The translations under genes were made by a program, and so were the position numbers. From the NCBI GenBank assembly GCA_023411575.1, contig JAEYOP010000049.1, positions 1 through 64,000 on the forward strand: 64,000 nucleotides of DNA, in the 5' to 3' direction. The stretch comes from Bacillota bacterium. Lineage in GTDB: Bacteria > Bacillota > Clostridia > Acetivibrionales > DTU013. The notes beneath the pieces were generated by a model that did no database searches, had not been told where the DNA came from, and was given only the letters and a program-made list of their open reading frames with translations. Below, one piece after another: positions 1 to 64,000 of this stretch; position 1 is the first letter of the stretch; every line of letters starts with the position of its first letter.

Positions 1-204
1 TGTCGGCTTCATCCCTGAGGCGTTCCTGCCTTCGCGTTCTTTCCTTCACCCTTCTTCTTTATCTTGCCTTATTTACCTCATCCGCTTCCTTTGTCCTGTC
101 CGCTTGCTTCACCCTATCCGCCTATTGTGAACAGACTCAACAGGAAGCATAATATCTGCCCATTATATCCATTCAGGAATCGGATTTCATATTCTAGCGA
201 TTTC

Positions 205-1344
205 TTAGCGTTCCGGAAGGAATATCCGGTATTCTCCGGCCAGCATCAGCAGGCAGAAAAAGTACAGGCAGTTGTCATAATACCTGCGGTTGCCTTTCCG
301 GAGCGGGGTATTCCAGAAATGGCGGACCCAGTCCAGACGGTACTTGCCCTCCGCGGCAAGGGAGCCTGCGGCGTTGGTGGCGATGATCGCCACCGGGTGC
401 AGCGCCGGCTGTGCGAGCGGCGTGCCGTCCAGCATGTAGGAATGGTATTGCCCCAATTCCGTATTTTCACTGAAAAATGCCTGCAATCGATCCATGATCT
501 CTCCCAGGGCTTCATCCCTGCCGAACCAGGAAGCGTCCAGGCCGATGTTCATGGCCACGCGATATGCGTCCGAATAGAATTGCCCGTCGTTGTACATATG
601 CTTCGGCGTGCCGTCGAATTCCGCATATTCCGGCGCCATCCCCGTACGGCTGTGACAGGCGATGCGCAGGTAGCTGCGGCTCGCTCCGGCGGCTTCCCGC
701 CAGAAAGGCCTATCCTGCTCGTCAGCCAGCAGCGCGAACAACTCGTAAAAATGGGGCAGGTGATAGGAAGGATCGGAAAACGGAGCTTCCGGAACAAACT
801 TGATATAGTGGTTGGCACTGTCCCACATGGGTTGGCCGCCTTCCGCCAGTTCCGCCTGATGGATGCAGTGGCGCAGGATTTCCCTGGCCTGCACGCCATA
901 GTTAAAGGGCGCCGGACCGTCTCCCCATCGGGCGGATGCAAAGAAAAGGGCCATGGCGAAGTATTCTTCCCCGTCCGGCGCCGGCCCTTCGGCATTCTTC
1001 ACCCCTGCCGGCGAAACGGACCAGGCAAAGTATCCCCTGTATTTTCCTCCGCTCTGGTACATATAGGTCTTCGAAAAAAGCCACAGCCGGTCGAATAGAT
1101 CCTTTCGATCCATTTGGACCGCCATCATCATTCCATAACTCATGCCCTCAGTGCGCGCGTCGTTGTTGCCGGTATCGAGCATGTAGCCCATATTCCCGCC
1201 CATTTCAAAGTAGATGCGCTCCTCCGGGTCAAAGAACATAGTTTCAAAGGTTTCCCGGATTTTTTTCCGCGATTGCTCCTTCGATATCCCGGTTTCCGCA
1301 AACAGGTCACGGTACTCGCTTGTAAAGTATGCTCCGCTTTTCAT
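205..1344 (-). CDS. Glycoside hydrolase family 8, reducing-end xylose-releasing exo-oligoxylanase-like (Rex8)
   Basis: Minus-strand ORF; the internal Met (MKSGAYFTSEY...) is preceded by a strong RBS GGAGAGGG, so the 470-aa track ORF is trimmed to 380 aa. GH8 catalytic-acid motif TEGMSYGM (SEGQSYGM-type) and overall similarity to Rex8/GH8 (alpha/alpha)6 enzymes. Confidence 0.7.
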   Translation of the reverse strand: MKSGAYFTSEYRDLFAETGISKEQSRKKIRETFETMFFDPEERIYFEMGGNMGYMLDTGNNDARTEGMSYGMMMAVQMDRKDLFDRLWLFSKTYMYQSGGKYRGYFAWSVSPAGVKNAEGPAPDGEEYFAMALFFASARWGDGPAPFNYGVQAREILRHCIHQAELAEGGQPMWDSANHYIKFVPEAPFSDPSYHLPHFYELFALLADEQDRPFWREAAGASRSYLRIACHSRTGMAPEYAEFDGTPKHMYNDGQFYSDAYRVAMNIGLDASWFGRDEALGEIMDRLQAFFSENTELGQYHSYMLDGTPLAQPALHPVAIIATNAAGSLAAEGKYRLDWVRHFWNTPLRKGNRRYYDNCLYFFCLLMLAGEYRIFLPER

Positions 1345-1549
1345 CGTTACCCTCTCCTCTGTTCCGTTTCTTTGTCCTCTAACCGAACTATATCGCTCCG
1401 GCTCCGGGAAGTCCATGGATTTTCCCCCAACTTCCTTGTACTTTTTTAAGACACGGTGGCCGCGGTGAGGAAATTTTAAATATGACATTCTGTTGTACAG
1501 TTTGATGCGGTAAAATGGAGGTAATACATCGCAAAAGAAGGAAGGTCCA

Positions 1550-2419
1550 ATGCATTTTAAAGAAGTAAAGGCGATCCTGTCGCCGCACAACGGGATGAAT
1601 ATATACCGGGGCTGCACTCACGGTTGTATTTACTGCGATAGCAGAAGCAAATGCTATAACATGGAGCATGACTTTGAAGATATCGAGGTCAAAAGCAACG
1701 CGCCGGAGTTGCTGGAAGCGGCCCTCCGGAAAAAGCGCAAAAAGTGCATGATCGGAACCGGCTCCATGTGCGATCCGTATATGGAGATAGAGCTCAGGCT
1801 GCAGCATACCCGCAGGTGCCTTGAAATCATCGATCAATATGGCTTCGGACTCAGCATATTGACGAAATCCAACCGCATTCTGCGCGATCTGGATCTTCTG
1901 GAAAGGATACACAGGAAATCCAAATGCGTTGTACAGATCACACTGACGACCTATGACGAGAAGCTGTGCAGGATCCTGGAGCCGGCGGTCAGCACGACCA
2001 GGGAGCGCTTCGAGGTGCTGGAAATCATGCGGGATAGAGGAATTCCGACCGTTGTGTGGCTTGATCCGATTTTGCCTTTCATCAACGACACGGAAGAGAA
2101 TCTGCGCGGCATTCTGGACTATTGCGCCAGGGCCCGGGTATACGGCATTATTTGCTTCAGCATCGGGCTTACCCTGCGGGACGGCAATCGGGAATATTTC
2201 TATAAAAAGCTGGACGAGCATTTTCCCGGACTAAAGCAGAAATACCAGAAGAAATACGGCTACAGCTATGAAATACAAAGCGACAACAATGAAAGGCTGA
2301 TGGGCATTTTCTACGAGGAATGCGCAAAGCATGGGATTGTCAGCAATAGCCATGCCGTATTCGAGTATTTGCATACCTTTGAAGACAAGCAGCAAGTGGA
2401 GCAGATCAGCATGTTCTAG
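1550..2419 (+). CDS. Radical SAM protein, SPL/DNA-photolyase-like family (COG1533)
   Basis: N-terminal motif NIYRGCTHGCIYCDS (CxxxCxxC radical SAM cluster motif in the GCxHxCxYC context typical of SplB-like proteins). 289 aa with no SPASM-like C-terminal cysteine cluster. Confidence 0.7.
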   Translation: MHFKEVKAILSPHNGMNIYRGCTHGCIYCDSRSKCYNMEHDFEDIEVKSNAPELLEAALRKKRKKCMIGTGSMCDPYMEIELRLQHTRRCLEIIDQYGFGLSILTKSNRILRDLDLLERIHRKSKCVVQITLTTYDEKLCRILEPAVSTTRERFEVLEIMRDRGIPTVVWLDPILPFINDTEENLRGILDYCARARVYGIICFSIGLTLRDGNREYFYKKLDEHFPGLKQKYQKKYGYSYEIQSDNNERLMGIFYEECAKHGIVSNSHAVFEYLHTFEDKQQVEQISMF

Positions 2420-2508
2420 AATTTTGCTCCTTTGAGCGGAGGAAGAGCCTGGGCGAGACGCCTATTATGACGCGCGCGTTACAATATTATGACAATATTG
2501 TAAAACGA

Positions 2509-2543
2509 TTGACATTCGCGACAATCGCCTGATAGAATACAAA
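2509..2543 (+). promoter_or_regulatory. Sigma-A-like promoter (TTGACA-18-TAGAAT)
   Basis: ttgacattcgcgacaatcgcctgatagaat lies ~65 nt upstream of the small ORF at 2608. Confidence 0.35.
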
Positions 2544-2607
2544 ACAGGCCGCAATGAATTCATCTGGCGGCAAATAAATTGAATTCACAGGAAAGGAGGA
2601 TTACCCC

Positions 2608-2724
2608 ATGTATCTGCTCAGAACCGGACGGCCGGAACAAAAAAATACGATAGATGCAATATCATATGGTCGGATTGGAAATTTGCAAAAATGCGGGCTT
2701 AATCCTCTATCAGGTGAATGCTGA
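2608..2724 (+). CDS. Small ORF (38 aa, MYLLRTGRPEQKNTIDAISYGRIGNLQKCGLNPLSGEC), hypothetical
   Basis: Near-consensus RBS AAAGGAGGA 7 nt upstream of the ATG and a promoter-like element upstream. Below the 60-aa cutoff of the ORF track. No homology recognised. Confidence 0.3.
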   Translation: MYLLRTGRPEQKNTIDAISYGRIGNLQKCGLNPLSGEC

Positions 2725-2875
2725 GACATGGAATGCCGGACGGTATGTGATCCGGCGCCGGTATCCGAAAAGCGTTTATCCAGGGTGGCTGAGCCTGATT
2801 GACAGGATTTGGCCGCTTTTTATTTTATTCGTCCTTGTGGAAAATCCAATAAGCCAGGAAACAGAAAATAAATAT

Positions 2876-2910
2876 GGGTGGGTATGGTTCGACTCCATCC
2901 CCGCCCACCA
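2876..2910 (+). ncRNA. tRNA-like minihelix fragment (acceptor-like stem, T-loop GGTTCGACTCC, 3' CCCGCCCACCA)
   Basis: GGGTGGG..GGTTCGACTCC..CCCGCCC-ACCA. T-arm and acceptor mimic with an encoded CCA, but no D arm or anticodon arm. Not a complete tRNA. Confidence 0.3.
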
Positions 2911-3032
2911 TGGTTCTTGTTGTTGCTGTTTCCTATGCGGAGATTTCCGAATGGTCTCGCGGTGCCCCGATTTTCAGTGAACCGGGGTATGCCGGGGGCG
3001 GCAGGGACATTAGCCAGTTAACCGGAGGGTCG

Positions 3033-3133
3033 GAGGTTCGAGTCCTCCATTGCCTGTGCGGCGATTAGCTCAGCGGTAGAGCATTCGGCACGATAATGAA
3101 GGTTCGAGTCCTTCATCGGACGCAGGTCCGATT
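3033..3133 (+). ncRNA. Degenerate tRNA-like elements: T-arm GGAGGTTCGAGTCCTCC, an intact tRNA 5' half, a second T-arm GAAGGTTCGAGTCCTTC, then a perfect hairpin
   Basis: The tRNA 5' half GCGGCGATTAGCTCAGCGGTAGAGC spans 3058-3082. The second T-arm spans 3098-3114 and the perfect 7-bp hairpin ATCGGAC-GCAG-GTCCGAT spans 3116-3133. The anticodon stem is imperfect and overlaps the T-stem, and there is no 3' acceptor strand, so these are tRNA-derived or tRNA-mimicking RNA rather than a functional tRNA gene. Confidence 0.3.
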
Positions 3134-3510
3134 GGCGAAACGGTAAACGCAGTAGACTGAGGATCTACCATCACATGTCCAATGTGCATCAAACGGAACC
3201 TTTTGAAAGAATCCTCGGTGCCGGCAGGCTTCCTGCGGGCACACCGGCAGCAATGCCCTGAAGTGCGCGGATACCGGGTCCGGCAATCCGGCTGCCGCAG
3301 CGGACCATTCGAACCGGTCTTTGCAGGACGTACCTGCAAACCCGGAACGAATGCCGATGCGGCGATCGGAACGCCGGACCCTCAAGCGGCACTCCGCAAT
3401 TGCTCCGGGAGGATTCTTTACAGAGGTTCGCCGGGTAAGCCCGGGGCTTGCCGGCAGAGAAAACGGAAAAAACACGTGTTTTACATAAATAAAGCAAGAA
3501 GGTGAATGAA

Positions 3511-4653
3511 ATGAAAGTAAGGATCAAAAACGACGAGCGGGGACTTCTGTTCAAGGAGGGCAACTATGTGAGGTGCCTCATGCCCGGAAAGCACAGCTTT
3601 AACCCCTTTGTCGAGTACTCTGTGAAAGTGGCCGATTTGAACAAGGCGTTTGACACCGCCGGCAAAAACCTCAACATATTCCTCCAGGATCAGGAACTGG
3701 TCAGGGAGTTGACTGTCGTTGACGTACAAGACCATGAAATTGCCATACACTTTGAGGACGGCAAGCTTGCGGAGGTACTGAGAGCCGGAAAGTACGCATA
3801 TTGGAATGCGTTGAAAAAGCACAGCTTCATCCTGGTCGATACCAGGGACCCGGAAGTAAAGCCGGAGATGGACGTATCCGTTTATAGCAATCCCAAGCTG
3901 TCGGGCTGTGTCGGGTATTTTGACGTTGCGAATCACGAAAAGGGTATCCTTTACTATAACAATGTGATTATAAAGACCCTTGAGCCCGGAAGGTACTTCT
4001 TCTGGAAGAGCCCGGTCGCAGTGGCGGTAAAAAACGTCGACCTGAGGCTGCAGCAGATAGACATGACCGGCCAGGAGATCATGACGGAGGATAAGATCAC
4101 CCTCAGACTGAACTTCGTATGCCAGTACAGGATCACCGATCCGCTGAAGGTCGTGCAGATCAAATCCTTTGAGGAGCAGCTATACATTGTTTTGCAGTTG
4201 ATCCTGAGGGAGTACGTCGGCTCTCTGAAGCTGGATGACCTGCTGACGAAAAAGCAGGAGATCGGCGCCTATGTGCTGGAAAGGCTAAAGGAGAAGAACA
4301 GGGAATTCGGTGTGGAGTTCCTGTACACAGGGCTGAAGGATGTCATCCTGCCCGGGGATATCAAGGAGATCCTGAATACCGTCCTGATTGCGGAGAAGAA
4401 GGCCCAGGCCAACGTAATCACCAGGCGGGAGGAGATCGCTTCTACCAGGAGCCTGCTGAATACGGCCAGGCTTATGGAGGAGAACCAGACGCTTTACAGG
4501 CTGAAAGAGCTGGAGTACCTGGAGAAGATCTGCGAGAAGATCGGCAATGTTTCGCTGACAGGCGGGGGCAGCCTGCTGGAGCAGCTGAACACCTTGCTGT
4601 CCGGGCGCAATAACAATAAACGGGTAATAGAAAGTAGTGGTAAAAATGATTGA
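3511..4653 (+). CDS. SPFH/Band-7 domain protein (no N-terminal TM helix, C-terminal coiled coil)
   Basis: ERGLLFKEGNYVRCLMPGKHSFNPFVEYSVKVADL matches the start of the SPFH domain. RBS AAGAAGG sits before the ATG at 3511, so the track's GTG at 3502 is trimmed. Its stop overlaps the rtcB start. Confidence 0.75.
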   Translation: MKVRIKNDERGLLFKEGNYVRCLMPGKHSFNPFVEYSVKVADLNKAFDTAGKNLNIFLQDQELVRELTVVDVQDHEIAIHFEDGKLAEVLRAGKYAYWNALKKHSFILVDTRDPEVKPEMDVSVYSNPKLSGCVGYFDVANHEKGILYYNNVIIKTLEPGRYFFWKSPVAVAVKNVDLRLQQIDMTGQEIMTEDKITLRLNFVCQYRITDPLKVVQIKSFEEQLYIVLQLILREYVGSLKLDDLLTKKQEIGAYVLERLKEKNREFGVEFLYTGLKDVILPGDIKEILNTVLIAEKKAQANVITRREEIASTRSLLNTARLMEENQTLYRLKELEYLEKICEKIGNVSLTGGGSLLEQLNTLLSGRNNNKRVIESSGKND

Positions 4654-5836
4654 AATCAAAGGAAAGTACAATACGGCAAAAGTTTATACGGACTGCCTGG
4701 AGAGCCAGGCGGCGGCCCAGATCCTGGAGCTTTGCAACCAGGAGTTCGCAAAGGACAGCATCATAAGGATCATGCCGGATACCCATGCCGGCGCGGGGTG
4801 CACCATCGGGACCACGATGACCGTCTCGGACAGGATCGTACCGAATCTTGTCGGGGTGGATATCGGCTGCGGCATGGAAACGGTCAGGCTGAAGGACAAG
4901 GAAATCGATTTGCGGAAGCTGGATCAGGTAATCCACGAGCATGTTCCTTCCGGGTTTGACATCCGCAAAAAGCAGCATCCTTATGCAGAGAGCATCAACC
5001 TGAATGACCTGGTATGCAAAAAGCATATCAGCATGGACAGGGCATTGCAGAGTGTCGGCACCCTAGGGGGCGGAAACCATTTTATCGAGGTGAATAAAAG
5101 CGACGCAGGCGAGTTGTTTCTTGTTGTTCACTCCGGGAGCAGATACCTTGGCAAGCAGGTTGCGGAGCATTATCAGGAAAAGGGTTACAAGGAGCTGACC
5201 GACACCAGCATCGCCGTTGGCGAGGTCATCAAAAAGCTGAAAGCCGAAGGCCGCGAAAGGGAAATCCAGAAAGAAATCCATAAAATAAAGCCGGAGCATT
5301 TCAGCAGGCAGCTTGCATATGTCCAGGGGCAGAGCTACAGGGACTACTTAAGCGACATGAAAACGGTACAGAAATACGCGGTGCTCAACCGGAAGGCAAT
5401 CATCGACGAAATCCTGAAGCGGATGGGCTTTGGCGCGGCGGAGCAATTCACCACGGTTCACAATTATATCGACCTTGAAGGGATGATCCTGAGAAAGGGT
5501 GCTATTTCGGCACGGCTGGGCGAAAAGGTGCTGATTCCGATCAATATGCGGGACGGCAGCCTGATCTGCAGGGGAAAGGGCAACGCCGACTGGAACTATT
5601 CCGCACCCCATGGGGCGGGGAGGCTGATGAGCAGGAGCCAGGCGAAGGAGAGGATCACACTGGAGGAATTTGAAAAATCCATGGAAGGAATTTATTCCAC
5701 TACGGTGAATCGCTCTACGCTGGACGAATGCGCCCTTGCCTATAAGCCCATGGAGGAAATCGTCAATAATGTACAGGATACGGTTGAAATCCTTGACGTG
5801 ATCAAGCCGATCTACAATTTCAAAGCCGCAGAGTAA
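4646..5836 (+). CDS. rtcB: RNA-splicing ligase RtcB
   Basis: Hallmark RtcB motifs PDTHAGAG, GGGNHFIE and PHGAGR. ATG at 4646 lies 5 nt before the SPFH stop codon (translational coupling). Confidence 0.9.
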   Translation: MIEIKGKYNTAKVYTDCLESQAAAQILELCNQEFAKDSIIRIMPDTHAGAGCTIGTTMTVSDRIVPNLVGVDIGCGMETVRLKDKEIDLRKLDQVIHEHVPSGFDIRKKQHPYAESINLNDLVCKKHISMDRALQSVGTLGGGNHFIEVNKSDAGELFLVVHSGSRYLGKQVAEHYQEKGYKELTDTSIAVGEVIKKLKAEGREREIQKEIHKIKPEHFSRQLAYVQGQSYRDYLSDMKTVQKYAVLNRKAIIDEILKRMGFGAAEQFTTVHNYIDLEGMILRKGAISARLGEKVLIPINMRDGSLICRGKGNADWNYSAPHGAGRLMSRSQAKERITLEEFEKSMEGIYSTTVNRSTLDECALAYKPMEEIVNNVQDTVEILDVIKPIYNFKAAE

Positions 5837-5847
5837 CAGAATGCAAA

Positions 5848-5878
5848 AAAACGGTTTCCAGCGAAACCGTTTTTTTAA
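5848..5878. terminator. Bidirectional rho-independent terminator (aaacggtttccagcgaaaccgttttttt)
   Basis: GC-rich hairpin followed by a T-run, between the convergent rtcB and manA genes. Confidence 0.55.
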
Positions 5879-5910
5879 TGGAAGAATTCCGCACGCCGGA
5901 GGGTACGGCT

Positions 5911-6969
5911 TCAGTCCGTGATCATTTTGTAAATGCTGTCCTGGCTGTGTCCTGCCGCTCTCAGCGGATCGACGATATCGTTTTTCAGATCCGGGATATA
6001 CGCCTTTAACGCCTTGAAAGCGCCCTGGAGGGTATAATCGCCCAGATGGGCGGGGATCAGCACCGTTTCCCCGGTCTTGAAGCCGGTAAACCCGCCGGAG
6101 TAGTACTCTATTTTGCCTTCCCCCTCCGTAAAGATATAAATGTGGAACTTGCTTCCGTTCGCTTTTTCCAAAGTCTTGCCGTTCACGTTGTAAAGCTCGG
6201 CGGCAAAGAAACGGTTTGCAACGACGTAGGTTTTGCGGGAGGAGGCATCCAGTTCGACGGTCAGGCCAACGGCCTTTTCCTTTCTGCCGCTGGGCTCGAA
6301 TTTGATGACTTCCAGGGCCTGCCGGACATGCAGAGCCCTCTTTTTCCCTTCGCTGTCCACCCGGTCGTAATCGTACACCCTGTAAGTAGTGTTGGAGCTT
6401 TGCTGTATCTCGGCCAGCACGATCCCCTCGCCTATGGCATGGACCACTCCCGCAGGGATGTTTACAACATCGCCGGCCCGGACCTCCACATACCGGAGGC
6501 AGCTTTCCAGGCGATTGTCTTTCAACGCTTCCTCAAAGCCTTCTCTGGTAACGCCGGGCGCAACTCCGTAAACCAGCTTTGCACCGGGTTTCGCATCCAG
6601 GATGTACCACATTTCGTTCTTGCCCAGTCCGCCTTCTTCATAGACAGCGGCGTATTCGTCGTCGGGATGGACCTGGACGGACAGCCTGTCATTGGCGTCA
6701 ATGAGCTTGATCAGCAAAGGGAATTGTTCAATATGGGCATTGGAAAAACGGTCCCCGATTATTCTGGATTTCTGGATTTTCAAAAGCTCCGGCAGCGATT
6801 GTCCCTCAAAAGCTCCGTTCGCCACGATGCTGACGCCGTCCGGGTGGCAGGACAGGTCCCAGCTCTCGGCAACCTTTCCTTCCGGCAGCGTTCTGCCGAA
6901 TTTCTCCAGGTTTCTGCCTCCCCAGAGATAGTTCTTGTATACGGGATTGAATTTAAGCGGGTAAAGCAT
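5911..6969 (-). CDS. manA: Mannose-6-phosphate isomerase, class I (cupin)
   Basis: Motifs KNYLWGG and SVQVHPDD; ~350 aa. RBS GTGAGGAA on the minus strand. Confidence 0.85.
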   Translation of the reverse strand: MLYPLKFNPVYKNYLWGGRNLEKFGRTLPEGKVAESWDLSCHPDGVSIVANGAFEGQSLPELLKIQKSRIIGDRFSNAHIEQFPLLIKLIDANDRLSVQVHPDDEYAAVYEEGGLGKNEMWYILDAKPGAKLVYGVAPGVTREGFEEALKDNRLESCLRYVEVRAGDVVNIPAGVVHAIGEGIVLAEIQQSSNTTYRVYDYDRVDSEGKKRALHVRQALEVIKFEPSGRKEKAVGLTVELDASSRKTYVVANRFFAAELYNVNGKTLEKANGSKFHIYIFTEGEGKIEYYSGGFTGFKTGETVLIPAHLGDYTLQGAFKALKAYIPDLKNDIVDPLRAAGHSQDSIYKMITD

Positions 6970-7157
6970 TGCGATTCCTCACAGTCTGTTTTGTCGAGTC
7001 GGCTGGGTTCCTCCCGAACAGGTATTTTAAAGCTTTTGACAACTCTTTTTGTTAGTTGATCATATCACAGGTCCCAGTTGATATCAAGATACCGGATGGG
7101 CGGCGCAGACCGGGTAAATTACATAAGACGACGGCTTACTGGCAAAATATTAAAAAG

Positions 7158-7186
7158 TTGACAATAAGTCGTCTATTCCGTATAAT
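7158..7186 (+). promoter_or_regulatory. Consensus sigma-A promoter TTGACA-17-TATAAT for the LacI-family gene
   Basis: ttgacaataagtcgtctattccgtataat. Confidence 0.5.
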
Positions 7187-7194
7187 TTAGCGTA

Positions 7195-7208
7195 TGAAAC
7201 TGTTTTCA
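7195..7208 (+). promoter_or_regulatory. Imperfect palindrome TGAAACTGTTTTCA (LacI-family operator-like) between the -10 box and the RBS
   Basis: 14-bp dyad. It does not fit the CcpA cre consensus at the central CG, so it is more likely an autoregulatory operator. Confidence 0.3.
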
Positions 7209-7223
7209 CGATAGAGGGTTAAC

Positions 7224-8276
7224 ATGCTAAAAAGGGCATTAACGGTCTACGACATCGCAAAAGAAGCAGAGGTATCCCCGGCAACCGTTTCCAGAGTATT
7301 GACCGGCAATGCGAATGTCAGTACTGAAAAAAAGGAAAGAATCCAGACCATCATCAACAAATACAATTTCAAACCCAATGCCATCGCCAGGAGCCTGATC
7401 AAAAAGGAGTCCATGATGATCGGCTTTATATTGCCCGATATCACCAACCCGTTCTTTGCCTCCGTCTTCCTGGAAGCCGAAAATTATGCGAAAGACCTGG
7501 GATATACCATTTTGCTGTGCAATTCCCTGAATGACAGCTATAAGAATATGACCAACATGGAGTCTCTCTATTTGAAGACCCTTGTCGAAAAGCAGGTGGA
7601 CGGCATCATCCTCATGGGCGGCCGGATCAACGAGACCAAAACGATCAAGGAGCAGGCCGACGAAGTGAATGAAATCCTGGAACAGCTTCCGCTGGTCATG
7701 ATCAATGGCAGAATGATCGGCGTGGATGGCTACAAAGTCTGTTCCGACGAAAAGGATGGGATATACCAGCTGGTGGATTACCTGTACCGCCTGGGCCATA
7801 GGAAATTTGGCTTTATCGGCGGTGTAAAGGGCATTACTTCCTCGGACATCAAAACCAAAACCCTCCTTTCCCTGGCGAAGGAATACGGGTTCACCTGCAA
7901 AAGCGAGTGGTTCATCCCCGGAAGCTTTTCCATCGAAAGCGGCGCCGAGTGCATGAACCGGCTGCTGCTGAACCGGGACCTGCCGACAGCTGTCCTGGCG
8001 GTAAACGACTTTGTCGCCGCCGGCGCGTTGAAAACGGCGGTAAAGAGAGGGTATAAAATACCCGGAGATCTTTCCATTACCGGATTTGACGATACCTATG
8101 TCGCCGATATCGTATCTCCGAGCATCACGTCGGTCAACCACAATGCGCAGGAGCTTGCAAAAGCCGCCGTGGATGTCATTGCCGGCCTGGCAAGCGGAAA
8201 AGCGGTGAAGAAGGACCAAACCGTAAAAACCATTATTTCAATCCGGGAATCCTGCTCCAAAATCCATCTGGACTAA
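7224..8276 (+). CDS. LacI-family transcriptional regulator
   Basis: N-terminal HTH (LTVYDIAKEAEVSPATVSRVLTGN) plus a periplasmic-binding-protein-like sugar-binding core. RBS AGAGGG. Confidence 0.85.
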   Translation: MLKRALTVYDIAKEAEVSPATVSRVLTGNANVSTEKKERIQTIINKYNFKPNAIARSLIKKESMMIGFILPDITNPFFASVFLEAENYAKDLGYTILLCNSLNDSYKNMTNMESLYLKTLVEKQVDGIILMGGRINETKTIKEQADEVNEILEQLPLVMINGRMIGVDGYKVCSDEKDGIYQLVDYLYRLGHRKFGFIGGVKGITSSDIKTKTLLSLAKEYGFTCKSEWFIPGSFSIESGAECMNRLLLNRDLPTAVLAVNDFVAAGALKTAVKRGYKIPGDLSITGFDDTYVADIVSPSITSVNHNAQELAKAAVDVIAGLASGKAVKKDQTVKTIISIRESCSKIHLD

Positions 8277-8328
8277 GCTGTTCCGCCGGTCCTATTTCTG
8301 TTGAACTCTCCCCGCTGATTTATCCAAA

Positions 8329-8817
8329 TTGTGCCATTTCACGGACCTGTCCGGACAGGGTCGTTCTTCTGTTTGGTCAATTTGTACAGAGCCTGCCTTC
8401 AAATATTCAAGTGTCCTGTGCAATACCGAGCAGGAGCGGATCATAGGGAAGCTGGCGGCGCGGCTGGCGAAAGCGGGGCTGGAAGGGATCCGCATCAGCG
8501 CACCGGAGGAGAACTCCATCGAGCAGACGATTAAGAGTTTTTCCTCCTATGATAATGATGTTAAAAGCAAGATCGGACAGCTCAATACCCATACTTATAA
8601 CGGAAAATCGCGGAAGGAGCTGAAACAGCTGGCCGAAAGGCACGGTAAAAAGCTCTGGATGTCCGAAGTCTCCCTGGGAGGGACGGAGGAGCACAACCAT
8701 GAAGACATGACCGGCGCATTGGAGTTGGCCCGGAGGATCGTTGATGACATCAACGGAATGGAAACTGCTATGAATGCCGCGCCAATCTGGACGAAGATGA
8801 AATGGGAAGATTTTTGA
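8329..8817 (+). pseudogene. Fragment resembling the C-terminal part of a GH-A clan glycoside hydrolase (nucleophile-region-like KKLWMSEVSLGG); probable gene remnant
   Basis: No credible start or RBS. Only ~160 aa of what is normally a >400-aa enzyme. Surrounded by non-coding sequence. Confidence 0.3.
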
Positions 8818-8907
8818 CGAATTCCTTCGACGATTGTCCATACTTTCAATTCGATGACGAATACGGGACTGTAAGAAAGCAAATGTGATAGTATAAACCA
8901 CAGTGGG

Positions 8908-9210
8908 CTATAGCCGGCCCAACAGGGCTTTAATCACTTCGTCAAAGGGTTTTGAGCCGATCTGGTCCAGGAGCTTTTCAAGCTCCGTTTTTTTCTTCAG
9001 GGAGCCGGTCAGTACAACCTCTACCGTCTGGTCCCGGTCCACCAGGACTGAGGTTACCTCCAGGACCCCCGTCAGCATTGCGCCGATGATAATCGCCTGT
9101 GCAGGATCGATGCCGGCCGGTTTTCCGTTCCGGCCCGCCGGGGAGGAGGCATCCGCGTTCAGCCTGGTCAGTATTTCTTTGAGAGATTTGCCTAGATCCG
9201 GTGAAGACAC
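8908..9210 (-). CDS. Hypothetical protein (100 aa)
   Basis: GTG start with RBS AAGGGGGA. Family not recognised. Confidence 0.5.
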   Translation of the reverse strand: MSSPDLGKSLKEILTRLNADASSPAGRNGKPAGIDPAQAIIIGAMLTGVLEVTSVLVDRDQTVEVVLTGSLKKKTELEKLLDQIGSKPFDEVIKALLGRL

Positions 9211-9236
9211 AGGATATCCCCCTTACAGCGCATTGA

Positions 9237-9365
9237 TCAAGCGAGAGGGATGACCGTGCCGGTCTCTTCACCTGGCCCGGCGATCAGGCCGGAGGCGAGC
9301 AGAATGAACAGAAGCGCGGTAATAACAAGCAATATATCATGCTTTTCATTTTCGGACAATCTCAT
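9237..9365 (-). CDS. Small hydrophobic peptide (42 aa, MRLSENEKHDILLVITALLFILLASGLIAGPGEETGTVIPLA), probable single-pass membrane peptide
   Basis: RBS GTGAGGA 7 nt upstream of the ATG. Lies immediately upstream of, and co-directional with, the 100-aa ORF. Below the ORF-track cutoff. Confidence 0.4.
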   Translation of the reverse strand: MRLSENEKHDILLVITALLFILLASGLIAGPGEETGTVIPLA

Positions 9366-9660
9366 GATATATCCTCACTTCATTTGCCCCGTAGCAGGAT
9401 CCCATTAATAGTATATTTTAGCAGTCGTTAATTGTGCTTCCGCCGATTTGGAGGAGGGTGAGACGAAACATTACAGCCTGCCTGCGATGGAACCGAATCC
9501 GGCCTTGAGCCCTGCCCGCCCGTCAACCCGCAGAAGTTTACGCAATAATATCGGACGGAGCAGGAAATAATTAGTTCTAAAGGGATGCATAAAAAAGATC
9601 GATAGTTTTTATGTGAACTTATATCAAGAATTAGTATATGGCAGGAAGCGAGGTTCTGAA

Positions 9661-10638
9661 ATGTTTGATGTAGCAGCCCTGGGGGAGCTTTTAATCGACT
9701 TTACGCCGGCAGGAAAATCGGCGGCCGGCAACGCCCTGTTTGAGCGGAATCCCGGCGGAGGGCCGCCCAATCTTCTCACCGCCCTCGCCAGGCTGGGCGG
9801 GAAAGGCGCTTTCATCGGCAAGGTGGGCAGCAGAGATCAGTTCGGACGGTATCTGCAGGAAGTCCTGACCGATAACGGAATTGATGCGGCCGGATTGCGC
9901 TTTTCAGACGACGTCAATACGACGCTGGCGTTTGTTCATCTCGACGACCGGGGCGACAGGAGCTTCAGCTTTTACAGGAATCCCGGCGCGGATATGATGC
10001 TGCGGGAGGAAGAGGTGGACCTGGGGATTATCGACGCCGCCAGGATCTTTCACTTCAGCTCCCTGTCCCTGACCGCGGAACCCGTAAGGAGTACCACCAA
10101 GAAAATATTGGAGTATGCGCGGAAGAGCGGAAAAATTATCTCTTACGACCCGAACTGGAGACCCCCGCTGTGGGCGAGCGACGCGGCGGCGAAGGAGTGG
10201 ATGGAGTACGGCCTGCAGTACGCGGATATTTTGAAAATATCCGAAACGGAGCTGGAGTTCCTGACGGGGGAAACGGAGCTGGAACCCGGCAGCAGGATAT
10301 TTTATGACCGCGGGATCAAGCTCGTGATCATCACCCTGGGACCGAAGGGCTGTTATTACCGGTGCGGGGCGGGTACGGGACACCTTCCTACCTATAATAC
10401 GAAGGTCGTCGATACAACAGGCTCCGGGGATGCCTTCCTGGGCGGCCTCTTGTATCATATCAGCAGGCTGGAGGGCGGCCTAGAGGAGCTGACCAAAGAA
10501 AAGATCGAAGCCATCCTTGATTTTTCCAATGCCGTCGGCGCCCTTTGCGCGACAAAAAGGGGAGGCGTTCCTGCAATGCCGGAGCTGAGGGAAATAACGG
10601 ATTGTATGAGAAATGTACCCAAACTCGTTATAAAATAA
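9661..10638 (+). CDS. PfkB-family carbohydrate kinase (fructokinase-like)
   Basis: Motifs GELLIDF, GGGPPN and DTTGSGDAF (PfkB signatures). Internal start MFDV preceded by GGAAGCGAGG. Confidence 0.85.
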   Translation: MFDVAALGELLIDFTPAGKSAAGNALFERNPGGGPPNLLTALARLGGKGAFIGKVGSRDQFGRYLQEVLTDNGIDAAGLRFSDDVNTTLAFVHLDDRGDRSFSFYRNPGADMMLREEEVDLGIIDAARIFHFSSLSLTAEPVRSTTKKILEYARKSGKIISYDPNWRPPLWASDAAAKEWMEYGLQYADILKISETELEFLTGETELEPGSRIFYDRGIKLVIITLGPKGCYYRCGAGTGHLPTYNTKVVDTTGSGDAFLGGLLYHISRLEGGLEELTKEKIEAILDFSNAVGALCATKRGGVPAMPELREITDCMRNVPKLVIK

Positions 10639-11021
10639 GAAACCGACCTCCCAAAATGACGTTCTATCAGAAGGGCGTCATTTTTTACTTATGGGGCTAG
10701 TGTCATCATCTTGCCTCAAATACGGTGCATTTTGCACAGGCAAATTGCACTAGTGAGAGGGGCTCGATGCCTTGAGATTTTGCTTTCTCAGAAACGCAAT
10801 TTTGTTCAAAAATAAATACTTCAACATCGGAATTTTCTGCAAACGTCCTAAAATAAAGGCGTGGAGAAGGGCGTAATCAAAAGTTATGCCTTGCATCAAA
10901 AGTCATTATTGTATAAAAATTGAGTTCAATATAAGCTAATTTTAGAGATCATGCATCAAAAATGATTATAGCAGGGCAAATGCAACTACATTCCGGAACC
11001 GATAAAAAAGGAGATTATCCC

Positions 11022-11993
11022 ATGTCAGACCCTATGATTTCCGCCGTGGCGGGTGCCAGTGCAGTACTTGATCCCAGAGAAAGAAAAAACAAAAGAATCA
11101 AAGCCTATATCCGGAACAACTGGATGCTTTATTTGTTCTTTCTTCCGCCCCTGGCCTATTTCATCCTCTTCAAATATGCGCCGATGTACGGAATCCTGAT
11201 TGCGTTCAAGGATTACAATATCTTCCAGACGGTGTGGGACAGCCCGTGGAACAATTTCGCCACCTTCAAGGAAATCTTCTCCATGCCGGATTTCTGGAAC
11301 GCGCTTAAAAACACCTTTGTGCTCAATGCCCTCGATCTGATTATCGGGTTTCCCGCTCCGATCATTCTCGCCATCATATTGAGCGAAGTATACGTAGCGT
11401 GGTTTAAAAAGGTATCCCAAACCGTTCTGTACCTGCCGCATTTCCTTTCCTGGGTCATCATCGGCAGTATCTCGCTCCAGCTTTTCGCCCCGGAATCCGG
11501 ACTGTTCAATCTCGCCCTCATGAAGCTGGGCTTTCCGGCCGTTCCGTTTCTGACGGACAAGTGGGTATGGCTTGGAACGTACGTGTTCCTGGGATTGTGG
11601 CAGAGCATAGGCTGGAATATGATTCTTTATCTGGCCGCCATTGCGGGCATTAATCCGGAGCTGTACGAGGCCGCCGTCATCGACGGAGCAGGAAGGCTTC
11701 GAAAAATCTGGCACATCACGCTTCCGGGCATCAAGCCAACCGTTGTTATCATGCTGATCCTAGCTATCGGTAAAATTTCGGCGATCGGTTTCGACAGGCC
11801 TTATACCGTCGGAAACTCCCTGGTTATGGAGTTTTCCGATGTAATCAGCACCTTTGTATATCGAATCGGTATCCAGAACTTCCAGTACTCGATCGCAACT
11901 GCTGTGGGCCTGTTCCAGTCGGTCATAGGAATGATCTTCCTGCTGGTAACGAACTACATTTCGGAAAGACTTGGGGAGCAGGGAATCTGGTAA
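11022..11993 (+). CDS. CUT1-family sugar ABC transporter permease (LplB-like, long N-terminus)
   Basis: Six TM segments and the EAAxIDGA permease signature (EAAVIDGAGRL). RBS AAAAGGAGA. Confidence 0.85.
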   Translation: MSDPMISAVAGASAVLDPRERKNKRIKAYIRNNWMLYLFFLPPLAYFILFKYAPMYGILIAFKDYNIFQTVWDSPWNNFATFKEIFSMPDFWNALKNTFVLNALDLIIGFPAPIILAIILSEVYVAWFKKVSQTVLYLPHFLSWVIIGSISLQLFAPESGLFNLALMKLGFPAVPFLTDKWVWLGTYVFLGLWQSIGWNMILYLAAIAGINPELYEAAVIDGAGRLRKIWHITLPGIKPTVVIMLILAIGKISAIGFDRPYTVGNSLVMEFSDVISTFVYRIGIQNFQYSIATAVGLFQSVIGMIFLLVTNYISERLGEQGIW

Positions 11994-12019
11994 TCACCTG
12001 ATAATGGAGGATTTTAAAA

Positions 12020-12892
12020 ATGGTAACGAATGTTAAGGACAGAACTTTTAACGGAATAATGATCGCAATCATCACTTTCGTCTCGATATTATGTATCATT
12101 CCAATGGTATACCTGGTCGCCGTTTCTTTGAGCTCAAGCGGTGCGGTCATAGCCAGAAAGGTTTTCCTGTGGCCGGTAGAATTTAATTTTGGTGCGTATG
12201 AGGCCGTATTCAACGACAGGGCTATATTCAATTCCATGATATTTACCATATGGCTTACGGTGCTGTGCGCCATCTGCAGCATCCTGATCACAATTCTTGC
12301 GGCGTATCCCCTTACCAAGAAGCATCTGAAAGGCAGGAATTTCTTTCTGGTGCTGATCGTCATCACCATGTACTTTGGCGGCGGAACAATACCGGAATAC
12401 CTTTTGGTTCGGAGCCTCAACCTGGTCGATAAATTCTGGTCGCTGATGCTGCCCTATATGCTCAGCGCATTCAACCTGATCATCCTGAAGACCTTTTTCT
12501 CCGGTTTGCCCGAAAGCCTGGAAGAGTCGGCTTTCCTGGACGGCGCATCCTATTTTACGATCCTGTTTAAAATCGTGCTTCCGCTTTCCATGCCGGCCAT
12601 CGCCACCATTACGCTGTTTTACGCGGTCGGCCGCTGGAACGGCTTCCAGGATGCGCTGATGTTCATCAGCAGGCCGGAGCTGTACCCGCTTCAATTAAAG
12701 CTGTACATGCTGGTTTATAACAACCAGATGTCGGAGGTGGCCATTGTGGAGGGCTCCTCCACCGGCGGCCTTGCGCCGGAGAATTTGAAGGCCGCGGCGG
12801 TCATGTTCGCCACGGTCCCGATCCTTCTTGTGTACCCCTGGCTGCAGCGGTATTTCATCTCCGGTGTTACCATAGGCGCCATCAAGGGATAA
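12020..12892 (+). CDS. CUT1-family sugar ABC transporter permease (LplC-like)
   Basis: EESAFLDGAS motif and a C-terminal GAIKG. RBS GGAGGA. Confidence 0.85.
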   Translation: MVTNVKDRTFNGIMIAIITFVSILCIIPMVYLVAVSLSSSGAVIARKVFLWPVEFNFGAYEAVFNDRAIFNSMIFTIWLTVLCAICSILITILAAYPLTKKHLKGRNFFLVLIVITMYFGGGTIPEYLLVRSLNLVDKFWSLMLPYMLSAFNLIILKTFFSGLPESLEESAFLDGASYFTILFKIVLPLSMPAIATITLFYAVGRWNGFQDALMFISRPELYPLQLKLYMLVYNNQMSEVAIVEGSSTGGLAPENLKAAAVMFATVPILLVYPWLQRYFISGVTIGAIKG

Positions 12893-13072
12893 TTATCAAT
12901 CCGTATATAATAGTGATCCGCAGGGATATTGCCGGGCGTTTGTTTATACTGAATGAAACAAGGGGAGGTGTAGGAATTTATTATAAAGGATTCCCGGCAG
13001 GTTCAGAGAGATCACTTGATTATATAATGCACAAATGGTTGGATCCCATAATATTGAAATAGGAGGTTGTGT

Positions 13073-14890
13073 ATGAAAAAGCTTATTTCTCTTGTCTTAT
13101 GCGTATTCGTTTTATTATCCTTCGTGGTTTCGGCATCGGGTATCGCCGTTGTTGAAATCAAGGGCCTGAAAGCGGACAAATCCAGTTTGTCGCTGAATCC
13201 CGGCAGCTCCTACAAGCTCACGATCACCTTCAGCCCGGCCAATACCACACAGAAACTGTTGGTTTTCACAACCAGCAATGCAAACGTTGCAACCATTGAC
13301 ACAGACGGCAATATCACTGCTATCGGCGCAGGCAAAGCCACTATTACCGTTGCGAGCAAGAGCAAGGGCACCGTATCGACAAAGATTACGGTAACCGTTG
13401 TCAAGCCGAAGCCCGTCGTTCTCAGAGTAGAGGTATATGACAGGGGTAATGCCGGCGGCACTCCTCCCGACAATAACTATTGGACAAAATGGATCCAGGC
13501 CAATTATGGCGATAAGAACAACGTAACCCTGAAATTTGAAACCAGCCCGAGATTCGACAACAATGCGAAGCTCCAGATGTGGATGGCAGCCGGAACCGCT
13601 CCGGACATCTGCTATTCCAACGAGATCGATCCCGTAAGCAATTTCCACAATAACGGCGGTCTTGCCGATCTGAACGCGTCTTTGGATAAATACGGCGCCC
13701 GGTTGAAGGAATTCCTGGGAGACTACCTGTTAACCAAAGGTGTGGATTCCAAGACCGGAGAACGGTATCTGCTGCGTGCAAAAAAAGCTATTGATGCAAG
13801 GCAAGGCACCTGGATCCGGAAGGACTGGTTGGATAAGCTCGGTCAGCCGCTGCCCACGACAAGGGACGAGTGGTACAACGACATGAAGCTGTTCAAGGAA
13901 AAGAATCCAGACAACATGGGCAAGGTGGTTCCCTTCTGCATCAATACCGATGTAGGTTGGAGAGCCCAGACCCTTATTGAATCCTTTAAGACGGATAAAT
14001 CCGATATGACGCGCTACATCACCAACAACCGGTGGATGCAAATCTTTGCTCCGGGTGTCAAGGATGCGATCAAGTTCATGAACAAAATGTACAATGAGGG
14101 CCTGATCAGCAAGGAGTTCCCGCTGGATACCCAGGACGCCATCTGGACGGCCGATGTCATAAGCGGATTTGGTGGCTCCATTATTCACAATTACGATTTC
14201 GCGCTCCGGTCCCCCTCCCCCGGCCTGATTGTAAATCTTCAGGCAAGAAGACCCGATGCGCAGTTTGTTCCCTGTGATCCGTTCAAGGACAAGGACGGTC
14301 AGTATTCAAAGGAAATCGATGACGTTGCCGGTATCCAGATTTTTGTTCCTAAGACCAGCAAGGATAAAACGGACGAGGTTATCAAATACCTGAACTGGAT
14401 GGCTGATCCGGAAGTGCTGTTCTTCCTGCAGTACGGCGAAGAAGGCAAGAATTACACGATGAATAACGGCATTCCCCAGGTTGTCGCAGCCAAGGGAGAA
14501 ACAATTCAGAATTCTGCCAACAATATCGACTATACCATGATTGTAAACGGCGTTATGGGCACAACAAAGGCGGATACAATCAAGAGGAATTCACTGGCAT
14601 ATTCGGGCACTATGCAGACGCTTTACATACAGGCGTTTAATTACTCCGTCAATGACGGGTACATCAATCCCGCATCCAAAATAAATGAAACGACCACTGC
14701 CGACGGCAAGTATGGAAGCACTGTAACCATCAAGGCAAATGAAGTTTACGCAAGGACCATTACCTGCAAGCCTGAAGAGTTCGAATCCGTATGGACCCAG
14801 CAGACCAATGCCCTGCTGAGAGCCGGCGCGGGCGACATGATGACTGAAAGGAAAGCCCTGTGGAAGAAGCTTCACCCCGAGGCAAAATAA
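13073..14890 (+). CDS. Extracellular solute-binding protein with an N-terminal Big_2 (bacterial Ig-like) domain
   Basis: Signal peptide MKKLISLVLCVFVLLSFVVSASG. Big_2-like block ITFSPANTTQKLL...SNANVATIDTDGNITAIGAGKATITV. The C-terminal ~450 aa are lipoprotein-LplA-like SBP. RBS AGGAGG. Confidence 0.8.
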   Translation: MKKLISLVLCVFVLLSFVVSASGIAVVEIKGLKADKSSLSLNPGSSYKLTITFSPANTTQKLLVFTTSNANVATIDTDGNITAIGAGKATITVASKSKGTVSTKITVTVVKPKPVVLRVEVYDRGNAGGTPPDNNYWTKWIQANYGDKNNVTLKFETSPRFDNNAKLQMWMAAGTAPDICYSNEIDPVSNFHNNGGLADLNASLDKYGARLKEFLGDYLLTKGVDSKTGERYLLRAKKAIDARQGTWIRKDWLDKLGQPLPTTRDEWYNDMKLFKEKNPDNMGKVVPFCINTDVGWRAQTLIESFKTDKSDMTRYITNNRWMQIFAPGVKDAIKFMNKMYNEGLISKEFPLDTQDAIWTADVISGFGGSIIHNYDFALRSPSPGLIVNLQARRPDAQFVPCDPFKDKDGQYSKEIDDVAGIQIFVPKTSKDKTDEVIKYLNWMADPEVLFFLQYGEEGKNYTMNNGIPQVVAAKGETIQNSANNIDYTMIVNGVMGTTKADTIKRNSLAYSGTMQTLYIQAFNYSVNDGYINPASKINETTTADGKYGSTVTIKANEVYARTITCKPEEFESVWTQQTNALLRAGAGDMMTERKALWKKLHPEAK

Positions 14891-14923
14891 GCTCCTCCAT
14901 GATTGACCTCATAGATAGAACCT

Positions 14924-14955
14924 GAAGTTGAAAAACGAAGGACGAAAGTCCTTCG
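14924..14955 (+). terminator. Rho-independent terminator (aaaaacgaaggacgaaagtccttcgttttt)
   Basis: Perfect hairpin followed by a T-run after the SBP gene. Confidence 0.55.
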
Positions 14956-15028
14956 TTTTTCAAATCAATCCGGTTTAAATGTGTTATTATTATAGTAGTA
15001 TTGATTTTGTTCTCGCGAAGGGATGGTT

Positions 15029-17380
15029 ATGAAAAATCAGTCGTTGTTTTTCAAATTATTCTTTGTTCTGATCCTTTTTATCACTATCCCTGTCATTTCC
15101 GTAGCAAGCCTGATCAGCTATGAGATGACAAGGTATTCCGAGGACATCATCGGCAAATCCGCCATCAGCAAGCTGAAAACGGCGGATAAGCTGACGGAAC
15201 TGACTTCTGCCAATTTCACCCAGCGGGCCCTTGAGATGACAAGGGGATCGTCCTTGACGGATTTGAACGGGATGAGCCGGTTCGATGAGGTCTTTTCCAG
15301 CCCCGACGCCATCATGAAGCTCTACGACGTGCAGACCGAGCTCGGGGATCTGGCGAACTCCAACGCTTCTCTTCATTCCGTGTATCTTTACATCGAAGGC
15401 GCGGATTATATTATGACCTCCAACCGGGGCACCCAGGATATCGAACAGTTTGCGGATACAGGCTGGATGGCGTATTACGAGCGCCTGAAGAAAACACAGA
15501 CCGGGTCCAACTGGATGTCCACCAGGACGGTCCGGTATACGAGGGATTCCACCGGGGAGCTGGGCGCATCCAACAAGGTAATCACCTTCTTTTACAATTT
15601 TACGCCTTATACCACGACCGTAAAGGGCGTATTGGTTTTCAACATCTACGAACCGTCCATGCGGGATATCATTAATAACGACAGCACTTTAAAAGACGGC
15701 CATATAAGGATCGTCAATACGAGCGGCTATATCATATCCGATATAGAAGAGGGTAAGGTCGGCACAAATATCAACAGCCAGCCCTATTTTCAGAAGATCA
15801 AGGAGAATACCTCCAACGAAGGGTACCTGATTACGACGGACCAGAATGAAAGATTGCTGATCTCGTACTATAAATCCGATTTCAACAACTGGATCTACCT
15901 CGGCATCTTCCGGGCCAACGCACTAATGGAGAAGATAAACACCCTGCGGTCCTATACCATCTTTATCTGCCTGGTGCTTATCCTGGTGGGCGTCCTGATT
16001 TCCTATTTCGCCTCCAAAAAGATATACAATCCCCTGAAGAACCTTCTCCAGGATATTCAGCAGAAGAGGGGGATCGACATCCGGAGCAACGACAGCGACA
16101 TGGCCATATTGTCCAAGGCTTACGACAATCTGCTGCGGGACCGGGACAGGCTGTCTTCCATCATTGAGCACAAGGACAGCAATAAAAACATCTATCTGAC
16201 CAGCCTGCTCAAAGGAGAGAACGGAGGCTACTTCGACAAGGAGCTGACGGGCATCGATTTCAGCTTCAGCAGCTATATCTGCGCCGTTATCCAGATCGAC
16301 CGGTACAAGGAATTCGAGAAGGCCTATACGAAGGAACAGCAGGATTACATGAGGATGTTCATCCTGAAGATTTCGGAAGAGCTGCTCAACGCCGATCTGA
16401 AATGCGCCGGCATGGTCTATGAGAAGAGAAAAATCGCCCTGATCGTCAATTATAAAAATTATAACGAAGTCGGCGTGAAAAAGGTGCTGGAAGGGGTCTT
16501 TGTCCAGATTCAGAATGAAACCGGCAAGATCATGGACTATACGGTTTCCGTCGGAGTCGGCAATTGCCAGGAATCCGCGGAGGGGATCGGCGAGTCCTTC
16601 GACCGGGCGCTGGAGGCCCTGCGCCACAAGCTGATCAACGGGTACGGAAGCATCAATTTCTGGGACGACGCCAGCGATGAAAATTTCGCTTATTATTATC
16701 CCTTTGTTCATGAGAAATACATCTTCAACATCCTGAACGCGGGGATAAAGGATAAGCTGGCGGATGTAATCACGGAGCTTGTACAGGAAATCAAGGACAA
16801 CCGGGATCTGCATTACGACAATGTCATCCAGATTTTCAACCAGTTGATCGGCAATACGGTCAAGTACCTGTTGGACGCTCATTACAATGTCAGCATGATT
16901 TTCGGAAACAATTACAATATCTATAACGCGCTCTCCTCCAAGGAAACCCTGGACGAGGTGAAGGAATGGCTCATATCCGTGTATACTCAGATAGCAGATT
17001 ACCTCGCCAAATCGCGGAATCCGTCCAAAAACCACTTTGAACGCGCTTTGGAGTACATCCACGAAAATTACAAAAGAGAGATCGATATCAATAGCGTGGC
17101 CGAGTATGCCGGCGTCAGCTATTCCCATCTCCGGAAGATTTTCCGGGATGAGGCGGGAGAAAACATCGTCAATTATATCAATAATCTCCGGATCAATGAG
17201 TCCAAACGCCTGCTGTGCAGCACGGACCAGACGATCCGGGAAATCTCCGCAGCGCTGGGCTATAACAGCGACCAGAGCTTCGTACGGTTCTTCAAGAAAT
17301 ATGAGGGCATCACGCCCGGAGAATTCCGTTATTCCGGCAAATCCGGCGAAACCGGGGCCCGGGATGTTTCCGGCCAATAG
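15029..17380 (+). CDS. Membrane-anchored one-component AraC-family regulator (two TM helices, ~280-aa extracytoplasmic sensor, cytoplasmic YesN-like middle domain, AraC HTH)
   Basis: TM1 at residues ~8-30 and TM2 at ~300 (IFICLVLILVGVLISYFA). C-terminal AraC HTH (...YSHLRKIFRDEAGENIVNYINNLRINESKRLL...GYNSDQSFVRFFKKYEGITPGEFR). No HATPase or REC domain. Confidence 0.8.
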   Translation: MKNQSLFFKLFFVLILFITIPVISVASLISYEMTRYSEDIIGKSAISKLKTADKLTELTSANFTQRALEMTRGSSLTDLNGMSRFDEVFSSPDAIMKLYDVQTELGDLANSNASLHSVYLYIEGADYIMTSNRGTQDIEQFADTGWMAYYERLKKTQTGSNWMSTRTVRYTRDSTGELGASNKVITFFYNFTPYTTTVKGVLVFNIYEPSMRDIINNDSTLKDGHIRIVNTSGYIISDIEEGKVGTNINSQPYFQKIKENTSNEGYLITTDQNERLLISYYKSDFNNWIYLGIFRANALMEKINTLRSYTIFICLVLILVGVLISYFASKKIYNPLKNLLQDIQQKRGIDIRSNDSDMAILSKAYDNLLRDRDRLSSIIEHKDSNKNIYLTSLLKGENGGYFDKELTGIDFSFSSYICAVIQIDRYKEFEKAYTKEQQDYMRMFILKISEELLNADLKCAGMVYEKRKIALIVNYKNYNEVGVKKVLEGVFVQIQNETGKIMDYTVSVGVGNCQESAEGIGESFDRALEALRHKLINGYGSINFWDDASDENFAYYYPFVHEKYIFNILNAGIKDKLADVITELVQEIKDNRDLHYDNVIQIFNQLIGNTVKYLLDAHYNVSMIFGNNYNIYNALSSKETLDEVKEWLISVYTQIADYLAKSRNPSKNHFERALEYIHENYKREIDINSVAEYAGVSYSHLRKIFRDEAGENIVNYINNLRINESKRLLCSTDQTIREISAALGYNSDQSFVRFFKKYEGITPGEFRYSGKSGETGARDVSGQ

Positions 17381-17431
17381 GGCGGCTGCTGGGCGGGCCG
17401 GATAAGACAATGAAAAACAGTGAGGAAAATG

Positions 17432-19516
17432 ATGAAAAGAACCATAGAAGATAGAAAAGAGCAAACCATTGACCGGTGTTGGCTCCGATATAACAGATTG
17501 TCGAACGCCGGTCTGATCGAGGAATATAAAAAGTGGTGCGCCGGCATCGTCCTGCAGGAGGATTCGCCGGTGTGCCTGAATGCGCTGGAGGAGCTGAAAA
17601 AAGGAATCTGGGGGATGCTTGGAATCCGGCCCCGGGTAACGCGTTCCGCTTTGCAGGGCGCCCACATCCTGCTGGGAACTCTGGAAGGGAATCCTTCCCT
17701 CCCTGCTTTGCTGGGAATGGACCCGAAAGCTTCCGTAGGGGAGGACGGCTTTGCAATCCGGTTCGTCGGGACAGCGAACAGGAAGATCCTGGTGGTTGCC
17801 GGCCGGAACGGCAAAGGCCTGCTGTACGGCGTATTCTGTCTGTTGAGGGCCATGCAGACCCAGACGGAACCGGGGGACCTGCCGAGAACGGAAGGTCCGG
17901 CGAATAAGCTCCGGATGGTCAACCACTGGGATAACATGGACGGAAGCGTCGAAAGGGGATATGCGGGCCGGTCCCTCTTTTTCAGCGGCAACAAGCTCCT
18001 CCGGAACCACGGCAGGATACGGGAATATGCCAGGCTCCTGGCGTCGGTGGGCATCAACGGCGTCGTGATCAACAATGTCAATGTTCATAAATTCGAAACC
18101 CGGCTGATCTCCGGCGAATTCCTGGGGCCGGTTTCGAAGCTGGCGGACGTGTTCCGCCCTTATGGAATAAGGCTTTTCCTCAGCGCCAATTATGCCAGTC
18201 CCATGGAACTGGGCGGACTGGCCACGGCGGACCCGCTGGACGAGGGGGTCTGGCAGTGGTGGAAGGACAAGGCGGCGGAGATTTACCAGGCCATACCGGA
18301 TTTCGGCGGCTTTTTGATCAAAGCCGATTCCGAATTCCGGCCGGGGCCGTTCACCTACGGCCGCAGCCATGCGGACGGCGCCAATATGCTGGCCGAAGCG
18401 CTGGCGGACCACGGCGGGCTCGTCATCTGGAGGTGCTTTGTTTACAATTGCCTCCAGGATTGGCGGGACCGCGCGGTGGACAGGGCGAAGGCCGCGTATG
18501 GCAATTTCATGCCGCTGGACGGCCGGTTCCGGGACAATGTGCTGCTGCAGATCAAGAACGGACCCATGGATTTCCAGGTCCGCGAACCGGTGTCCCCGTT
18601 GATCGGGGGCCTGCGGAAGACCAACTTTACCCTGGAACTCCAGATCACGCAGGAATATACGGGACAGCAAAAGCACCTGTGCTATCTGGTCCCCATGTGG
18701 AAGGAAGTCCTGGATTTCGACACCTTTGCACGGGGGAAAGGGTCCACGGTTAAGGAGATCGTCAGCGGGCGGGTCTTCCGGAACGAGCCCGGTGGGTTCG
18801 CCGCTGTGGTCAATGTGGGCAACGACCCGAACTGGACCGGCTTTCAGTTGGCCCAGGCGAATTTGTACGGTTACGGCCGGCTGGCGTGGGATCCCTGTCT
18901 GCCGGCGGAGCAAATAACGGACGAGTGGGTCCGGATGACCTTTTCAAACGATCAGGCGGTCACGGACACTATATCCGGAATGCTGCTGGAGTCCTGGAGA
19001 ATTTACGAAAATTACAACGCGCCCCTTGGAATCGGCTGGATGGTGAACCCGAACCATCATTTCGGTCCCAATGTGGACGGCTACGAATACGCCAAATGGG
19101 GGACCTACCACCGGGCGGACAGCAAAGGCATCGGCGTGGACCGGTCTGTCGCGTCGGGAACCGGTTTCGCGGGGCAGTATCACAAAGAAGTGGCGCAGGC
19201 CTATGAAAAGATTGAAACCTGCCCGGAAGAGCTTCTCCTGTTCTTTCACCGGGTACCCTACGACTACGTGCTGAAATCGGGCGAAACGCTGATCCAGCAT
19301 ATATACAACACCCACTTCGAAGGAGTGGAGCAGGTTCAGAGCTTCATCGACAGGTGGCTCGGCTTGAAGGGACAGGTGGACGGCGCCCTTTTCGAGCATG
19401 TGCTGGAAAGGCTGGAAGGACAGCTGGAGCATGCGAAGGAATGGAGAGACGTGATCAATTCCTATTTTTACCGGAAAACCGGCATCGAGGACCGGAAGGG
19501 CAGGAAGATTTATTAA
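17432..19516 (+). CDS. aguA: Alpha-glucuronidase, GH67
   Basis: ~695 aa with GH67-like blocks ([36 protein letters not shown]). RBS GTGAGGAAA. Confidence 0.85.
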
Positions 19517-19539
19517 AGTGAGCGGTGAAGGAGAAGCGA

Positions 19540-21477
19540 ATGAAACCCATTGAATTGCGGCTTCCTCGTCTGATCAGCGACGGAATGGTGCTGCAAAGGG
19601 AACGGGAAGTGAATATTTGGGGCTGGGCTATTCCCGGGGCTTCGGTGACCGTGCATTTTCTGGGTTCCGTTTATCGGACCGGGGCCGGGGAGGATGGCAG
19701 GTGGAAGGCAAAGCTGCCTCCTATGAAAGCCGGAGGCCCGTATTCCATGAAAATCGAGTCTTGCGGAAAAGGCATTACGGTAAACGACATCCTGATCGGC
19801 GAGGTTTGGGTCTGCTCGGGACAGTCCAACATGGTACTGCCCATGTACCGGGTCTGCGAGCGCTACGCGGAGGAGATCACCCTGTCCTACAACCTGTCCA
19901 TCCGGCTTTTCATCGTCCCCGACCGGTGGGACTTCAACGAGGCCTGGGAGGACCTGGAATCCGGGCGGTGGGAGTCGCCGAACCCGGAGAGCATTCTGCA
20001 CTTTCCCGCCACGGGATATTTTTTTGCAAAGGCTTTGTTTGAACGGTATCATGTGCCGATAGGCTATATAAATGCAAGCGTGGGCGGCTCGCCCATCGAG
20101 GCGTGGCTGAGCGGGGATTCCCTGGAAAGCTTCCCGCAATACAAGGAAATCGCCTGCCGGTACAAGGATGAGCGCTATGTAGAACAGGTCAGGCAGGAAG
20201 ACGAGGAAGCCAGTAACAGATGGCATGACTATATATGCCGGATGGACCGGGGGCTGTCGGAAAGAGGGAACGAATGGTACCTAGAGGAGTATGACGATTC
20301 GGACTGGCCCTCCATGAACCTGCCTGCTTTTTGGGCGGAGAAGGGGCTCGGGCCCTTGAACGGCGTGGTCTGGTTCCGGAAGGAGTTCCGGGTCGGTCCC
20401 GAAATGGCGGGGGAGCCCGCGAAACTGCTGATGGGCAGGATTGTGGACAGCGATACAGTTTACGTAAACGGGCTGCTGGTCGGAACCACCGGTTACCAAT
20501 ACCCGCCCAGGCGGTATGCCATTCCCGGGAATGTGCTGAAGGCGGGCAGGAACGTCATTGTCGCCAGGGTGGTCAACACTTCCGGCAAAGGCGGCTTTGC
20601 GCCGGGAAAACCCTATAAGATCCTGGCAGGAGACCGGGAGGTGGATTTGTCGGGCGAATGGCGGTATTGCGTGGGAGCCGCTGCGGAACCGCTACGGGAA
20701 GCGACCTTCTTCCAGTACATGCCCTCGGGCTTGTTCAACGGTATGCTTTCTCCCCTTCTAAAGTATACGATCCGGGGTGTCAACTGGTACCAGGGGGAGT
20801 CCAATACGTCCAGGCCTTCGGATTACCGGCTGCTGCTGGCGGAATTGATCCGGGACTGGCGGGAAAAACGGAAGCAGGGGGAGCTGCCGTTTCTGTATGT
20901 GCAGCTGCCCAATTACCTGGAAGAGGACGACAGCCCGGCCAAAAGCGGCTGGCCTGAAATCCGGGAGGCCCAGCGCAGGACCCTGTCCGTTCCGAATACC
21001 GGAATGGCCGTCGCCATTGACGCGGGGGAATGGAATGACCTGCATCCCCTGAACAAGAAGGAGATCGGAAGCCGGCTGGCGTTGCTTGCCCGGAAGATCG
21101 CCTACGGGGAGGATATCGTGTGCTCGGGTCCCCTTTTGAGATCCGTTACCCTCCAAGGGACAAGAGCGGTTATCGAATTTGAGAAAGGAAGCGGAACCCT
21201 GGTCGCAAAAGGGGACGGGGAATTGAGGTGCTTTGAAATAGCAGGAGAGGACGGCGTATTTGTCCGGGCCAAAGCCGCTATTGAAGAGAACAAGGTCGTG
21301 GTATGGAGCGACGGAATCGACCGGCCTTCGGCGGTTCGCTACGCGTGGGTGGACAACCCGGAGGGGGCCAACCTGTACAACCGGGAAGGACTGCCGGCAT
21401 CGCCTTTCCGGGCGGAAATCACGCCGGCCGCGCCGGCTTCTATTTCCTCAGCAGAGCAGAGGGAGGCAGTCCTGTAA
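19540..21477 (+). CDS. SASA/DUF303-family carbohydrate esterase (sialate-O-acetylesterase-like; probable acetyl-xylan/oligosaccharide deacetylase)
   Basis: CSGQSNM motif of the SGNH-type sialate O-acetylesterase fold, present in duplicate (a second copy reads GESN). RBS AAGGAG. Confidence 0.7.
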   Translation: MKPIELRLPRLISDGMVLQREREVNIWGWAIPGASVTVHFLGSVYRTGAGEDGRWKAKLPPMKAGGPYSMKIESCGKGITVNDILIGEVWVCSGQSNMVLPMYRVCERYAEEITLSYNLSIRLFIVPDRWDFNEAWEDLESGRWESPNPESILHFPATGYFFAKALFERYHVPIGYINASVGGSPIEAWLSGDSLESFPQYKEIACRYKDERYVEQVRQEDEEASNRWHDYICRMDRGLSERGNEWYLEEYDDSDWPSMNLPAFWAEKGLGPLNGVVWFRKEFRVGPEMAGEPAKLLMGRIVDSDTVYVNGLLVGTTGYQYPPRRYAIPGNVLKAGRNVIVARVVNTSGKGGFAPGKPYKILAGDREVDLSGEWRYCVGAAAEPLREATFFQYMPSGLFNGMLSPLLKYTIRGVNWYQGESNTSRPSDYRLLLAELIRDWREKRKQGELPFLYVQLPNYLEEDDSPAKSGWPEIREAQRRTLSVPNTGMAVAIDAGEWNDLHPLNKKEIGSRLALLARKIAYGEDIVCSGPLLRSVTLQGTRAVIEFEKGSGTLVAKGDGELRCFEIAGEDGVFVRAKAAIEENKVVVWSDGIDRPSAVRYAWVDNPEGANLYNREGLPASPFRAEITPAAPASISSAEQREAVL

Positions 21478-22225
21478 GCTGTTTGAACAGCTTGCTGAAA
21501 TAAAAGATGTCGTCAAAGCCGCAAATCAATGCGGTGTCGGTTACGGAATACCCTTTGGTGGACAGAAGATCAAAAGCCTTGTTGATCCGGATCCGGTTCA
21601 GGAATTCCTTGATGGTGTAGCCCGTCACATGCCGGAATTTCGCGCTGAGATAAGCCGGATGGAGATTGACCAGCCCGGCAAGCTCCGTGACCAGGAGCTT
21701 TTCGGAAAAATGGCACAGAATATAATTTTTTACCTTTTCTATTTTGGGGTCCGGGACCTGCGGCGTGCTGTCGCCGGAAGCGAGGATGAGAAGCCGATGC
21801 AGGATGACCATGAAAAGGCCCCTTGCCTTGAGCATATAGCCCGTTCCCTTTTCCAGCCACAAATGATTGAACTGCCTGTACAGGGCCAGCAGTTCGCTGT
21901 CCGTGCCGACCGCAAATTTCTGCGGGAAGGGGAGCTCCTGAAATGCTCCCTCCGCGTATTGGTAATCAAAATTGAAAGCATAGCAATGAATCGGGTCGAC
22001 AGGGTTCGTGGCGGCTTTTCGCAGGGAGCCCTTCGGAATATAGATGATATCGCCCTGCTTCAGATGGATGTCCGTGCCGTTTACCGTATAGGTCGCTTCC
22101 CCGTCAACCAGATAAGTCAGGTCGTTGTACGGTATGGTGAATTCGCCGATGGACCAGGAAGGCATGTCCTTCCGCTCGATAAAGTATCGGATGGAGGGGA
22201 TCAGTTGATCGTAGCTGTTAGTCAT
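21440..22225 (-). CDS. AraC-family transcriptional regulator (N-terminal cupin, C-terminal HTH)
   Basis: HTH block ...LVNLHPAYLSAKFRHVTGYTIKEFLNRIRINKAFDLL...FYFSKLFKQLTG. Divergent from the first methyltransferase gene. Confidence 0.8.
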   Translation of the reverse strand: MTNSYDQLIPSIRYFIERKDMPSWSIGEFTIPYNDLTYLVDGEATYTVNGTDIHLKQGDIIYIPKGSLRKAATNPVDPIHCYAFNFDYQYAEGAFQELPFPQKFAVGTDSELLALYRQFNHLWLEKGTGYMLKARGLFMVILHRLLILASGDSTPQVPDPKIEKVKNYILCHFSEKLLVTELAGLVNLHPAYLSAKFRHVTGYTIKEFLNRIRINKAFDLLSTKGYSVTDTALICGFDDIFYFSKLFKQLTGLPPSALLRK

Positions 22226-22362
22226 CCTTGTATCCTTTACCTGCTGAACTAATATAGGTTGCTTACCCTTAAATTATTACAAACCACCTTATGTTTGTAT
22301 ATAGATTATATATCATTATTCCATTACAATAAAGGCATAAAATAGTATAAAGAGGAGATTGT

Positions 22363-23460
22363 ATGAAGTACGAGTTGGATTTGCGGAAATTCTGGGAGGA
22401 AAATGACACTGGCTTTTCACCGTTTGACACGACCAAAGCGCGCGTCCCTATCGATTTGCCCTTCGACGACCATTATCTGCTGGAGTTCATGGCGGCCGAC
22501 TCGACCGTACGATATTTCAAGGACCGCGACTACCGGCTGGGTCTGCACCGGAAATGCAACGATCTCATGGAAAAGGAGATCGGGCTCCGCTTTTTCCATG
22601 AAACGGAGGACATGGTCCTCCAGCCGAACCGATTCGAAGTAATCATGGGCGCCCACTGGGAAATGGCCGAAGGCGGGACTCCCTGGCTGGAATCCACGGT
22701 GGAGACCATCGAGGACGTTCAGGAACTGATCAAAAAAGCGGAAAAGCTGGATATGAAGAAAGCGGCCTTCCCGGAGGGCTGGTTCGAGGAAAAGGAAGCC
22801 TTCGAAAAAACTTCGGGGAAAAAGATGAGGCTCGGAGGCCAGGGACACAGGGGCCCCGCCACCATGGCTACCAGCATACTGGGCACCACCAATACCTGCA
22901 TGTTCATTATGGATGAACCGGAGGTCATGAAGGAGTTCTTTGTCCTTCTGACGGAAAAAATGGTGGAATACCATAAAGCCCTCATGGAAGCCACCGGGAA
23001 TACGGTCGGGAAAAAGTACTGGATCACGGACGACAACTGCTATCTGTTCCCTCCGAAGCAGTATCTGGAATTCTGCGCGCCGTTCCTCGCCAGGGTGTTC
23101 GCGGAATTCGCCCCGAACCCCGGGGATGAGCGCTACCAGCATTCCGACAGCGCCATGGGCCACTTGATGGGAATCCTCAACGACGTGGGCGTGAATTCCA
23201 CCAATTTCGGTCCGACGATCCATCCCCTTGAGATCCGCAAAGCCATGCCCAAAGCGGTGATCAACGGACAGATGCCTCCGTTCCTGCTGAGGAACGGCAC
23301 CCCGGAGGAAATCATCGAAACCGTGAGACGGGATATCGACTCCGTGGGCAGGGACGGCGGACTCGTGGAGAAAACGGCGGGCAGCATTGCCGGCGGAACC
23401 CCTCTTGAGAACGTCCGGATTTATATGTGGGCAGTGGACAAATACGGAAGATACCGATAA
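22363..23460 (+). CDS. Uroporphyrinogen-decarboxylase (URO-D/MtaA/CmuA) family methyltransferase-like protein
   Basis: GPATMA motif (GPFTLA-like) and C-terminal GSIAGGTPLENV (cf. MtaA GCD.PPGTP.ENI). 365 aa. RBS AGAGGAGA. Confidence 0.55.
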   Translation: MKYELDLRKFWEENDTGFSPFDTTKARVPIDLPFDDHYLLEFMAADSTVRYFKDRDYRLGLHRKCNDLMEKEIGLRFFHETEDMVLQPNRFEVIMGAHWEMAEGGTPWLESTVETIEDVQELIKKAEKLDMKKAAFPEGWFEEKEAFEKTSGKKMRLGGQGHRGPATMATSILGTTNTCMFIMDEPEVMKEFFVLLTEKMVEYHKALMEATGNTVGKKYWITDDNCYLFPPKQYLEFCAPFLARVFAEFAPNPGDERYQHSDSAMGHLMGILNDVGVNSTNFGPTIHPLEIRKAMPKAVINGQMPPFLLRNGTPEEIIETVRRDIDSVGRDGGLVEKTAGSIAGGTPLENVRIYMWAVDKYGRYR

Positions 23461-23513
23461 ATAAGAAAAGAAACAGGGGGGCAAGTACTTTGCCCCCCTG
23501 TTTTTGACTCTGG

Positions 23514-24545
23514 TTATGCTACTGTATTTTGATAAAATTCCTTTTCATTGAATTGCTTCAACTCGGAGAAAAAGGCGTCAATGTTTTCTGCCGGTGTTCC
23601 CGGAGGAACGTCGCAGCCGGAGGAAAGGACATAATTTTTGTAAGCGGCGGTTTTCGCCAGCAGGTTCCGGACTTTTTCCCTCATTTCCTCCACAGTGCCG
23701 TTCTTAAAAGTACCCGCCGGGTCGATATTGCCGAAGGCGAGCCTTCCCCAGGGGATCTGGGGCAATATGTCCGTCATATCCACCGCGTTGCCGAAGTGGA
23801 AAGCCATGGCTCCGGTAGAAAGCATGGATGGAACGAGATTCTTCGTATTTCCGCAGTTATGCAGAATAACGATAAAATGGTCGTCCTGTACGGCATCAAC
23901 GATCCGCTTGACATACTGCGAGGAGAACTCGGCGCACTGCTGCGGGGAAAGCAGGCCTGCCGCGGGTTCCGCGATGATGATCCCGTTTGCTCCGGCATTT
24001 TTGAACGCCTTTGCGTATTCGGCCAGGAAGGCGGTTGCCTTTTCCAGCACCAGATGGACCGTTTCGGGCTCGTCGAACAGGGTTATCATGATTTCGGTCA
24101 TGTCAAACAGTCTTCCGGCCAGGGAAAAGGGTCCGATCTCTCCGCCGAATACGGGCCGGTCCTCTATGGAGCTTGCCGCCAGCTCCGCCGCTTTCAGGTA
24201 AACGGATGTGCGCCCTTCTCCCATCCTGGGAATCCGAAGCGCAACAGCCGCCGCTTCTTCTTCTATGATCCTGGAAACGACGGTGGGAACGTCTTCCGTG
24301 GAGTATTTCACCGGGCTGCCGAAGGCCTCCGCCTCCACCGAAAGGTCCATGATGGTGACCGCCGCGATCGACGGATAGCGATCCGCCAGCGCTTTTATGC
24401 ATTCGAACTGGTTCTCGCCGTTCCGGATGACGTCCAGTACATTTTTTTGGATCAGCTTCAGGCCCGGGTAGGTCATAATGGGCATGGCCAGCCTTTCGCC
24501 GCTGTTGGATAGTTCACGGATCCATTTTTTCATGTCTCTTTTCAT
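23514..24545 (-). CDS. MtaA/CmuA-family (URO-D fold) methylcobamide methyltransferase
   Basis: GPFSLA, ILHNCGN and SSGCDVPPGTPAENI motifs. 343 aa, the same length as MtaA. Confidence 0.75.
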   Translation of the reverse strand: MKRDMKKWIRELSNSGERLAMPIMTYPGLKLIQKNVLDVIRNGENQFECIKALADRYPSIAAVTIMDLSVEAEAFGSPVKYSTEDVPTVVSRIIEEEAAAVALRIPRMGEGRTSVYLKAAELAASSIEDRPVFGGEIGPFSLAGRLFDMTEIMITLFDEPETVHLVLEKATAFLAEYAKAFKNAGANGIIIAEPAAGLLSPQQCAEFSSQYVKRIVDAVQDDHFIVILHNCGNTKNLVPSMLSTGAMAFHFGNAVDMTDILPQIPWGRLAFGNIDPAGTFKNGTVEEMREKVRNLLAKTAAYKNYVLSSGCDVPPGTPAENIDAFFSELKQFNEKEFYQNTVA

Positions 24546-24747
24546 TGTACCAATTCCCTTTGTCCATATTTTTCACTTCTATTTTCATGATACAGCGTTT
24601 AAAATAAGAGATATATTATTTAATTAAGAAGAATTGTACTTTTTTATGAGGATGGGGAAGCTGGCGCAGGATATTAATTTACTACAAAAAACATAAAAAA
24701 AATCCAATACCCTTTCCGCAAAAAGATAGTATGATGGAAGAGTAAGA

Positions 24748-26070
24748 GTGAAAGAGCGCGAGATGGAATTAAAACGATTACAAACCGAGCTGGGCTTTGA
24801 TCTGGGCAGGGCAAAGAAAAACATCGATATTTACAGTTCTTCCGTCGGAGTGGACAGCCTGGTGATCGATTCCACCGGAAGTCTGCTTTACCACGCCCGC
24901 GGAAAGACCATGTGCGGCTTCTGCCAGAAGGTGCAGGCAGTCGGCGGGTCCGCCCAGGGCTGTTCCGGCGTCCATCTGTACGGGAGCTACCAGGCGGAGC
25001 GGTTCGGCGGCAAATACGTTTTTTTCTGTCCTCTCGGGCTTGTACACTGGGCATCGCCTATCACCGCCGGAGGCATCATGAAGGGGGCGGTGCTTGGAGG
25101 ACCGGTCCTGATGGTAGAACCGGACGAATTCCTGTTTGACGAACTGTTGTCGGACAACCCGATGAGCGGATGCGAGGTTCAGGACCTGAAGGAATCGATT
25201 AAGGAAATCCCCGTGATCCAGCCGGATGTGGTGAACAGCCTGTCCGAGCTGTTGAGCATGGTGGCGGCGAATATTTCCGCAGAAGCGCCCCAGCCGTACC
25301 AGGAGGATATCGACCACCAGGAGCAGCAGGCTGAGATCTCGGAATACATCCAGTATATAAAGACCATGGGGGGGGAATGCAGTGAAATAGAGAGCTACCC
25401 TTTTGAAAAGGAAAAGGAACTGCTTTCCCGCATCCAGGTGGGGGACAAGGCCGAATCCCAGAGGGTTTTGAATGAGATACTGGGTCACGTGTTTTTTGCA
25501 ACGGGCGGCAACTTTGAGATCATCAAGGCAAGGGTTCTGGAGCTGATCGTACTGCTGTCCAGGGCGGCGCTCAGCGGCGGCGCGGATGTGGAACAAATTT
25601 TCGGCCTGAATTACAAATACCTGTCGCAGATCCATGACTTCCGGACGGTGGAAGAGCTCGCCTCCTGGCTTTCCGGCATTATGAACCGCTTTACCGACTG
25701 TGTGTTCAATCTGGTGGATGTGAAGCATATAGATGTGATTTATAAGGCCATGGATTACATCAAACGGAATTATAAGAAGAAAATCACGCTGGAGGAGGTC
25801 GCATCCCATGTGTACCTGAGTCCGTCCTACTTCTGCCTGGTTTTCAAAAAGGAATTGAAATGCAATTTTAAAACCTATGTGAACCGGATCCGGATTGAAA
25901 TGAGCAAGAAGCTGCTCCTGGACAATTCCATTCCGCTGACGGATATCGCAAGCGATGTGGGCTTCGAGGACCAGAGCTATTTTACAAAGGTCTTCCGGAG
26001 CCTCACGGGAACCAGCCCCGGGAAATACAGGGAAAAGGGCGGACAGGTAATAGCGGGGAGTTCGTATTGA
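24748..26070 (+). CDS. AraC-family regulator with an N-terminal PocR sensory domain
   Basis: PocR-type N-terminus (cysteine-containing ...GFCQKVQ...FFCPLGLVHWASPI...). C-terminal AraC HTH (...YLSPSYFCLVFKKELKCNFKTYVNRIRIEMSKKLL...FEDQSYFTKVFRSLTGTSPGKYR). The start may instead be the internal ATG at 24763. Confidence 0.8.
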   Translation: MKEREMELKRLQTELGFDLGRAKKNIDIYSSSVGVDSLVIDSTGSLLYHARGKTMCGFCQKVQAVGGSAQGCSGVHLYGSYQAERFGGKYVFFCPLGLVHWASPITAGGIMKGAVLGGPVLMVEPDEFLFDELLSDNPMSGCEVQDLKESIKEIPVIQPDVVNSLSELLSMVAANISAEAPQPYQEDIDHQEQQAEISEYIQYIKTMGGECSEIESYPFEKEKELLSRIQVGDKAESQRVLNEILGHVFFATGGNFEIIKARVLELIVLLSRAALSGGADVEQIFGLNYKYLSQIHDFRTVEELASWLSGIMNRFTDCVFNLVDVKHIDVIYKAMDYIKRNYKKKITLEEVASHVYLSPSYFCLVFKKELKCNFKTYVNRIRIEMSKKLLLDNSIPLTDIASDVGFEDQSYFTKVFRSLTGTSPGKYREKGGQVIAGSSY

Positions 26071-26131
26071 AATGAATTTAAATAAAATAGCAACCAATAA
26101 AAATGGGAACGATCGATCAGGAGGATGAATT

Positions 26132-26767
26132 ATGAGTATTACAAGCGCAATTTCCGAAAATCTCCAGCAGGGTAAGGCGAAAGCGGTGAAAGAGCTGGTC
26201 CAGCAGGCAATCGACGAGGGCATGGACGTAAAGGTGATTCTGGAAGAGGGCCTTCTGGCAGGCATGTCCATCATCGGGGCAAAATTCAGGAATAACGAAG
26301 TGTATGTTCCGGACGTCCTTATCGCGGCAAGAGCCATGAACGCCGGTTCCCAGTTGCTGAAGCCCCTGTTGATTTCCAGCGGCGTCAAGGCGGCGGGCAA
26401 GGTGGTCCTGGGTACGGTCAAGGGAGACTTGCATGATATCGGAAAGAATCTCGTCAAAATGATGATGGAAGGAAAAGGACTGGAGGTCATCGATGTGGGA
26501 ATCGATGTTTCGGCGGAGAAGTTCGTCTCCACGGCAAAGGAGACTGGCGCGCAGATCGTTGCCTGCTCGGCTCTTCTGACCACGACGATGACGGAAATCA
26601 AAACAGTGGTGGAAGCGATCACTGCTGCAGGGATGAGGGACCAGGTCACGATCATGATCGGGGGCGCTCCGGTAACGGACTCCTTCTGCAAGCAGGTCGG
26701 CGCTGACATTTATACGCCGGATGCGGCCACGGCAGCCGAAGAAGCGGCCCGCGTCTGCATGGCATAA
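26132..26767 (+). CDS. Cobalamin-binding corrinoid protein (MtaC/MtbC-like, B12-binding_2 cap plus B12-binding Rossmann domain)
   Basis: DxHxxG motif GDLHDIGKN, then SALLTTTM and GGAP. 211 aa. RBS AGGAGGA. Confidence 0.85.
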   Translation: MSITSAISENLQQGKAKAVKELVQQAIDEGMDVKVILEEGLLAGMSIIGAKFRNNEVYVPDVLIAARAMNAGSQLLKPLLISSGVKAAGKVVLGTVKGDLHDIGKNLVKMMMEGKGLEVIDVGIDVSAEKFVSTAKETGAQIVACSALLTTTMTEIKTVVEAITAAGMRDQVTIMIGGAPVTDSFCKQVGADIYTPDAATAAEEAARVCMA

Positions 26768-26848
26768 CAAACGACAGCCTGCCGGTTGGCAGGACATGGA
26801 ATCCGGCAGGCGCGTACGGCTACGGACCTGCCCGGTATAAAAGGTATA

Positions 26849-26900
26849 AAAATCCTCAGAGCCTTGCATGCTCATGCATGCAGGTTCTGAGGATTTTTGC
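26849..26900. terminator. Rho-independent terminator (aaaaatcctcagagccttgcatg...catgcaggttctgaggattttt)
   Basis: Long perfect palindrome with flanking A- and T-runs, downstream of the corrinoid protein gene. Confidence 0.55.
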
Positions 26901-26912
26901 GGTGCAGCCCTT

Positions 26913-27073
26913 AAGGGATGACCGAATAATAAATTCCGGTTCTTGAGCGGTTATTTTCCGCCCTTACATCGTTGTCGTCAGTTGCAATAAAACAATTATT
27001 GCGCCTTCCTCCGCCTTGTAAGGACGAAAAATCCCTCGCTCAGGAATCCGTTTTTATTATTCGGTCATCCCTT
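26913..27073. repeat. 21-bp perfect inverted repeat (aagggatgaccgaataataaa / tttattattcggtcatccctt) flanking a 119-bp spacer
   Basis: The left arm spans 26913-26933 and the right arm 27053-27073. The left arm, together with upstream ...gcagcccttaagggatga, encodes AALKG-stop, the conserved C-terminus of the CUT1 permeases here. The same aagggatgaccgaat follows the permease at 54857-54880. The right arm supplies the last codons (GMTE-stop) of the Phd-Uma2 gene. Confidence 0.6.
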
Positions 27074-27839
27074 CTATCAAATCATGGAACAGGTCGGCGA
27101 CGTCGGCGGACAATCCGCTGAAAAACAGGGACTCTGCGACGGAACCTTTTTCAAACACCTTGTACTGGTCGATTTCGCAATCCTTGAACCGATAGATCAG
27201 GATGCTCTCCTGCCTTGTGTCAATGACCCAGTATTCCTTCACCCCGGCAAGCATATAGGTATTGAGTTTGTCGATCATGTCCCTGGACCGCGTGCTTTCC
27301 GAGAGAATTTCGACCACAAGGGTCGGAGTACCCATATAGCGGCCCTTTTCCGTCACGTTGTTTTCCAGGTCGCAGGCGACAAGAATGTCCGGCTGGAAGA
27401 CATCCGGTGTCTGGATGTCCTTTTTTTTCAGGCGGACGTCAAAGGGGGCCAGAAATACTCTGCATTTTTTTCCTTTAAAATAGGCATGGAAGAGCAGATG
27501 CAGTCTGCCGAGGAGCTCCTGGTGCCCTATATTCGGGGAAGAGAGCACAATAATTTCTCCATTGAGCAGTTCCATCCGCAGGGTGCTTTTCTCCGAAATC
27601 TCCAGGAACTCCTCATAAGAGACCTTTTTGCCGCCATACTGATAATCCAGCGCTCTTTCCTTCACCAGAAAATACTGCTCGATATCAGAGACATACGGGG
27701 TCAGCCGGGCAACCTTATTGCCGTTTTTTGTGATCACCACGTCATTTTGTTCCTCGACGTAATCCAGGTATTTTCCAAAATTCTGCTTGAGCTCGGTCGC
27801 GGTAACGGTAACGCCTTCCTTATAATTAGCGGACGTCAT
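27057..27839 (-). CDS. Fusion protein: N-terminal Phd/YefM-type antitoxin domain and C-terminal Uma2 (DUF820, PD-(D/E)xK-like putative endonuclease) domain
   Basis: N-terminus TATELKQNFGKYLDYVEEQNDVVITKNGNKVARLTP matches the Phd/YefM fold signature. C-terminal region SYEEFLEI...GEIIVLSSP...PDILVACD...TLVVEILSEST...EYWVID matches Uma2. RBS GAGGTGA before the internal Met; the track ORF is trimmed by 15 aa. Confidence 0.6.
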   Translation of the reverse strand: MTSANYKEGVTVTATELKQNFGKYLDYVEEQNDVVITKNGNKVARLTPYVSDIEQYFLVKERALDYQYGGKKVSYEEFLEISEKSTLRMELLNGEIIVLSSPNIGHQELLGRLHLLFHAYFKGKKCRVFLAPFDVRLKKKDIQTPDVFQPDILVACDLENNVTEKGRYMGTPTLVVEILSESTRSRDMIDKLNTYMLAGVKEYWVIDTRQESILIYRFKDCEIDQYKVFEKGSVAESLFFSGLSADVADLFHDLIEGMTE

Positions 27840-27944
27840 AAAATCACCTCTGCTGTAATTATATAGTAACAGACGGAATAACACAATAGAATCGTACGAT
27901 ATTTCCGAAACAATCGTACGAAATAAGATGCCGAAACGATCAAA

Positions 27945-28835
27945 TTAAATATTGTTTATGTGCAATTTGTGATAAGCCCTCCTGTATTCTCCCGGAGTAA
28001 TTTTCTCATACCGTTTAAACAGCTTCAGAAAGTACTTGTCATCGGCAAAACCAAGTTCCGAGGCGATTTCCAGGATATTTTTGTCCGACTCCACGAGAAG
28101 CTCCCTTGCCTTTGCGATCCTCATTTTATTAATGTATTCCTGTACGCCCATTCCCATATTTTTTTTAAAAAACCGTGAAAGGTATTCCCTGGAATAGTTG
28201 AATTCATATGCGACATTTTTAAGGCTTATCCTTTTGCTCAGATGCACCCTTATCCACTCTGTTATTTTGGAGAGCTTTTCGCTGCTCCTGGTCGCCGTAT
28301 CTGCCGATGAACCAAGGACCTGTTCTGTTAATTCCAGTATTAACGAGGTCAGTGAATAGTTTGAGCCCAAACCGGTGTAGTAGTGTGATTCTGAGATGTG
28401 CAGCAGCTGGTGAAACAAAATGCTGAGCCGCTCCATGTTAGTAACATGGAATTTCGTGGGCAGAAGGACTTTATCCGCAAGGCCGGTAAAATACGGATCA
28501 TTCTTGGCTAGAGTCAACAGCCGGTCAACTGCTTGAATTTCTTCAATTACGGATATCTTATCCTCCGATATGAAATGCAGCCAGTAAAAAGAGGTTCCCC
28601 TGGCAGAGGGGGCATACCCTTTATGCAAACACTCCGGCCGCAAAAGCAGCATGTCGCCCTCGTGCAGTTCGTACTTCTCTTCATTCTGCTGGATATACAC
28701 GATCCCTTTTACGACAATGATTATTTCAAAATTATCGATGATTCTCTCACTGTGAACCCAACTTTTGTTCGACTCAAATATGCCTGCGGATAAAAATTTC
28801 AAGGGCTTTTTTATATGGGCTTCAATATATTGCAT
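27945..28835 (-). CDS. AraC-family transcriptional regulator (cupin plus HTH)
   Basis: HTH block ...LKNVAYEFNYSREYLSRFFKKNMGMGVQEYINKMRIAKARELL...KYFLKLFKRYEKITPGEYR. Divergent from the GH127 gene. Confidence 0.8.
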   Translation of the reverse strand: MQYIEAHIKKPLKFLSAGIFESNKSWVHSERIIDNFEIIIVVKGIVYIQQNEEKYELHEGDMLLLRPECLHKGYAPSARGTSFYWLHFISEDKISVIEEIQAVDRLLTLAKNDPYFTGLADKVLLPTKFHVTNMERLSILFHQLLHISESHYYTGLGSNYSLTSLILELTEQVLGSSADTATRSSEKLSKITEWIRVHLSKRISLKNVAYEFNYSREYLSRFFKKNMGMGVQEYINKMRIAKARELLVESDKNILEIASELGFADDKYFLKLFKRYEKITPGEYRRAYHKLHINNI

Positions 28836-29064
28836 TGGTCAATATCCGCCACCTTTTATTTATTTTATCCACTTACAAACGGAACGCTTTTTGAGATACT
28901 TGTTATATCACCTATATGTTACTCAAAGTCGGCTTGATGTGCAATAATCAATATTTTGCACTTAACAATATTGTGAACCGATGAATAAAATTATTAAAAA
29001 CCAGGATAGACAACCCTTCATTTTTTTGTCATACTAATAATAGAAAAGGAGATCGTGACAAGTC

Positions 29065-31032
29065 ATGAGCAAATTATTGAATGCAACCCCCGCACCCTTG
29101 AAAAGCGTAACCGTTTCAGACCCTTTCTGGTCCCAGTATGTGGACCTTGTGAGAAATACGGTAATCCCCTACCAATGGGAGGCGCTGAACGACCGCATCC
29201 CCGATGCGGAGCCAAGCTATGCCGTCCGGAATTTCAAGATTGCGGCGGGACTGGAAAAAGGGGAGTTTGGCGGCCTGGTGTTCCAGGACAGCGATGTGGC
29301 AAAATGGCTGGAAGCCGTGGGATACAGCCTGGAGACCCATCCCGATCCCAAGCTGGAAGCGATTGCGGACGGAATCATCGAGATCATTGAAAAAGCCCAG
29401 CAGCCGGACGGGTACCTGGATACCTACTTTATCCTCAAAGAGCCCGAAAAGAGATGGACAAATCTTTACGAATGCCATGAGCTGTATGTGGCCGGCCACA
29501 TGATGGAAGCGGCCGTCGCGTATTACAATGCCACCGGAAAGCGGAAGCTGCTGGATGTGATGTGCCGTTTTGCCGATCACATCGATTCCGTTTTCGGACC
29601 GAAGCCGGAAAAGCGGAAGGGATACTGCGGGCACGAAGAGGTGGAGCTTGCGCTGGTCAAGCTGTACAAGGCCACGGGCAACGAAAAATATCTGAAATTG
29701 AGCAGCTATTTTATAGAGGAGAGAGGCAGGGAGCCCAGCTTCTTCCTGGAGGAATGGAAAAACACCCGGCAGGAGTATTCCTACTGGTCGATGAAAAAGG
29801 TCCCGGCGCCGGAGCTTCCCTACGTCCAGGCCCATAAGCCGGTCCATGAGCAGGAGGTGGCCGTCGGGCATGCCGTCCGGGCGGTCTATTTGTATACGGG
29901 GATGGCGGACATTGCGGCCGAAACGGGCGACGCGAAGCTTTTTGAAGCCTGCAGGCGGCTTTGGAAGAACATTACGGAACGGCAGATGTATGTCACCGGG
30001 GGCATCGGCTCCACCCATAACGGGGAGGCGTTCACCTTTGATTATGACCTGCCCAACGATACGGTTTATGCGGAATCCTGCGCTTCGATCGGGCTGATCT
30101 TCTTCGCCCACCGGATGCTGCAAATGGACCCGGACAGCGAATACGCGGACGTGATCGAACGTGCGCTTTACAATACGGTGCTGGGCGCCATGTCCCGCGA
30201 CGGAAAGCGCTTCTTCTATGTCAATCCCCTGGAGGTATGGCCGGAGGCCTCCGAAAAGAATCCGGACAGGCGCCATATCAAGCCGGTCCGGCAGAAATGG
30301 TTCGGGTGCGCCTGCTGCCCGCCCAATATCGCCAGGCTGCTGACCTCCCTGAATCAATACATCTATTCCGCCGGCGGGAATACCGTTTACACCCATCTCT
30401 ACATCGGCGGTGAAGCCGAATTGAGCGTTGGCGCGGGAGAAATCCGGCTCCGCCAGGAAAACAATTATCCGTGGGACGGCAAAATCCGGCTTCATGTTGA
30501 AGCGTCCACAGCGGGGACGGTCGCCCTGGCCCTGCGCATTCCCGGCTGGTGCCGGAAATGGTCCGTCGCGGTCAATGGGGAAAAAGCGGACGCGAGCGCG
30601 GAAATCGTAAAAGGCTATGCAAGGTTCACCCGGGACTGGAACGCCGGCGATGTCATCGAGCTTTCCATGGAAATGCCGGCGGAAGTGATACAGGCCAATC
30701 CGAAGGTGCGCGCCGATGCGGGCAGGATCGCCCTGCAAAGAGGGCCCCTGGTATACTGCCTGGAAGAGGCCGACAACGGGAAGAACCTGCCGGCGCTCTC
30801 CATCGACATCCGCTCCGGCCTGACCGAGGAATTGGATGAAACCCTGCCCCAGAGCATGGTGGCCATAAAGGGAAAGGCGGTGCGCGCCGGGGAGGAAGGC
30901 TGGGACGGCAATCTTTACAGGCCGTATGCGCCAAATGGGAAGAGCGTGGAGTTCAAAGCGGTTCCCTATTTTATGTGGGGCAACCGGGAGCCCGGGGAAA
31001 TGCTTGTCTGGGTTCGGGGAGGTTCCTTATGA
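29065..31032 (+). CDS. GH127 beta-L-arabinofuranosidase (HypBA1/DUF1680 family)
   Basis: 655 aa. DUF1680-type (alpha/alpha)6 N-terminus with the C-terminal beta-sandwich characteristic of GH127. Cys-rich motif GCACCPPNIARL (the zinc-binding cysteine cluster of HypBA1). Confidence 0.8.
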   Translation: MSKLLNATPAPLKSVTVSDPFWSQYVDLVRNTVIPYQWEALNDRIPDAEPSYAVRNFKIAAGLEKGEFGGLVFQDSDVAKWLEAVGYSLETHPDPKLEAIADGIIEIIEKAQQPDGYLDTYFILKEPEKRWTNLYECHELYVAGHMMEAAVAYYNATGKRKLLDVMCRFADHIDSVFGPKPEKRKGYCGHEEVELALVKLYKATGNEKYLKLSSYFIEERGREPSFFLEEWKNTRQEYSYWSMKKVPAPELPYVQAHKPVHEQEVAVGHAVRAVYLYTGMADIAAETGDAKLFEACRRLWKNITERQMYVTGGIGSTHNGEAFTFDYDLPNDTVYAESCASIGLIFFAHRMLQMDPDSEYADVIERALYNTVLGAMSRDGKRFFYVNPLEVWPEASEKNPDRRHIKPVRQKWFGCACCPPNIARLLTSLNQYIYSAGGNTVYTHLYIGGEAELSVGAGEIRLRQENNYPWDGKIRLHVEASTAGTVALALRIPGWCRKWSVAVNGEKADASAEIVKGYARFTRDWNAGDVIELSMEMPAEVIQANPKVRADAGRIALQRGPLVYCLEEADNGKNLPALSIDIRSGLTEELDETLPQSMVAIKGKAVRAGEEGWDGNLYRPYAPNGKSVEFKAVPYFMWGNREPGEMLVWVRGGSL

Positions 31033-31994
31033 GCAACAACGCGGAGGGAATGAGAATACCGAAAGCGCCCCTGTTCCGGGATCCAATCTATGATGGGGCC
31101 GCCGACCCCACCATTATCTGGAACAGGGAGGAAAAAAGCTGGTGGCTCCTTTATACAAACAGGCGGGCCACGGCGCCGGGAACCGGAGTGTGCTGGGTCC
31201 ACGGCACGGACATCGGCGTGGCCTCTTCCGACGACGGAGGGCAGAGCTGGCTGTACCGGGGCACGGTGTCGGGCCTGGAGTTCGAACCGGGCCGGAATAC
31301 CTTCTGGGCCCCCGAGGTGATCTGGCAGGAAGGGTTGTACCATATGTACGTCAGTTACGTCAGGGGGATTCCCGACTCCTGGAATTACGGCAGAAAGATC
31401 ATTCATTATACCAGTAAAAACCTGTGGGATTGGAAATTCGAAGCCATCCTGAAGCTTTCCTCCGACCGGGTGATCGACGCCTGTGTCTTCCAACTGCCCG
31501 GCGGCGTATGGAGGATGTGGTACAAGGACGAGAACAACAACAGTTATACCTATGCCGCGGAGAGCCGGGATCTGTACCATTGGGATGTAGTCGGCCCTTC
31601 CGTTACGGGCATTGCGCATGAAGGCCCCAACGTATTTTACTGGAAGAACCGGTACTGGATGATCGCCGATTTCTGGAAAGGGCTTATGGTTCTCCATTCC
31701 GGCAACGGCACGGACTGGACCCGGCAGAAGGACATCCTGGATATCCCGGGCGGCAGGCCGGACGACGGCGCGTACGGGCATCATGCCGATATCCTCGTGC
31801 AGGGCGAGAACGCATACCTATTCTACTTCACCCATCCGGGAGAAGGGAATCGTCAAAATCCGGACCGGGAAAGCTATGAATGGAAGCGGACCTCGCTGCA
31901 GGTAGCAAAACTGGAACTGCTGGAAGACGAACTGGCATGCAGGCGGGACGAGCCGTTTGACTTCTGCCTGGAGCCCGGACAGGACGGGTTTTGA
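31029..31994 (+). CDS. Five-bladed beta-propeller glycoside hydrolase (GH43-like)
   Basis: RDPIYDGAADPTIIWN and WAPEVIW blocks typical of GH43/GH32-clan propellers. ATGA overlap with the GH127 stop. RBS GGGAGG. Confidence 0.6.
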   Translation: MSNNAEGMRIPKAPLFRDPIYDGAADPTIIWNREEKSWWLLYTNRRATAPGTGVCWVHGTDIGVASSDDGGQSWLYRGTVSGLEFEPGRNTFWAPEVIWQEGLYHMYVSYVRGIPDSWNYGRKIIHYTSKNLWDWKFEAILKLSSDRVIDACVFQLPGGVWRMWYKDENNNSYTYAAESRDLYHWDVVGPSVTGIAHEGPNVFYWKNRYWMIADFWKGLMVLHSGNGTDWTRQKDILDIPGGRPDDGAYGHHADILVQGENAYLFYFTHPGEGNRQNPDRESYEWKRTSLQVAKLELLEDELACRRDEPFDFCLEPGQDGF

Positions 31995-32130
31995 GCAATT
32001 TAGTGCATATATTCAGCAATATGCTTCATTCTATCCTTCCGGCGGTTGCTCTATAATAAAAACGATATGCCTAAAGAACACCATGCTGTAGATGGCTGCA
32101 GTCATAATCGGATTTCACAGGAGGATATCA

Positions 32131-34518
32131 ATGGATCAGGCGCGAAGCATTCAAAAACTGAATCTGAATTGGAAATTTTACAGGGGAAATGAGCCGAAGG
32201 CTTGGTATAAAGGTCTTGACGACTCTGCATGGAAGGATGTCACCCTTCCGCACGACTGGTCGGTTGCGGAGCCCTTCAGCCGGGAGCATTCCAGCGGAAC
32301 CGGCTATTTGCCGGGCGGAACGGGCTGGTACCGGAAAGCCTTTTCTCTGCCGGAGGAGGCAAAAGGCAAAAAAGTCTATATTACCTTCGAAGGCGTCTAT
32401 AATAATTCACAGGTGTGGTGCAACAGCTATTATATCGGGAAGAGACCCTACGGCTACAGTACCTTTACCTATGACATCACGGATTTCGTGTCGTTCGGCG
32501 ACAACAGGAATGTGGTTTCCGTCAAGGTGGACCACAAGGATATCGCGGATTCCCGGTGGTTTACCGGGTCGGGCATTTACCGGGACGTATACCTGACGGT
32601 TACGGATCCGGTCCATTTCGACAACTATGGCGTCTTCGTCACGACGCCGGAGGTTTCGGCCAAACAGGCAACGGCCAATGTCAACATGCGCCTGTCCAAT
32701 GAAACGGACGCGGATGCGGAAGTGCGGATCAACGCCTTTCTCCTGGACGCAGAGGGAGCCACCGCTGCCGCGGCGCAGGTCACCAGGGCCCTTCCGGGAG
32801 GAGCGGGCGCGGAGATCGACCTGCAGCTCCACGTGGAGAATCCGGTATTGTGGTCCCCGGAAACGCCCTACCTGTATACGGTCGTAACGGAGATCGTCAG
32901 GAGCGGGAAAGTCGTTGATCAGGTGAAAACGCCGATCGGAATCCGGTGGTTTGAATTTGACGCTGGCCAGGGCTTTTTCCTGAACGGCGTCAACCGGAAG
33001 ATCAAAGGCGTTTGCGTCCATCACGACGCGGGCTGCCTCGGGGCGGCCGTACCGGAAAAGGTATGGGCAAGGAGGCTGAAGACCCTGAAGGAAATGGGCT
33101 GCAACGCTATCCGCATGAGCCACAACCCCCCGGCGGTGAACCTGCTGGACCTTTGCGACCGGATGGGCTTCCTGGTGATGGACGAAGCCTTCGACGAATG
33201 GGAAGGGGTCAAGAACAAGTGGTCCACGGGACATAATGTGTATCCGCCGAAGCATTTCGGCTATTATGAGGACTTCTCCCAGTGGGGCGAAACCGATATC
33301 AAGGAAATGGTCAAGCGGGACCGGAACCATCCCTCCATTATCCTCTGGAGCATCGGCAATGAAGTGGACTATCCCAACGATCCCTATTGCCATCCTTCTT
33401 TCCTGACCATGACCGGAAACAACGACGCCGACAAGCCGGCGGCGGAAAGGGAGTACGATCCCAACAAGCCCAATGCCGAAAGGCTTGCCGCCATAGCAAA
33501 ACGCCTTGTGAAGTATGTCAAGGAATGCGACACCTCCAGGCCCGTCACGGCTGCCGTAGCCTTCCCGGAATTGTCCAATCTGACCGGATATACGGACGCG
33601 TTGGATATTGTGGGGTATAACTATAAGGAAGAGTTTTACGAGGAAGACCACCGGAAATATCCGGGCAGGGTCCTTTATGGGAGCGAAAACGGCGCAAAGT
33701 ATGAAGCATGGCTTGCCGTAAGGGATAACGACTATATTTGCGGCCAGTTTATCTGGACCGGCGTGGATTTCCTCGGGGAAGCCAAAGGATGGCCGATCCG
33801 CATCTCCCAGGCCGGTTTTCTGGACCTGGCAGGGGTTGAAAAGCCGGCCTACTACTACAGGCAGAGCCTGTGGAGCGATGAGCCCATGGCCTATCTGATT
33901 TCCTGCAGGCAGGGTACCGCATTTTCCAATGAAAATCACCGGCTGGTTGCCGGCGGACCGCACTGGAACTGGCAGGCAGGGGAAAAGGTAGAGGTGCTGT
34001 GCTTTACCAACTGTGAGGAAGCGGAGCTGTTCATCAACGGTAAATCGGCGGGAATCCGCAGTCTGCAGGATTCGCCGCAGCAATACCTGGCCTGGGAAGT
34101 GGATTACCAGGAAGGCACCGTCTGTGTCATAGCGAAAACCCAAAAAGGGGAAAGCCGTACCTGTGAATTGAAGACCGTCTCCGAACCGGTGAAAATAGCC
34201 ATGCGCACGGATGCCGCGGAGCTTGCGGCCGACGGGCAGGACATCGCCCATGTTGAAATCCGGATCGCGGACGCGGCAGGACAGCCCGTTTACGGGGCGG
34301 ATAGCCTGATAAGGCTCTCCGTGGAAGGCCCCGGGGAAATCCTCGGGCTGGAGAACGGCGATCCCGCCGATCTGGAGCCCTATAGCTCCAGGCAGCGGAA
34401 GATATTCCGCGGGAAGCTCCTGGCCTATATCCGGGCCGGCACCGAAGCGGGCCGGATCACCGTAAGGGCGGAAGCTCCGGGCCTGGAACCGGCGGTTGTA
34501 AACATCGACATTCTATAG
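32131..34518 (+). CDS. GH2-family glycoside hydrolase (beta-galactosidase/beta-glucuronidase-like)
   Basis: Sugar-binding, Ig-like and TIM-barrel GH2 blocks (LPHDWS, WYRKAF, NAIRMSHNPP, WSIGNE). RBS AGGAGGA before the ATG at 32131. Confidence 0.85.
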   Translation: MDQARSIQKLNLNWKFYRGNEPKAWYKGLDDSAWKDVTLPHDWSVAEPFSREHSSGTGYLPGGTGWYRKAFSLPEEAKGKKVYITFEGVYNNSQVWCNSYYIGKRPYGYSTFTYDITDFVSFGDNRNVVSVKVDHKDIADSRWFTGSGIYRDVYLTVTDPVHFDNYGVFVTTPEVSAKQATANVNMRLSNETDADAEVRINAFLLDAEGATAAAAQVTRALPGGAGAEIDLQLHVENPVLWSPETPYLYTVVTEIVRSGKVVDQVKTPIGIRWFEFDAGQGFFLNGVNRKIKGVCVHHDAGCLGAAVPEKVWARRLKTLKEMGCNAIRMSHNPPAVNLLDLCDRMGFLVMDEAFDEWEGVKNKWSTGHNVYPPKHFGYYEDFSQWGETDIKEMVKRDRNHPSIILWSIGNEVDYPNDPYCHPSFLTMTGNNDADKPAAEREYDPNKPNAERLAAIAKRLVKYVKECDTSRPVTAAVAFPELSNLTGYTDALDIVGYNYKEEFYEEDHRKYPGRVLYGSENGAKYEAWLAVRDNDYICGQFIWTGVDFLGEAKGWPIRISQAGFLDLAGVEKPAYYYRQSLWSDEPMAYLISCRQGTAFSNENHRLVAGGPHWNWQAGEKVEVLCFTNCEEAELFINGKSAGIRSLQDSPQQYLAWEVDYQEGTVCVIAKTQKGESRTCELKTVSEPVKIAMRTDAAELAADGQDIAHVEIRIADAAGQPVYGADSLIRLSVEGPGEILGLENGDPADLEPYSSRQRKIFRGKLLAYIRAGTEAGRITVRAEAPGLEPAVVNIDIL

Positions 34519-34529
34519 AACGAAAAGAA

Positions 34530-34563
34530 ACGCCATCCCGCTTCGTGCCGGATGGCGTTTTTG
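34530..34563. terminator. Bidirectional terminator (aaacgccatcccgcttcgtgccggatggcgttttt)
   Basis: Perfect hairpin with flanking A- and T-runs, between the convergent GH2 and TM-AraC genes. Confidence 0.55.
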
Positions 34564-34580
34564 ACGTTCCGCTTTTTTTC

Positions 34581-36854
34581 TTACGCTGTCCCCGCGCTTT
34601 TCCGGAAATCGGCCGGCGTCACGCCGTTGAGCTTCTTAAAGGTTTTGAAGAAATAGGAGCAGTTGGCCAGCCCGATCTTTTCGGCGATTTTGGTGATGGG
34701 GTACTGGGTTTTCTGCAGCAGGTCCTTTGCCTTGTCCATCCGCACCTCCATGAGATAGTCGGGGATCGTTTTCAGCGTCTTCTGCTTGTAAAGTTTGCTG
34801 ATATAGGACGGACTCATGTTGAGCTTATCCGCTATGGTGTTCAGGCACAGGTCCGGGTTTTCATATTCCGCATAAATGATGTTGTTGATGCTGTGTACGA
34901 GATTTTCATGCTTCATGCTGCGTTTCCCGTCCAGCATCAGCTTCATTTCGTCAAAAAGCCGGAAGAACCTTCCGTTCACCTCTTCCAGGGTATCGATGGC
35001 GCCGGCGTTCAGGACGGAAATACGGATGTCCGGCTGGAAAAGCAGCGAATTGTTTTTGCATACGATATTGATGGTGTTCGATACGGTCAGGGCAAGATGG
35101 GAAACGACAAAGTTCACGACGGCGAAAGGATAGTTCACCGTATCATTGACAATTTCGCGATACAGGCTTTTCATCGTCTCCGTATCATAGCTGAGAATCG
35201 CTTCCATAAGCTGCTTTTCCTTCTGCATGGGATAAACATATTCCTTTTCTTTCAACCGCATAATGTCCTGCGACCGGATTATGCAGCTGTACCCGTAAAA
35301 CAGCCGGTGGTTGGACGCCTCAAGCAACTGGTTGTACAAGGCGGCTGCCTTTTCCATCAGCCCTTCGGCCGGACCTACGGTGATCGAGACGGAGGCATCG
35401 ACAAATTCCCGGATATGAGAGGGGAAGGAGAAAAGCAGCTCCCGGAATTCCGCACTTTCCAGGGCCATATCGTCGCCGTTGGGATTCAGGAGCAAAACAA
35501 TGCGGTCTTCTCCCATGTCCACGGCCTCCGCGGAGAAACGGGCGGAGCACAATTCCGCCGCGATATTGCCGATTCCGAACCGGTAAAGCTTCAGATCCTC
35601 TATACTGTGCTGCCGGGACAATTCTCCGTAGCGGTCGATCCGCAGCAGAACCATCAGCAGATTTCCTTCCGGCTGCAGGCAGATGTCGTATTCCCTGAAA
35701 TTTTTCTGCAGGGACGGAAGCCCGGTGGATTCCCTGCCCAGGAGCAGGTTGCTGAGGTACTCCTGCTTCAGGATCTTGTTCCGGTTGTACCGTTCCATCT
35801 CCAGCAGCTTCAGGTTGACGAGCTTTTTATCGATAGGGCGCGAGAGCTGCCTTGAAACGGCGAAGGCCAGCAGGAAGCTGAGCAGGAGAATGATCGAGCA
35901 GATGGTGATCAGGTGGTGGGTCATTTGCTCCACATCGCTGAAGATGACGTCATAGGGCGTTACCCGGATATACCGCCACCCGAGGGAGTCCGGGCTCGTG
36001 TAGGTGATAAAGGATTTTGTCCCGGATACGGAGTCGATGAGATAACCGGAGGTATCCGCATGGGAAAGGATATACTGGATATAGGACCTGGAGGAAAGAT
36101 CGGTCAGCATCCTGTCGTTCTTGCTATTGGAGGCCAGCCGGCCTGTGCTGTCGATAATGAAGGTATCGCTCAGGGGACTTTTCGCGCTGGCGGTCATCAC
36201 GTCATGGATCCAGCTTTCCGCGATGTTGACGAATACGACGCCGCTGCTGGTTTCATCATAGGCAAAAGGATCATAATAAAGGAAGGTATAGCAGCTATAG
36301 AATTCCGAGCCGGGAACATCAAAAGTAAAACACCGGGGTATGGGCTCGTAAATCCGGTATTGCTCGATATTGTCGATGAGCCGGATGATATCCCGGTCGG
36401 CGAAATTGGTTTTTTCGTGGGTACTTCCAAGCAGACCGTCGATATTCTTGTCCTCGTTGTTCGTACTGGCGAAAAAGGTTTCGGTAGAGCTGTTGTACAG
36501 GTAGATCGAGTCGATGAACGGCATGGACACCTTGTAGCTCCCAAGCTGGTTGATGGCGGGGGTAATGTCGTATACATCGGGTTCGGAGAAATAAAGCAGC
36601 TTGGAGATGTACAAATCCGAATAAATCTGGCTGGACAGGGTCCTTGCCATTTCCGTCATGGTGGAGACCTCGTTGCTGGTTTGCGCCATACTGTCCAGGT
36701 TGTCGGAGTATACGATGTTCCTGGCAATATCACGGAATTTTACATACAGCACCGAGGACGAAATAATGGTGGTGACAACAATACAGGTGATCAGGGACAG
36801 AAACAGCTTTATATACAGCTGGCTGTTCTTTTTCGTAAACAGTTTTTTGCGCAT
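34581..36854 (-). CDS. Membrane-anchored one-component AraC-family regulator (paralog of 15029..17380)
   Basis: TM1 (LFLSLITCIVVTTIISSSVLYV), a ~270-aa extracytoplasmic region, TM2 (LITICSIILLLSFLLAFAV), a cytoplasmic middle domain and a C-terminal AraC HTH (...SPSYISKLYKQKT...CSYFFKTFKKLNGVTPADFR). RBS GGAGGAATG. Confidence 0.8.
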   Translation of the reverse strand: MRKKLFTKKNSQLYIKLFLSLITCIVVTTIISSSVLYVKFRDIARNIVYSDNLDSMAQTSNEVSTMTEMARTLSSQIYSDLYISKLLYFSEPDVYDITPAINQLGSYKVSMPFIDSIYLYNSSTETFFASTNNEDKNIDGLLGSTHEKTNFADRDIIRLIDNIEQYRIYEPIPRCFTFDVPGSEFYSCYTFLYYDPFAYDETSSGVVFVNIAESWIHDVMTASAKSPLSDTFIIDSTGRLASNSKNDRMLTDLSSRSYIQYILSHADTSGYLIDSVSGTKSFITYTSPDSLGWRYIRVTPYDVIFSDVEQMTHHLITICSIILLLSFLLAFAVSRQLSRPIDKKLVNLKLLEMERYNRNKILKQEYLSNLLLGRESTGLPSLQKNFREYDICLQPEGNLLMVLLRIDRYGELSRQHSIEDLKLYRFGIGNIAAELCSARFSAEAVDMGEDRIVLLLNPNGDDMALESAEFRELLFSFPSHIREFVDASVSITVGPAEGLMEKAAALYNQLLEASNHRLFYGYSCIIRSQDIMRLKEKEYVYPMQKEKQLMEAILSYDTETMKSLYREIVNDTVNYPFAVVNFVVSHLALTVSNTINIVCKNNSLLFQPDIRISVLNAGAIDTLEEVNGRFFRLFDEMKLMLDGKRSMKHENLVHSINNIIYAEYENPDLCLNTIADKLNMSPSYISKLYKQKTLKTIPDYLMEVRMDKAKDLLQKTQYPITKIAEKIGLANCSYFFKTFKKLNGVTPADFRKSAGTA

Positions 36855-36900
36855 CGCATTCCTCCATGGATTCTTTGGGGCTTGTGCCGGTTTCCCGCCT

Positions 36901-37749
36901 TCAGCCGGAGCTTTGCTTCTTGTAGGTGCTGGGGGATATTCCCACGACCCTGCGGAACACCTTGCTGAAATACAACGGGTTTTCGTATCCCACGATGGAC
37001 GACACCTCCGCTACGTTGAGCGACGAGCCGGACAACAGCTTTTTCGCCTCATTCACCCGGAGCTTGGTGATGTATTCGACCGGGGTCATTCCCGTTTCCG
37101 CTTTGAACTTGTGGATGAACCGGTACAGGCTCAGATTGCACTCGCCAGCCAGGTCGGCAACCGTAAAGCGCTGATGGTATGTCCCATGTATTTTGACCAG
37201 GACCCTTTTGATGGAATTCCCGGTCTGGCCGTATTCCTCCTTGCGGAGCAGGACTTCCCTTCCGAAGGAGGCCAGCAGCTGCAAAAAATAGGAGGAGGCC
37301 ATCAGCCGGAAGTGTTCCTTTTTGATTTGCAGCTCCAGGATGATTTTTTCGAACAACTCGATGAAAGGCTCCCGGATTCCGACCTGCTTTACGGGCGATT
37401 CCAGGAGGCCGGCCGCCTGCAGGTATTCTTCCGCGGCGGAGCCGGTGAAATGGGCCCAGTACAGCTCGGTGCCGTCCTTTGCCAGGAAGCTGTAATGCTG
37501 CGGCTGCCGGGGGCGGTATACGACGATGCTTCCCTTTGGCACTTCACGGGCAATTCCGTCCAGTATAAAGGTCCCTTTCCCGTTCACGAGGTAAATAAGC
37601 TGATAGTCCGCTCTTCCACAGGCCCTTGTGCGGGTCAGGTTCATGGTTTTCAATATCTGGTGGCCGCACCAGTTGACTGCAAGGGGGCTTTTGCCGTCCT
37701 GCAGTCCGGCCTCCGTCCAATCCAACGCATTGCCGGCGATGTTCATCAT
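36901..37749 (-). CDS. AraC-family transcriptional regulator (cupin plus HTH)
   Basis: HTH block ...FTVADLAGECNLSLYRFIHKFKAETGMTPVEYITKLRVNEAKKLL...PLYFSKVFRRVVGISPSTYKK. Confidence 0.8.
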   Translation of the reverse strand: MMNIAGNALDWTEAGLQDGKSPLAVNWCGHQILKTMNLTRTRACGRADYQLIYLVNGKGTFILDGIAREVPKGSIVVYRPRQPQHYSFLAKDGTELYWAHFTGSAAEEYLQAAGLLESPVKQVGIREPFIELFEKIILELQIKKEHFRLMASSYFLQLLASFGREVLLRKEEYGQTGNSIKRVLVKIHGTYHQRFTVADLAGECNLSLYRFIHKFKAETGMTPVEYITKLRVNEAKKLLSGSSLNVAEVSSIVGYENPLYFSKVFRRVVGISPSTYKKQSSG

Positions 37750-38039
37750 GTCCGTTGCTGTTCCTTTTCCTGTTTTTGGGGATTTCGTTCTGAAAAGTGC
37801 GTACTTCTTTCTTTTTTATTATAAGAAAACGAAGAACCTCCGGCAAGCTCATCACAGAAAATTGCACAATAGGCAGAAAAGTAGAGTCCGATTTTCTTTT
37901 AAGTACACAAAAGAACGAAAAGTGCAGTTTCAATCAAACCGGTCCCGTGCTTATAATTAGACTCACAGCAAGGGTGTTCCGAAGGGAAGTCATAATTTCA
38001 TGAGCCTTGTTCCGCAAGGCCGCTTGGGAGGGTTTATCC

Positions 38040-38969
38040 GTGAAACTGAAACGAGAAAGTACATTGCTCTACGATTTTAAAAAGAACAAAGTAATGCTTT
38101 TGATGGTTTCCCCCATCGTCATTTTCTTCTTTATAAATTCGTATCTGCCAATGGTCGGTATCTATTATGCATTTACAAAATTCAATTTTGAAGGCGGCTT
38201 GTTCGGAAGTCCCTTTGTAGGACTTGAAAACTTCAAGTTCCTGGTCCAGTCCGGAACCATTCTGAAAATCACGACCAATACGGTCCTGTATAATCTGGCC
38301 TTTATCCTTCTGGGAAATTTCCTGCAGATCTTCATCGCGATCCTGCTCAGCGAAATTCCGGCCAGGCGCTACGCCAAGTTTACCCAGTCGGCGATGTTCC
38401 TGCCCTATTTCGTATCTTACGTTATCGTAGGCGTTTTGGTTTACAACCTGTTCAACTATGAATCCGGGCTGGTCAACGGAACGTTGAAATCCATGGGACT
38501 TGCCGCATTCGATGCGTACAGCACCCCCTGGATCTGGAAATTCGTTTTGGTCGCCCTGTATTTATGGAAACAGCTCGGGTATGGTACCGTCATCTACCTG
38601 GCCGCCATCATGGGCATCAGCTCCGAGTTTTATGAAGCGGCTAAAATCGATGGGGCCAATATCTTCAAACAAATCCGCCACATTACGATCCCGATGCTGG
38701 TCCCGACCTTCATCATCCTGTTCCTCTTCAGCCTGGGAAGCATCATGCGCGGGCAGTTCGACCTGTTCTACCAGGTAATCGGCTCCAATGGAGTTCTTTT
38801 CGACGCGACGGACATCATCGATACTTATGTATTCCGTGCCTTAAGGCAGAATTTCGATGTCGGCATGGGAACCGCGGCTGGTCTGTATCAGTCCCTGTTC
38901 GGTTTCATTATCATTCTCACGGTCAACTGGCTGATCAAAAGAAGCCACGAAGAATACGCACTGTTTTAG
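38040..38969 (+). CDS. CUT1 sugar ABC permease (LplB-like)
   Basis: GTG start preceded by GGGAGGG. EAAKIDGANIF permease signature. Confidence 0.8.
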   Translation: MKLKRESTLLYDFKKNKVMLLMVSPIVIFFFINSYLPMVGIYYAFTKFNFEGGLFGSPFVGLENFKFLVQSGTILKITTNTVLYNLAFILLGNFLQIFIAILLSEIPARRYAKFTQSAMFLPYFVSYVIVGVLVYNLFNYESGLVNGTLKSMGLAAFDAYSTPWIWKFVLVALYLWKQLGYGTVIYLAAIMGISSEFYEAAKIDGANIFKQIRHITIPMLVPTFIILFLFSLGSIMRGQFDLFYQVIGSNGVLFDATDIIDTYVFRALRQNFDVGMGTAAGLYQSLFGFIIILTVNWLIKRSHEEYALF

Positions 38970-38981
38970 GAGGTCTGTCTC

Positions 38982-39878
38982 ATGTCGAAAATAAGAAATG
39001 CAAAAAGCACTACTGTTTTTAATCTCATAGCCTATATCATCGTCGGCATCTTTGCGGTTTTGAGTATCCTGCCGTTTTGGCTGATTATTTCCGGCTCCTT
39101 TACCTCAAACGAATCCATCATCCTGCATGGATACCGCTTGTTCCCCGAGGCCTTCTCCCTGGAGGCCTACAACGCAATTTTCATCATCCCGGAGGGAATC
39201 TTCAACGCTTACAAGATCACCATTTTCGTGACGCTTGTCGGAACGCTGAGCGGCCTTTTCCTGATCTCCATGGGCGGATACGTGCTGCAGAGGAAAGACT
39301 TCCGGAGCCGGAACAAAATCTCGTTTTTCGTGTACTTTACGACCCTGTTCCAGGGCGGCCTGATTCCGTGGTACATCCTGCTGACCAATTACCTTGGCCT
39401 GAAGGACAAGATTGCCGTATTAATCTTACCCGGACTGATGACGCCGTTCCTGATCATCCTGATGAAGAACTTTATCAAAATGGCTGTGCCGGATGAGGTG
39501 ATCGAATCCGCAAAAATCGACGGAGCAGGGGACTTTAAAATTTACCGCAGCATCGTGCTTTCCCTTTCCGGACCGGGACTTGCGACCATCGCCCTGTTCC
39601 TGGCCCTCCAATACTGGAACGACTGGTTTATGAGCATGCTTTACATCGATACGCCGGAGAAATACAGCCTCCAGTTCTTCCTCTACAACATGCTCAACGG
39701 AGCCGAATTCCTGAGAAATCTCTCCCAGGGCGCAGGCGTGAACATCAGCGTCCAGATCCCCGCCGAGACCACCAAGCTGGCGATGGCGGTAGTTGTTGTC
39801 GGCCCCATTATATTCCTTTATCCCTTCATCCAGCGCTTTTTCGTAAAAGGCTTGACCATCGGCGCGGTAAAAGGCTGA
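38982..39878 (+). CDS. CUT1 sugar ABC permease (LplC-like)
   Basis: RBS AGGAGG. ESAKIDGAGDF motif and a C-terminal GAVKG. Confidence 0.85.
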   Translation: MSKIRNAKSTTVFNLIAYIIVGIFAVLSILPFWLIISGSFTSNESIILHGYRLFPEAFSLEAYNAIFIIPEGIFNAYKITIFVTLVGTLSGLFLISMGGYVLQRKDFRSRNKISFFVYFTTLFQGGLIPWYILLTNYLGLKDKIAVLILPGLMTPFLIILMKNFIKMAVPDEVIESAKIDGAGDFKIYRSIVLSLSGPGLATIALFLALQYWNDWFMSMLYIDTPEKYSLQFFLYNMLNGAEFLRNLSQGAGVNISVQIPAETTKLAMAVVVVGPIIFLYPFIQRFFVKGLTIGAVKG

Positions 39879-39998
39879 CGGAGTATTTAAGGTATAACAG
39901 GAATCCAATTTGCAAGGGAGGTGCACCGGTTTTATTATTCACCTGTCTCAAATGAAGCAAGGGACCCCGTATTTAAAATTTTGAATGGAGGATGGTTT

Positions 39999-41771
39999 AT
40001 GAAAAAGGTACTTTCATTAGTTCTATGCATTGCTATCGTATTGTCGCTCGCATTGTCGGTTTCAGCAATCAGCACGGTCGCAGTCAAGAGCATTTCCATT
40101 GACAAGACCTCGCTTTCGATGAAAGCAGGGGACGTTTATGCATTGAAGATCACTTACACTCCTGCCAATACTACGCAGAAGCTGCTGACCTTCTCGACCA
40201 CCAATAAAAATGTCGCAACCGTGGACAAAACCGGAAAAATTATCGCCATCCGGGCGGGCAAAGCTACGATTACCGTAGCCAGCAGCTCAAACAGCAAGCT
40301 CGTTCAGAAGTGTAATGTCGTTGTTTCCGGCGGAATCGACATTTCCAAGAAGGTTACTCTCCAGTTCTTCATGCTCGGCAATGCCCCGAGAGATCTGAAG
40401 ATCATCCAGAACGAAGTAAACAAGCTTGCAAAGAAGGATCTGAACTGTGAAGTAAAATACAACTTTACGACATGGTCCGATACGACTACGAAATATAATC
40501 TTCTCCTTTCCTCCGGCCAGAATGTAGACCTGCTCTTCACCGCTGACTGGATGAATTACAACCAGTACGCATTGAAGGGCGCGTTCACTCCCTTGGAAGA
40601 CATCGTGCCGAAGGCTGCTCCGGACCTGTGGAATTTTGTTCCCGCTTCCTTCTGGAACGCCGTAAAGGTGAACAAGCACATCTACACGATCCCGGCAACC
40701 TGGAAGGAATACACTCCTGAAGGACCGATGTGGAGAGAAGATCTCAGGATCAAGTACGGCTGCGCTCCGATAACGAATATTGCCACCCTGGAAGCATACC
40801 TCGAGGCAATCAAGAAGAATGAACCCACCATGCTCCCGACCGAAGCCATCGTGCTCGACTGGGGCACCGGCGGACCGTCTTTCCAGGGCTTCAATCCCAT
40901 TTTCAATTTCAACTATACTTCCGACTTCTTTGCTTACGGCCTGATCAACAACTACAAAACTCCGAGCAAGACCATCAATTACTGGGCATCCGACGATTTC
41001 GTAAAAGATGCGCAGACCCTGAGAAGGTGGCAGGAAAAAGGTCTCTGGTCCAAGAGCGCCCTTTCCACCAAGTCCTATCCGGACGACGAATTTGAAAACG
41101 GCAAGGTTGCCTGCGTGCTTTCCAACAATCCGGGCAAATATGCCACCACTCTTTCCAAGGTTTCACAGGCTCATCCTGATTGGAAAGTCGGCTTTATTAC
41201 CGGCGGAGACGTTACCGGTTATGTAGTGCCTGTACATCCGGTTCATAACGGTTTTGCAGTGCCCAAGAGCAGCAAGAACGCTGAAAGGGCTGTAGCATTC
41301 TATTCCAAGATGGTACTCGACAAAGAATACAACTACCTGACCGAATACGGCATCGAAGGCGTAAACTTCAGCATTACCAAGGACGGGCACTATGACATGA
41401 TCGGCGATGTAAAGACCAATGGCTTCGCAAGGGAAAACATGAACGGCTGGGCATGGAGAAATCCGGACATCCAGTTGTTTGACCCCAGCTTCGACGTTGT
41501 TCTGGACATCTTCAAGAAATATGACGCCATCGCAGCTGAAAATATCTTCGGCGGCTTCGTCGAAGACTACTCCCCCTACCAGACGGAACGTACAGCGCTT
41601 TACCAGGTTCAGACCCAGTATCTGGTTCCTCTCCTCGGCGGCTTTGTGGACGATGTGGATGCGGGTGTAAAGACCTTCCGTGAAAAGGCGAAGGCAGCCG
41701 GTCTGGAAAAGGTACAGGCCGGATTTACAAAGCAGTGGGAAGCATACTGCAAAGAGATGGGTTACAAATAA
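39999..41771 (+). CDS. Extracellular solute-binding protein with an N-terminal Big_2 domain (paralog of 13073)
   Basis: Signal peptide MKKVLSLVLCIAIVLSLALSVSA, then ITYTPANTTQKLLTFSTTNKNVATVDKTGKIIAIRAGKATITV. RBS GGAGGA. Confidence 0.8.
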   Translation: MKKVLSLVLCIAIVLSLALSVSAISTVAVKSISIDKTSLSMKAGDVYALKITYTPANTTQKLLTFSTTNKNVATVDKTGKIIAIRAGKATITVASSSNSKLVQKCNVVVSGGIDISKKVTLQFFMLGNAPRDLKIIQNEVNKLAKKDLNCEVKYNFTTWSDTTTKYNLLLSSGQNVDLLFTADWMNYNQYALKGAFTPLEDIVPKAAPDLWNFVPASFWNAVKVNKHIYTIPATWKEYTPEGPMWREDLRIKYGCAPITNIATLEAYLEAIKKNEPTMLPTEAIVLDWGTGGPSFQGFNPIFNFNYTSDFFAYGLINNYKTPSKTINYWASDDFVKDAQTLRRWQEKGLWSKSALSTKSYPDDEFENGKVACVLSNNPGKYATTLSKVSQAHPDWKVGFITGGDVTGYVVPVHPVHNGFAVPKSSKNAERAVAFYSKMVLDKEYNYLTEYGIEGVNFSITKDGHYDMIGDVKTNGFARENMNGWAWRNPDIQLFDPSFDVVLDIFKKYDAIAAENIFGGFVEDYSPYQTERTALYQVQTQYLVPLLGGFVDDVDAGVKTFREKAKAAGLEKVQAGFTKQWEAYCKEMGYK

Positions 41772-41909
41772 ACCGGTGAATACTCTTACGGCTCTATATA
41801 CCACCAATCCCTGAGGCAAATTGGAAGGACCGTGCGGAATCGACAGACTCCGCACGGTCTTTTCCCCTGTGTTATAATTTATATAAAATGCTATAACGAG
41901 GTGATTCGG

Positions 41910-43928
41910 ATGCAAGGGATTCCTATTGTGCAAGAACTCCTGCTAAAGGAGACAAAAATCCTGTCCGGTACGCAAAATGACGCCGTACTGCTCCTTTCAA
42001 AGGACGGAAGCGGCTTGTCCCTCTCCCAGTTGGTACGGCACAGCGAGCGCTATCTGACTTTTTTTATCGAGTTGCTGGAGGACCACAGCATTCCGATGAA
42101 TTTCTTTTTCTACAGCCGGGAGGAACCGCAGGGGAAACCCGCGTTCAACCTTCGTTTCGGCATCATGCCCCGCATAAGGACATTGATCTGCATTGATACG
42201 CAATGGCTGGATGCCCGCGTGCTTTTTCCCGAAAACAACGAAGGGCAGCTTAAAGTCGTTTGTCACGGAAGAAGGCTGGAGCCGAACGAAATCCATCATG
42301 TCACGTTTACGAATTATCCCTGCTTCCATGATGTACAGGTCCGGCTGTCGGAAATACAGCTTACGGACACCCCGCCGCAGGAGTATCCTTTGCCGGACGT
42401 CCGGCTGATTGATGAAATGGGGCAATACAAGCGGAAGGATTGGCCGCAGAAGGTGGGGAATCTCGGGGAGCTTCGGGGTCGGCTGCAGCATTTCGACGCC
42501 TCCCTGCCCGAAGGGTATCCTTTCTCCAACTGGAGCTCCTTCGGCGGATGGAAATCGAAGAAGCTGGCGGAGGGCACGGGGTTTTTCTCCAGGATCAAGG
42601 CGGAAGGTCGCTGGTGGCTGGTGGACCCGGAAGGGTATGCCTTTTTCAGCATGGGACCGGATTGCGTGGTAGCCAGGGCGGACTGCCGGGTGGACGGGAT
42701 CGAGAAATTTATGGATTGGCTGCCGGACCGGGAGGACCCCGAGTACGGAGGCATGTTTGACGGCTGGAGGGGAAAATTCAACATCCCCAGAAGGCGGCAG
42801 GCCAGGCTGTTTTCCTTTGAGCAGGCGAACCTCTACAGGGTGTTCGGGAGCGAATGGTATCCAAAATGGAGCAGCATTATGGAAAGGCAGCTGAAGCAGT
42901 GCGGCATGAACACGCTGGGCAACTGGTCCGACCGGAAGCTCCTGGGCAGGATGGACCTTCCGTATGTCACCATGCTGCCGCGCTTCCCTTCGACGGAACA
43001 AAAAATATTTCGGGATTTCCCGGATGTCTTCAGCCCGGAATACGGCGAAGACGCCGCAAAGGCGGCGGAAGAGCTGCGGGCCGGCTGCCGGGATCCGCTC
43101 ATGATCGGATACTTCCTGAGCAATGAACCTGCGTGGGCCTTTGTGGATAACCTGGTCCTTGCGGATGAGGTACTTTACAATCCCGCTCGGACGGTTTGCC
43201 GGGAAAGATTGATCGGCTTCCTGAGGGAAAGGTACGAGGATATCGAAGAGCTCAATAAAGCCTGGAACCAGGACTTCGGCAGCTTTAACGACCTGTATGC
43301 GCCCCTCCGGCAGGTTTCACGCCGGTCGGAGGAAGCCGGCCGCGATATGCGCGAATTCTCCCGGCTCATGATGAAAGCCTATGTGGAGATCCCCTCCAAA
43401 GCGTGCCGGGCTGCGGACCCCAACCATATGAACCTGGGTCTGCGCTGGGCCTGGATTTCCGACCCGGACGTCGTGACGGGGTGGCAGAATTTTGATGTGT
43501 TCTCCATCAACTGCTATGCGCTGGATCCGACCCCGGCGCTGGACAATGTGCAAAAGCTCCAGGTGGACCTTCCGGTCATGATCGGCGAATTCCACTTCGG
43601 GGCCCTCGACAGCGGGTTGACGGCAACGGGCCTGGAAGGCGTGCTGACGCAGAAGGACCGGGGACTGGCCTACCGGTATTATTGCGAGCGCGTGGCCAAG
43701 CATCCTTATGGCGTGGGCTGCCATTATTTCCAGTGCTATGACCAGTTCGCCCTGGGACGTTTCGACGGTGAGAATTACAACATCGGCCTCTTTGATATCT
43801 GCTCCCAGCCGTACAGGGAGATGATGGACGCCATTCGTACCTGCAGCGAGGGGATTTATCAGGTCGCCTCCGGTTTGAAAGAGCCGGCGGAGCAAAAGCC
43901 GGAATCCATACCGATGATCGCCTATTAA
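41910..43928 (+). CDS. Putative GH-A clan (TIM-barrel) glycoside hydrolase, family unassigned
   Basis: Candidate acid/base motif FLSNEPAW (NEP) and nucleophile motif MIGEFHFG (GEF), which are GH-A clan signatures, preceded by a ~230-aa N-terminal domain of unknown type. RBS GAGGTGA. Confidence 0.5.
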   Translation: MQGIPIVQELLLKETKILSGTQNDAVLLLSKDGSGLSLSQLVRHSERYLTFFIELLEDHSIPMNFFFYSREEPQGKPAFNLRFGIMPRIRTLICIDTQWLDARVLFPENNEGQLKVVCHGRRLEPNEIHHVTFTNYPCFHDVQVRLSEIQLTDTPPQEYPLPDVRLIDEMGQYKRKDWPQKVGNLGELRGRLQHFDASLPEGYPFSNWSSFGGWKSKKLAEGTGFFSRIKAEGRWWLVDPEGYAFFSMGPDCVVARADCRVDGIEKFMDWLPDREDPEYGGMFDGWRGKFNIPRRRQARLFSFEQANLYRVFGSEWYPKWSSIMERQLKQCGMNTLGNWSDRKLLGRMDLPYVTMLPRFPSTEQKIFRDFPDVFSPEYGEDAAKAAEELRAGCRDPLMIGYFLSNEPAWAFVDNLVLADEVLYNPARTVCRERLIGFLRERYEDIEELNKAWNQDFGSFNDLYAPLRQVSRRSEEAGRDMREFSRLMMKAYVEIPSKACRAADPNHMNLGLRWAWISDPDVVTGWQNFDVFSINCYALDPTPALDNVQKLQVDLPVMIGEFHFGALDSGLTATGLEGVLTQKDRGLAYRYYCERVAKHPYGVGCHYFQCYDQFALGRFDGENYNIGLFDICSQPYREMMDAIRTCSEGIYQVASGLKEPAEQKPESIPMIAY

Positions 43929-44007
43929 GGAAAATTTCTGCTTGCCGGCGGCAGGGGCGGTGGGGTAAACTGGGGATAAGGCTCTTATCGTTCAGGAGGA
44001 AAACAGC

Positions 44008-44868
44008 ATGAATGAAATCGTGATCCAAAACGACCGGCTGAAAGTGCTCATCGCCAAACCAGGTACGGTCTACGCGGGTTCCAGGTTCGACTGGACCGGG
44101 TTCGTCACACAGGTGATTCTGGACGGCAGCCATACCTTCTGCGCGTATGAATCCCTTGTTCCGGGCAAGGGAACGGGCGGGATCGGCTTATGCGGCGCCT
44201 TCGATGAAATTGGCTATAACGAGGCGGAACCGGGAGACTATTTTCCGAAGCCGGGAATCGGACTGCTCCGGAAAAGCAGTGACGGGCCTTATTCCTTCTG
44301 GGAACAATATGAAGTCCTTCCTTCCGCCATACGGACGGAGACGCGGGAGGATTCCGCCGGTTTTGTCTGCGTGTCGCCCGAATGCGGCGGATATTCCTTT
44401 ACCCTGGAGAAAACCCTGTCCCTTGAGGGAAACAGGCTTTTGCTCCGCTGCCGCCTGGAGAATACGGGGTCGAAGCCAATCGAAACGGAAGAGTTCGTTC
44501 ACAATTTCCTGTGCGTGGACAATACGCCCATCGGGGAGGATTATACCATCCGGCTTCCATACCGGCCGGAGTTTGATGTCAAGCTCGGAGAAATCCGGAT
44601 CCGGGAGGACGGATTTGCCTGCAAAACGCATGAGGAGGACAGCTTCTATCTTTTCGTCAACGGGTACGAAGGGGTGCGGCCGCACTACTGGGAGCTGCGA
44701 TGCAACGCCCGCGGGGCCGGCGTCCGGGAAACCGGCGACTTTCCCGTTTCCGGCTTCCACATCTGGGGGAAGGACCATGTGATCAGCCCGGAGATCTTTC
44801 TGAAAATTGCTTTAAAGCCCGGCGAAGCTGGGGAATGGGAAAGAGCCTACGAGTTCTTTTCCTGGTGA
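44008..44868 (+). CDS. Hypothetical protein (286 aa), family not recognised
   Basis: RBS AGGAGGAAAA. Embedded in a sugar-transporter locus. Confidence 0.5.
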   Translation: MNEIVIQNDRLKVLIAKPGTVYAGSRFDWTGFVTQVILDGSHTFCAYESLVPGKGTGGIGLCGAFDEIGYNEAEPGDYFPKPGIGLLRKSSDGPYSFWEQYEVLPSAIRTETREDSAGFVCVSPECGGYSFTLEKTLSLEGNRLLLRCRLENTGSKPIETEEFVHNFLCVDNTPIGEDYTIRLPYRPEFDVKLGEIRIREDGFACKTHEEDSFYLFVNGYEGVRPHYWELRCNARGAGVRETGDFPVSGFHIWGKDHVISPEIFLKIALKPGEAGEWERAYEFFSW

Positions 44869-45033
44869 GCATACGGAAAGGGGCCGCCTGAAAGACGGCC
44901 TCCGTCCACTTCTTAAAAAAGACTACATTTCCCTTAAAAAAGCGGACTCCCATATAAAAAAAGCTATGCTAGAATAAAAATATAATTCATGAATTATTTT
45001 CATTTCAAATTTTATAATAGCGGGAGGAAGTTT

Positions 45034-46563
45034 ATGAAAAGGGTACTCTCACTTGTTCTGTGCCTCGTATTGTTTCTATCGTTGGGCACATCGGTTTTTG
45101 CATTGACCTCCGTTCCAATCAAAGGCATCCTCGTGAACAGCAGCATTACAATAGAAGTGGGCCAGTCTTCCGTGCTTTCTGCCAGTTTTACTCCGAAAAA
45201 TACAACGCAGAAGCTCCTTGTATATAAAGTGTGGGACAAAAACGTAGCCACCGTTGACGCGAACGGGCTGGTTACCGGCGTAAGCGTGGGTAAAACCGTC
45301 ATTACGGTTACCAGCTCATCGGACAAGACCATAAGCGACAAATGTGTCGTTACCGTTACACAGCCGCCCCAGACCAAGATCACCATATTCTACGCCAATG
45401 GGGACCCGCTGCATTTGCAGCTTGTAAAAGACAGGATCGACTCCTTTATGAAAAAATATCCCTATTATAAAATCGAGGATATTACCATAACGGCCGCCTC
45501 CTACATCGACGGTCTCAGGACCAAGGACGCCGTCGGCGAATTCCCGGATCTGGTGGAAGCCAGAGACGTACCCACCTGGGTCCGAGCGGGCAAGTTTGCC
45601 GAAATGCCGGACGAATTGACCTCCCTGTTCAAAGATCCGCCGCTGCTGGATGGCAAGTCCTACTGTGTTCCCTTCTCCTCCGCAAACAACATGGGATTTT
45701 TCTACAATAAGAAAATGTTTGCCGACTACAGCCTGAAGGAACCCAAGACCTATGCCGAATTCCTGAGCCTGTGCGACAAGCTGAAGGCAAAGGGTGTAGC
45801 CCCGCTGGTGGTGGGAAACAGGGACATATTCCATGTAGGCTTCCTCTGGTCCCAGTACTGGCTGGACCGGGTGACGGCCGACAATCCGGACTGGATCGGC
45901 TACCGGTACAAGGGCAAGGTTCATTTCACGGATAAGAATGTGGCGGATTGCTTTACCGCCTATACGGATCTGTTCAAAAAGGGCTATGTGGAAAAAGGCT
46001 TTGCCAGCACGGCGGATAATCAAATCGCCTCCGTCCTGGTAAGCGGCAAGGCGGCGATGTTCTTCTCCGGAACGCACATGTTCAGCCAGATCAAGGCCGC
46101 CGACCCGAACTTTGCGTTCAGTTGGTTCCCCATGCCGACGGAGGATGGAAAGATCAATATGATCGGCGGGCCGCAGCTCAATGGCTGGACCTATTCGACA
46201 GCCTGCGCCCAGGACGCCCGTAAAAAGGCGGAGGCTATTACCTGGATCAAATGGTTCTTCCAGAAGGAAAACTATACGGATTACGTGCAGAAGATGTCGT
46301 TCATCCCGACGACAAAAGCGCAGTATACGCTGACGTACCCGGTGGCGGACATGTCCAAGGTACTGGATGCGGTGAACACCTGTGAAAATCTGCAGCTTCA
46401 ATGGAACAACAACTGGGGCATCAATGAAATACCGCCGGCTTTCAGGAACTTCGCCTACAAGATCGCCCAGGAATGGGCCACAGGCAGCACCAGCATAGCC
46501 GATGGGCTGAAGAAGCTGGACGTCGAGTGGGATATCGAGGCGAAAAGCTTCCGGCCGAACTGA
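45034..46563 (+). CDS. Extracellular solute-binding protein with an N-terminal Big_2 domain (third paralog)
   Basis: Signal peptide MKRVLSLVLCLVLFLSLGTSVFA, then FTPKNTTQKLLVYKVWDKNVATVDANGLVTGVSVGKTVITV. RBS GGGAGGAAG. Confidence 0.8.
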   Translation: MKRVLSLVLCLVLFLSLGTSVFALTSVPIKGILVNSSITIEVGQSSVLSASFTPKNTTQKLLVYKVWDKNVATVDANGLVTGVSVGKTVITVTSSSDKTISDKCVVTVTQPPQTKITIFYANGDPLHLQLVKDRIDSFMKKYPYYKIEDITITAASYIDGLRTKDAVGEFPDLVEARDVPTWVRAGKFAEMPDELTSLFKDPPLLDGKSYCVPFSSANNMGFFYNKKMFADYSLKEPKTYAEFLSLCDKLKAKGVAPLVVGNRDIFHVGFLWSQYWLDRVTADNPDWIGYRYKGKVHFTDKNVADCFTAYTDLFKKGYVEKGFASTADNQIASVLVSGKAAMFFSGTHMFSQIKAADPNFAFSWFPMPTEDGKINMIGGPQLNGWTYSTACAQDARKKAEAITWIKWFFQKENYTDYVQKMSFIPTTKAQYTLTYPVADMSKVLDAVNTCENLQLQWNNNWGINEIPPAFRNFAYKIAQEWATGSTSIADGLKKLDVEWDIEAKSFRPN

Positions 46564-46656
46564 CGCATCCGATAAAACATAGGAAGTAGATAGACCTCCT
46601 GGTACGCCATATCAGGAGGTCTATAAATTAGAGAATCGAATTTACGAGGTGAAAGA

Positions 46657-47547
46657 ATGCATCGTTCAAGCTTAAAACGGGAAAAATCGCTGTTGCTGTT
46701 CATCCTTCCCGCATTTGTCCTCTATACGGTCTTTGTCATCGGACCCGCCGTCAGCAGTATTTATCTGAGCTTCACGTCCTGGGACGGGATTACGGACGCT
46801 ACCATGAAATTCATCGGCCTGGGAAACTACATCGACATGTTCAAAAGCGCAAGGTTTTACGGGGCTCTCAAGCATACCGTCCTCATTGCGGTGTCCTTTA
46901 CCGTGCTGGCAAACGCCGTCGCGCTGCTCCTGGCGCTGATGGTGGACAATGTGAAATACGGAAAAAGCTTTTTCCGGAGCGCCTTTTATGTGCCGGTCCT
47001 TATCAGCGGCATTATAACGGGCTTTATCTGGAGCATCATGTTCAACTACAGCTTTGGGATCGTCAATTCCGTGCTCAGCAAACTGCACCTGGATTTCCTG
47101 GTGACCGATTTTCTGGGGCGCTCGCCCAATGCCCTGGTGTCCATCATTTTTGTGCTGGTCTGGCAGCTTGCGGGATATTACATGGTGATTTATCTGGCAG
47201 GCCTGCAGGGAATCCCCGTGGAACTGGTGGAAGCGGCTAAAATAGACGGGGCGAACAAATGGCAGCAGTTTAAAAGCGTAACCTTTCCGTTGCTGGCGGG
47301 TTCCTTTACGATCAATCTAACCCTTGCCCTGATCAACGGCTTCAAATTCTTCGACCAGATCCTGGTCATGACGGACGGGGGCCCCGGCTTCGACACGGAA
47401 AACCTCACCTACATCATTTACAAGGTGGCCTTCGGGGAACTGCGGCAGGGGTACGGAACCGCCCTGGCGATCATCCTGTTCCTGATCATTATTGTCCTTG
47501 GAACATTCCAAGTACGGTTCCTTAGAACGAGGGAGGTGCAGCTCTGA
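46657..47547 (+). CDS. CUT1 sugar ABC permease (UgpA/MalF-like)
   Basis: EAAKIDGANKW signature. RBS GAGGTGA. Confidence 0.85.
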   Translation: MHRSSLKREKSLLLFILPAFVLYTVFVIGPAVSSIYLSFTSWDGITDATMKFIGLGNYIDMFKSARFYGALKHTVLIAVSFTVLANAVALLLALMVDNVKYGKSFFRSAFYVPVLISGIITGFIWSIMFNYSFGIVNSVLSKLHLDFLVTDFLGRSPNALVSIIFVLVWQLAGYYMVIYLAGLQGIPVELVEAAKIDGANKWQQFKSVTFPLLAGSFTINLTLALINGFKFFDQILVMTDGGPGFDTENLTYIIYKVAFGELRQGYGTALAIILFLIIIVLGTFQVRFLRTREVQL

Positions 47548-47548
47548 G

Positions 47549-48376
47549 ATGAAGACCGAAAAAAAGGGAAGCTGGGCCATGCTGAGCAGTACGGCCATCC
47601 TGTCCATTCTTTATATTTCACCGCTGTATTTCTGCCTGATCTCCGCGTTTAAAACAAACGGGGAAATCATGCGGGACCCCATTGCGTTTCCCTCCGCACT
47701 CCGTTTTGACAACTTCCTGACCTTGTGGAAGGAGACGGATTTTGCCCAGGGCTTCCTGAACAGCCTGTTCCTTACCATCGTTTCGGAAATCCTGATCATC
47801 CTGGTCATCCCCATAGCCGCCTATGCGATCGAGAGAAGCAGCCTGAAAATCGCAAAGCACATCTATATTTATTTCATAGCCGGCATGATGATTCCCTTCT
47901 ATGCCTACATGATCCCCTTGTTCAAGGAGCTGAAGCTCCTGCACCTGTTCGGGAATTATGCCGGGCCCGTGATCGTATACGTGTCCGGGGCGACGGCTTT
48001 CGGCACGCTGCTGTTCACCAGCTTTATAAAGGGGATCCCGAAGGAAATCGAGGAATCCGCCCAGATCGACGGCTGCAGCAATTTCAGGATTTTCTGGAGC
48101 ATCGTGTTTCCGCTTCTGACTCCCTGTACGTCCAGCCTGATCATTCTGAACGGCCTGGGGATCTGGAACGATTACCTGATGCCAAGCTATGTCCTGCCTT
48201 CCGGCAGGCCGAAGACCGTAAACGTGGAGATCTACAAATTCATCGGCGAGCTGGCAAGCAGGTGGGACATTGTATTTGCGGGCGCCGTGTGCGGAATCAT
48301 CCCGATCCTGATCGTCTTCGTCGCCCTCCAGAAATATTTTATCAAGGGCATTACAACCGGTGCTGCCAAAGGCTGA
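47549..48376 (+). CDS. CUT1 sugar ABC permease (UgpE/MalG-like)
   Basis: ESAQIDGCSNF signature and a C-terminal GAAKG. RBS GGGAGGTG. Start overlaps the upstream stop. Confidence 0.85.
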   Translation: MKTEKKGSWAMLSSTAILSILYISPLYFCLISAFKTNGEIMRDPIAFPSALRFDNFLTLWKETDFAQGFLNSLFLTIVSEILIILVIPIAAYAIERSSLKIAKHIYIYFIAGMMIPFYAYMIPLFKELKLLHLFGNYAGPVIVYVSGATAFGTLLFTSFIKGIPKEIEESAQIDGCSNFRIFWSIVFPLLTPCTSSLIILNGLGIWNDYLMPSYVLPSGRPKTVNVEIYKFIGELASRWDIVFAGAVCGIIPILIVFVALQKYFIKGITTGAAKG

Positions 48377-48444
48377 CAACGCTGTTTTTCATCCGGAAGG
48401 TCTGATATAATCGGAGTAAAGGAATAAACGCCGGAAGGCCGGAA

Positions 48445-50319
48445 ATGAAACGACTGAAAAGAGCAGGGCTTTTTAAAAGCATATTCGTCAAATTCACCAT
48501 TGCCTTTATTGCAGTGGGCTTGCTGCCCCTGCTTTTTTTCAGTTATATCTCCCTGGACAGCTTTTCCAGGAAAATGGAGGCCTTTTCGCTGCACAAGATC
48601 GAGCAAAGCGTCGCCTATGACAGCAAAAACCTGGCGAAGGTGGTATCCGACTATAACAACCTGACGAAAAACATGTACAACTATAACAGCGGAAAATACG
48701 GCAGTCTGTCGGATATCCTGAAGAATTCCGAAATTCTTGACCGCAAGGAGGGCTTTTCCGTATCCCAGAAGGAAACCCTGATGGACGTATATACGGCAAA
48801 TACCTTATATTCGGACTGGTACCTGAGCAATGTGGTCTTTATCGATTATGTCAGCGGCAAGGTTTATTCCCGGAGCAAGGACCAGTCGAAGCTGTTCAAT
48901 CCGGATTTCGATTTTCACTCCCTGGAGGGATACGATAAAGTTTTGAGCCGGGAAAGGGAGCTCACCATCCTGACGCCCCATACGGAAAGCTATTATGTAA
49001 GATCGGACCGGCGCGTGGTGACCTTTGCCCGGAACTTCCTGGATATCGACGGGCTGCCCGACAAGGTGATCCTGCTCGGCACCATTTTTCTGGATGTGGA
49101 TCTTGGCCTGTTCGAGGATGTTTTCAAGCGCACGTCGCCTGAAAACTCGGGAGAGGTCTACGTGGTGGATGTCCAGGGCCGCTGCATCTACAGTAGAAAT
49201 GCGGTTGACATCGGCCAAAAGCCGGACTGGTTTGATCGGCAGAATCCCTCTATAAGGGAACTGAATTATTCGGGGTATGTCCTGGACGAGGACGAGTACT
49301 ATATCTTTGAAAGGGTTCAGGACAGCGACTGGATTGTCCTTTACCGGGTGAATATCCGGGAAATCCTCAAGGACGTCCAGGATATCGGCAATTTTGTCAG
49401 CTTCATCATCCTTGCCTGTATCGCTGGCCTCATCCTCGTTTCCCTGATCTTCTCCAACGGCTTTTCCCTTCCTTTGAAGCGGATCACCCGCCAGATGAAG
49501 AAGGTGGAGTCCGGAAACCTGGACGTGAGCGTGGAGGTGAAATCCTCCGACGAGGTCGGGCAGCTCAGCGCGGGGTTCAACAACATGCTCCAGGAGTTGA
49601 AGGGCCATATAGACAAATCCTATCTGGCCAAGATCCGGCAGAGGGAAGCGGAGCTGACGGCCCTCAAGACGCAGATAAGGCCCCACTTTTTGTATAATAC
49701 CCTGGAAGTGATCCGTATGAGCGCGGTCGATGCGGGGGATGACAAGGCGGCCGACATGATCCATTCCTTGTCCGCGCAGTTGAAATATATGATAGGCTAC
49801 AGCGACGATACCGTCACCCTGGAACAGGAAATAGCCATGATCCGGCATTACTTTAAAATCATCGAGGTGCGGTATGACGGGAGAATCAAGCTGGAGGTCA
49901 ACATTCCCGAAGAGCTGCTGAAGCTGAAGATTCTGAAGCTTTCGCTGCAGCCCATCGTCGAAAACGCGGTGATCCATGGAATCCGCCCCAAGGAGGGCGG
50001 CGGACGGGTGCTGATCACGGGGGAAATCCGGGAGGAAAGGCTGGAGCTGTGCGTTTACGACGACGGGACGGGGATGAAGGCGGAGACGGCGGATAAAATC
50101 GACCGGCTGCTTTCCGGCCGGAAGATGGGGGAGGAGACGCCGGAGGGCTGGAAAAGCATCGGAATCAAAAACGTATATGACCGGCTGAAGATGAATTTCG
50201 GAGAAGAGTACGGGCTGGATGTCAAAAGCCGTGAAAACGTGGGGACCATTGTCAAGCTCATAATGCCAGTAATGAATGGGGTGGACGATAAGGATGATAA
50301 AGCTGCTGCTGGCGGATGA
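48445..50319 (+). CDS. Sensor histidine kinase, YesM-like (two TM helices, extracytoplasmic sensor, HAMP, His_kinase, HATPase_c)
   Basis: HAMP (...LKRITRQMKKVESGNLD...), H-box region (TQIRPHFLYNTLEV) and HATPase motifs (DDGTGM). 624 aa. Confidence 0.85.
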   Translation: MKRLKRAGLFKSIFVKFTIAFIAVGLLPLLFFSYISLDSFSRKMEAFSLHKIEQSVAYDSKNLAKVVSDYNNLTKNMYNYNSGKYGSLSDILKNSEILDRKEGFSVSQKETLMDVYTANTLYSDWYLSNVVFIDYVSGKVYSRSKDQSKLFNPDFDFHSLEGYDKVLSRERELTILTPHTESYYVRSDRRVVTFARNFLDIDGLPDKVILLGTIFLDVDLGLFEDVFKRTSPENSGEVYVVDVQGRCIYSRNAVDIGQKPDWFDRQNPSIRELNYSGYVLDEDEYYIFERVQDSDWIVLYRVNIREILKDVQDIGNFVSFIILACIAGLILVSLIFSNGFSLPLKRITRQMKKVESGNLDVSVEVKSSDEVGQLSAGFNNMLQELKGHIDKSYLAKIRQREAELTALKTQIRPHFLYNTLEVIRMSAVDAGDDKAADMIHSLSAQLKYMIGYSDDTVTLEQEIAMIRHYFKIIEVRYDGRIKLEVNIPEELLKLKILKLSLQPIVENAVIHGIRPKEGGGRVLITGEIREERLELCVYDDGTGMKAETADKIDRLLSGRKMGEETPEGWKSIGIKNVYDRLKMNFGEEYGLDVKSRENVGTIVKLIMPVMNGVDDKDDKAAAGG

Positions 50320-51526
50320 CGAGCCCGTGATCGTGCGCGGCCTGAAAAAACTGATCGATTGGAACCAACTGGGGATCGAGGTCATCGGAGAGGCCTTCGG
50401 GGGAAAACAGGCGGAACGGATGATTTTCGACTTCAAGCCGTCTATTGTCATTTCCGATATCTGCATGCCGGAGCTTTCCGGGATCGAAATCCTGAAAATG
50501 ATCCGGGAAAACGGCCTGAACACCAAGGTCATCTTTCTCAGCGGCTACAGGGATTTCAACTATGCCCGGGATGCCGTGACCCTCGGTGCCATTGATTACC
50601 TGCTGAAGCCGATTGACAAGGACCACCTGGAAGGCGCCGTACGGAAGGCAATCGCGGCGTTGGACAGGGAACTGGAGGACATCCGGCTTCGGAGCAAATT
50701 ATCCACTCTGGAGACGGAGGCCCGTGACGCCGCGGCGGATAAATACCTGGACCGGCTCGAGCTGGACCGGGTCGTACCGGAGGATATCCGGAGAATATTC
50801 GCCTCGTACGGCATGGACGGTGAAAACGGCTATTTTACTTTCCTGAGCATTGGAATCAATGACCTGATTCAGAAAAACGACGTCCTGTCGGAGCAGGAAA
50901 TGCGGCTGATCCGGTTTTCCGTTTTCAATCAGATCGCCCACTGGATCGGCCGGGACCGTGGCATTGTCTTTCATATGGGGGACCGGATCTGCGCGGTTCT
51001 GAGGGACGATGGACCGGACACCGGCGCGGAGCATTCGAAGACCGTCGCGGAAGGAATCAGGCGGCATATCAACTCCAGTCTGCATATCGGAATCACCGTG
51101 GGAATAGGGGATACCGTACAAGGGGTCCGCCAGATTCAAAAATCCCATGCCGGCTCCATGAAAATGCTGGATGAAAAGGCCCTGTCCAAAGGCGTTGCTT
51201 CGGGGGCATCCGACATCCGGAAAGTGAAGGACTATATTGAAAAGCACTATATGGAAAATATCACGCTGGATACGGTTGCGGGAATTGCCTGCATGAACGC
51301 CTACTATTTCAGCAGCTTTTTTAAAAAGCACACCGGCGAGAATTTCAAGGACTTCCTGACCCGGCTTCGAATGGAAAAGGCTTTGCAGCTATTGCTGAAT
51401 ACGGACATGAAGACCTACGAAATTGCGGAGCAGGTCGGCTTTAACGATGCCAGGCATTTCAGCGGGATGTTCCGGAAGTATTACGGCAAGAACCCCCTGG
51501 AATACAAAAACAGCCTCCATCTCTAG
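50294..51526 (+). CDS. Response regulator with AraC-type output (YesN-like)
   Basis: REC domain (LLLADDEP...DICMP) plus a C-terminal AraC HTH (...AYYFSSFFKKHTGENFKDFLTRLRMEKALQLL...ARHFSGMFRKYYGKNPLEYK). Overlaps the kinase gene by 26 nt. Confidence 0.85.
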   Translation: MIKLLLADDEPVIVRGLKKLIDWNQLGIEVIGEAFGGKQAERMIFDFKPSIVISDICMPELSGIEILKMIRENGLNTKVIFLSGYRDFNYARDAVTLGAIDYLLKPIDKDHLEGAVRKAIAALDRELEDIRLRSKLSTLETEARDAAADKYLDRLELDRVVPEDIRRIFASYGMDGENGYFTFLSIGINDLIQKNDVLSEQEMRLIRFSVFNQIAHWIGRDRGIVFHMGDRICAVLRDDGPDTGAEHSKTVAEGIRRHINSSLHIGITVGIGDTVQGVRQIQKSHAGSMKMLDEKALSKGVASGASDIRKVKDYIEKHYMENITLDTVAGIACMNAYYFSSFFKKHTGENFKDFLTRLRMEKALQLLLNTDMKTYEIAEQVGFNDARHFSGMFRKYYGKNPLEYKNSLHL

Positions 51527-51721
51527 GAACCCGGACCTTTCTTGCAAATTGCAATAATATTAAATAAATCTGCAACATTTTAAATTTTCTCGCAATGGGG
51601 AGTTTGCTATACTGATTATCGTGTGATAACTATTTCGCGAAAAGTTATTCAGATTCATTTCGATTTCCTCAGGTTGAAAGAGTTCTGCAATCGGACGGTA
51701 CAAAATGAAGGAGGATTTATA

Positions 51722-53062
51722 ATGAAAATGAAAAAGAAAAGCTTGAAGCTCGTGACCCTCGCATTGATAATCGTGTTTGCTCTCACAGCCCTGCTGACAG
51801 GCTGCGGCGCCAAGACGGAAACCGGAACCACGGAAGGGACGGCAGTCGCAACGGCTCCGGCGGAAGACTCGGCCCCCACGGAAGAAGCAAAAGCGGAAGA
51901 ACCCGCGGCAAAAGAGATCGAAGGCACTGTAAAGGTATTCCTCTGGGTCGCGGAAGACCGGATGAAGCTCATCACCGACGAATTCAACAAGGCATATCCG
52001 AAAATCACCATAGAATACTCCATGGCGCCCGCCGTGCAGCCGTATCTTGAAAAGCTCAAGACCATGCTGATCACAAACCAGGCCCCCGACGTTTTCTATG
52101 TCTGCCCTGAAAATATCCAGGACCTGTATGACGGCGGCTATTGCATGGATGTTACAAACCAGCCGTACATCGCCAATGTCAACGACCTGAACAAGCAGCT
52201 GTATACCCGCGACGGCAAGGTGCTTGGCGCATCCGGCGGCAACTGGGTAGGCGGCATCGTATATAATAAGACCGTATTCAAGAAAGCCGGCATCGAGAAG
52301 GAACCGGACACCCTTGCGGAACTGGCGGAAGACATGAAGAAGATCCAGGACATCGGCATCCTGCCCTTTGCCAATCAGCAGCAGGATGCGGCCTGCAACC
52401 TTCTGACCGGAATATTCGGCGCAAACGTCGTTGAAAAAGTACCGGATCACCAGCAGCAGATTTATGCGGGAACAAAGACCAATGCGGATTTCTGGACCGA
52501 ACAGTTCAAAATTTACAATGATTTGTTTGTAAAACCCGGCTATGTTTCCGCAAAGACCATCGGTATCCCGGAAGACAAGCAGATCAATGATTTCGCGCAG
52601 GATAAGCTCGGCATGTACATCGGCGGCGTCTGGTCGCCGGCACAGATCGAAAAAGCGAACCCGAACTGCGATTACGCCATCATGGGCATCCCTGGAACGG
52701 AACCCGGCCCGAAATGGTATTTCGGCGGCCCGATTCCCGCCTATGGCATCTACTCCAAGACGGAAGTCCAGGATGCCGCTCTTCAGTTTACCTCATGGAT
52801 TCACTCCGCAGCGGGCGGCAAGGTCTGCAACGAAGTGCTCGGCGATTTCGAAACCCTGAAGGATTTGCAGACTCCCCTGGATCCCCATCTGGGAGATGTA
52901 GCAGTTAAGGCTGTTGTGAGCGGAAAGCAGTACCTGCCGCTGTTCTGGTGGGAAAAGAATACGGAAACCCTCAGGAAAACGTATCTTGATTCCATACAGA
53001 AGATGATTCTTGGCAAAATGACACCCGAAGAGGCGGCCAAATCGCTGGATACCGCCAAATAG
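51722..53062 (+). CDS. ABC transporter solute-binding lipoprotein (CUT1 family)
   Basis: Lipobox LLTGC after a signal peptide, with a Thr/Glu/Ala-rich linker. RBS GAAGGAGGA. Confidence 0.85.
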   Translation: MKMKKKSLKLVTLALIIVFALTALLTGCGAKTETGTTEGTAVATAPAEDSAPTEEAKAEEPAAKEIEGTVKVFLWVAEDRMKLITDEFNKAYPKITIEYSMAPAVQPYLEKLKTMLITNQAPDVFYVCPENIQDLYDGGYCMDVTNQPYIANVNDLNKQLYTRDGKVLGASGGNWVGGIVYNKTVFKKAGIEKEPDTLAELAEDMKKIQDIGILPFANQQQDAACNLLTGIFGANVVEKVPDHQQQIYAGTKTNADFWTEQFKIYNDLFVKPGYVSAKTIGIPEDKQINDFAQDKLGMYIGGVWSPAQIEKANPNCDYAIMGIPGTEPGPKWYFGGPIPAYGIYSKTEVQDAALQFTSWIHSAAGGKVCNEVLGDFETLKDLQTPLDPHLGDVAVKAVVSGKQYLPLFWWEKNTETLRKTYLDSIQKMILGKMTPEEAAKSLDTAK

Positions 53063-53164
53063 GCAACTTACATGAAATGCAGGGATTTAAAGGGCATCAA
53101 CGTGAAGTTGGTGCCTTTTAAAAATACCTGCAGCCGACGCAAATACTTTTTCAGGGGTGATCAG

Positions 53165-54052
53165 ATGAAAGGGAAACTCAAACGGAATATTCAATTCCAA
53201 CTATTCCTGGTACCGGCTTTTATTTTCTATTTCGCATTTGTTATTTTACCGATGCTTATGAGCTTTGCCTATAGCTTTACCGGGTTAACGTTTACAAAGC
53301 CCGAATACCATTTTATAGGCCTGGAAAATTACACTAAGCTTTTTGCAGATGAAGTTGTTACGAACTCGCTGAGCTATACAATGATCTATACGATAGGAAC
53401 TACCATTTTGATCACTCTTTGCTGCGTTCCGCTGGCGCTTTTACTGGACAGCCGGTTCGCCGGAAGGAATATGTACAGGGCGGTGTTCTATTTCCCCTCC
53501 TGTATCGGGGCGTTTATTTTCGGATATGTATTCCGGTATCTGTTGTCCTCGGATGATCTGGGCTTTCTCAATATGCTTCTGATCAACCTCTTCGGAATCG
53601 AAGCCATTCCGTTTTTGTCGGAAATCTTCTGGGCACGGCTTTGTACAATACTGGTGTGCGTCTGGATGGCCACCGGCTGGAATGCGACCATTTACCTCGC
53701 TTACCTCCAGTCCATTCCGGAGGAGCTGTATGAATCGGCCCGTATAGACGGGGCCAATACCGTGCAGAGAGTAAGATATATCACGCTGCCGCTGCTGACG
53801 CCGGCTGCGAAGATCAGCATCATGACTCTGCTGACCGGCGGACTCAGAGTATTCGAACTGCCCTTCGCCCTTACGAGCGGAGGCCCGGCAAGGTCCACCT
53901 CTTCGATCACCCAGGCTTTAATCATCCGGGGCATTACGGAAGGGAACATCGGGTATGCCTGCTCCCTCGGCGTAGTATTCCTGGTATTGATTCTGGTTGT
54001 TACGCTGGTTGAAACTCAGGGCATGTCGAAGCTGGAAGAGAGGGTGAGCTGA
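53165..54052 (+). CDS. CUT1 sugar ABC permease
   Basis: ESARIDGANTV signature. RBS AGGGGTGA. Confidence 0.85.
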   Translation: MKGKLKRNIQFQLFLVPAFIFYFAFVILPMLMSFAYSFTGLTFTKPEYHFIGLENYTKLFADEVVTNSLSYTMIYTIGTTILITLCCVPLALLLDSRFAGRNMYRAVFYFPSCIGAFIFGYVFRYLLSSDDLGFLNMLLINLFGIEAIPFLSEIFWARLCTILVCVWMATGWNATIYLAYLQSIPEELYESARIDGANTVQRVRYITLPLLTPAAKISIMTLLTGGLRVFELPFALTSGGPARSTSSITQALIIRGITEGNIGYACSLGVVFLVLILVVTLVETQGMSKLEERVS

Positions 54053-54871
54053 ATGAGACATAAATGGAAGTACCTGAAAACGTTATTGCTCCTTCCCTTT
54101 GCAGTTGCCGTGGCATACCCGTTTATCTTCATTGTAGCCACGTCGCTGAAGGCACAGACGGAAATCTCGGCTCATCCGTACGGGTTGTTATTTACCCCCA
54201 CGCTTGAAAATTATATTTCGGTATTCGAGCGGTTTTCCATCCTGAGAAGCTTGTTCAATAATATCGAAATTACGTCGATCTCGGTTGCCGGCGTTGTAAT
54301 ATTCGCCGCCATGGCTGCTTACCCGATCATATACAATCCCAATAAATTCAACAAGTTTATGGGCGGCATCATGATCATGGGGTATCTGATCCCCGGACAG
54401 GCCTTGCTGATTCCCCTGTATCAGATCATGATAAAGACGCAGCTGATCAACAAGGTGTATGGCGTAATATTCCTTTATCTGGCGGGCTCCTCCCTGGCGG
54501 TTTATCTATACATGGGCTATATGAAAACCATCCCGAAGGATATGTTCGAAGCCGCCACCATTGACGGCTGCGGTGTCTGGGCGACCTTCTGGAAGGTGAT
54601 ATTCCCCCTGATGACGCCTATTGTGGCTACCGTCGTTATTTTTAATGTGTTCGGGGTGTGGAACGACTTTCTCAATCCCTATCTTTTCCTGAGTTCGCCG
54701 AAAAATGCTACGCTGATCCTGCAGGTCCAGAAGACCAGGGACCAGTTTGCCGTAGAATGGGGTCTCGGGCTAGCCATCACCTCCATTATCATGATTCCGC
54801 TGTTCTTCTTCTACGTCTTTACGCAGAAATATCTGATAAAAGGCATGACCAGCGGCGCCATTAAGGGATGA
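54053..54871 (+). CDS. CUT1 sugar ABC permease
   Basis: EAATIDGCGVW signature and a C-terminal GAIKG. RBS GAGAGGGTGAG. Confidence 0.85.
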   Translation: MRHKWKYLKTLLLLPFAVAVAYPFIFIVATSLKAQTEISAHPYGLLFTPTLENYISVFERFSILRSLFNNIEITSISVAGVVIFAAMAAYPIIYNPNKFNKFMGGIMIMGYLIPGQALLIPLYQIMIKTQLINKVYGVIFLYLAGSSLAVYLYMGYMKTIPKDMFEAATIDGCGVWATFWKVIFPLMTPIVATVVIFNVFGVWNDFLNPYLFLSSPKNATLILQVQKTRDQFAVEWGLGLAITSIIMIPLFFFYVFTQKYLIKGMTSGAIKG

Positions 54872-55008
54872 CCGAATCATAAAATGGATCCGGACAGAAC
54901 GGGGCATGGCGAAGGCCCGCCCCTGAATTTTCTTATATTGCGGGGGGTGTACGGTCGGGTTATAATAGTTATGTCAACAGTACTATGCTGCCTGACAAGA
55001 GGAGCGAT

Positions 55009-56817
55009 ATGATAAAGGAAACCATCTCCCTTTCGCCGTTTATTCAAAAAAAATCCGTTATATTCGCGATCTTTCTGACCTTTCTTCTGGTGAATATGGT
55101 GATCTTTTTAGCAATGGTTTTTTTCACAACCAATAATTCTTCCAACATTCTTACGGGGGAAATCACCGTCTATACGGAAAAAATCATCGAGCAGGCCATC
55201 GCCAATCTGGACTACAATCTTGCCGACGTGCAGTCGCCCCTGATCATGCTGTCCAATAACAAAACCATCCTTACCTGTCTCCAGGACTACCAGAACATGA
55301 GCGACGCGGACAAGTATACGAACAAAAAGGAAATTTTGAATGTCATCGCGGGATACTGGCTGAAGCCCCTGATTTCCGACCTGATCATCGTCGGAAACAA
55401 CGGGTTCTTTTTCAATTCCACGGAAAATTCCCTGAAGTGGGATTATGACTTCCTGGGACAGCCCTGGTATAAAAATGCCGAAAAAAAGGACAACACTTTT
55501 ATCAATTTTGGGCTGCACCTGCAGAACTATTATAACGAGAACATTTACCGGAAAAGCGACCGGCTTACCATTTCCATAGGACTGCCGGTAAAAGCCTCCG
55601 GCGGCGCGGAGCTCGGTACGGTCCTGTGCGACCTGGAACTGAGCAAGCTCAATGACATCCTGAAGCTGAACACCTTTGAAAAGAGCGGGTATATCTTCCT
55701 GACCGACGACCGGGGAAAGATCCTGGCCCATAAGAACAGCGACCTGATCGGAGAGGATTTCGGCCTGAAGGACCGGTCCGTCATCCTGAACGGGAAACAG
55801 GGCAGTTTTATCACGGAAGGCCCGGAAGGAAAGCTGCTGCTGGTTTACCATACTTCCAGGATCGCCGGCCTGAAGCTGATATCGGTGATTCCCATCAATG
55901 AAATAGAAGAGCATTCCCTGGCGCTGAAGCGCAATATCATCCGGATCTTCATGATCTCCCTGCTGGTCCAGGTCATCGTCTATTTTATCGTGGTCCTTTT
56001 TATCTCCAAGCCCTTCAAGAAATTGATCCATTCCATCGACAACGTCCGACTGGAGGACCTGTCTGTCAAAAGCGGGGATTATCAGTTCTGGGAATTGAAT
56101 GTGATCGGGCGGAAATTCGAGGAACTGATCGAACGGCTCAAGAATTTGATCCGGGAAAACTACGATTCGAAGCTGAGCCTGAAGGAGGCCGAACTGGAAA
56201 ACCTGCAGGCCCAGATCAATCCCCACATGCTGTACAATACGCTGCAAATCCTGCAGACCGAGATCGTCTGCGGCAATATCGAGGAGTCCGACCGGATCGT
56301 GCTTTCCCTCAGCGAGCTGTTCCGGTATTCCGTCCACAAGGAAAAAGAAATGGTCTATATATCCCAGGAGATTCAATACCTTGAAAATTATTTCAATCTT
56401 TGCTCCAGGAGATTTGACGGGAACCTGAAGGCCGTCTTCGACATTTCAGAGGAGGTCTACAATTTCAAAATCCCGAGGCTGCTGTTCCAGCCGATCATTG
56501 AAAACTGCATCATCCACGGCTTCAAGGAGTGCCCGGAGAACGGCGAAATCCTCATATCCGCCAGGATAGTCCCGGAGGGAATCCTCATTTCCGTCCGGGA
56601 CAATGGGGGAGGCATAGGGCCCGCCAGGCTCGAGCAATTGATCCGCCACATCAATGATCCTTCTGCCGCGGATTCCAACATCGGCCTTCGGAATGTCCAT
56701 CAGAGAATACGTCTTAAATATGGAGAACGATACGGGATAAGCCTTCGCAGCGTAAAAGGGGAATATACGGTTGTGGACATGCTCATCGCCCGTTTCGAAG
56801 GGGGACACAGGCAATGA
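55009..56817 (+). CDS. Sensor histidine kinase, YesM-like
   Basis: Two TM helices, a sensor domain, HAMP, His_kinase (QINPHMLYNTLQ) and HATPase (RDNGGGI). RBS AGAGGAG. Confidence 0.85.
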   Translation: MIKETISLSPFIQKKSVIFAIFLTFLLVNMVIFLAMVFFTTNNSSNILTGEITVYTEKIIEQAIANLDYNLADVQSPLIMLSNNKTILTCLQDYQNMSDADKYTNKKEILNVIAGYWLKPLISDLIIVGNNGFFFNSTENSLKWDYDFLGQPWYKNAEKKDNTFINFGLHLQNYYNENIYRKSDRLTISIGLPVKASGGAELGTVLCDLELSKLNDILKLNTFEKSGYIFLTDDRGKILAHKNSDLIGEDFGLKDRSVILNGKQGSFITEGPEGKLLLVYHTSRIAGLKLISVIPINEIEEHSLALKRNIIRIFMISLLVQVIVYFIVVLFISKPFKKLIHSIDNVRLEDLSVKSGDYQFWELNVIGRKFEELIERLKNLIRENYDSKLSLKEAELENLQAQINPHMLYNTLQILQTEIVCGNIEESDRIVLSLSELFRYSVHKEKEMVYISQEIQYLENYFNLCSRRFDGNLKAVFDISEEVYNFKIPRLLFQPIIENCIIHGFKECPENGEILISARIVPEGILISVRDNGGGIGPARLEQLIRHINDPSAADSNIGLRNVHQRIRLKYGERYGISLRSVKGEYTVVDMLIARFEGGHRQ

Positions 56818-58355
56818 AGCTGCTGATTGTGGACGACCAGTCGTCCGTGCATAAATTTCTGGATACCGTGTTTGACTGGCCTGCCATGGGGATCGCCCAG
56901 GTCGGGCACGCCTTTAACGGGAACGAGGCTCTGGAGCTCATCCGGAGGGCTCCGCCCGATTTGATGATCCTGGACATTAAAATGCCATATATGGACGGAA
57001 TTGAATTGATCCGGGAATTGGAACGCAGCGGGCGGATGGTCCGGATCATCATCCTGAGCGCCTACAATGAGTTTGAATACGCACGGGAGGCTATGAAATA
57101 CGGCTTGAAGGATTATGTGCTCAAGCCGATTGATTCCAAGAAGCTGGGCGATATCATTATGAACGCGATCCGCGAAATCGAGGCGGAGCAGGAGAAATGC
57201 GTCCAGGAGGCGATGAACGCAGCGCTTTACGGCTTTAAGCTGCCGGAGGAAGCCGCCGGAAAGATTTGTTCCGCTTTTGAGCACAGAAACATTCGACAGT
57301 TCTTTCTTATTGCTTTCCTCTGTAGAAATTCAAATGAAGCGGATGTTCTAGGCCAATTGCAGGATGAGCTGAAACGCGATTCCGCGCATCCCTGCAGAAC
57401 TCTTCCCGCCAACGAGGGAGAGCTGCTTGCCCTTGTGCCGCTTTGCCGGGAAGAGGAATTGGAGCAGGCGGCCGGGGTAATCCGGGAAAAATTGGCCGGA
57501 TTCCGCACGGCGCACGGCTGCGACAGCCTGGTTGCGGGCCTCAGCGAGGCGGACTCAGAGGTGGAGCATATGCGGGAGCTGTACCTGCATGCGGTGAAAG
57601 CGACGGAAATGTCCTTTTATTCGAAGGAGGGCTTTTTCCGGTATTCCGCGGAGCTGTTTTCCGAGAAGGCGGAAAAGGAGCTTCCGGATGCGTTGGAGAA
57701 AAACATTATCGACAGTATAAAGCTGAACTTTCAGGAATTCCGGTGCATTGAACTCATCGGAAACTACTTTGACTATTTCCGGAGGAACCCGGTGGCGCCG
57801 GAGCAGGTTGCGCTGTCCCTGATGAACCTGGTCAGCCGGATCAACCTGAGGCTTGTGGAAGAATACAGGGACGGCGGGATTTTTATCGAGGACGTGCCGC
57901 GGGCTTACTGGTCGGAGCACTACTATATCGACGATCTGGAGCTGGCCTTTGCGCAGAATGTCTTCTCCGCCCTCGGCCGGATAAGGTCCAACCGGCCCAA
58001 GACCGATACGGAGATCATCCGGGAGGTCAAAAGGCACATCGACGAAAAATACAACGAGGATTTGTCCCTGGACAGCATTTCGGAAAAATTTTTCATCAGC
58101 AAATACCAGCTCAGCCGGATCTTCAAAAAGGAGATCGGGATCAATTACTGGGATTACATAACCCAGGTCCGGATGGAGAAAGCCCGTCTCCTGATACAGA
58201 ATACGGATATGAAGATGTATGAGATTGCGGAGAAGACGGGCTACGACGACATCAGCCATTTCAGCACCGCCTTCAAGAAGTACTTCGGCAAAAGCCCCAA
58301 GGAATTCAAGGCGCAGCCCGGCGAAAATAACAAAGCCAACCACCTTCCGGGATAG
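56814..58355 (+). CDS. Response regulator with AraC-type output (YesN-like)
   Basis: REC (LLIVDDQ...DIKMP) plus AraC HTH (...SKYQLSRIFKKEIGINYWDYITQVRMEKARLL...ISHFSTAFKKYFGKSPKEFK). ATGA overlap with the kinase stop. Confidence 0.85.
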   Translation: MKLLIVDDQSSVHKFLDTVFDWPAMGIAQVGHAFNGNEALELIRRAPPDLMILDIKMPYMDGIELIRELERSGRMVRIIILSAYNEFEYAREAMKYGLKDYVLKPIDSKKLGDIIMNAIREIEAEQEKCVQEAMNAALYGFKLPEEAAGKICSAFEHRNIRQFFLIAFLCRNSNEADVLGQLQDELKRDSAHPCRTLPANEGELLALVPLCREEELEQAAGVIREKLAGFRTAHGCDSLVAGLSEADSEVEHMRELYLHAVKATEMSFYSKEGFFRYSAELFSEKAEKELPDALEKNIIDSIKLNFQEFRCIELIGNYFDYFRRNPVAPEQVALSLMNLVSRINLRLVEEYRDGGIFIEDVPRAYWSEHYYIDDLELAFAQNVFSALGRIRSNRPKTDTEIIREVKRHIDEKYNEDLSLDSISEKFFISKYQLSRIFKKEIGINYWDYITQVRMEKARLLIQNTDMKMYEIAEKTGYDDISHFSTAFKKYFGKSPKEFKAQPGENNKANHLPG

Positions 58356-58511
58356 CCCGCTCGGGACCGATTTGGTCGTAACGTTCTCGCCCACAAAACA
58401 GTGGATTCGAGACTAAAGACCATTTTGCCGAGGTCAGCAAAATGGTTGAGATCGGTAGTTCGACGCAAAGCCTACCCGGCAGAAACGCATTCCAACTCGG
58501 CACATATAGAA

Positions 58512-58560
58512 AAGCCCCCTTGCCGGCAGATGACATGCTCGGCAAGGGGGTTTTTGCGGC
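58512..58560. terminator. Bidirectional terminator (aaaagcccccttgccggcagatgacatgctcggcaagggggttttt)
   Basis: 11-bp GC-rich stem with flanking A- and T-runs, between the convergent response regulator and GH31 genes. Confidence 0.55.
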
Positions 58561-58567
58561 CGGCCGC

Positions 58568-60565
58568 CTAGATCATCCCGATCCATTCCGCGTGACTGCC
58601 GTCCCGCAGAAATGCCGGGATGACGTCCAGCGGCGCCGCCGCCGACACAGCCCTTCCGCCGGCATACACCTTGCCGTCGTGCAGGCTGGTCCAGGCTGCG
58701 CCTTCCGGGAGGTACACCTCCCTGCTGCACGCGCCTTCATACACTACCGGCGCGACAAGGATGTCGCCGCCGTACATGTATTGATCCTTCAGCGTCCAGC
58801 AGACGGGATCCTCCGGGAATTCATAGAACATGGCCCGCATAACGGGCGTCCCTTTTTCATGAGCCTGGCGCATAAGCTCGCGAGTATACGGGCGCATGGC
58901 TTCGCGCAGCTTCATGTATTTTACGAGAATCTCATAGGTTTCCTGTCCATAGCTCCATACTTCGTTGTCGCCTCCGGTGAACAGCGCCGGACGCCCGTTC
59001 TTCCCGTAAAGCATGGTCGTCGGCTTGCGGTCCCCATGCAGGCGCATGACCGGACAGAAGGCGCCGTACTGGAACCAGCGGACCAGAAGCTTCCGGAAGC
59101 CTTCGTCCTCCGGGTCGCCGCCGCCGAAGCCGCCGATGTCCGTCGTCCACCAGGGAATGCCGCAGAGGCCCATATGGAGTCCCGCGCAGATCTGCTTCCG
59201 GAAATCCGCATAATCGGAATGGATGTCTCCCGACCATACAAGCGCGCCGTACCGCTGGCTTCCCGCCCAGGCGCAGCGGACCAGGTTGACGATATCCCGC
59301 TGTCCTTCGTTTTCCATCCCTTCGTAAAAAGTTCTGGAATAAAGCTGCGGATAAATGTTTCCGACTTGGACATTCGGTCCGGCATAATACCGGTAATTGT
59401 CGAAATCGTACACAGTGTATTCCGGTTCCGCCTCGTCGAGCCAGAACAGCTTGATGCCGTGGTCATAGTAGTTTTTCCTGCATTTGTCCCAGACATAGCG
59501 CCTGGCGGCGGGGTTCGTGGCGTCGTAGAAAACGCTGTCCCCGCCGAACTGCATGCAGATGTTGACGCCCATTTCCGGTTTGACCAGCAGGCCGTTTTGC
59601 TTCATCTCGTTGAAATTTTCGCTTTGCAGGTCGATCTGGGGCCAGACGGACACCATCAACTCCATGCCCAACTGCTTCAGTTCCTCCGCCATGGCCCGCG
59701 GGTCGGGGAAGAATTCCTCGTCGAAGCGGAAATCGCCCATTTTCGGCCAGTGGAAGAAATCGCATACGATCACGTCGACGGGCAGGCCGCGGCGCTTATA
59801 CTCCCTTGCGACCTCCAGCAGCTGCTCCTGGTTGTAGTAGCGCAGCTTGCACTGCCAGAAGCCCAGGCCGTACTCCGGCATCATGGGGACCGTTCCGGTC
59901 ACGCTTGCATAGGCCTCTTCGATTTCCGCAGGCGTATCGCCCGCCGTGATCCAGTAATCCAACTGCTTGGTGCTTTCAGCATGCCACTCCGTCCGGTTTT
60001 TGCAAAAGCTGGCGCTTCCGATAGCCGGGTTGTGCCACAGAAAGCCGTAGCCGAGACTGGACAGCACAAAGGGGATGCTCGCCTGGGAATTCCGGTGGGA
60101 TAGCTCAAAGTTACAGTTTTTGATATCCAGGATTTCCTGCTGGTATTGTCCCATGCCGTACAGCTTTTCCGTTTCATCGGACTCAAAAGTGACGGTCAGC
60201 TTGTAATCTCCTCCAATGATGGGCTTGAATTTCCTCGCGTGCAGGTTCAGCGCGCCATGGTGGTCGATTTCCTGCAGCAGCAGCCGGCCTTTTTGATTGT
60301 AAAAACGGATCCTGCCGTTTTTGGTCCAGCTATTTTCCTCGATCACGGCTTCTATTTTTCCGTTCCGGATTACCGCTTTGCCGTCTTCGATCCGGATATC
60401 CGCGCTGCCGCAGCCGGCCGGCAATAGGGCGAAATCGGTGTCCATGATATCACCCATCATCCGCGAACGCACCCGGAAGCTGTTTGCGCCCCAGGGCTCG
60501 ATCACGAGCTTTTCCCCGTTATATTGCCAGATGAGTTTGTTGCCTTCCTGACAGAATATGCCCAT
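58568..60565 (-). CDS. GH31 glycoside hydrolase (alpha-xylosidase/alpha-glucosidase, YicI-like)
   Basis: 665 aa. GH31 catalytic region blocks (nucleophile region KLFWLDEAEPE, acid/base region WSGDIHSDY). RBS GGAGGAAAG. Confidence 0.8.
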   Translation of the reverse strand: MGIFCQEGNKLIWQYNGEKLVIEPWGANSFRVRSRMMGDIMDTDFALLPAGCGSADIRIEDGKAVIRNGKIEAVIEENSWTKNGRIRFYNQKGRLLLQEIDHHGALNLHARKFKPIIGGDYKLTVTFESDETEKLYGMGQYQQEILDIKNCNFELSHRNSQASIPFVLSSLGYGFLWHNPAIGSASFCKNRTEWHAESTKQLDYWITAGDTPAEIEEAYASVTGTVPMMPEYGLGFWQCKLRYYNQEQLLEVAREYKRRGLPVDVIVCDFFHWPKMGDFRFDEEFFPDPRAMAEELKQLGMELMVSVWPQIDLQSENFNEMKQNGLLVKPEMGVNICMQFGGDSVFYDATNPAARRYVWDKCRKNYYDHGIKLFWLDEAEPEYTVYDFDNYRYYAGPNVQVGNIYPQLYSRTFYEGMENEGQRDIVNLVRCAWAGSQRYGALVWSGDIHSDYADFRKQICAGLHMGLCGIPWWTTDIGGFGGGDPEDEGFRKLLVRWFQYGAFCPVMRLHGDRKPTTMLYGKNGRPALFTGGDNEVWSYGQETYEILVKYMKLREAMRPYTRELMRQAHEKGTPVMRAMFYEFPEDPVCWTLKDQYMYGGDILVAPVVYEGACSREVYLPEGAAWTSLHDGKVYAGGRAVSAAAPLDVIPAFLRDGSHAEWIGMI

Positions 60566-60733
60566 TGGTCTTTCCTCCGCTTTCTTATAAAAATGTTGCT
60601 TTCCTTTGCTAATTTTGTGATAATACGATTATACTGCGTAAAATGCGGAATATCTCATATTATGTTGCTATAAAATAACAAAATGTTGCTTGCTTGAAAA
60701 ATAAAAGAGCGGCAGGAAACGGAGGGAGCCCCA

Positions 60734-61636
60734 ATGATACAGGAGCGGGCCAATCTGAAGGAAAGAGCGATCCACGGGTCCGCGGATTTTCCGCTGTGCG
60801 TCTACAGAAGCCGGCCGAACCAGGACGAAAGCATTCTCTTCTGCCATTGGCACGACGAGGTTGAAATCATGTATCTGGCCTCCGGAAGCGCGACGTTCTA
60901 TCTGGATACGGTTCCGGTGGAAATAGGGGAGGGGGAAGCGGTGATCATCAACAGCGGCACAATCCACTCCGGCACCTCGGCGGATTTTCAAAACTGTGTT
61001 TTCTATGCGGTCGTGTTTGATTTCACCATGCTTTTCAACAACAAAGCAGGGGACAGCCTGGGCAAATACCTTGTTCCGGTTCATAACGGCCAGTACAGGC
61101 TCCCGGTAAAGCTGAGCAGGGAAGGGGAGCAGGACAGGGAAATCCTGCAGCAGGTCCGAAACATCGTCGATGCTTACATCAATCGCAAACCGGCTTATCC
61201 GTTAACCATCCTGTCGTCCCTTTACGCCATTCTGGGCGGACTGATTGCCCAGGACCGCCTCACCGCTGTCGGGATCGTAAAAACCGAAGCTTCCCACTCC
61301 CGGCTGGCACAGTTTAAAGCCGTGCTTGCCTTTATTGAAGAAAATTACAGCCAAAAAATAGGCATCCGGGAAATGGCGGACCATATCAACATGAGTCCGT
61401 ATCATTTTTGCCGTTTTTTCAAAACCATGTCGGGGAAGACCCCCTTCGAGTACCTGATAGGATATCGGATCCACCAGGCGGAGCTGCTTTTGAAGGATCC
61501 CTCCCGAAAGATCATCGATATCGCCCTGGAGGTTGGCTTCAACAATATCAGTTACTTTATCAAAAGCTTCCGGGAATACAAAAAAATGACGCCGGCAAAA
61601 TACCGTTCCGGTGAAATAGGGTCGGAAGCCAGATAA
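60734..61636 (+). CDS. AraC-family transcriptional regulator (cupin plus HTH)
   Basis: HTH block ...IREMADHINMSPYHFCRFFKTMSGKTPFEYLIGYRIHQAELLL...ISYFIKSFREYKKMTPAKYR. RBS GGAGGGAG. Confidence 0.8.
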   Translation: MIQERANLKERAIHGSADFPLCVYRSRPNQDESILFCHWHDEVEIMYLASGSATFYLDTVPVEIGEGEAVIINSGTIHSGTSADFQNCVFYAVVFDFTMLFNNKAGDSLGKYLVPVHNGQYRLPVKLSREGEQDREILQQVRNIVDAYINRKPAYPLTILSSLYAILGGLIAQDRLTAVGIVKTEASHSRLAQFKAVLAFIEENYSQKIGIREMADHINMSPYHFCRFFKTMSGKTPFEYLIGYRIHQAELLLKDPSRKIIDIALEVGFNNISYFIKSFREYKKMTPAKYRSGEIGSEAR

Positions 61637-61756
61637 GAAAAAGCCGGCCGGTACGCCTTTAATATGCTGCTTTGCGCACCGGCCGGCTTTTTCACGGGAT
61701 ACCCTGATCCCTGTGGGAAGCCTTATAGTGAGAAGACCTATAGTATCAGAAGTCTT

Positions 61757-63283
<1,527 letters not shown>

Positions 63284-63442
63284 TTAATGGTTAATAAATT
63301 TACTAACAAAATAATACCGCTTTTCCGGACGCAAGTCAATTATCAAAATAGATTTTATAGCGCGAATTAGCAGGATTTATTCGCTCTTTACACAACCGTC
63401 GGACTGATTTATAATTATATTAATAAGAAGGAGAGCACAGGA

Positions 63443-64000
63443 ATGAAAATAGCTGTTTCGGAAAAGTATTTACCCGTTTATGAAGCCCTTGCCAGCGATA
63501 TCCGCATCAAAATCATCCACCTGCTGGCGGAAAAGTCCATGAACATCAAGGAGATCGCGGAAAAGCTCGGCTTGAGCAGCGCAATTCTCACCATGCATGT
63601 GCAGAAGCTGGAAAAGGCGGGGCTGGTCTGGTCCGAGCGGGTTCAGTCCAACCGCTCGAATTTCAAGGTATGCCATCTGAACGTGGAGTCCATCGAGATC
63701 GAATTCCCCCAGAAGGCCCGAAAAAGTGTCCAGTTTCATGAATTCGTGCTGCCGGTGGGCCATTACACCGATTTCGACGTAACGCCGACCTGCGGCCTGG
63801 CTACGGCGGAGAAGCTGATCGGGTACTACGACGATCCCCGGTATTTCCTCGACCCGGAACGGGTCAATGCCAGAATCCTTTGGTTTACAAAAGGCTTTGT
63901 AGAATACAGGGTGCCCAATTACCTGCTGTCCAACCAGGAGCCGGCGGCGCTGGAGATTTCCATGGAGCTCGGCTCGGAGGCGCCCGGCGTGAACAACAAC
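63443..64000 (+). CDS. ArsR/SmtB-type winged-HTH regulator-like protein (3' end outside the window)
   Basis: RBS AAGGAGAG 7 nt before the ATG. HTH DIRIKIIHLLAEKSMNIKEIAEKLGLSSAILTMHVQKLEKAGLV. The ORF runs in frame to the window end, so it is absent from the track. Confidence 0.5.
   Translation, partial: MKIAVSEKYLPVYEALASDIRIKIIHLLAEKSMNIKEIAEKLGLSSAILTMHVQKLEKAGLVWSERVQSNRSNFKVCHLNVESIEIEFPQKARKSVQFHEFVLPVGHYTDFDVTPTCGLATAEKLIGYYDDPRYFLDPERVNARILWFTKGFVEYRVPNYLLSNQEPAALEISMELGSEAPGVNNN

Follow-up and report, generated by a model that had tools for sequence, protein, structure and literature searches.

YrlA RNAs are defined by a same-strand rsr gene next to them (Chen et al. 2014, PMC4201824). 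In M. smegmatis, YrlA is cleaved by RNase P and receives CCA (PMC4201824). YrlA and YrlB RNAs are released from an operon transcript by processing and work in trans (PMC4201824; bioRxiv 10.1101/312249). Another tRNA-like RNA, the band-7-associated tRNA-like RNA (b7a-tRNA), was predicted in 2016 by Burroughs and Aravind; as summarised in bioRxiv 10.1101/312249, b7a-tRNA or, occasionally, YrlA lies beside band-7 and RtcB genes, and its proposed role, itself a prediction, is that of an RNA-repair cofactor or scaffold. There is no Rfam family for b7a-tRNA.

We analyzed a 64,000-nt stretch of DNA (the window; contig JAEYOP010000049.1 of GCA_023411575.1, positions 1 to 64,000, forward strand), in which positions 2911-3430 of the plus strand hold a single conserved multi-domain structured RNA of approximately 520 nt that belongs to the tRNA-mimic class. 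From 5' to 3', it consists of a three-way junction, a YrlA-type module (module 1), a second tRNA-like module (module 2) and a 234-nt 3' domain. The RNA and its surroundings comprise the following features:

2479-2503, plus strand: perfect palindrome TTACAATATT-N5-AATATTGTAA, directly upstream of the -35 box.
2509-2538, plus strand: sigma-70-type promoter (TTGACA, 18-nt spacer, TG-extended TAGAAT).
2593-2724, plus strand: leader, with the Shine-Dalgarno sequence AAGGAGGAT (2593-2601) followed by a 38-aa ORF (2608-2724; MYLLRTGRPEQKNTIDAISYGRIGNLQKCGLNPLSGEC).
2782-2830, plus strand: intrinsic terminator or attenuator; an interrupted hairpin of 16 bp precedes UUUUUAUUUUAUU (MFE -19.2 kcal/mol).
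2876-2910, plus strand: minihelix of an acceptor stem and a T-arm, ending in ACCA (fold -20.2 kcal/mol, z = -4.1).
2926-3001, plus strand: 5' domain, a three-way junction (covariance model R1 and covariation), with helix P0 (2929-2933/2994-2998), hairpin P1 (2937-2960) and P2 (2961-2993).
3022-3088, plus strand: module 1, a YrlA-type circularly permuted tRNA-like domain (Rfam YrlA match and covariation), made of the anticodon-stem 3' strand (3022-3026), V region, T-arm GGAGGTTCGAGTCCTCC (3032-3048), closed acceptor hairpin (3049-3065), D-arm (3068-3082) and anticodon-stem 5' strand (3084-3088).
3098-3168, plus strand: module 2, a permuted tRNA-like domain with all four arms (Rfam tRNA matches and covariation), made of T-arm GAAGGTTCGAGTCCTTC (3098-3114), acceptor hairpin (3115-3132), D-arm (3134-3151) and a closed anticodon arm (3152-3168) with the canonical 7-nt loop CUGAGGA.
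3196-3429, plus strand: 3' domain (fold, covariation and nhmmer), with nested helices 3196-3203/3422-3429, 3210-3216/3409-3415, 3244-3247/3405-3408 and 3260-3268/3386-3394, the near-invariant unpaired motifs GGAUACCG (3269-3276), CUCAAG (3381-3386) and UCCG (3393-3396), and a variable distal hairpin (3276-3381, plus strand).
3470-3483, no strand assigned: palindrome AAAACACGTGTTTT, lying after the 3' end of the RNA and ahead of the SPFH ribosome-binding site.
3511-4653, plus strand: SPFH/band-7 ('slipin family') gene (Pfam Band_7, 1.5e-29).
4637-5836, plus strand: RtcB-family RNA ligase gene (Pfam RtcB, 4e-65), overlapping the end of the SPFH gene.

All elements listed in the initial annotation of this region are present in the sequence. 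The minihelix at 2876-2910, the T-arm at 3098-3114 and GCGGCGATTAGCTCAGCGGTAGAGC at 3058-3082 lie exactly where they had been placed, and the other T-arm and a 7-bp hairpin lie at 3032-3048 and 3115-3132 rather than at 3033-3049 and 3116-3133. What had been read at 3058-3082 as a tRNA 5' half devoid of a 3' acceptor strand is actually the 3' strand of a closed acceptor-like hairpin together with the D-arm of a permuted module. The region had also been called ORF-free, which holds only for credible genes; there are four mechanical ORFs of 107-124 aa (2654-2980 and 3182-3505 on the plus strand, 3113-3475 and 3189-3563 on the minus strand), and the 38-aa ORF at 2608-2724, with its strong ribosome-binding site, had been missed. 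Three of the four mechanical ORFs overlap covarying RNA helices, and the one that was searched against Pfam (2654-2977) gave no match.

The GGTTCGANTCC T-loop occurs 3 times in the 64 kb (chance expectation 0.19), always on the plus strand and inside 2886-3111, a number reached in 0/100 shuffles. An Rfam search of 2300-3700 at E <= 10 returned YrlA (RF02553) as the best match (3004-3115, 37.1 bits, E 3.7e-6), which is below the gathering score of 69; elsewhere, YrlA was also the top Rfam match in Ruminiclostridium cellobioparum (L087; 36.4 bits), and L010 scored 19 bits against this model. Together with the covariation described below, this match bears out the initial proposal of a tRNA-mimicking large non-coding RNA. 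The remaining matches in that search were tRNA fragments, including 3062-3118 (34 bits) and 3126-3195 (27.8 bits), and hairpin or miRNA-type matches; the miRNA-type ones sit on a long hairpin on both strands and were rejected as spurious. ROOL and GOLLD, which the initial annotation had brought up, gave no match at E <= 10, and neither did OLE, raiA, tmRNA, T-box or riboswitch families, so that YrlA and tRNA were the only meaningful matches. At the gathering score, the entire window contains no large ornate RNA, tmRNA, T-box or riboswitch family. We also rejected a functional tRNA gene, because both acceptor stems are closed by loops, ARAGORN found 0 tRNA genes in the whole window and the Rfam tRNA match at 3062-3118 is without an anticodon arm. 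DNA matches to the RNA were absent from plasmid sequences.

As in YrlA, module 1 presents T-like and D-like stem-loops with an acceptor-like third one between them. Its enclosing stem covaries (CCGGA/UUCGG versus CCUUA/UAAGG), its T-arm, acceptor hairpin and D-arm are supported by covariation and keep the same order among relatives, and it has no anticodon loop at all. In module 2 the acceptor hairpin covaries among relatives, and the anticodon loop keeps its 7 nt, U33 and a purine at position 37. On a constant stem, the triplet varies between close relatives (GAG, GUU, UUU, UUC, GUA, GUC, GCA, UCC and UCU), as recorded in an anticodon-arm census that was regex-based, had no null model and yielded no clean anticodon arm in many loci.

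Comparison with the homologous regions of related genomes, which had been suggested as a check on the structure, revealed strong covariation, far above both controls. The three tests scored 0.50, 0.44 and 0.51, against approximately 0.20 when shuffled (0/500 per test) and no more than 0.18 when partners were slid. The 5' domain reached 0.510 (0.213 shuffled, 0/500; <=0.137 slid) and the 3' domain 0.438 (0.200 shuffled, 0/500; <=0.184 slid). Across the whole RNA, alifold predicted 103 pairs from an alignment of only 10 sequences, and 56 of these pairs showed compensatory changes. For the 5' domain, which is not tRNA-like and carries an invariant GGUGC...GUAUGCC in P2, we built a covariance model (R1) and used it to search 1.08 Mb on both strands. 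R1 scored 59.4 bits at the window's own 5' domain and matched 86 of 89 SPFH loci, once per locus, on the plus (coding) strand and 370-680 nt upstream of the SPFH gene. The GC-rich stretch at 3200-3430 folds as one long imperfect hairpin (z = -8.8). Because its alignment exceeds 400 columns and contains the variable hairpin, the 3' domain was assessed with nhmmer searches of its two halves and MAFFT pair counts. The two halves were both recovered from 45 sources and a single half from another 11, every time on the plus strand and just ahead of the SPFH gene; in lineages L049-L080, the most distant ones, the 3' domain was not detected by sequence with nhmmer. The AAAACACGTGTTTT palindrome is kept with small changes in L081, L084, L088 and L090, and the spacing from the end of the RNA to the SPFH start is 55-140 nt in all loci. 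Neither a scan of 2300-3700 nor inspection between the RNA and the SPFH ribosome-binding site revealed a terminator-like site, the simple scanner having missed the terminator at 2782-2830.

That terminator belongs to a control region upstream of the RNA, and both its stem and its T-run are preserved in L081, L084, L088 and L090. The promoter at 2509-2538 matches the consensus at 11 of 12 positions in addition to the TG extension and is conserved in L081, L088 and L090, as is the adjoining palindrome at 2479-2503, which is unique in the window (0 expected by chance) and is probably an operator. Leader ORFs of 36-44 aa occupy the same place in these 3 relatives and have the motif WLNP..EC in common. 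The Shine-Dalgarno sequence can pair with GGCTTAATCCTCT (~2690-2702) inside the 38-aa ORF, a helix that alifold predicts and that shows one compensatory change, in L081. Among the relatives compared, we found no convincing conserved alternative pairing (anti-terminator) in the leader and no conserved promoter between the terminator and the RNA.

The minihelix at 2876-2910 is a tRNA-Tyr(GUA)-type gene from which positions 9-49, with the D, anticodon and long variable arms, have been deleted. At the homologous place ARAGORN finds an intact 86-nt tRNA, Tyr GUA in L081, L084 and L088 and one with anticodon GCA in L090. Aligned with these tRNAs, the window shows the deletion as one clean gap of 51 columns; the alignment also holds a compensatory change, from A6-U67 to G-C. 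Only the window's sub-clade has such a tRNA or minihelix bordering the RNA on its 5' side; in other lineages the RNA starts from its own promoter. The initial annotation had offered decayed tRNA remnants as an alternative for the whole region, an assignment that is right for this minihelix only.

The initial annotation had tied the RNA to rtcB. The constant gene partner is the SPFH protein and not RtcB: SPFH homologues with 46-88% identity are present in every fetched locus, and the ligase is variable, being one of two RtcB types or Rnl1, with many loci lacking RtcB next to the RNA. RNA-repair genes in these loci include RtcB in 27 and RlaP in 11, and WYL/WCX regulators occur in 32-34; in L089 an Rnl1 ligase and a kinase/HD protein stand in place of RtcB, and in Paenibacillus the RNA is located between rtcB and the SPFH gene. 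Approximately 72 of 78 loci carry a T-loop 250-450 nt ahead of the SPFH gene. The flanking genes differ (radical SAM in the window, GlyRS in L081, others elsewhere). The radical SAM neighbour was considered as a member of the system and rejected, since it has no homologue in 80 loci and the upstream gene differs in relatives. The linkage was also approached from the RNA side with a pattern scan (GGATACCG...CCTYAAG...CTCCGC). This gave 80 metagenome matches, mostly chance, and 3 viral ones, all chance (no T-loop, no SPFH). Seven metagenome matches with T-loops were genuine, and the SPFH gene lay 65-127 nt downstream in all 6 that had enough sequence; the other 76 matches had neither a T-loop nor SPFH. 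With only 7 genuine matches, this test of linkage was weaker than planned. What we show is the structure of the RNA, how it is conserved, and that its position and strand, immediately upstream of the SPFH gene, are fixed.

The family extends over Bacillota (Clostridia, Paenibacillus and Thermoactinomycetaceae) and Spirochaetota, with an apparent enterobacterial relative upstream of an RtcR-linked slipin-nucleotidyltransferase operon. R1 found no match in E. coli and Citrobacter intergenic regions, and homology of the enterobacterial RNA is therefore judged only from its T-arm, acceptor hairpin and gene context. A reduced, unannotated relative is apparently present in ~30% of complete E. coli genomes.

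Compared with YrlA, the window RNA has the same V region, T-arm, loop-closed acceptor stem, D-arm and stem standing for the anticodon stem, and it too is encoded within an RNA-repair operon, adjoining rtcB. It differs in its size (~520 versus ~110 nt), in its second tRNA-like module and conserved 5' and 3' domains, and in its protein partner, which is SPFH. No same-strand rsr (TROVE) gene adjoins it: as the initial annotation had implied for Rsr, Ro60/TROVE is absent from the window, by Pfam on every ORF >= 365 aa, and it is also absent from the gene clusters common to 80 loci. The Ro60-binding motif GNCGAAN0-1G has no match in 2901-3440. Carbohydrate metabolism makes up the rest of the window.

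A tRNA-like RNA beside rtcB without Rsr had initially been put forward as a new arrangement, and this had already been predicted in 2016 (bioRxiv 10.1101/312249). The window RNA matches the predicted b7a-tRNA as far as the published summary describes it, where the element meant may be the closed four-arm module, the tRNA-Tyr-like gene upstream or both: it is tRNA-like and is encoded next to band-7/SPFH and RtcB, and RlaP, defined by Burroughs and Aravind in 2016, recurs in these loci. A tRNA-like RNA adjoining a band-7/SPFH gene is thus found here, as is RtcB or another repair ligase, the latter not universally. Unlike the b7a-tRNA of that summary, described there only as a tRNA-like molecule, the window RNA has a 5' junction, tandem modules and a 234-nt 3' domain.

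The SPFH protein has no transmembrane segment and is predicted to consist of two N-terminal beta repeats, the SPFH domain and one long helix. It matches stomatin in the PDB (4.7e-17), and Foldseek searches with an AF2 model of moderate confidence (pLDDT 77, pTM 0.54) returned the cage-forming stomatin and HflK, and major vault protein over its full length (411-480 columns, high rmsd). The predicted order of beta repeats, SPFH 'shoulder' and long helix is that of major vault protein, a likeness that comes from one AF2 model (pLDDT 77) and a high-rmsd alignment, with oligomerisation and RNA binding being predictions. Vaults also carry a small non-coding RNA; this vault RNA lacks the kind of tRNA likeness seen in the window RNA, and its binding is via TEP1, a TROVE protein, rather than via MVP. 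Processing of RNAs through neighbouring tRNAs is known from rRNA operons and from MALAT1-mascRNA. Here, likewise, the conserved RNA has a tRNA or an acceptor/T-arm minihelix with CCA right at its 5' edge, which, by analogy, would be recognised by RNase P and 3'-end processing enzymes; unlike in those systems, this element is restricted to the window's sub-clade, and processing is conjectural.

We infer that the RNA takes part in RNA repair, as the partner of an SPFH protein that possibly forms cages. The best explanation as a whole, which we hold to be probable, is that 2911-3430 is a tRNA-mimic long non-coding RNA that accompanies bacterial RNA-repair genes, is co-transcribed with SPFH-RtcB and is bound by SPFH. 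In the window's lineage, transcription of the RNA together with SPFH-RtcB would start at the operator-controlled promoter at 2509-2538 and read through the conditional terminator. The tRNA-Tyr-derived minihelix, and possibly the modules too, would be cut by tRNA-processing enzymes, setting the RNA ends. The mature RNA would then be bound by the soluble, probably cage- or ring-forming SPFH protein, the tRNA-like elbows would bring RtcB (or another ligase, or RlaP) to damaged tRNA-type substrates, and the resulting RNA-protein particle would be to SPFH what the Ro60-Y RNA particle is to Ro60. A bolder version, in which the RNA and a membrane-free, vault-like SPFH protein form a cage-type RNP whose ~520-nt RNA displays tandem permuted tRNA mimics, with fast-changing anticodon loops that bait anticodon nucleases or match attacked tRNAs, and with the interchangeable ligases RtcB and Rnl1 and also RlaP recruited to reseal them, is in our view rather unlikely.

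The RNA runs straight into the SPFH mRNA, ending 55-140 nt before the SPFH start with no terminator between, and a role as a cis-acting leader therefore fits equally well with this arrangement. The RNA would in that case be the 5' UTR of the SPFH(-RtcB) mRNA, sensing tRNA damage or translation stress, possibly through module cleavage or factor binding, and controlling the downstream genes. The leader ORF and terminator of the window's lineage are typical of attenuation, and E. coli rtcBA is reportedly regulated by damaged tRNA via RtcR. The 520 nt, two complete tRNA folds and invariant unpaired motifs of the RNA, however, far exceed the needs of known leaders; the regulators encoded nearby are proteins (WYL/WCX, and RtcR in Citrobacter), YrlA and YrlB, which are homologous to this RNA, are trans-acting products of operon-transcript processing, and a tRNA or minihelix bordering the RNA on the 5' side suggests the release of a separate RNA species. 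We give the leader reading a minority chance. It is less probable still that the RNA is a sentinel or decoy, its closed anticodon arm imitating host tRNAs attacked by ribotoxins so that cleavage soaks up the toxin or triggers or guides RtcB repair, although such a role could also operate within the best explanation, as one of its mechanisms. The conserved 7-nt loop with U33 and purine 37, the changing triplet on a constant stem and the extra upstream tRNA (Tyr GUA in three relatives, GCA in L090) speak for it; PrrC, zymocin and colicin E5 target Lys UUU, Glu UUC and GUN anticodons. Against it, an anticodon loop is missing altogether from module 1, none of the linked genes encodes a nuclease, and the census, regex-based and without a null model, left many loci without a clean anticodon arm.

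The top Rfam match would also suit an ordinary YrlA working with a Ro60 (Rsr) encoded elsewhere in the genome. This is very improbable, as the score is half of the gathering threshold, GNCGAAN0-1G is absent from 2901-3440, no TROVE gene occurs in the window or among the clusters common to 80 loci, and YrlA by definition adjoins rsr. Hardly credible at all are decayed tRNA pseudogenes marking an old integration site, for which one could cite the internally deleted tRNA gene at 2876-2910, the lack of any ARAGORN tRNA in the window and, in one relative (L084), a phage-type integrase 2 kb downstream. The order, spacing and pairing of the modules are kept through compensatory changes across Bacillota and Spirochaetota, the modules share the strand of the SPFH gene in every case, conservation extends to the non-tRNA domains, and flanking genes differ between loci. 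For 2911-3430, the pseudogene reading is contradicted by covariation, and it stands only for 2876-2910.

These findings bear on what tRNA-like RNAs, YrlA among them, do in the repair of bacterial RNA. The arrangement found here had already been predicted; the RNA itself is far larger than a tRNA, and its large flanking domains, the 5' junction and the 3' domain, belong to no Rfam family. With the mimic placed inside a much larger conserved RNA, SPFH instead of Ro60 and an interchangeable ligase, the RNA-SPFH pair would seem to be the core of the system. A model for this family could be added to Rfam and would stop such regions from being misread as broken tRNAs. If true, the cage-type RNP would be a previously uncharacterised RNA-repair organelle. 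The apparent enterobacterial relative would make this biology testable in E. coli.

The interval between a radical SAM gene and an SPFH-RtcB gene pair had been described in the initial annotation as a candidate tRNA-mimicking or large ncRNA. Every element listed there was found in the window sequence, with two coordinates 1 base too high: the first T-arm lies at 3032-3048 and the 7-bp hairpin at 3115-3132. The flanking genes are:

1550-2419, radical SAM gene, the 5' neighbour of the interval
3511-4653, + strand, SPFH/band-7 gene (ORF listed from 3502; likely start, the ATG at 3511)
4637-5836, RtcB ligase gene, overlapped by the end of the SPFH gene

The T-loop consensus GGTTCGANTCC occurs 3 times in the 64-kb window (0.19 copies expected), always on the + strand and within 2886-3111, and ARAGORN found no tRNA gene in the whole window. 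At a permissive threshold, Rfam models matched YrlA at 3004-3115 (37.1 bits, E 3.7e-6; gathering score 69) and tRNA at 3062-3118 (34 bits, without the anticodon arm) and 3126-3195 (27.8 bits). No further meaningful family was matched at this threshold; the rest were miRNA-type matches on both strands, which are due to a long hairpin at 3200-3430 (fold z = -8.8).

Close homologues of the SPFH protein ('slipin family protein', 46-88% identity) are present in Clostridia, Paenibacillus, Thermoactinomycetaceae, and spirochaetes. Using this protein alone, we fetched 80 loci, 78 of them with upstream sequence. A coding-strand T-loop was detected 250-450 nt upstream of the SPFH start in approximately 72 of the 78, and an opposite-strand T-loop in this interval in none. 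Upstream of SPFH, the block 'UAUGC - hairpin - GCRGUGC - hairpin - GUAUGC' recurs, followed in constant order by the T-loop(s), GGAUACCG, and CUYAAG...YCCG. A covariance model built from the 5' block only, without tRNA-like sequence (R1), was searched against both strands of 1.08 Mb and matched 86 of the 89 sources having upstream sequence, once each, always on the + strand and 370-680 nt before SPFH; there was one extra weak match (E 0.09). The 3' block was searched with one sequence HMM for each half: 45 sources matched both and 11 matched one of them, only upstream of SPFH, and the most distant lineages (loci L049-L080) gave no match. Linkage was also tested from the RNA side by scanning the 3'-block pattern over metagenomes and viral contigs, where matches were mostly chance. 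The genuine ones were the 7 that also had upstream T-loops; SPFH lay 65-127 nt downstream in 6/6 of the T-loop-bearing matches with enough downstream sequence, and the remaining 76 had neither T-loop nor SPFH. Between the 3' end of this conserved RNA (2911-3430, approximately 520 nt) and the SPFH ribosome-binding site lies a perfect palindrome, AAAACACGTGTTTT (3470-3483), kept with small changes in the 4 closest relatives.

The RNA contains the following parts:

2926-3001, + strand, 5' three-way junction (P0, P1, P2), with the invariant GGUGC/GUAUGCC in P2
3022-3088, + strand, module 1: CCGGA (3' strand of the anticodon stem), 5-nt V region, T-arm, loop-closed acceptor hairpin, D-arm, UUCGG (5' strand of the anticodon stem)
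3098-3168, + strand, module 2: T-arm, closed acceptor hairpin, D-arm, complete anticodon arm GUAGA-CUGAGGA-UCUAC
3196-3429, + strand, 3' domain: nested helices round three near-invariant unpaired motifs (GGAUACCG, CUCAAG, UCCG); distal hairpin variable

Module 1 is a permuted tRNA with its opening in the anticodon loop, exactly the YrlA design, and its enclosing stem covaries (CCGGA/UUCGG in the window versus CCUUA/UAAGG in L086 and in L087, Ruminiclostridium cellobioparum). In module 2, the opening of the tRNA lies in the variable region. Two-module RNAs were found in Clostridia, Thermoactinomycetaceae, and some spirochaetes, and Paenibacillus-type loci (e.g., L010) have the module-2 type only. 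RNAalifold predicted 103 pairs from ten full-length relatives, 56 of them with compensatory changes, and covariation was scored against shuffled alignments and slid partners.

Covariation in three alignments of the RNA
5' domain plus module 1, 29 diverse sequences, plain MAFFT: 85% of cells paired; covariation 0.504; shuffled 0.198 (0/500 reach it); slid partners at most 0.146
3' domain, 28 sequences, plain MAFFT: 76% of cells paired; covariation 0.438; shuffled 0.200 (0/500); slid partners at most 0.184
R1-aligned set, 82 distinct sequences, fitted to the model and therefore biased towards structure: 84% of cells paired; covariation 0.510; shuffled 0.213 (0/500); slid partners at most 0.137

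The reading as a tRNA-mimic RNA thus stood, and the suggestion that such an RNA beside rtcB without Rsr is a new arrangement fell, because it had been predicted ten years ago. The part of the bioRxiv text dealing with this 2016 prediction (10.1101/312249) describes a tRNA-like RNA beside band-7 and RtcB, with YrlA occasionally adjacent to band-7, and presents these predictions as lacking experimental validation. As far as can be verified, earlier work has not described how large the RNA is, that it carries permuted modules in tandem, or that it has two non-tRNA domains; no Rfam family covers the tandem modules or the non-tRNA 5' and 3' domains.

The entire 1.1-kb layout recurs in close relatives (four to five; L081, L084, L088, L090) whose SPFH proteins are 85-88% identical. 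Its part upstream of the RNA contains, in order:

2479-2503, perfect palindrome TTACAATATT-N5-AATATTGTAA, the only copy in the window, a putative operator
2509-2538, near-consensus extended -10 promoter
2608-2724, 38-aa ORF with a Shine-Dalgarno sequence (36-44 aa across relatives, with the motif WLNP..EC)
between this ORF and the terminator, a hairpin
2782-2830, conserved intrinsic terminator
after the terminator, a tRNA, intact in relatives (L081 5326-5411; L084 139-224; L088 2290-2375; L090 1486-1571)

Base pairing is possible between the Shine-Dalgarno sequence and a conserved GGCUUAAUCCUC within the ORF, and the leader (2479-2830), in which no anti-terminator was identified, resembles an attenuator of the repair operon. 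ARAGORN assigned the tRNA as Tyr(GUA) in L081, L084, and L088 and as 'Cys' (GCA) in L090 on the same long-variable-arm body, so in L090 it is no ordinary decoder; it may belong to the system as an accessory component. Aligned with the relatives, the window shows a single clean gap of 51 columns that deletes positions 9-49 of the type-II tRNA-Tyr gene and leaves only an acceptor/T-arm CCA minihelix (2876-2910), whose stem is preserved through compensatory replacement of A-U by G-C. The proposal of decayed tRNAs is therefore right for the minihelix alone. Because the 3' end of the minihelix coincides exactly with the start of the RNA, and no conserved promoter was seen between terminator and RNA in the compared close relatives, we infer that transcription reads through in a regulated manner and that tRNA-type processing then defines the RNA 5' end. 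In other lineages, a TATACT -10 box lies approximately 7 nt before the RNA instead.

The constant pair is RNA and SPFH, and the ligase beside it is interchangeable. RtcB, of two types, is encoded in 27/80 loci, either after SPFH or before the RNA, and the RlaP nucleotidyltransferase in 11/80; the order in R. cellobioparum is RlaP, RlaP, WYL/WCX, two small genes, RNA, SPFH, RtcB. In L089 (4288-6426), a T4 Rnl1-type ligase and a KTI12/AAA_33/HD (kinase/HD) protein take the place of RtcB, and no ligase gene adjoins the pair in L088 or L090. Two WYL/WCX HTH regulators recur (34 and 32 of 80 loci), usually paired and adjacent upstream of the RNA (e.g., L086 2720-5021, L087 2741-5078). The sub-clade of the window lacks them and has the leader and terminator, which suggests two alternative control schemes. 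In the closest relative, L084, the genes after RtcB encode a phage-type integrase and an R2K ATP-grasp protein (4159-5163), hinting that the gene module can be mobile.

No hydrophobic or membrane anchor was found in the SPFH protein. Its AlphaFold model (pLDDT 77) has two N-terminal beta repeats, an SPFH ('shoulder') domain, and one long helix. Foldseek matched it to cage-forming stomatin, HflK/C, prohibitin, and erlin over approximately 250 columns, and to major vault protein over 411-480 columns (full length) with the highest query TM-scores (0.43-0.48). This model-based likeness is no more than a suggestion of a soluble ring or cage former. Burroughs and Aravind reportedly proposed in 2016 that SPFH/band-7 and Rot/TROVE modules are scaffolds with cognate ncRNAs.

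A lead outside the window comes from E. coli and Citrobacter, where a 37%-identical slipin is followed by a nucleotidyltransferase, adjoining rtcR in Citrobacter. Upstream of the slipin lies an unannotated 450-530-nt gap (L182 4463-4991, E. coli CP061233.1; L183 4544-4991, Citrobacter freundii; L184 3001-3529). It has a sigma-54-type promoter and a T-arm (UGGGUUCGAUUCCCA), together with a closed acceptor-like hairpin showing covariation between these two species; in 1628/5426 complete E. coli genomes, 80% or more of the E. coli query was matched. R1, the Firmicute 5'-domain model, did not match this gap, so the RNA it may encode, if a relative, would be a distant one.

Several explanations of the RNA were weighed. 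Decayed tRNAs are scarcely credible for the RNA as a whole. A Ro60-dependent YrlA is very improbable. The RNA falls outside YrlA as defined, with no Ro60 adjacency, no Ro-binding motif, and a sub-threshold score, although its module 1 probably acts like the tRNA-like domain of YrlA. No TROVE/Ro60 protein was found among the window ORFs of 365 aa or more or among the gene clusters shared across the 80 loci, nor the Ro60-contact motif GNCGAAN0-1G in the RNA. A cis-acting leader is unlikely.

A role as anticodon-nuclease sentinel or decoy, compatible with a partnership with SPFH, is less likely still, and has one basis. In the closed anticodon arm (3152-3168), the stem is constant, position 33 stays U, and position 37 stays a purine, and the anticodon-like triplet varies among close relatives (GAG, GUU, UUU, UUC, GUA, GUC, GCA, UCC, UCU; equivalent arms in L002, L003, L007, L010, L013, L014, L016, L021, L024, L025, L029, L031, L033, L034, L040, L043, L046, L050, L051, L081, L084, L087, L088, L090). 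Judged from sequence, this variation may mimic tRNAs targeted by anticodon nucleases.

We favor, with some confidence, a stable SPFH-partner RNA, the SPFH analogue of Ro60-Y RNA; its identity is near certain and its function is what we infer. A stable RNA would be made from the SPFH-ligase transcript, trimmed by tRNA-processing enzymes, and bound by an SPFH oligomer; the RNA would present its tRNA-like elbows to RtcB, Rnl1, RlaP, or tRNA-modifying enzymes. Altogether, this is a real, widespread, and structurally elaborate tRNA-mimic RNA within the predicted class of RNA-repair-associated tRNA-like RNAs.

What the first reader, a model, noticed from the sequence alone, without database searches (positions are those of the whole stretch)
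15029..17380. Membrane-anchored one-component AraC regulators: YesM-like sensor fused to YesN-like output without kinase or receiver (two paralogs)
Two proteins share this architecture, at 15029-17380 (785 aa) and 34581-36854 (757 aa, minus strand). Each has TM1, a ~270-aa extracytoplasmic domain, TM2, a cytoplasmic middle domain resembling the region between REC and HTH of the YesN-type response regulators at 50294 and 56814, and a C-terminal AraC HTH. They have no His-kinase/HATPase and no receiver domain. They look like collapsed YesM/YesN two-component systems that signal without phosphotransfer. Each sits beside a Big_2-SBP ABC transporter, and the 757-aa copy also sits beside a cupin-AraC. 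Signal transduction through such a kinase-less fusion is mechanistically unexplained.
Basis: partly seen in the sequence, partly recalled or inferred. Interest (0 to 1): 0.6.

Follow-up and report, generated by a model that had tools for sequence, protein, structure and literature searches.

The report
Membrane-anchored AraC sugar-sensing regulators
Two genes encode membrane-spanning AraC-type regulators that join an outside-facing sensor to a DNA-binding domain with no kinase or receiver; the description is correct, but they belong to a very large, generically annotated Bacillota family, so they are ordinary members of an under-studied kind.

Summary
ORFs 15029-17380 (+, 783 aa) and 34581-36854 (-, 757 aa) are full-length homologues of each other. 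Each has TM1, an extracytoplasmic dCache domain, TM2, a degenerate GGDEF-fold domain with a helical domain, and an AraC two-HTH domain. No His-kinase, HATPase or receiver domain was detectable by Pfam, profile-profile comparison or fold search.

The N-terminal half is homologous to the sensor, TM2 and HAMP region of the YesM-type kinases in the same window. The middle part is homologous to the REC-to-HTH region of the YesN-type regulators.

They are not rare. A profile without the HTH finds 5,767 cluster representatives at E<=1e-30, nearly all of the best 150 being 730-795 aa. Adjacency to an LplABC-type sugar ABC transporter holds in most related loci, down to about 20% identity.

The best reading is a phosphotransfer-independent, membrane-tethered activator of the neighbouring transporter and glycosidase operon.

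Precedents exist:
- TfoS of Vibrio.
- 16 membrane-bound AraC regulators beside CAZyme genes in Saccharophagus.
- Probably B. subtilis YesS, whose central region binds HPr. I could not fetch its sequence to test this.

Verdict: new member of a known kind, of moderate interest.

The parts
15029..17380 (+). REG_A: 783-aa membrane-anchored AraC regulator (785 aa if started at 15023)
   Evidence: ORF; Pfam; AF2 model with pLDDT 83.5; homologues
15053..15121 (+). REG_A TM1 (about aa 9-31), signal-anchor helix continuing into the sensor
   Evidence: Hydropathy; single helix 2-72 in the model
15146..15928 (+). REG_A extracytoplasmic dCache sensor (about aa 40-300)
   Evidence: Pfam dCache_1 E=5.6e-8, below cut-off; Foldseek hits to dCache ligand-binding domains, TM-score (target) 0.6-0.78, E down to 3e-9; hhalign to YesM sensors
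15941..16018 (+). REG_A TM2 (about aa 305-330)
   Evidence: Hydropathy; helix 301-346
16025..16168 (+). REG_A HAMP-like helix-loop-helix (about aa 333-380), inferred
   Evidence: Aligns with the HAMP of the YesM kinases in hhalign. Model shows helix, low-confidence loop 346-357, helix. No Pfam HAMP hit at E<=1. Largely deleted in the B subfamily.
16262..16663 (+). REG_A degenerate GGDEF-fold domain (about aa 412-545)
16703..17017 (+). REG_A helical linker domain (about aa 559-663), shared with YesN-type regulators
   Evidence: AF2 secondary structure; hhalign with the YesN profile covers it
17033..17356 (+). REG_A AraC/XylS two-HTH DNA-binding domain (about aa 669-776)
   Evidence: Pfam HTH_18 E=3.1e-21. 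The best PDB matches include YesN-type regulator HTH domains: 6swi (E=1.6e-35) and 3lsg, with the HTH domain of Lin2118 (3oou) between them.
34581..36854 (-). REG_B: 757-aa paralogue with the same architecture (dCache about 35973-36704, HTH about 34599-34835)
   Evidence: ORF; Pfam; full-length alignment to REG_A; homologues in Paenibacillus and Cohnella
10962..14890 (+). ABC transporter A: two permeases (10962-11993, probably starting at 11022; 12020-12892) and a Big_2-SBP (13067-14890). Presumed target operon of REG_A.
   Evidence: Pfam; permease-permease-SBP-regulator synteny kept in the orthologous loci L002-L010 and in the Anaerocolumna/Lachnospiraceae loci L014-L016 and L018
10892..10969 (+). 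Candidate operator: 18-nt direct repeats TGCATCAAAAGTCATTAT (10892-10909) and TGCATCAAAAATGATTAT (10952-10969), plus a weaker copy at 10876
   Evidence: the repeat finder. The pattern gives 3 matches in the window (0.3 expected by chance); the two within 1 mismatch are both here, and a 2-mismatch match lies at 25759. The core is enriched upstream of the first permease gene in 11 related loci (16 observed against 2.2 expected). Assignment to REG_A is inferred.
14928..14963 (+). Perfect 16-bp hairpin between the SBP gene and REG_A; likely a partial terminator or mRNA stabiliser
   Evidence: the repeat finder; fold of -29.2 kcal/mol, z = -7.1
17420..21477 (+). GH67 alpha-glucuronidase (17420-19516) and SASA-type esterase (19525-21477) downstream of REG_A; they suggest a glucuronoxylan-oligosaccharide specificity
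   Evidence: Pfam; same order in contig L001
36901..37749 (-). Cupin-AraC regulator next to REG_B (a cytoplasmic one-component partner)
   Evidence: Pfam AraC_binding plus HTH; cupin-AraC genes also lie beside REG_A orthologues (L002, L005-L007, L010)
38007..41771 (+). ABC transporter B: two permeases and a Big_2-SBP with DUF3502, divergent from the cupin-AraC/REG_B pair
   Evidence: Pfam; REG_B relatives are divergent from the same transporter type in Paenibacillus psychroresistens, Cohnella soli and metagenome contigs
37860..37928 (+). 28-nt imperfect direct repeat (37860-37887 and 37901-37928, 71% identity) in the divergent promoter region of locus B
   Evidence: the repeat finder; not tested for conservation
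48445..51526 (+). Comparator: YesM-type kinase (48445-50319) and YesN-type regulator (50276-51526) following an ABC transporter
   Evidence: Pfam dCache_1, HAMP, His_kinase, HATPase_c; REC, GGDEF_2, HTH_18
54985..58355 (+). Comparator: second YesM (54985-56817) and YesN (56814-58355) pair following an ABC transporter
   Evidence: Pfam

Best explanation
REG_A and REG_B are membrane-anchored one-component transcription activators of the AraC/XylS family.

Proposed mechanism:
- An extracytoplasmic dCache domain detects an oligosaccharide released from plant cell-wall polymers. For A this is probably glucuronoxylan-derived aldouronates or xylo-oligosaccharides. For B it is probably an arabino- or galacto-oligosaccharide.
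- The conformational change passes through TM2. In A it also passes through a HAMP-like helix-loop-helix.
- It reaches a catalytically dead GGDEF-fold domain and a helical domain.
- These reposition the C-terminal AraC DNA-binding domains of a membrane-bound dimer, which bind tandem repeats upstream of the adjacent LplABC-type ABC transporter and glycosidase operon and activate it.
- No phosphotransfer is involved.

The proteins take the same place beside their transporters that YesM/YesN pairs take beside the other two transporters in this window, and they are built from the same sensor and output modules.

Shown: the architecture, the homologies, the lack of detectable kinase and receiver domains, the family size, and the linkage to the transporter. 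Inferred: ligand identity, direct ligand binding, activation rather than repression, dimerisation, and the operator.
For: - Architecture and topology.
- dCache fold.
- Sensor, TM2 and HAMP homology to YesM, ending before the kinase core.
- Middle-domain homology to YesN, starting after REC.
- GGDEF fold with a degenerate signature.
- Complete AraC HTH domain; its best PDB matches include YesN-type HTH domains.
- No kinase or receiver domain in the two window proteins at E<=1, and none among the 25 families matched by most of 49 members.
- Family size: 5,767 representatives at E<=1e-30 with a profile lacking the HTH. The best 150 are nearly all 730-795 aa and cover the whole profile.
- Gene linkage: permease-permease-SBP-regulator order in the closest orthologous loci and in the Anaerocolumna and Lachnospiraceae loci. 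More distant relatives, down to about 20% identity (Halalkalibacter, Chengkuizengella), keep the transporter genes next to the regulator in another order. The B subfamily lies divergent from the same transporter type.
- Positional equivalence with the YesM/YesN pairs in this window.
- A direct repeat upstream of transporter operon A holds the only two close matches to the pattern in the window and is conserved in related loci.
- AraC regulators next to CUT1 ABC transporters in Caldicellulosiruptor have tandem-repeat sites upstream of promoters and are predicted activators: PMC8579813.
- TfoS shows that a membrane-bound AraC regulator can be switched on by oligosaccharides without phosphotransfer: PMC3903286.
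- YesS of B. subtilis, a 761-aa AraC/XylS protein that follows an ABC transporter in its operon, is a positive regulator of that operon: PMC2788870.
Against: - There is no experimental data for these proteins or for any confirmed close relative.
- The Pfam dCache_1 scores are below the curated cut-off; the fold assignment rests on an AlphaFold model.
- The ligand is guessed from neighbouring enzymes only.
- The candidate operator could belong to the cupin-AraC regulators that accompany many of these loci.
- No convincing shared repeat was found in the divergent promoters of three B-subfamily loci.
- The HAMP-like segment is not recognised by Pfam and is mostly missing in the B subfamily, so it cannot be a general part of the mechanism.
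- YesS overproduction activated its reporter in LB without added inducer (PMC2788870), so ligand dependence is not established even there.
Confidence: 0.65

Rival explanations
1. SBP-assisted sensing. The dCache domain does not bind the sugar itself. It reads the liganded state of the neighbouring solute-binding protein or the transporter, as in three-component systems. The regulator would then report transport flux or SBP occupancy.
For: - The regulator gene is almost always next to an SBP gene.
- Some relatives have an extra SBP gene directly beside the regulator (L033/L034; two SBP-like hits after the regulator in L021/L023).
- In Ruminiclostridium cellulolyticum a second SBP, CuaD, encoded beside a two-component system, is needed for signalling (PMC10384115).
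- SBP-stimulated sensors are reviewed in PMC8050422.
- The SBPs here carry an unusual extra Big_2 domain.
Against: - Loci A and B each have only the transporter's own SBP.
- dCache domains usually bind small ligands directly (the hits are ligand-bound dCache domains).
- No interaction was tested.
Confidence: 0.2
2. The membrane sensor is secondary. The main control is cytoplasmic, through the degenerate GGDEF-fold domain acting as a docking site for HPr (carbon catabolite control) or for a nucleotide. The protein would mainly integrate intracellular state.
For: - The central region of B. subtilis YesS (aa 406-510) binds HPr and His~P-HPr, and YesS activity depends on His~P-HPr (PMC2788870).
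- That region corresponds in position to the GGDEF-fold domain here (aa 412-545 of REG_A).
- An aspartate in the first strand (D424) is nearly invariant in the family.
Against: - Membership of YesS in this family could not be tested here.
- The sensor domain and both TM helices are conserved across thousands of clusters, which argues that they are used.
- The GGDEF signature and hairpin are degenerate.
- The two inputs are not mutually exclusive.
Confidence: 0.1
3. Accessory of the YesM/YesN systems. The protein pairs with a YesM kinase through its sensor, TM or HAMP parts, or with a YesN regulator through the shared middle domain. It would modulate a phosphorelay rather than signal on its own.
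For: - It shares homologous modules with both partners.
- YesM/YesN pairs lie in the same window.
- In B. subtilis, yesMN lie in the same cluster as yesS (PMC2788870).
Against: - Many loci with the regulator have no kinase or receiver gene next to it.
- The protein has a complete DNA-binding domain of its own.
Confidence: 0.04
4. Artefact: a frameshifted or mis-assembled fusion of a sensor gene and a regulator gene, or a decayed hybrid kinase.
For: None found.
Against: - The same single-ORF architecture occurs in thousands of 50%-identity clusters with matching lengths and in complete genomes.
- An identical protein is found on an independent contig.
- GC3 equals that of the neighbouring genes.
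Confidence: 0.01

Closest known systems
B. subtilis YesS (RhgR), with its paralogue YtdP as I recall it
   Same: YesS is a 761-aa AraC/XylS protein with the two HTH motifs at the C-terminus. Its gene follows an ABC transporter (yesOPQ) and precedes degradative enzymes. It is a positive regulator of its operon (PMC2788870). ytdP sits in ytcPQ-ytdP-ytePRSTUV, beside ABC transporter genes (PMC5730181). From my memory of UniProt, both are annotated as multi-pass membrane proteins of 761 and 772 aa.
   Different: I could not obtain their sequences, so homology and topology are untested here. The YesS paper does not mention membrane segments or a sensor domain; it describes the central region only as an HPr-binding domain. 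The sugar specificities differ (rhamnogalacturonan there; probably glucuronoxylan and arabino- or galacto-oligosaccharides here).
TfoS of Vibrio cholerae (membrane-bound AraC-type chitin sensor)
   Same: One polypeptide with a large outside sensor domain, a membrane anchor and a cytoplasmic AraC HTH. It is switched on by oligosaccharides without phosphotransfer, including in E. coli (PMC3903286).
   Different: The paper describes one transmembrane helix and a different, larger periplasmic domain. No dCache, HAMP-like or GGDEF-fold module is described. It comes from a Gram-negative host and targets an sRNA promoter. Sequence relatedness was not tested here.
YesM/YesN-type two-component systems (AraC-output regulators beside CUT1 ABC transporters)
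   Same: The sensor, TM2 and HAMP region and the middle domain plus HTH are homologous. They hold the same genomic position next to an ABC transporter.
   Different: His_kinase, HATPase_c and REC domains are not detectable. Sensor and output are one chain.
Membrane-bound AraC regulators of Saccharophagus degradans
   Same: Sixteen membrane-bound AraC-type one-component regulators, several with two TM regions, lie next to cellulase or xylanase genes. They were proposed to sense extracellular polysaccharides (PMC2386152).
   Different: They are in a gammaproteobacterium. Their sensor domains were not compared here. They are bioinformatic predictions only.
Bacteroides hybrid two-component systems (HTCS)
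   Same: A single membrane protein with an outside glycan sensor and an AraC output domain that controls polysaccharide utilisation (review PMC10766802). An HTCS HTH domain is among the PDB matches (12aw).
   Different: HTCS keep kinase, phosphoacceptor and receiver domains within the chain. These proteins have none detectable.
PucR/CdaR-type regulators (GGDEF_2 domain plus HTH)
   Different: Those proteins are soluble and, as I recall, carry a PucR-type rather than an AraC-type HTH domain.

Membership tests
AraC/XylS transcription factors | Conserved domain of about 100 aa with two helix-turn-helix motifs | tested here: met
   HTH_18 at 75.9 and 67.2 bits (cut-off 33.6) and HTH_AraC. The profile matches MarA, SoxS, AraC and YesN DNA-binding domains over their full length.
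Membrane-bound one-component regulators | Sensor outside, membrane anchor and DNA-binding domain in one chain, with no phosphotransfer domain | tested here: met
   Predicted only. Two TM segments, dCache between them, cytoplasmic HTH, and no detectable kinase or receiver.
dCache_1 sensor domains | Double PAS-like fold on a long N-terminal helix, between two TM helices | tested here: met
   Pfam scores are below the cut-off (33.1 and 22.2 against 45), with hits in 37 of 49 members. The AF2 model matches dCache ligand-binding domains (Mlp24 6iou TM-score 0.78, 3lid, 9hvj).
Sensor histidine kinases (YesM type) | His_kinase/HisKA dimerisation-phosphoacceptor domain and HATPase_c | tested here: not met
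Response regulators (YesN type) | Receiver (REC) domain with the phospho-acceptor aspartate | tested here: not met
HAMP domain | Helix (AS1), flexible connector, helix (AS2) directly after TM2 | tested here: inconclusive
   REG_A residues 333-380 align with the HAMP of the YesM kinases and are modelled as helix-loop-helix. There is no Pfam HAMP hit at E<=1. The B subfamily lacks about 30 residues of it.
GGDEF diguanylate cyclases | GGDEF fold | tested here: met
GGDEF diguanylate cyclases | GG[DE]EF active-site signature in the beta2-beta3 hairpin | tested here: not met
   The hairpin reads VYEKRK in REG_A and DMGEDR in REG_B, and it varies across the family. These proteins should not be called cyclases.
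YesS/YtdP of B. subtilis | Sequence homology over the full length and the same two-TM topology | not testable with these tools
   The sequences could not be fetched. Supporting points come from the literature (761 aa, C-terminal HTH, operon position; PMC2788870, PMC5730181). The membrane annotation is from memory.
TfoS-like regulators | Homology of the periplasmic sensor domain to TfoS | not tested
   No TfoS sequence was available. The similarity is in architecture only (PMC3903286).

The most novel reading that the evidence does not exclude
The degenerate GGDEF-fold domain is shared by this family and by the YesN-type response regulators. It may be a general docking module for HPr or His~P-HPr, as reported for the central region of YesS. 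If so, thousands of polysaccharide-utilisation regulators in Bacillota would combine an outside sugar signal with PTS-based catabolite control in one protein. These kinase-less fusions would then give a simple, phosphorylation-free system for studying how a dCache signal crosses the membrane to a DNA-binding domain.
Probability: 0.2. Interest if true: 0.6.

Novelty: new member of a known kind. Interest (0 to 1): 0.35.

Why it matters
Plant-polysaccharide utilisation loci of Bacillota are usually described as controlled by two-component systems, LacI/GntR-type repressors or soluble AraC proteins. A 2024 review of hemicellulase regulation (PMC10766802) does not list membrane-bound one-component AraC regulators among its regulatory models.

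This window shows such regulators standing in for YesM/YesN pairs beside otherwise similar transporters. The family is very large but carries only generic names, and some members are mislabelled as 'response regulator YesN'.

Recognising the class would improve annotation and regulon prediction. It also offers compact one-protein oligosaccharide biosensors. It does not reveal a new signalling principle.

Tried and rejected
- The third homologue search, with the family alignment, returned essentially the same proteins as the first and added nothing.
It was repeated with the A-subfamily alignment.
- The afdb50 fold library was not available.
- I tried to find B. subtilis YesS or YtdP among the cluster representatives by length and name. 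Twenty clusters were looked up and none was from Bacillus subtilis.
- Phrase searches for 'membrane-bound AraC' and similar mostly matched 'arachidonic'.
- The promoter and terminator consensus scans gave counts no higher than in shuffled sequence.
- Direct-repeat searches in the divergent promoters of three B-subfamily loci gave no shared motif.
- Horizontal acquisition was considered and rejected, because GC3 of both genes equals that of their neighbours.
- An active diguanylate cyclase was considered and rejected, because the signature is degenerate.
Full report

Yes. ORF listing shows an ORF at 15023..17380 (+, 785 aa) and one at 34581..36854 (-, 757 aa). The second ATG, at 15029, lies 5-6 nt after an AAGGGA motif and gives the N-terminus MKNQSLFFK, which homologues share. 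The gene is therefore best written 15029-17380, 783 aa.

Kyte-Doolittle scanning finds exactly two strongly hydrophobic segments in each protein, at about residues 10-32 and 305-335. Lys/Arg residues lie at the extreme N-terminus and just after TM2. This predicts N-in, C-in, with a loop of about 270 residues outside. The same two-segment pattern, centred near residues 20 and 315, occurs in nearly all full-length homologues retrieved.

The two proteins align over their whole length (21% identity, E=2.5e-32). GC3 of both genes (0.71 and 0.72) equals that of neighbouring genes, so nothing suggests recent acquisition or assembly error. An identical copy of the first protein lies on an independent JGI metagenome contig with the same downstream genes.

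**2. Domain anatomy**

Pfam gives the following:
- HTH_18/HTH_AraC at the C-terminus, well above threshold.
- dCache_1 over the outside loop, below the curated cut-off.
- For REG_A, GGDEF_2 just below cut-off at residues 408-532.

Across 49 family members the hits are HTH 49/49, dCache_1 37/49, GGDEF_2 35/49 and GGDEF_GdpP 15/49. No HisKA, His_kinase, HATPase_c, Response_reg or HAMP model hits either window protein at E<=1. None is among the 25 families matched by most of the 49 members; that table lists 25 of 95 families matched.

An AlphaFold2 model of REG_A (mean pLDDT 83.5) shows:
- a long helix 2-72 (TM1 running into the sensor);
- an alpha/beta sensor up to residue 300;
- a single helix 301-346 (TM2 and beyond);
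- a low-confidence loop 346-357;
- helices 357-394;
- an alpha/beta domain 415-545;
- a helical domain 559-663;
- the HTH domain 669-776.

Foldseek against the PDB matches the sensor to dCache ligand-binding domains of chemoreceptors and kinases (for example Mlp24 6iou with target TM-score 0.78, and 3lid and 9hvj at E of about 3-5e-9).

- No CheY-like, DHp or Bergerat-fold protein is among the 60 matches listed.

The beta-hairpin that carries GG[DE]EF in cyclases reads VYEKRK in REG_A and DMGEDR in REG_B and varies in the family, so the domain is not a cyclase.

**3. Relation to the YesM/YesN systems in the same window**

The kinases at 48445-50319 and 54985-56817 are TM-dCache-TM-(HAMP)-His_kinase-HATPase. 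The regulators at 50276-51526 and 56814-58355 are REC-(GGDEF_2)-HTH_18.

A family profile without the HTH was compared with both:
- It aligns with the kinase pair at probability 98.2% (E=5.7e-14), over family columns 118-377 and kinase columns 130-386. This covers the sensor, TM2 and HAMP and stops before the His_kinase domain.
- It aligns with a YesN-type profile at probability 94.6% (E=6.7e-8), over family columns 389-658 and regulator columns 148-427. This starts just after REC and runs to the HTH.
- The best PDB matches of the HTH include HTH domains of YesN-type regulators (6swi, 3lsg).

REG_A keeps a HAMP-like helix-loop-helix (NPLKNLLQDIQQ / KRGIDIRSNDS / DMAILSKAYDNLL). The REG_B subfamily has lost about 30 residues there. 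Which arrangement is ancestral cannot be decided from these data.

**4. How common is it?**

HMMER was run with the HTH-less profile against 1.84 billion 50%-identity representatives. It finds 31,957 proteins at E<=1e-3, 16,402 at E<=1e-10 and 5,767 at E<=1e-30. Nearly all of the best 150 are 730-795 aa, cover the whole profile and leave about 120 residues for the HTH.

Named members come from Paenibacillus, Cohnella and Petroclostridium. A genome scan adds unclassified Bacillota MAGs, Hungateiclostridiaceae, Anaerocolumna, Lachnospiraceae, Chengkuizengella, Halalkalibacter, Alkalihalobacillus and one Spirochaetaceae MAG.

Source names are generic: 'AraC family transcriptional regulator', 'helix-turn-helix domain-containing protein' and, wrongly, 'two-component system response regulator YesN'. 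The frameshift-fusion alternative is excluded.

**5. Genomic context**

In the window, REG_A follows two permeases and a Big_2-SBP and precedes a GH67 alpha-glucuronidase and a SASA-type esterase. REG_B lies next to a cupin-AraC. The pair is divergent from two permeases and a Big_2-SBP with DUF3502, with GH2, GH127, GH43-like and GH42-like genes around.

tblastn of the window's neighbours against the related loci shows two things:
- The permease-permease-SBP-regulator order is kept in the orthologous loci L002-L010 and in the Anaerocolumna and Lachnospiraceae loci L014-L016 and L018.
- More distant relatives, down to about 20% identity (L020-L026), keep the transporter genes next to the regulator in another order, downstream or divergent.

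Three REG_B relatives, in Paenibacillus psychroresistens, Cohnella soli and a metagenome, are divergent from the same transporter type.

The other two ABC transporters of the window (44989-48376 and 51623-54871) are each followed by a YesM/YesN pair. The one-chain regulators and the two-chain systems thus occupy equivalent places.

**6. Possible cis elements**

Upstream of transporter operon A there are two 18-nt direct repeats, TGCATCAAAAGTCATTAT at 10892 and TGCATCAAAAATGATTAT at 10952, plus a weaker copy at 10876. The 15-nt pattern has three matches in 64 kb against 0.3 expected. The two within one mismatch are both here; a two-mismatch match lies at 25759. Its 9-nt core, with up to one mismatch, occurs 16 times in the upstream regions of the window and 11 related loci, against 2.2 +/- 1.7 in shuffles. 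Whether it belongs to REG_A or to the cupin-AraC that accompanies many of these loci is open.

A perfect 16-bp hairpin (-29.2 kcal/mol, z = -7.1) lies between the SBP gene and REG_A. It would lower regulator expression relative to the SBP.

**7. Mechanism**

The best-supported reading (confidence about 0.65) is a membrane-tethered, phosphotransfer-independent activator. It senses outside oligosaccharide through dCache and transmits through TM2 (and the HAMP-like module in A) to a dead GGDEF-fold and helical module. This sets the geometry of the AraC domains on tandem sites of the adjacent operon.

Three lines of literature support this:
- TfoS is a membrane-bound AraC regulator activated by chitin oligosaccharides even in E. 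coli (PMC3903286).
- AraC regulators beside CUT1 transporters in Caldicellulosiruptor have tandem-repeat sites upstream of promoters and are predicted activators (PMC8579813).
- B. subtilis YesS is a 761-aa AraC/XylS protein that follows yesOPQ in its operon. It activates that operon, and its central region (aa 406-510) binds HPr and His~P-HPr (PMC2788870). That region coincides in position with the GGDEF-fold domain here. The link would be important, but I could not fetch the YesS sequence to test it.

The rivals are SBP-assisted sensing (precedent CuaD, PMC10384115; review PMC8050422), mainly cytoplasmic control through the middle domain, a role as accessory of YesM/YesN, and artefact.

**8. 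Novelty**

Membrane-bound one-component regulators, including AraC types next to polysaccharide-degradation genes, were noted in 2008 (PMC2386152), and one was proven in 2014 (PMC3903286). This particular dCache, degenerate-GGDEF, AraC family is very large and probably includes a studied B. subtilis protein. Its transmembrane signalling has not been examined in anything I could find, and a 2024 review of hemicellulase regulation omits the class (PMC10766802).

I therefore rate it a new member of a known kind, with moderate interest (0.35).

Noticed in passing
window 22363-26767: Just after the GH67/esterase genes and a cupin-AraC lie two URO-D-family genes (22363-23460 +, 23514-24545 -), a PocR-AraC regulator (24748-26070) and a B12-binding corrinoid protein (26132-26767). 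This looks like a corrinoid methyltransferase set. Its position beside a GH67 that releases 4-O-methylglucuronate suggests an O-demethylase for that sugar acid. The same genes follow on contig L001.
   Followed up: no
window 13067-14890, 39921-41771, 44989-46563: Three ABC solute-binding proteins carry an N-terminal Big_2 (bacterial Ig-like) domain in front of the SBP fold, which is unusual. The first has a signal peptide without a classical lipobox. The Big_2 domain might mediate cell-surface attachment or contact with the sensor.
   Followed up: no
window 21440-22225, 27945-28835, 36901-37749, 60734-61636; loci L002, L005-L007, L010: Four cupin-AraC regulators lie in 64 kb. A cupin-AraC recurs next to the membrane-anchored AraC or its transporter in the window and in orthologous loci. 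This suggests paired outside (membrane AraC) and inside (cupin AraC) sugar sensing.
   Followed up: partly
window 14928-14963: A perfect 16-bp inverted repeat with a 4-nt loop lies between the SBP stop codon and REG_A (-29.2 kcal/mol, z = -7.1). It is likely a partial terminator or mRNA-stabilising hairpin.
   Followed up: partly
window 27057-27884 (-): This ORF combines a Phd/YefM antitoxin-like N-terminus with a Uma2 (putative restriction endonuclease) domain. It is an odd fusion inside a carbohydrate-utilisation region.
   Followed up: no
window 58442-60103 (+) and 64-1098 (+): A 553-aa ORF directly after the second YesM/YesN pair has no Pfam hit and a lower GC3 (0.59) than its neighbours (about 0.70). 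The ORF at 64-1098 also has no Pfam hit.
   Followed up: no
loci L033/L034 6232-7815; L021/L023 about 10500-13200: Some relatives of the regulator have an extra SBP gene directly beside it, in addition to the transporter's SBP. This is reminiscent of three-component systems.
   Followed up: no
window 48445-51526: As listed, the first YesM kinase ORF and its YesN regulator ORF overlap by 44 nt (50276-50319). The regulator probably starts at a later codon.
   Followed up: no

What the first reader, a model, noticed from the sequence alone, without database searches (positions are those of the whole stretch)
21440..26900. Corrinoid-dependent methyltransferase module inside a glucurono-arabinoxylan locus: candidate sugar O-demethylase
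The module holds two MtaA/CmuA (URO-D fold) methyltransferases and a canonical B12-binding corrinoid protein. The first is at 22363-23460 (GPATMA, GGTPLENV). The second is at 23514-24545 (GPFSLA, ILHNCGN, SSGCDVPPGTPAENI). The corrinoid protein is at 26132-26767 (GDLHDIGKN, SALLTTTM). A PocR-AraC regulator (24748-26070) and a divergent cupin-AraC (21440-22225) control it. This is the standard parts list of a three-component corrinoid methyl-transfer system (MT-I, corrinoid protein, MT-II). Such systems are known from methanogens, acetogens and Desulfitobacterium O-demethylases. No MtaB/MttB-type substrate methyltransferase, pterin-binding MtrH-type MT-II or RamA-type reductive activase is visible in the window. 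The module sits directly downstream of the GH67 alpha-glucuronidase and an SASA acetylesterase. GH67 is the enzyme that releases 4-O-methyl-glucuronic acid from xylan. It also sits upstream of the GH127, GH43-like, GH2 and GH51 genes. The rest of the window is purely saccharolytic, with no other C1 or acetogenesis genes. My inference is that this is an O-demethylase acting on a methylated sugar such as 4-O-methyl-glucuronate released by GH67, and possibly other O-methyl sugars. I know of no enzymatically defined demethylation step for 4-O-methyl-glucuronate, so this is a plausible novel pathway. The PocR sensory domain and the double AraC control fit induction by a small-molecule product.
Basis: partly seen in the sequence, partly recalled or inferred. 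Interest (0 to 1): 0.88.

Follow-up and report, generated by a model that had tools for sequence, protein, structure and literature searches.

The report
Possible sugar demethylase beside xylan genes
Next to the enzyme that frees 4-O-methyl-glucuronic acid from xylan sit two separately conserved gene units, an uncharacterised URO-D-family enzyme found near glucuronidase and uronate genes in several phyla and a B12-protein/methyltransferase pair, which together may remove the sugar's methyl group, though this is inferred only.

Summary
All five genes exist as described; one detail was missing: URO-D2 (23514-24545) is on the minus strand. The "module" is two independently conserved units separated by a strong bidirectional terminator.

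- **Unit A:** cupin-AraC <-> URO-D1.
- **Unit B:** URO-D2 <-> PocR-AraC -> corrinoid protein.

In the closest relatives each unit occurs without the other.

Unit B is a genuine corrinoid unit. Forty-four of 83 URO-D2 loci carry a corrinoid protein. Orthologous trios sit with MtaB, DUF1638 and RACo in three loci. URO-D2 keeps the His-Cys-Cys zinc motif of thiol-directed MtaA.

URO-D1 belongs to a large uncharacterised clade (547 genome loci, at least eight phyla). Only 1 of 82 loci has a corrinoid protein nearby. Fourteen carry glucuronidase or hexuronate genes (GH67, beta-glucuronidase, GH4, UxaC, UxuA, KdgK/KdgA). Its zinc-site positions read His-x-Asp/Gly. A related clade shares these motifs and includes fusions to B12-binding and pterin-binding domains.

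Best reading (about 0.4): URO-D1 is an O-type methyltransferase I acting on 4-O-methyl-glucuronate, passing the methyl to the corrinoid protein and on to a thiol via URO-D2. No activase is present. The held literature describes no such enzyme. Verdict: partly supported, a new variant of a known kind, interest 0.62.

The parts
17420..19516 (+). GH67 alpha-glucuronidase. This is context: it releases (4-O-methyl-)glucuronic acid from xylo-oligosaccharides.
   Evidence: Pfam Glyco_hydro_67N/M/C at 82/523/333 bits. GH67 also sits directly beside URO-D1 homologues in L077 and L084.
19525..21477 (+). SASA-type carbohydrate esterase with a GH2_N-like sugar-binding domain (context).
   Evidence: Pfam SASA, 68 bits. 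Its 3' end overlaps the 3' end of the convergent cupin-AraC gene by 38 bp.
21440..22225 (-). Unit A regulator: a cupin-AraC transcription factor divergent from URO-D1.
   Evidence: Pfam Cupin_2/AraC_binding + HTH_18. The divergent AraC/URO-D1 pair is conserved in L006, L018, L029, L034 and L038 (phmmer 1e-47 to 1e-74). In L173 the AraC is 78% identical.
22226..22362 (.). Divergent A+T-rich promoter region of unit A, with a ribosome-binding site (AAAGAGGAGA) 4 nt upstream of the URO-D1 ATG.
   Evidence: Sequence read directly. One promoter-like site lies on the minus strand at 22301-22273 (consensus match only).
22363..23460 (+). URO-D1: a member of a large uncharacterised URO-D clade with His260-x-Asp262 at the zinc-site positions and Gly340 in place of the third ligand. 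It is the candidate O-type methyltransferase I.
   Evidence: - Pfam URO-D, 91 bits. NCBIfam MtaA/CmuA gives only 50 bits against a cut-off of 235.
- No PDB hit with the single sequence. With the family profile, MtaA 4AY7 scores E 5e-7 and plant UROD 1e-6.
- 827 homologues and 547 genome loci.
- Motif mapping.
23471..23503 (.). Bidirectional intrinsic terminator shared by the convergent URO-D1 and URO-D2 genes.
   Evidence: 14-bp stem with 8 G-C pairs, T-runs on both strands.
23514..24545 (-). URO-D2: an MtaA-like zinc methyltransferase (His229-x-Cys231 ... Cys311) and the candidate methyl-corrinoid:thiol methyltransferase II.
   Evidence: - Pfam URO-D, 196 bits.
- Best PDB hit is MtaA 4AY7, with LHNCGN aligned to LHICGN and SSGCD to APGCG.
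- NCBIfam scores of 154 and 133 bits fall below the cut-offs of 244 and 235.
- 44 of 83 related loci carry a corrinoid protein within 10 kb.
24546..24747 (.). Divergent A+T-rich intergenic region between URO-D2 and PocR-AraC.
   Evidence: Sequence read directly.
24748..26070 (+). PocR-AraC regulator of unit B. The alternative ATG start at 24763 gives 435 aa.
   Evidence: Pfam PocR 82 bits + HTH_18 76 bits. Orthologues (1e-147 to 1e-193) lie beside a corrinoid protein and URO-D2 in L088, L093, L114, L120 and L123, and beside URO-D2 and a RACo gene fragment on the short contig L096. A Pfam-annotated trio is also present in L174. Different gene callers give 435 or 440 aa.
26132..26767 (+). Corrinoid (B12-binding) methyl-carrier protein of the MtaC/MtbC/MtgC type.
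   Evidence: Pfam B12-binding_2 + B12-binding. DxHxxG (GDLHDIGKN), SxL (SALL) and GG motifs are present. NCBIfam 'methyltransferase cognate corrinoid protein' scores 186 bits against a cut-off of 215.

Best explanation
**Overall.** The region holds two independently conserved gene units that are neighbours in this genome. Together they most likely form a corrinoid-dependent route for removing the methyl ether of 4-O-methyl-glucuronate, the sugar released by the adjacent GH67.

**Unit A (shown).** It consists of the cupin-AraC regulator and URO-D1. URO-D1 is a TIM-barrel enzyme of the URO-D superfamily and belongs to a large clade tied to glucuronidase and hexuronate genes. It carries His-x-Asp where thiol-directed relatives have His-x-Cys.

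**Unit A (inferred).** URO-D1 binds the methylated uronic acid. It activates the ether oxygen at a His/Asp (probably zinc) site and lets Co(I) of a corrinoid take the methyl group. This makes it a methyltransferase I.

**Unit B (shown).** It consists of PocR-AraC, an MtaC-like corrinoid protein and URO-D2, an MtaA-like His-Cys-Cys zinc enzyme. The unit is conserved and in other genomes works beside MtaB.

**Unit B (inferred).** The corrinoid protein carries the methyl group. URO-D2 passes it to a thiol acceptor of unknown identity. Demethylated glucuronate then enters ordinary hexuronate catabolism.

**Remaining gaps (inferred).** Reductive reactivation of the corrinoid must be supplied from elsewhere in the genome. 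In most other genomes URO-D1 relatives would have to use corrinoid proteins encoded at a distance.
For: 1. **Fold and family.** Pfam URO-D match. A confident model whose best structural matches are UROD and MtaA. With the family profile, MtaA is the top PDB sequence hit.
2. **Active site.** Three independent alignments place His260/Asp262 on the His/Cys of MtaA-type enzymes and Gly340 on the third Cys. His260, Ser261, Asp262, Ser263, Asp223 and Asp224 are invariant in 26 diverse members. PMC10418091 states that UroD-family O-methyltransferases replace Cys ligands by carboxylates or non-ligands, whereas S-methyltransferases keep His-Cys-Cys.
3. **Rosetta-stone link.** The URO-D1 profile also retrieves, at about 105 bits, relatives outside the clade. 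Among them are P0448 (URO-D + B12-binding domain) and P0452 (pterin-binding + URO-D + B12-binding domain). They share the DD motif, H-x-D, Gly at the third ligand position, GTPxxN and the C-terminal KYG[RK] with URO-D1.
4. **The same pairing elsewhere.** L110 has an HSD-type URO-D - corrinoid protein - URO-D2-like triad. L150 and L154 have an HND-type URO-D next to a URO-D2-like gene.
5. **Physical links of URO-D1 to corrinoid systems.**
   - In the window the gap to URO-D2 is 53 bp.
   - In L067 a URO-D1 homologue lies 93 bp from a cluster of MtaB, MtaC, DUF1638, RACo and two URO-D genes.
6. **Substrate clue.**
   - GH67 lies directly beside URO-D1 homologues in the window, L077 and L084. In L084 the gene order is GH67-GFO-XI_TIM-URO-D1-SDR-UxuA next to a LacI regulator.
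   - An equivalog-level beta-glucuronidase lies 19 bp downstream of the homologue in Dictyoglomus L007.
   - UxaC, KdgK, KdgA and an IclR regulator occur in L006.
   - Fourteen of 82 URO-D1 loci carry uronate genes, against 1 of 83 URO-D2 loci.
7. **Independent precedent.** A corrinoid methyltransferase cassette lies in a same-strand gene run with GH115 alpha-glucuronidase in L135, and beside UxuB-like, MFS, PfkB and LacI genes in L179.
8. **No other MT-I candidate.** The window's unit B has no other candidate for methyltransferase I within 64 kb. PMC13391211 notes that corrinoid proteins and MT-II enzymes can be shared by several MT-I enzymes and that solitary methyltransferase genes occur.
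Against: - Eighty-one of 82 URO-D1 loci elsewhere have no corrinoid protein within 10 kb, against 44 of 83 for URO-D2.
- The closest URO-D1 relative (84% identity, L173) has no unit B. The closest URO-D2 relatives (L174, L175, L088, L093) have no URO-D1.
- The two units have separate regulators and a terminator between them.
- The window holds no RACo/RamA or MetH-activation-type activase.
- Orthologous trios sit with MtaB in L114, L120 and L123. Unit B's usual donor may therefore be methanol.
- URO-D1 is only about 17-24% identical to any corrinoid methyltransferase and fails the curated NCBIfam cut-off.
- An aliphatic secondary alkoxide is a much poorer leaving group than a phenolate (general chemistry).
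- Many clade members come from lineages such as Armatimonadota and Chloroflexota. From my own knowledge, unchecked here, corrinoid methyl transfer is not prominent in those lineages.
- Nothing has been tested biochemically.
Confidence: 0.4

Rival explanations
1. URO-D1 removes the methyl group without a corrinoid protein and releases methanol. One possible route is beta-elimination across C4-C5 of the uronate, giving an unsaturated uronate that flows to KDG. Unit B would then be a methanol-sensing, methanol-type corrinoid unit (MtaC/MtaA-like) that scavenges the methanol, with an MtaB encoded elsewhere.
For: - URO-D1 is almost always a lone gene with no corrinoid protein nearby (1 of 82).
- Orthologues of the PocR-AraC/corrinoid protein/URO-D2 trio are clustered with MtaB, DUF1638 and RACo in L114, L120 and L123.
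- In L067 the URO-D1 homologue lies beside a complete MtaB/MtaC/RACo set.
- KdgK, KdgA, an IclR regulator and SDR genes recur near URO-D1.
- From my own knowledge, not checked here: alkaline pulping converts 4-O-methyl-glucuronic acid side groups to hexenuronic acid by eliminating methanol. Enterobacter asburiae JDR-1 was reported to release methanol from methylglucuronoxylose.
Against: - No URO-D-fold lyase is known.
- URO-D1 keeps the metal-site and other motifs it shares with URO-D domains fused to B12-binding domains.
- No MtaB lies within the 64 kb, nor near the trio in L088, L093 or L174.
Confidence: 0.2
2. The adjacency is coincidental. URO-D1 would have some other role on sugar acids or glucuronides, such as a decarboxylase, an isomerase, or a methyltransferase for another substrate. 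Unit B would be an unrelated methanol or methyl-thiol (MtsA/MtsB-like) system that happens to lie in a carbohydrate island.
For: - The units are separately conserved and separately transcribed.
- Unit B occurs in non-carbohydrate surroundings in L093 (UDG, MFS, GDPD, spore germination genes).
- The closest Clostridia homologues of URO-D1 (68-74% identity, L008-L016) lie beside LeuS, a PHP phosphatase and an acyl-CoA ligase.
- The immediate neighbours of URO-D1 are very diverse, with 138 Pfam families among 124 neighbours.
- Only 2 of 83 URO-D1 loci, counting the window, lie near a corrinoid protein. My rough estimate is about 0.8 expected by chance for a 10-kb radius, so this is only weakly significant.
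Against: - The two links are very tight: a 53-bp gap in the window and a 93-bp gap to the methyltransferase cluster in L067.
- URO-D1 shares active-site motifs with corrinoid-fused relatives.
- The O-type plus S-type URO-D pairing recurs in L110, L150 and L154.
- A corrinoid cassette is co-operonic with GH115 in L135.
Confidence: 0.25
3. The system demethylates aromatic methyl ethers carried by plant cell-wall material or glycosides, for example ferulate esterified to arabinoxylan or methoxylated flavonoid aglycones. It would not act on a methylated sugar.
For: - From my own knowledge, every characterised UroD-family O-demethylase acts on phenyl methyl ethers. [quoted passage not shown]
- The window is an arabinoxylan locus with GH127, GH43-like and GH51 genes. 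From general knowledge, arabinoxylan carries feruloyl groups.
- The related Bacteroidales cassette sits beside GH78 rhamnosidases and a GH3 in L177. From general knowledge, this is a typical set for flavonoid glycosides.
- A beta-glucuronidase next to URO-D1 in L007 could act on phenolic glucuronides.
Against: - No feruloyl esterase or aromatic catabolic gene was found among the annotated long ORFs of the window.
- No pterin-binding MT-II typical of bacterial O-demethylases is present.
- URO-D1 sits inside sugar-acid gene runs (GH67-GFO-XI_TIM-URO-D1-SDR-UxuA in L084; UxaC/KdgK/KdgA in L006).
Confidence: 0.1

Closest known systems
Methanol:coenzyme M methyltransferase system MtaB/MtaC/MtaA of Methanosarcina (MtaA structure: PDB 4AY7)
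   Same: - A corrinoid carrier protein with the DxHxxG and SxL motifs.
- A URO-D-fold zinc methyltransferase with His-x-Cys...Cys. It is the best PDB hit for URO-D2 and, by profile, for URO-D1.
- Orthologues of the window's PocR-AraC/corrinoid protein/URO-D2 trio are clustered with MtaB, DUF1638 and RACo in three metagenomic loci.
   Different: - The window has no MtaB and no activase.
- The host is a saccharolytic Clostridia MAG, not a methanogen.
- The thiol acceptor cannot be assumed to be coenzyme M.
- URO-D2 fails the curated NCBIfam cut-offs for MtaA/MtbA.
- A second, O-type URO-D enzyme stands where MtaB would be expected.
Corrinoid-dependent aryl O-demethylases of anaerobes (Odm/Vdm of Acetobacterium dehalogenans, Mtv of Moorella thermoacetica, Dhaf_4610-4612 of Desulfitobacterium hafniense)
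   Same: Three-component logic: MT-I, corrinoid protein, MT-II. MT-I is a UroD-superfamily protein in which the Cys zinc ligands are replaced (PMC10418091), as in URO-D1.
   Different: - Known substrates are phenyl methyl ethers. MT-II is a pterin-binding enzyme that methylates tetrahydrofolate, and an ATP-dependent activase is encoded alongside (PMC6739815 abstract; PMC13391211).
- The window has no pterin-binding protein and no activase.
- Here the candidate MT-II is thiol-type.
- The genomic context is sugar-acid rather than aromatic.
- The units are not co-transcribed.
[quoted passage not shown]
   Same: His-Cys-Cys UroD-family enzymes paired with a corrinoid protein in non-methylotrophic anaerobes, including Clostridia. 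This could describe unit B on its own.
   Different: Type 1 mlp clusters contain at least an Mlp2 and an Mlp3 (both His-Cys-Cys) plus a Ram/RACE activase, and they associate with sulfur or selenium genes. The window has one His-Cys-Cys enzyme, no activase, a PocR-AraC regulator and a carbohydrate context. Phylogenetic placement against Mlp1-3 was not tested.
Cytochrome P450 6-O-methyl-D-galactose demethylase of marine Bacteroidetes (porphyran utilisation)
   Same: It is the only described enzyme in the held literature that demethylates a methoxy sugar released during polysaccharide breakdown, and it is encoded within the glycan-utilisation locus (PMC9400963 and PMC10033563 abstracts).
   Different: It is oxidative and O2-dependent and releases formaldehyde. 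The protein family is unrelated. The present candidate would be anoxic, B12-dependent and methyl-conserving.
Uroporphyrinogen decarboxylase HemE
   Different: URO-D2 scores 78 bits against the HemE equivalog cut-off of 303, and URO-D1 does not match at all. There is no haem-biosynthesis context. The database name is almost certainly wrong for both.

Membership tests
Three-component corrinoid methyltransferase system (MT-I / corrinoid protein / MT-II / activase) | A corrinoid carrier protein with a B12-binding Rossmann domain (DxHxxG, SxL) and an N-terminal helical cap | tested here: met
   Pfam B12-binding_2 66 bits + B12-binding 88 bits. GDLHDIGKN and SALL motifs are present.
Three-component corrinoid methyltransferase system (MT-I / corrinoid protein / MT-II / activase) | A methyl-corrinoid:acceptor methyltransferase (MT-II) | tested here: met
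   URO-D2 aligns to MtaA 4AY7 with His-x-Cys and the third Cys conserved. Its family is linked to a corrinoid protein in 44 of 83 loci. The acceptor is unknown.
Three-component corrinoid methyltransferase system (MT-I / corrinoid protein / MT-II / activase) | A substrate-specific MT-I genetically coupled to the corrinoid protein | tested here: inconclusive
   URO-D1 has the O-type signature and related domains fused to B12-binding domains. However, its clade is coupled to a corrinoid protein in only 1 of 82 other loci, and it is not co-transcribed with unit B.
Three-component corrinoid methyltransferase system (MT-I / corrinoid protein / MT-II / activase) | A reductive activase (RamA/RACo, or a MetH-type activation domain) | tested here: not met
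   tblastn with RACo from L067 and L159 and with Met_synt_B12 proteins from L135 and L177 found nothing in the window. Pfam on the long ORFs annotated found none. It may be encoded elsewhere in the genome.
MtaA/CmuA family methyltransferase (NCBIfam TIGR01463 / NF004889) | Score at or above the curated family cut-off | tested here: not met
   URO-D1 scores 50.4 bits against a cut-off of 235.4. URO-D2 scores 133.4 against 235.4 and 153.6 against 244.
MtaA/CmuA family methyltransferase (NCBIfam TIGR01463 / NF004889) | A His-Cys-Cys zinc site | tested here: met
   Met for URO-D2 (H229, C231, C311). Not met for URO-D1 (H260, D262, G340).
Methanol methyltransferase MtaABC | An MtaB (PF12176) methanol:corrinoid methyltransferase adjacent to MtaC | tested here: not met
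   No MtaB anywhere in the 64 kb. MtaB is present beside orthologous trios in L114, L120 and L123 and beside the URO-D1 homologue in L067.
Uroporphyrinogen decarboxylase HemE (TIGR01464) | Score at or above the equivalog cut-off | tested here: not met
   URO-D2 scores 78.5 bits against a cut-off of 302.95. URO-D1 has no match.
Type 1 mlp gene cluster (PMC10418091) | [quoted passage not shown] | tested here: not met
   The window has only one His-Cys-Cys URO-D and no Ram/RACE. Placement of URO-D2 relative to Mlp1-3 was not tested because no reference sequences were to hand.
Sugar O-demethylase acting on 4-O-methyl-glucuronate (hypothetical function) | Demethylase activity on 4-O-methyl-glucuronate or aldouronates | not testable with these tools
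   Only contextual support is available. GH67, beta-glucuronidase, GH4, UxaC, UxuA and KdgK/KdgA occur near URO-D1 homologues in 14 of 82 loci, against 1 of 83 control loci.

The most novel reading that the evidence does not exclude
The URO-D1 clade would be the missing 4-O-methyl-glucuronate O-demethylase. The clade has 547 genome loci in Bacillota, Dictyoglomota, Armatimonadota, Chloroflexota, Planctomycetota, Verrucomicrobiota, Lentisphaerota, Spirochaetota and Bacteroidota. It would be the first corrinoid methyltransferase that cleaves an aliphatic sugar methyl ether. More broadly, corrinoid methyltransferase cassettes embedded in glycan-utilisation loci would be a general, unrecognised way for anaerobes to strip O-methyl groups from plant glycans and feed them into C1 metabolism. 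These cassettes include the AraC/URO-D/corrinoid protein/MetH-activation/URO-D/MFS cassette of gut Bacteroidales. The corrinoid-protein genes BT_0340, BT_0342 and BT_0343 of Bacteroides thetaiotaomicron may belong to the same phenomenon.
Probability: 0.3. Interest if true: 0.85.

Novelty: new variant of a known kind. Interest (0 to 1): 0.62.

Why it matters
From general knowledge, 4-O-methyl-glucuronic acid is the main acidic side group of hardwood and grass xylans and also caps arabinogalactan proteins. The searches of the held literature found no enzyme that removes its methyl ether; the only methoxy-sugar demethylase that turned up is the P450 for 6-O-methyl-galactose.

If URO-D1 and its relatives do this job, several things follow.
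- A missing step in anaerobic hemicellulose catabolism would be filled.
- Corrinoid methyl-transfer chemistry would extend from phenyl ethers, methanol, amines and thiols to sugar ethers.
- Plant cell-wall degradation would gain a direct route into methyl-group (C1) metabolism and a link to B12 demand in soils, digesters and guts.
- Several hundred genes now labelled 'uroporphyrinogen decarboxylase' would gain a function.

Even if the sugar hypothesis fails, three results stand. The module splits into two conserved units. The URO-D1 clade is linked to glucuronidases. Corrinoid cassettes occur in Bacteroidales polysaccharide loci. All three are concrete, testable leads.

Tried and rejected
**Searches that gave nothing useful**
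- A single-sequence PDB search with URO-D1 gave no hit. The family profile was needed.
- Rfam over the whole window found no cobalamin riboswitch or other regulatory RNA, only a weak tRNA-like hit at 3062-3118.
- The promoter scan gave no more sites than shuffled sequence (10 found against 8.1 expected). No promoter claims are made.
- The literature searches for a corrinoid-dependent or any other 4-O-methyl-glucuronate demethylase, and for URO-D genes in xylan transcriptomes, found nothing relevant. The 2009 paper on Enterobacter asburiae JDR-1 that I recall is not in the held library.

**Analyses that did not discriminate**
- I looked for a single dominant neighbour of URO-D1 by clustering ORFs from 81 loci and by Pfam on 124 immediate neighbours. 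None exists. The commonest are dehydrogenases (Zn-ADH, SDR, GFO, Fe-ADH), solute-binding proteins and LacI/AraC regulators.
- I looked for URO-D1-clade proteins fused to a B12 domain among the strong hits of the representative search. All full-length clade members are 350-400 aa. Fusions occur only in more distant relatives outside the clade.

**Ideas tested and dropped**
- The N-terminal 400 residues of the 612-aa corrinoid fusion in L125 did not reach E 1e-5 against either URO-D profile.
- Recent horizontal insertion of the module: the G+C content of the enzyme genes (0.54-0.56) is close to that of the flanking GH genes (0.57-0.59), and only the regulators and the Uma2 gene are lower.
- The long antisense ORFs 15923-18913(-) and 23529-24512(+) have no Pfam match, and 24778-26709(-) lies antisense to the Pfam-supported PocR-AraC and corrinoid-protein genes. 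I treat all three as spurious.
- HemE function is rejected for both URO-D genes.

Full report
**1. The observation**

- Pfam gives a cupin-AraC regulator at 21440-22225(-).
- It gives a URO-D protein at 22363-23460(+) (91 bits; here 'URO-D1').
- It gives a second URO-D protein at 23514-24545 (196 bits; 'URO-D2').
- It gives a PocR-AraC regulator at 24748-26070(+).
- It gives a canonical corrinoid protein at 26132-26767(+), with B12-binding_2 + B12-binding domains and the DxHxxG and SxL motifs.
- All quoted peptide motifs are in the translations.

The flanks are as described: GH67 and a SASA esterase upstream; GH127, a GH43-like gene, GH2 and GH51 downstream. The 48 long ORFs I annotated elsewhere in the 64 kb are ABC sugar transporters, AraC-type and two-component regulators, GH8, GH31 and a few housekeeping genes.

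tblastn with example proteins found no MtaB, RACo, DUF1638, pterin-binding methyltransferase or MetH-activation-domain protein. There is no cobalamin riboswitch.

The window matches a 433-kb scaffold of a metagenome-assembled genome. The named close homologues of URO-D1 and URO-D2 come from uncultured Clostridia and other Bacillota.

**2. Anatomy: two units, not one module**

URO-D1 and URO-D2 converge on a perfect 14-bp-stem hairpin with T-runs on both strands (23471-23503). Each has its own divergent regulator.
- Unit A is cupin-AraC <-> URO-D1.
- Unit B is URO-D2 <-> PocR-AraC -> corrinoid protein.

Comparative data show the two units are conserved independently.
- The AraC/URO-D1 pair recurs in L006, L018, L029, L034 and L038.
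- It also recurs in the closest relative, L173 (URO-D1 84% and AraC 78% identical). There it is followed by a 598-aa GH2 and a solute-binding protein, with a multidomain GH10 xylanase nearby, and there is no URO-D2 or corrinoid protein.
- The URO-D2/PocR-AraC/corrinoid protein trio recurs in L174 (URO-D2 78% identical), L088 and L093 without URO-D1. L175 shows URO-D2 and PocR-AraC on a short contig.
- In L093 the trio lies among unrelated genes.

**3. Unit B is a bona fide corrinoid unit of the methanol type**

- URO-D2's best PDB hit is MtaA of Methanosarcina mazei (4AY7). LHNCGN aligns to LHICGN and SSGCD to APGCG, so the His-Cys-Cys zinc site is kept. These residues are invariant in 16 relatives.
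- Of 83 non-redundant loci found through the URO-D2 family, 44 carry a corrinoid protein within 10 kb, although many contigs are short.
- In L114, L120 and L123, strong matches to all three proteins (PocR-AraC about 1e-165, corrinoid protein about 1e-95) sit with MtaB (about 1e-157), DUF1638 and RACo. That is a complete methanol:corrinoid methyltransferase cluster.
- According to PMC10418091, His-Cys-Cys marks S- or Se-directed UroD enzymes.
- The tetrahydrofolate-directed MtaA of acetogens is a different protein of about 30 kDa (PMC13391211). L088 has such a pterin-binding protein 6 kb from its trio.

I therefore read URO-D2 as a methyl-corrinoid:thiol methyltransferase. A reverse, methyl-thiol-demethylating role is the alternative.

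**4. URO-D1 belongs to a large, uncharacterised, glucuronide-linked clade**

Size and fold:
- It has 827 homologues in the protein collection.
- It has 547 confirmed loci among GTDB species genomes. These are spread over Clostridia, Dictyoglomota, Armatimonadota, Chloroflexota, Planctomycetota, Verrucomicrobiota, Lentisphaerota, Spirochaetota and Bacteroidota.
- About 70 clusters at 50% identity score E <= 1e-30.

Neighbourhoods, in 82 loci other than the window:
- Only one (L067) has a corrinoid protein within 10 kb.
- In the closest Clostridia (68-74% identity) the gene lies in conserved synteny with LeuS, a PHP phosphatase and an acyl-CoA ligase.
- Elsewhere the neighbours vary widely (138 Pfam families among 124 immediate neighbours). 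They are rich in sugar dehydrogenases, solute-binding proteins and LacI/AraC regulators.

A uronate theme stands out:
- GH67 lies immediately upstream in L077 and two genes upstream, in the same run, in L084. The L084 gene order is GH67-GFO-XI_TIM-URO-D1-SDR-UxuA, next to a LacI regulator and a GH3.
- A beta-glucuronidase that passes the NCBIfam equivalog cut-off (828 bits against 544) lies 19 bp downstream in Dictyoglomus L007. A 42%-identical one occurs in L048.
- GH4 occurs in six loci.
- UxaC, KdgK, KdgA and an IclR regulator occur in L006.
- In total, 14 of 82 URO-D1 loci carry such genes, against 1 of 83 URO-D2 loci.

**5. Is URO-D1 a corrinoid methyltransferase?**

Three alignments map His260 and Asp262 onto the His and Cys of the MtaA zinc site, and Gly340 onto the third Cys. 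They are the profile-profile alignment to the URO-D2 family, the profile alignment to 4AY7 and a multiple alignment. His260-Ser-Asp262-Ser, Asp223 and Asp224 are invariant. PMC10418091 describes this replacement of Cys by carboxylate or by non-ligands as the mark of O-directed UroD methyltransferases.

The URO-D1 profile also retrieves related URO-D proteins outside the clade at about 105 bits.
- Among them, P0448 is a URO-D + B12-binding fusion, and P0452 is a pterin-binding + URO-D + B12-binding fusion.
- These share the DD motif, H-x-D, the Gly at the third ligand position, GTPxxN and even the C-terminal KYG[RK] with URO-D1.

The same pairing of an O-type with an S-type URO-D occurs in L110 (HSD-type URO-D - corrinoid protein - URO-D2-like) and in L150 and L154.

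In the Fimbriimonadaceae locus L067, the URO-D1 homologue lies 93 bp from a cluster of MtaB, MtaC, DUF1638, RACo and two URO-D genes.

These points favour a corrinoid-dependent MT-I. The near-absence of corrinoid proteins from URO-D1 neighbourhoods is the main counter-argument. PMC13391211 notes that corrinoid proteins and MT-II enzymes are shared among MT-I enzymes and that solitary methyltransferase genes exist. That softens the objection but does not remove it.

**6. Independent precedent for corrinoid cassettes in glycan loci**

While following URO-D2 relatives I found a highly conserved Bacteroidales cassette: AraC or a hybrid regulator <-> URO-D (His-x-Cys...His) - corrinoid protein - MetH-activation-like protein - URO-D (His-Cys-Cys) - MFS. 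Its contexts are:
- L135: a same-strand run with two GH127 genes, a GH115 alpha-glucuronidase and a GH2.
- Coprobacter L177: two GH78 genes, a GH3 and a GH92.
- L181: GH51-like genes, a GH92 and SusC/SusD.
- Rikenellaceae L179: UxuB-like, MFS, PfkB and LacI hexuronate-type genes.

A human-gut contig, L125, carries a GH31 that matches PDB 5F7C end to end (1581 bits), SusD-like genes, a URO-D2-like gene and a 612-aa corrinoid fusion. PMC8941943 lists BT_0340, BT_0342 and BT_0343 of Bacteroides thetaiotaomicron as 'Mta' corrinoid proteins and does not describe their function in the passages I read.

Corrinoid methyl transfer inside polysaccharide loci is therefore recurrent. Its substrates could be methylated sugars or methoxylated aglycones.

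**7. Verdict**

- My best model (confidence about 0.4) is this. URO-D1 is an O-type MT-I acting on 4-O-methyl-glucuronate released by GH67. It hands the methyl group to the neighbouring MtaC-like corrinoid protein. URO-D2 passes the methyl group on to a thiol, and the activase is encoded elsewhere.
- The rivals are as follows:
  - corrinoid-independent methanol release by URO-D1, with unit B handling the methanol (0.2);
  - coincidental adjacency of two unrelated units (0.25);
  - aromatic methyl ethers such as ferulate as the substrate (0.1).
- Shown: gene identities, motifs, transcription architecture, family distributions and neighbourhood statistics.
- Inferred: substrate, direction of methyl flow, metal, acceptor and any cooperation between the two units.
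- Novelty: a new variant of a known kind, namely a corrinoid methyl-transfer system with an unusual composition and a possible new substrate class.
- Interest: 0.62.

Noticed in passing
L135:3369-20998; L177:8999-14818; L181:10001-15738; L179:6823-11026: A highly conserved Bacteroidales cassette (80-99% identity among its first URO-D proteins, 7694 homologues): AraC or a hybrid regulator <-> URO-D (His-x-Cys...His) - corrinoid protein - MetH-activation-like protein - URO-D (His-Cys-Cys) - MFS. It is embedded next to GH127/GH115/GH2 in L135, GH78x2/GH3/GH92 in L177, GH51-like/GH92/SusCD in L181 and UxuB-like/MFS/PfkB/LacI genes in L179. The held literature gives it no function.
   Followed up: partly
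L125:1-20918: A human-gut contig carrying a polysaccharide-utilisation-type locus. It has SusD-like genes, a GH31 that matches PDB 5F7C end to end (1581 bits), a URO-D2-like gene (51% identity) and a 612-aa protein whose C-terminus is a corrinoid-binding domain. PMC8941943 lists BT_0340, BT_0342 and BT_0343 of Bacteroides thetaiotaomicron as 'Mta' corrinoid proteins and does not describe their function in the passages I read.
   Followed up: partly
L067:3350-12216: A Fimbriimonadaceae (Armatimonadota) MAG carries a full methanol-type set next to the URO-D1 homologue and a BNR sialidase-like gene. The set is MtaC, MtaB (562 bits), DUF1638, RACo with a 2Fe-2S domain and two URO-D genes. From my own knowledge, this lineage is not known for methanol or corrinoid methyl-transfer metabolism.
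   Followed up: partly
P0448 (615 aa) and P0452 (750 aa), from the representative library: Single-chain fusions of a URO-D domain (H-N-D type) with a corrinoid-binding domain. In P0452 an N-terminal pterin-binding (MeTr-like) segment is also present, giving an MT-II/MT-I/corrinoid protein in one polypeptide. Their substrates are unknown.
   Followed up: partly
L084:5586-12988: An Anaerolineaceae gene run GH67 - GFO/IDH/MocA oxidoreductase - xylose-isomerase-like TIM barrel - URO-D1 homologue - SDR - UxuA, next to a LacI regulator and a GH3. The trio URO-D + GFO + XI-like TIM barrel also appears in L089/L090 with a different (413-aa) URO-D. This hints at an oxidation/elimination step on the same substrate.
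   Followed up: no
window 27057-27884 (-): An ORF that combines an N-terminal Phd/YefM antitoxin-like segment with a Uma2 (putative restriction endonuclease-like) domain. It lies between the corrinoid protein gene and the AraC/GH127 genes, has low G+C (0.48), and is conserved at this position in the same-organism contigs L001 and L003.
   Followed up: no
window 3062-3118 (+): A short tRNA-like Rfam match (34 bits, model positions 4-67) in an intergenic stretch before the Band_7 and RtcB genes. It was not checked with ARAGORN.
   Followed up: no
window 15923-18913 (-), 24778-26709 (-), 34545-36968 (+): Very long ORFs lie antisense to real genes: 996 aa opposite the dCache-AraC and GH67 genes, and 643 aa opposite the PocR-AraC and corrinoid protein genes. 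The 996-aa ORF has no Pfam match; the 643-aa ORF was not scanned. Conversely, at 34581-36854 the minus-strand ORF is the real gene (dCache-AraC), and the two plus-strand ORFs have no match.
   Followed up: yes
L088:9001-16641: In a Clostridia MAG the URO-D2/PocR-AraC/corrinoid protein trio is followed on the same strand by a GH106 alpha-L-rhamnosidase. A 266-aa pterin-binding (MeTr/acetogen-MtaA-like) protein lies 6 kb away. This is another glycosidase-linked instance of unit B.
   Followed up: no
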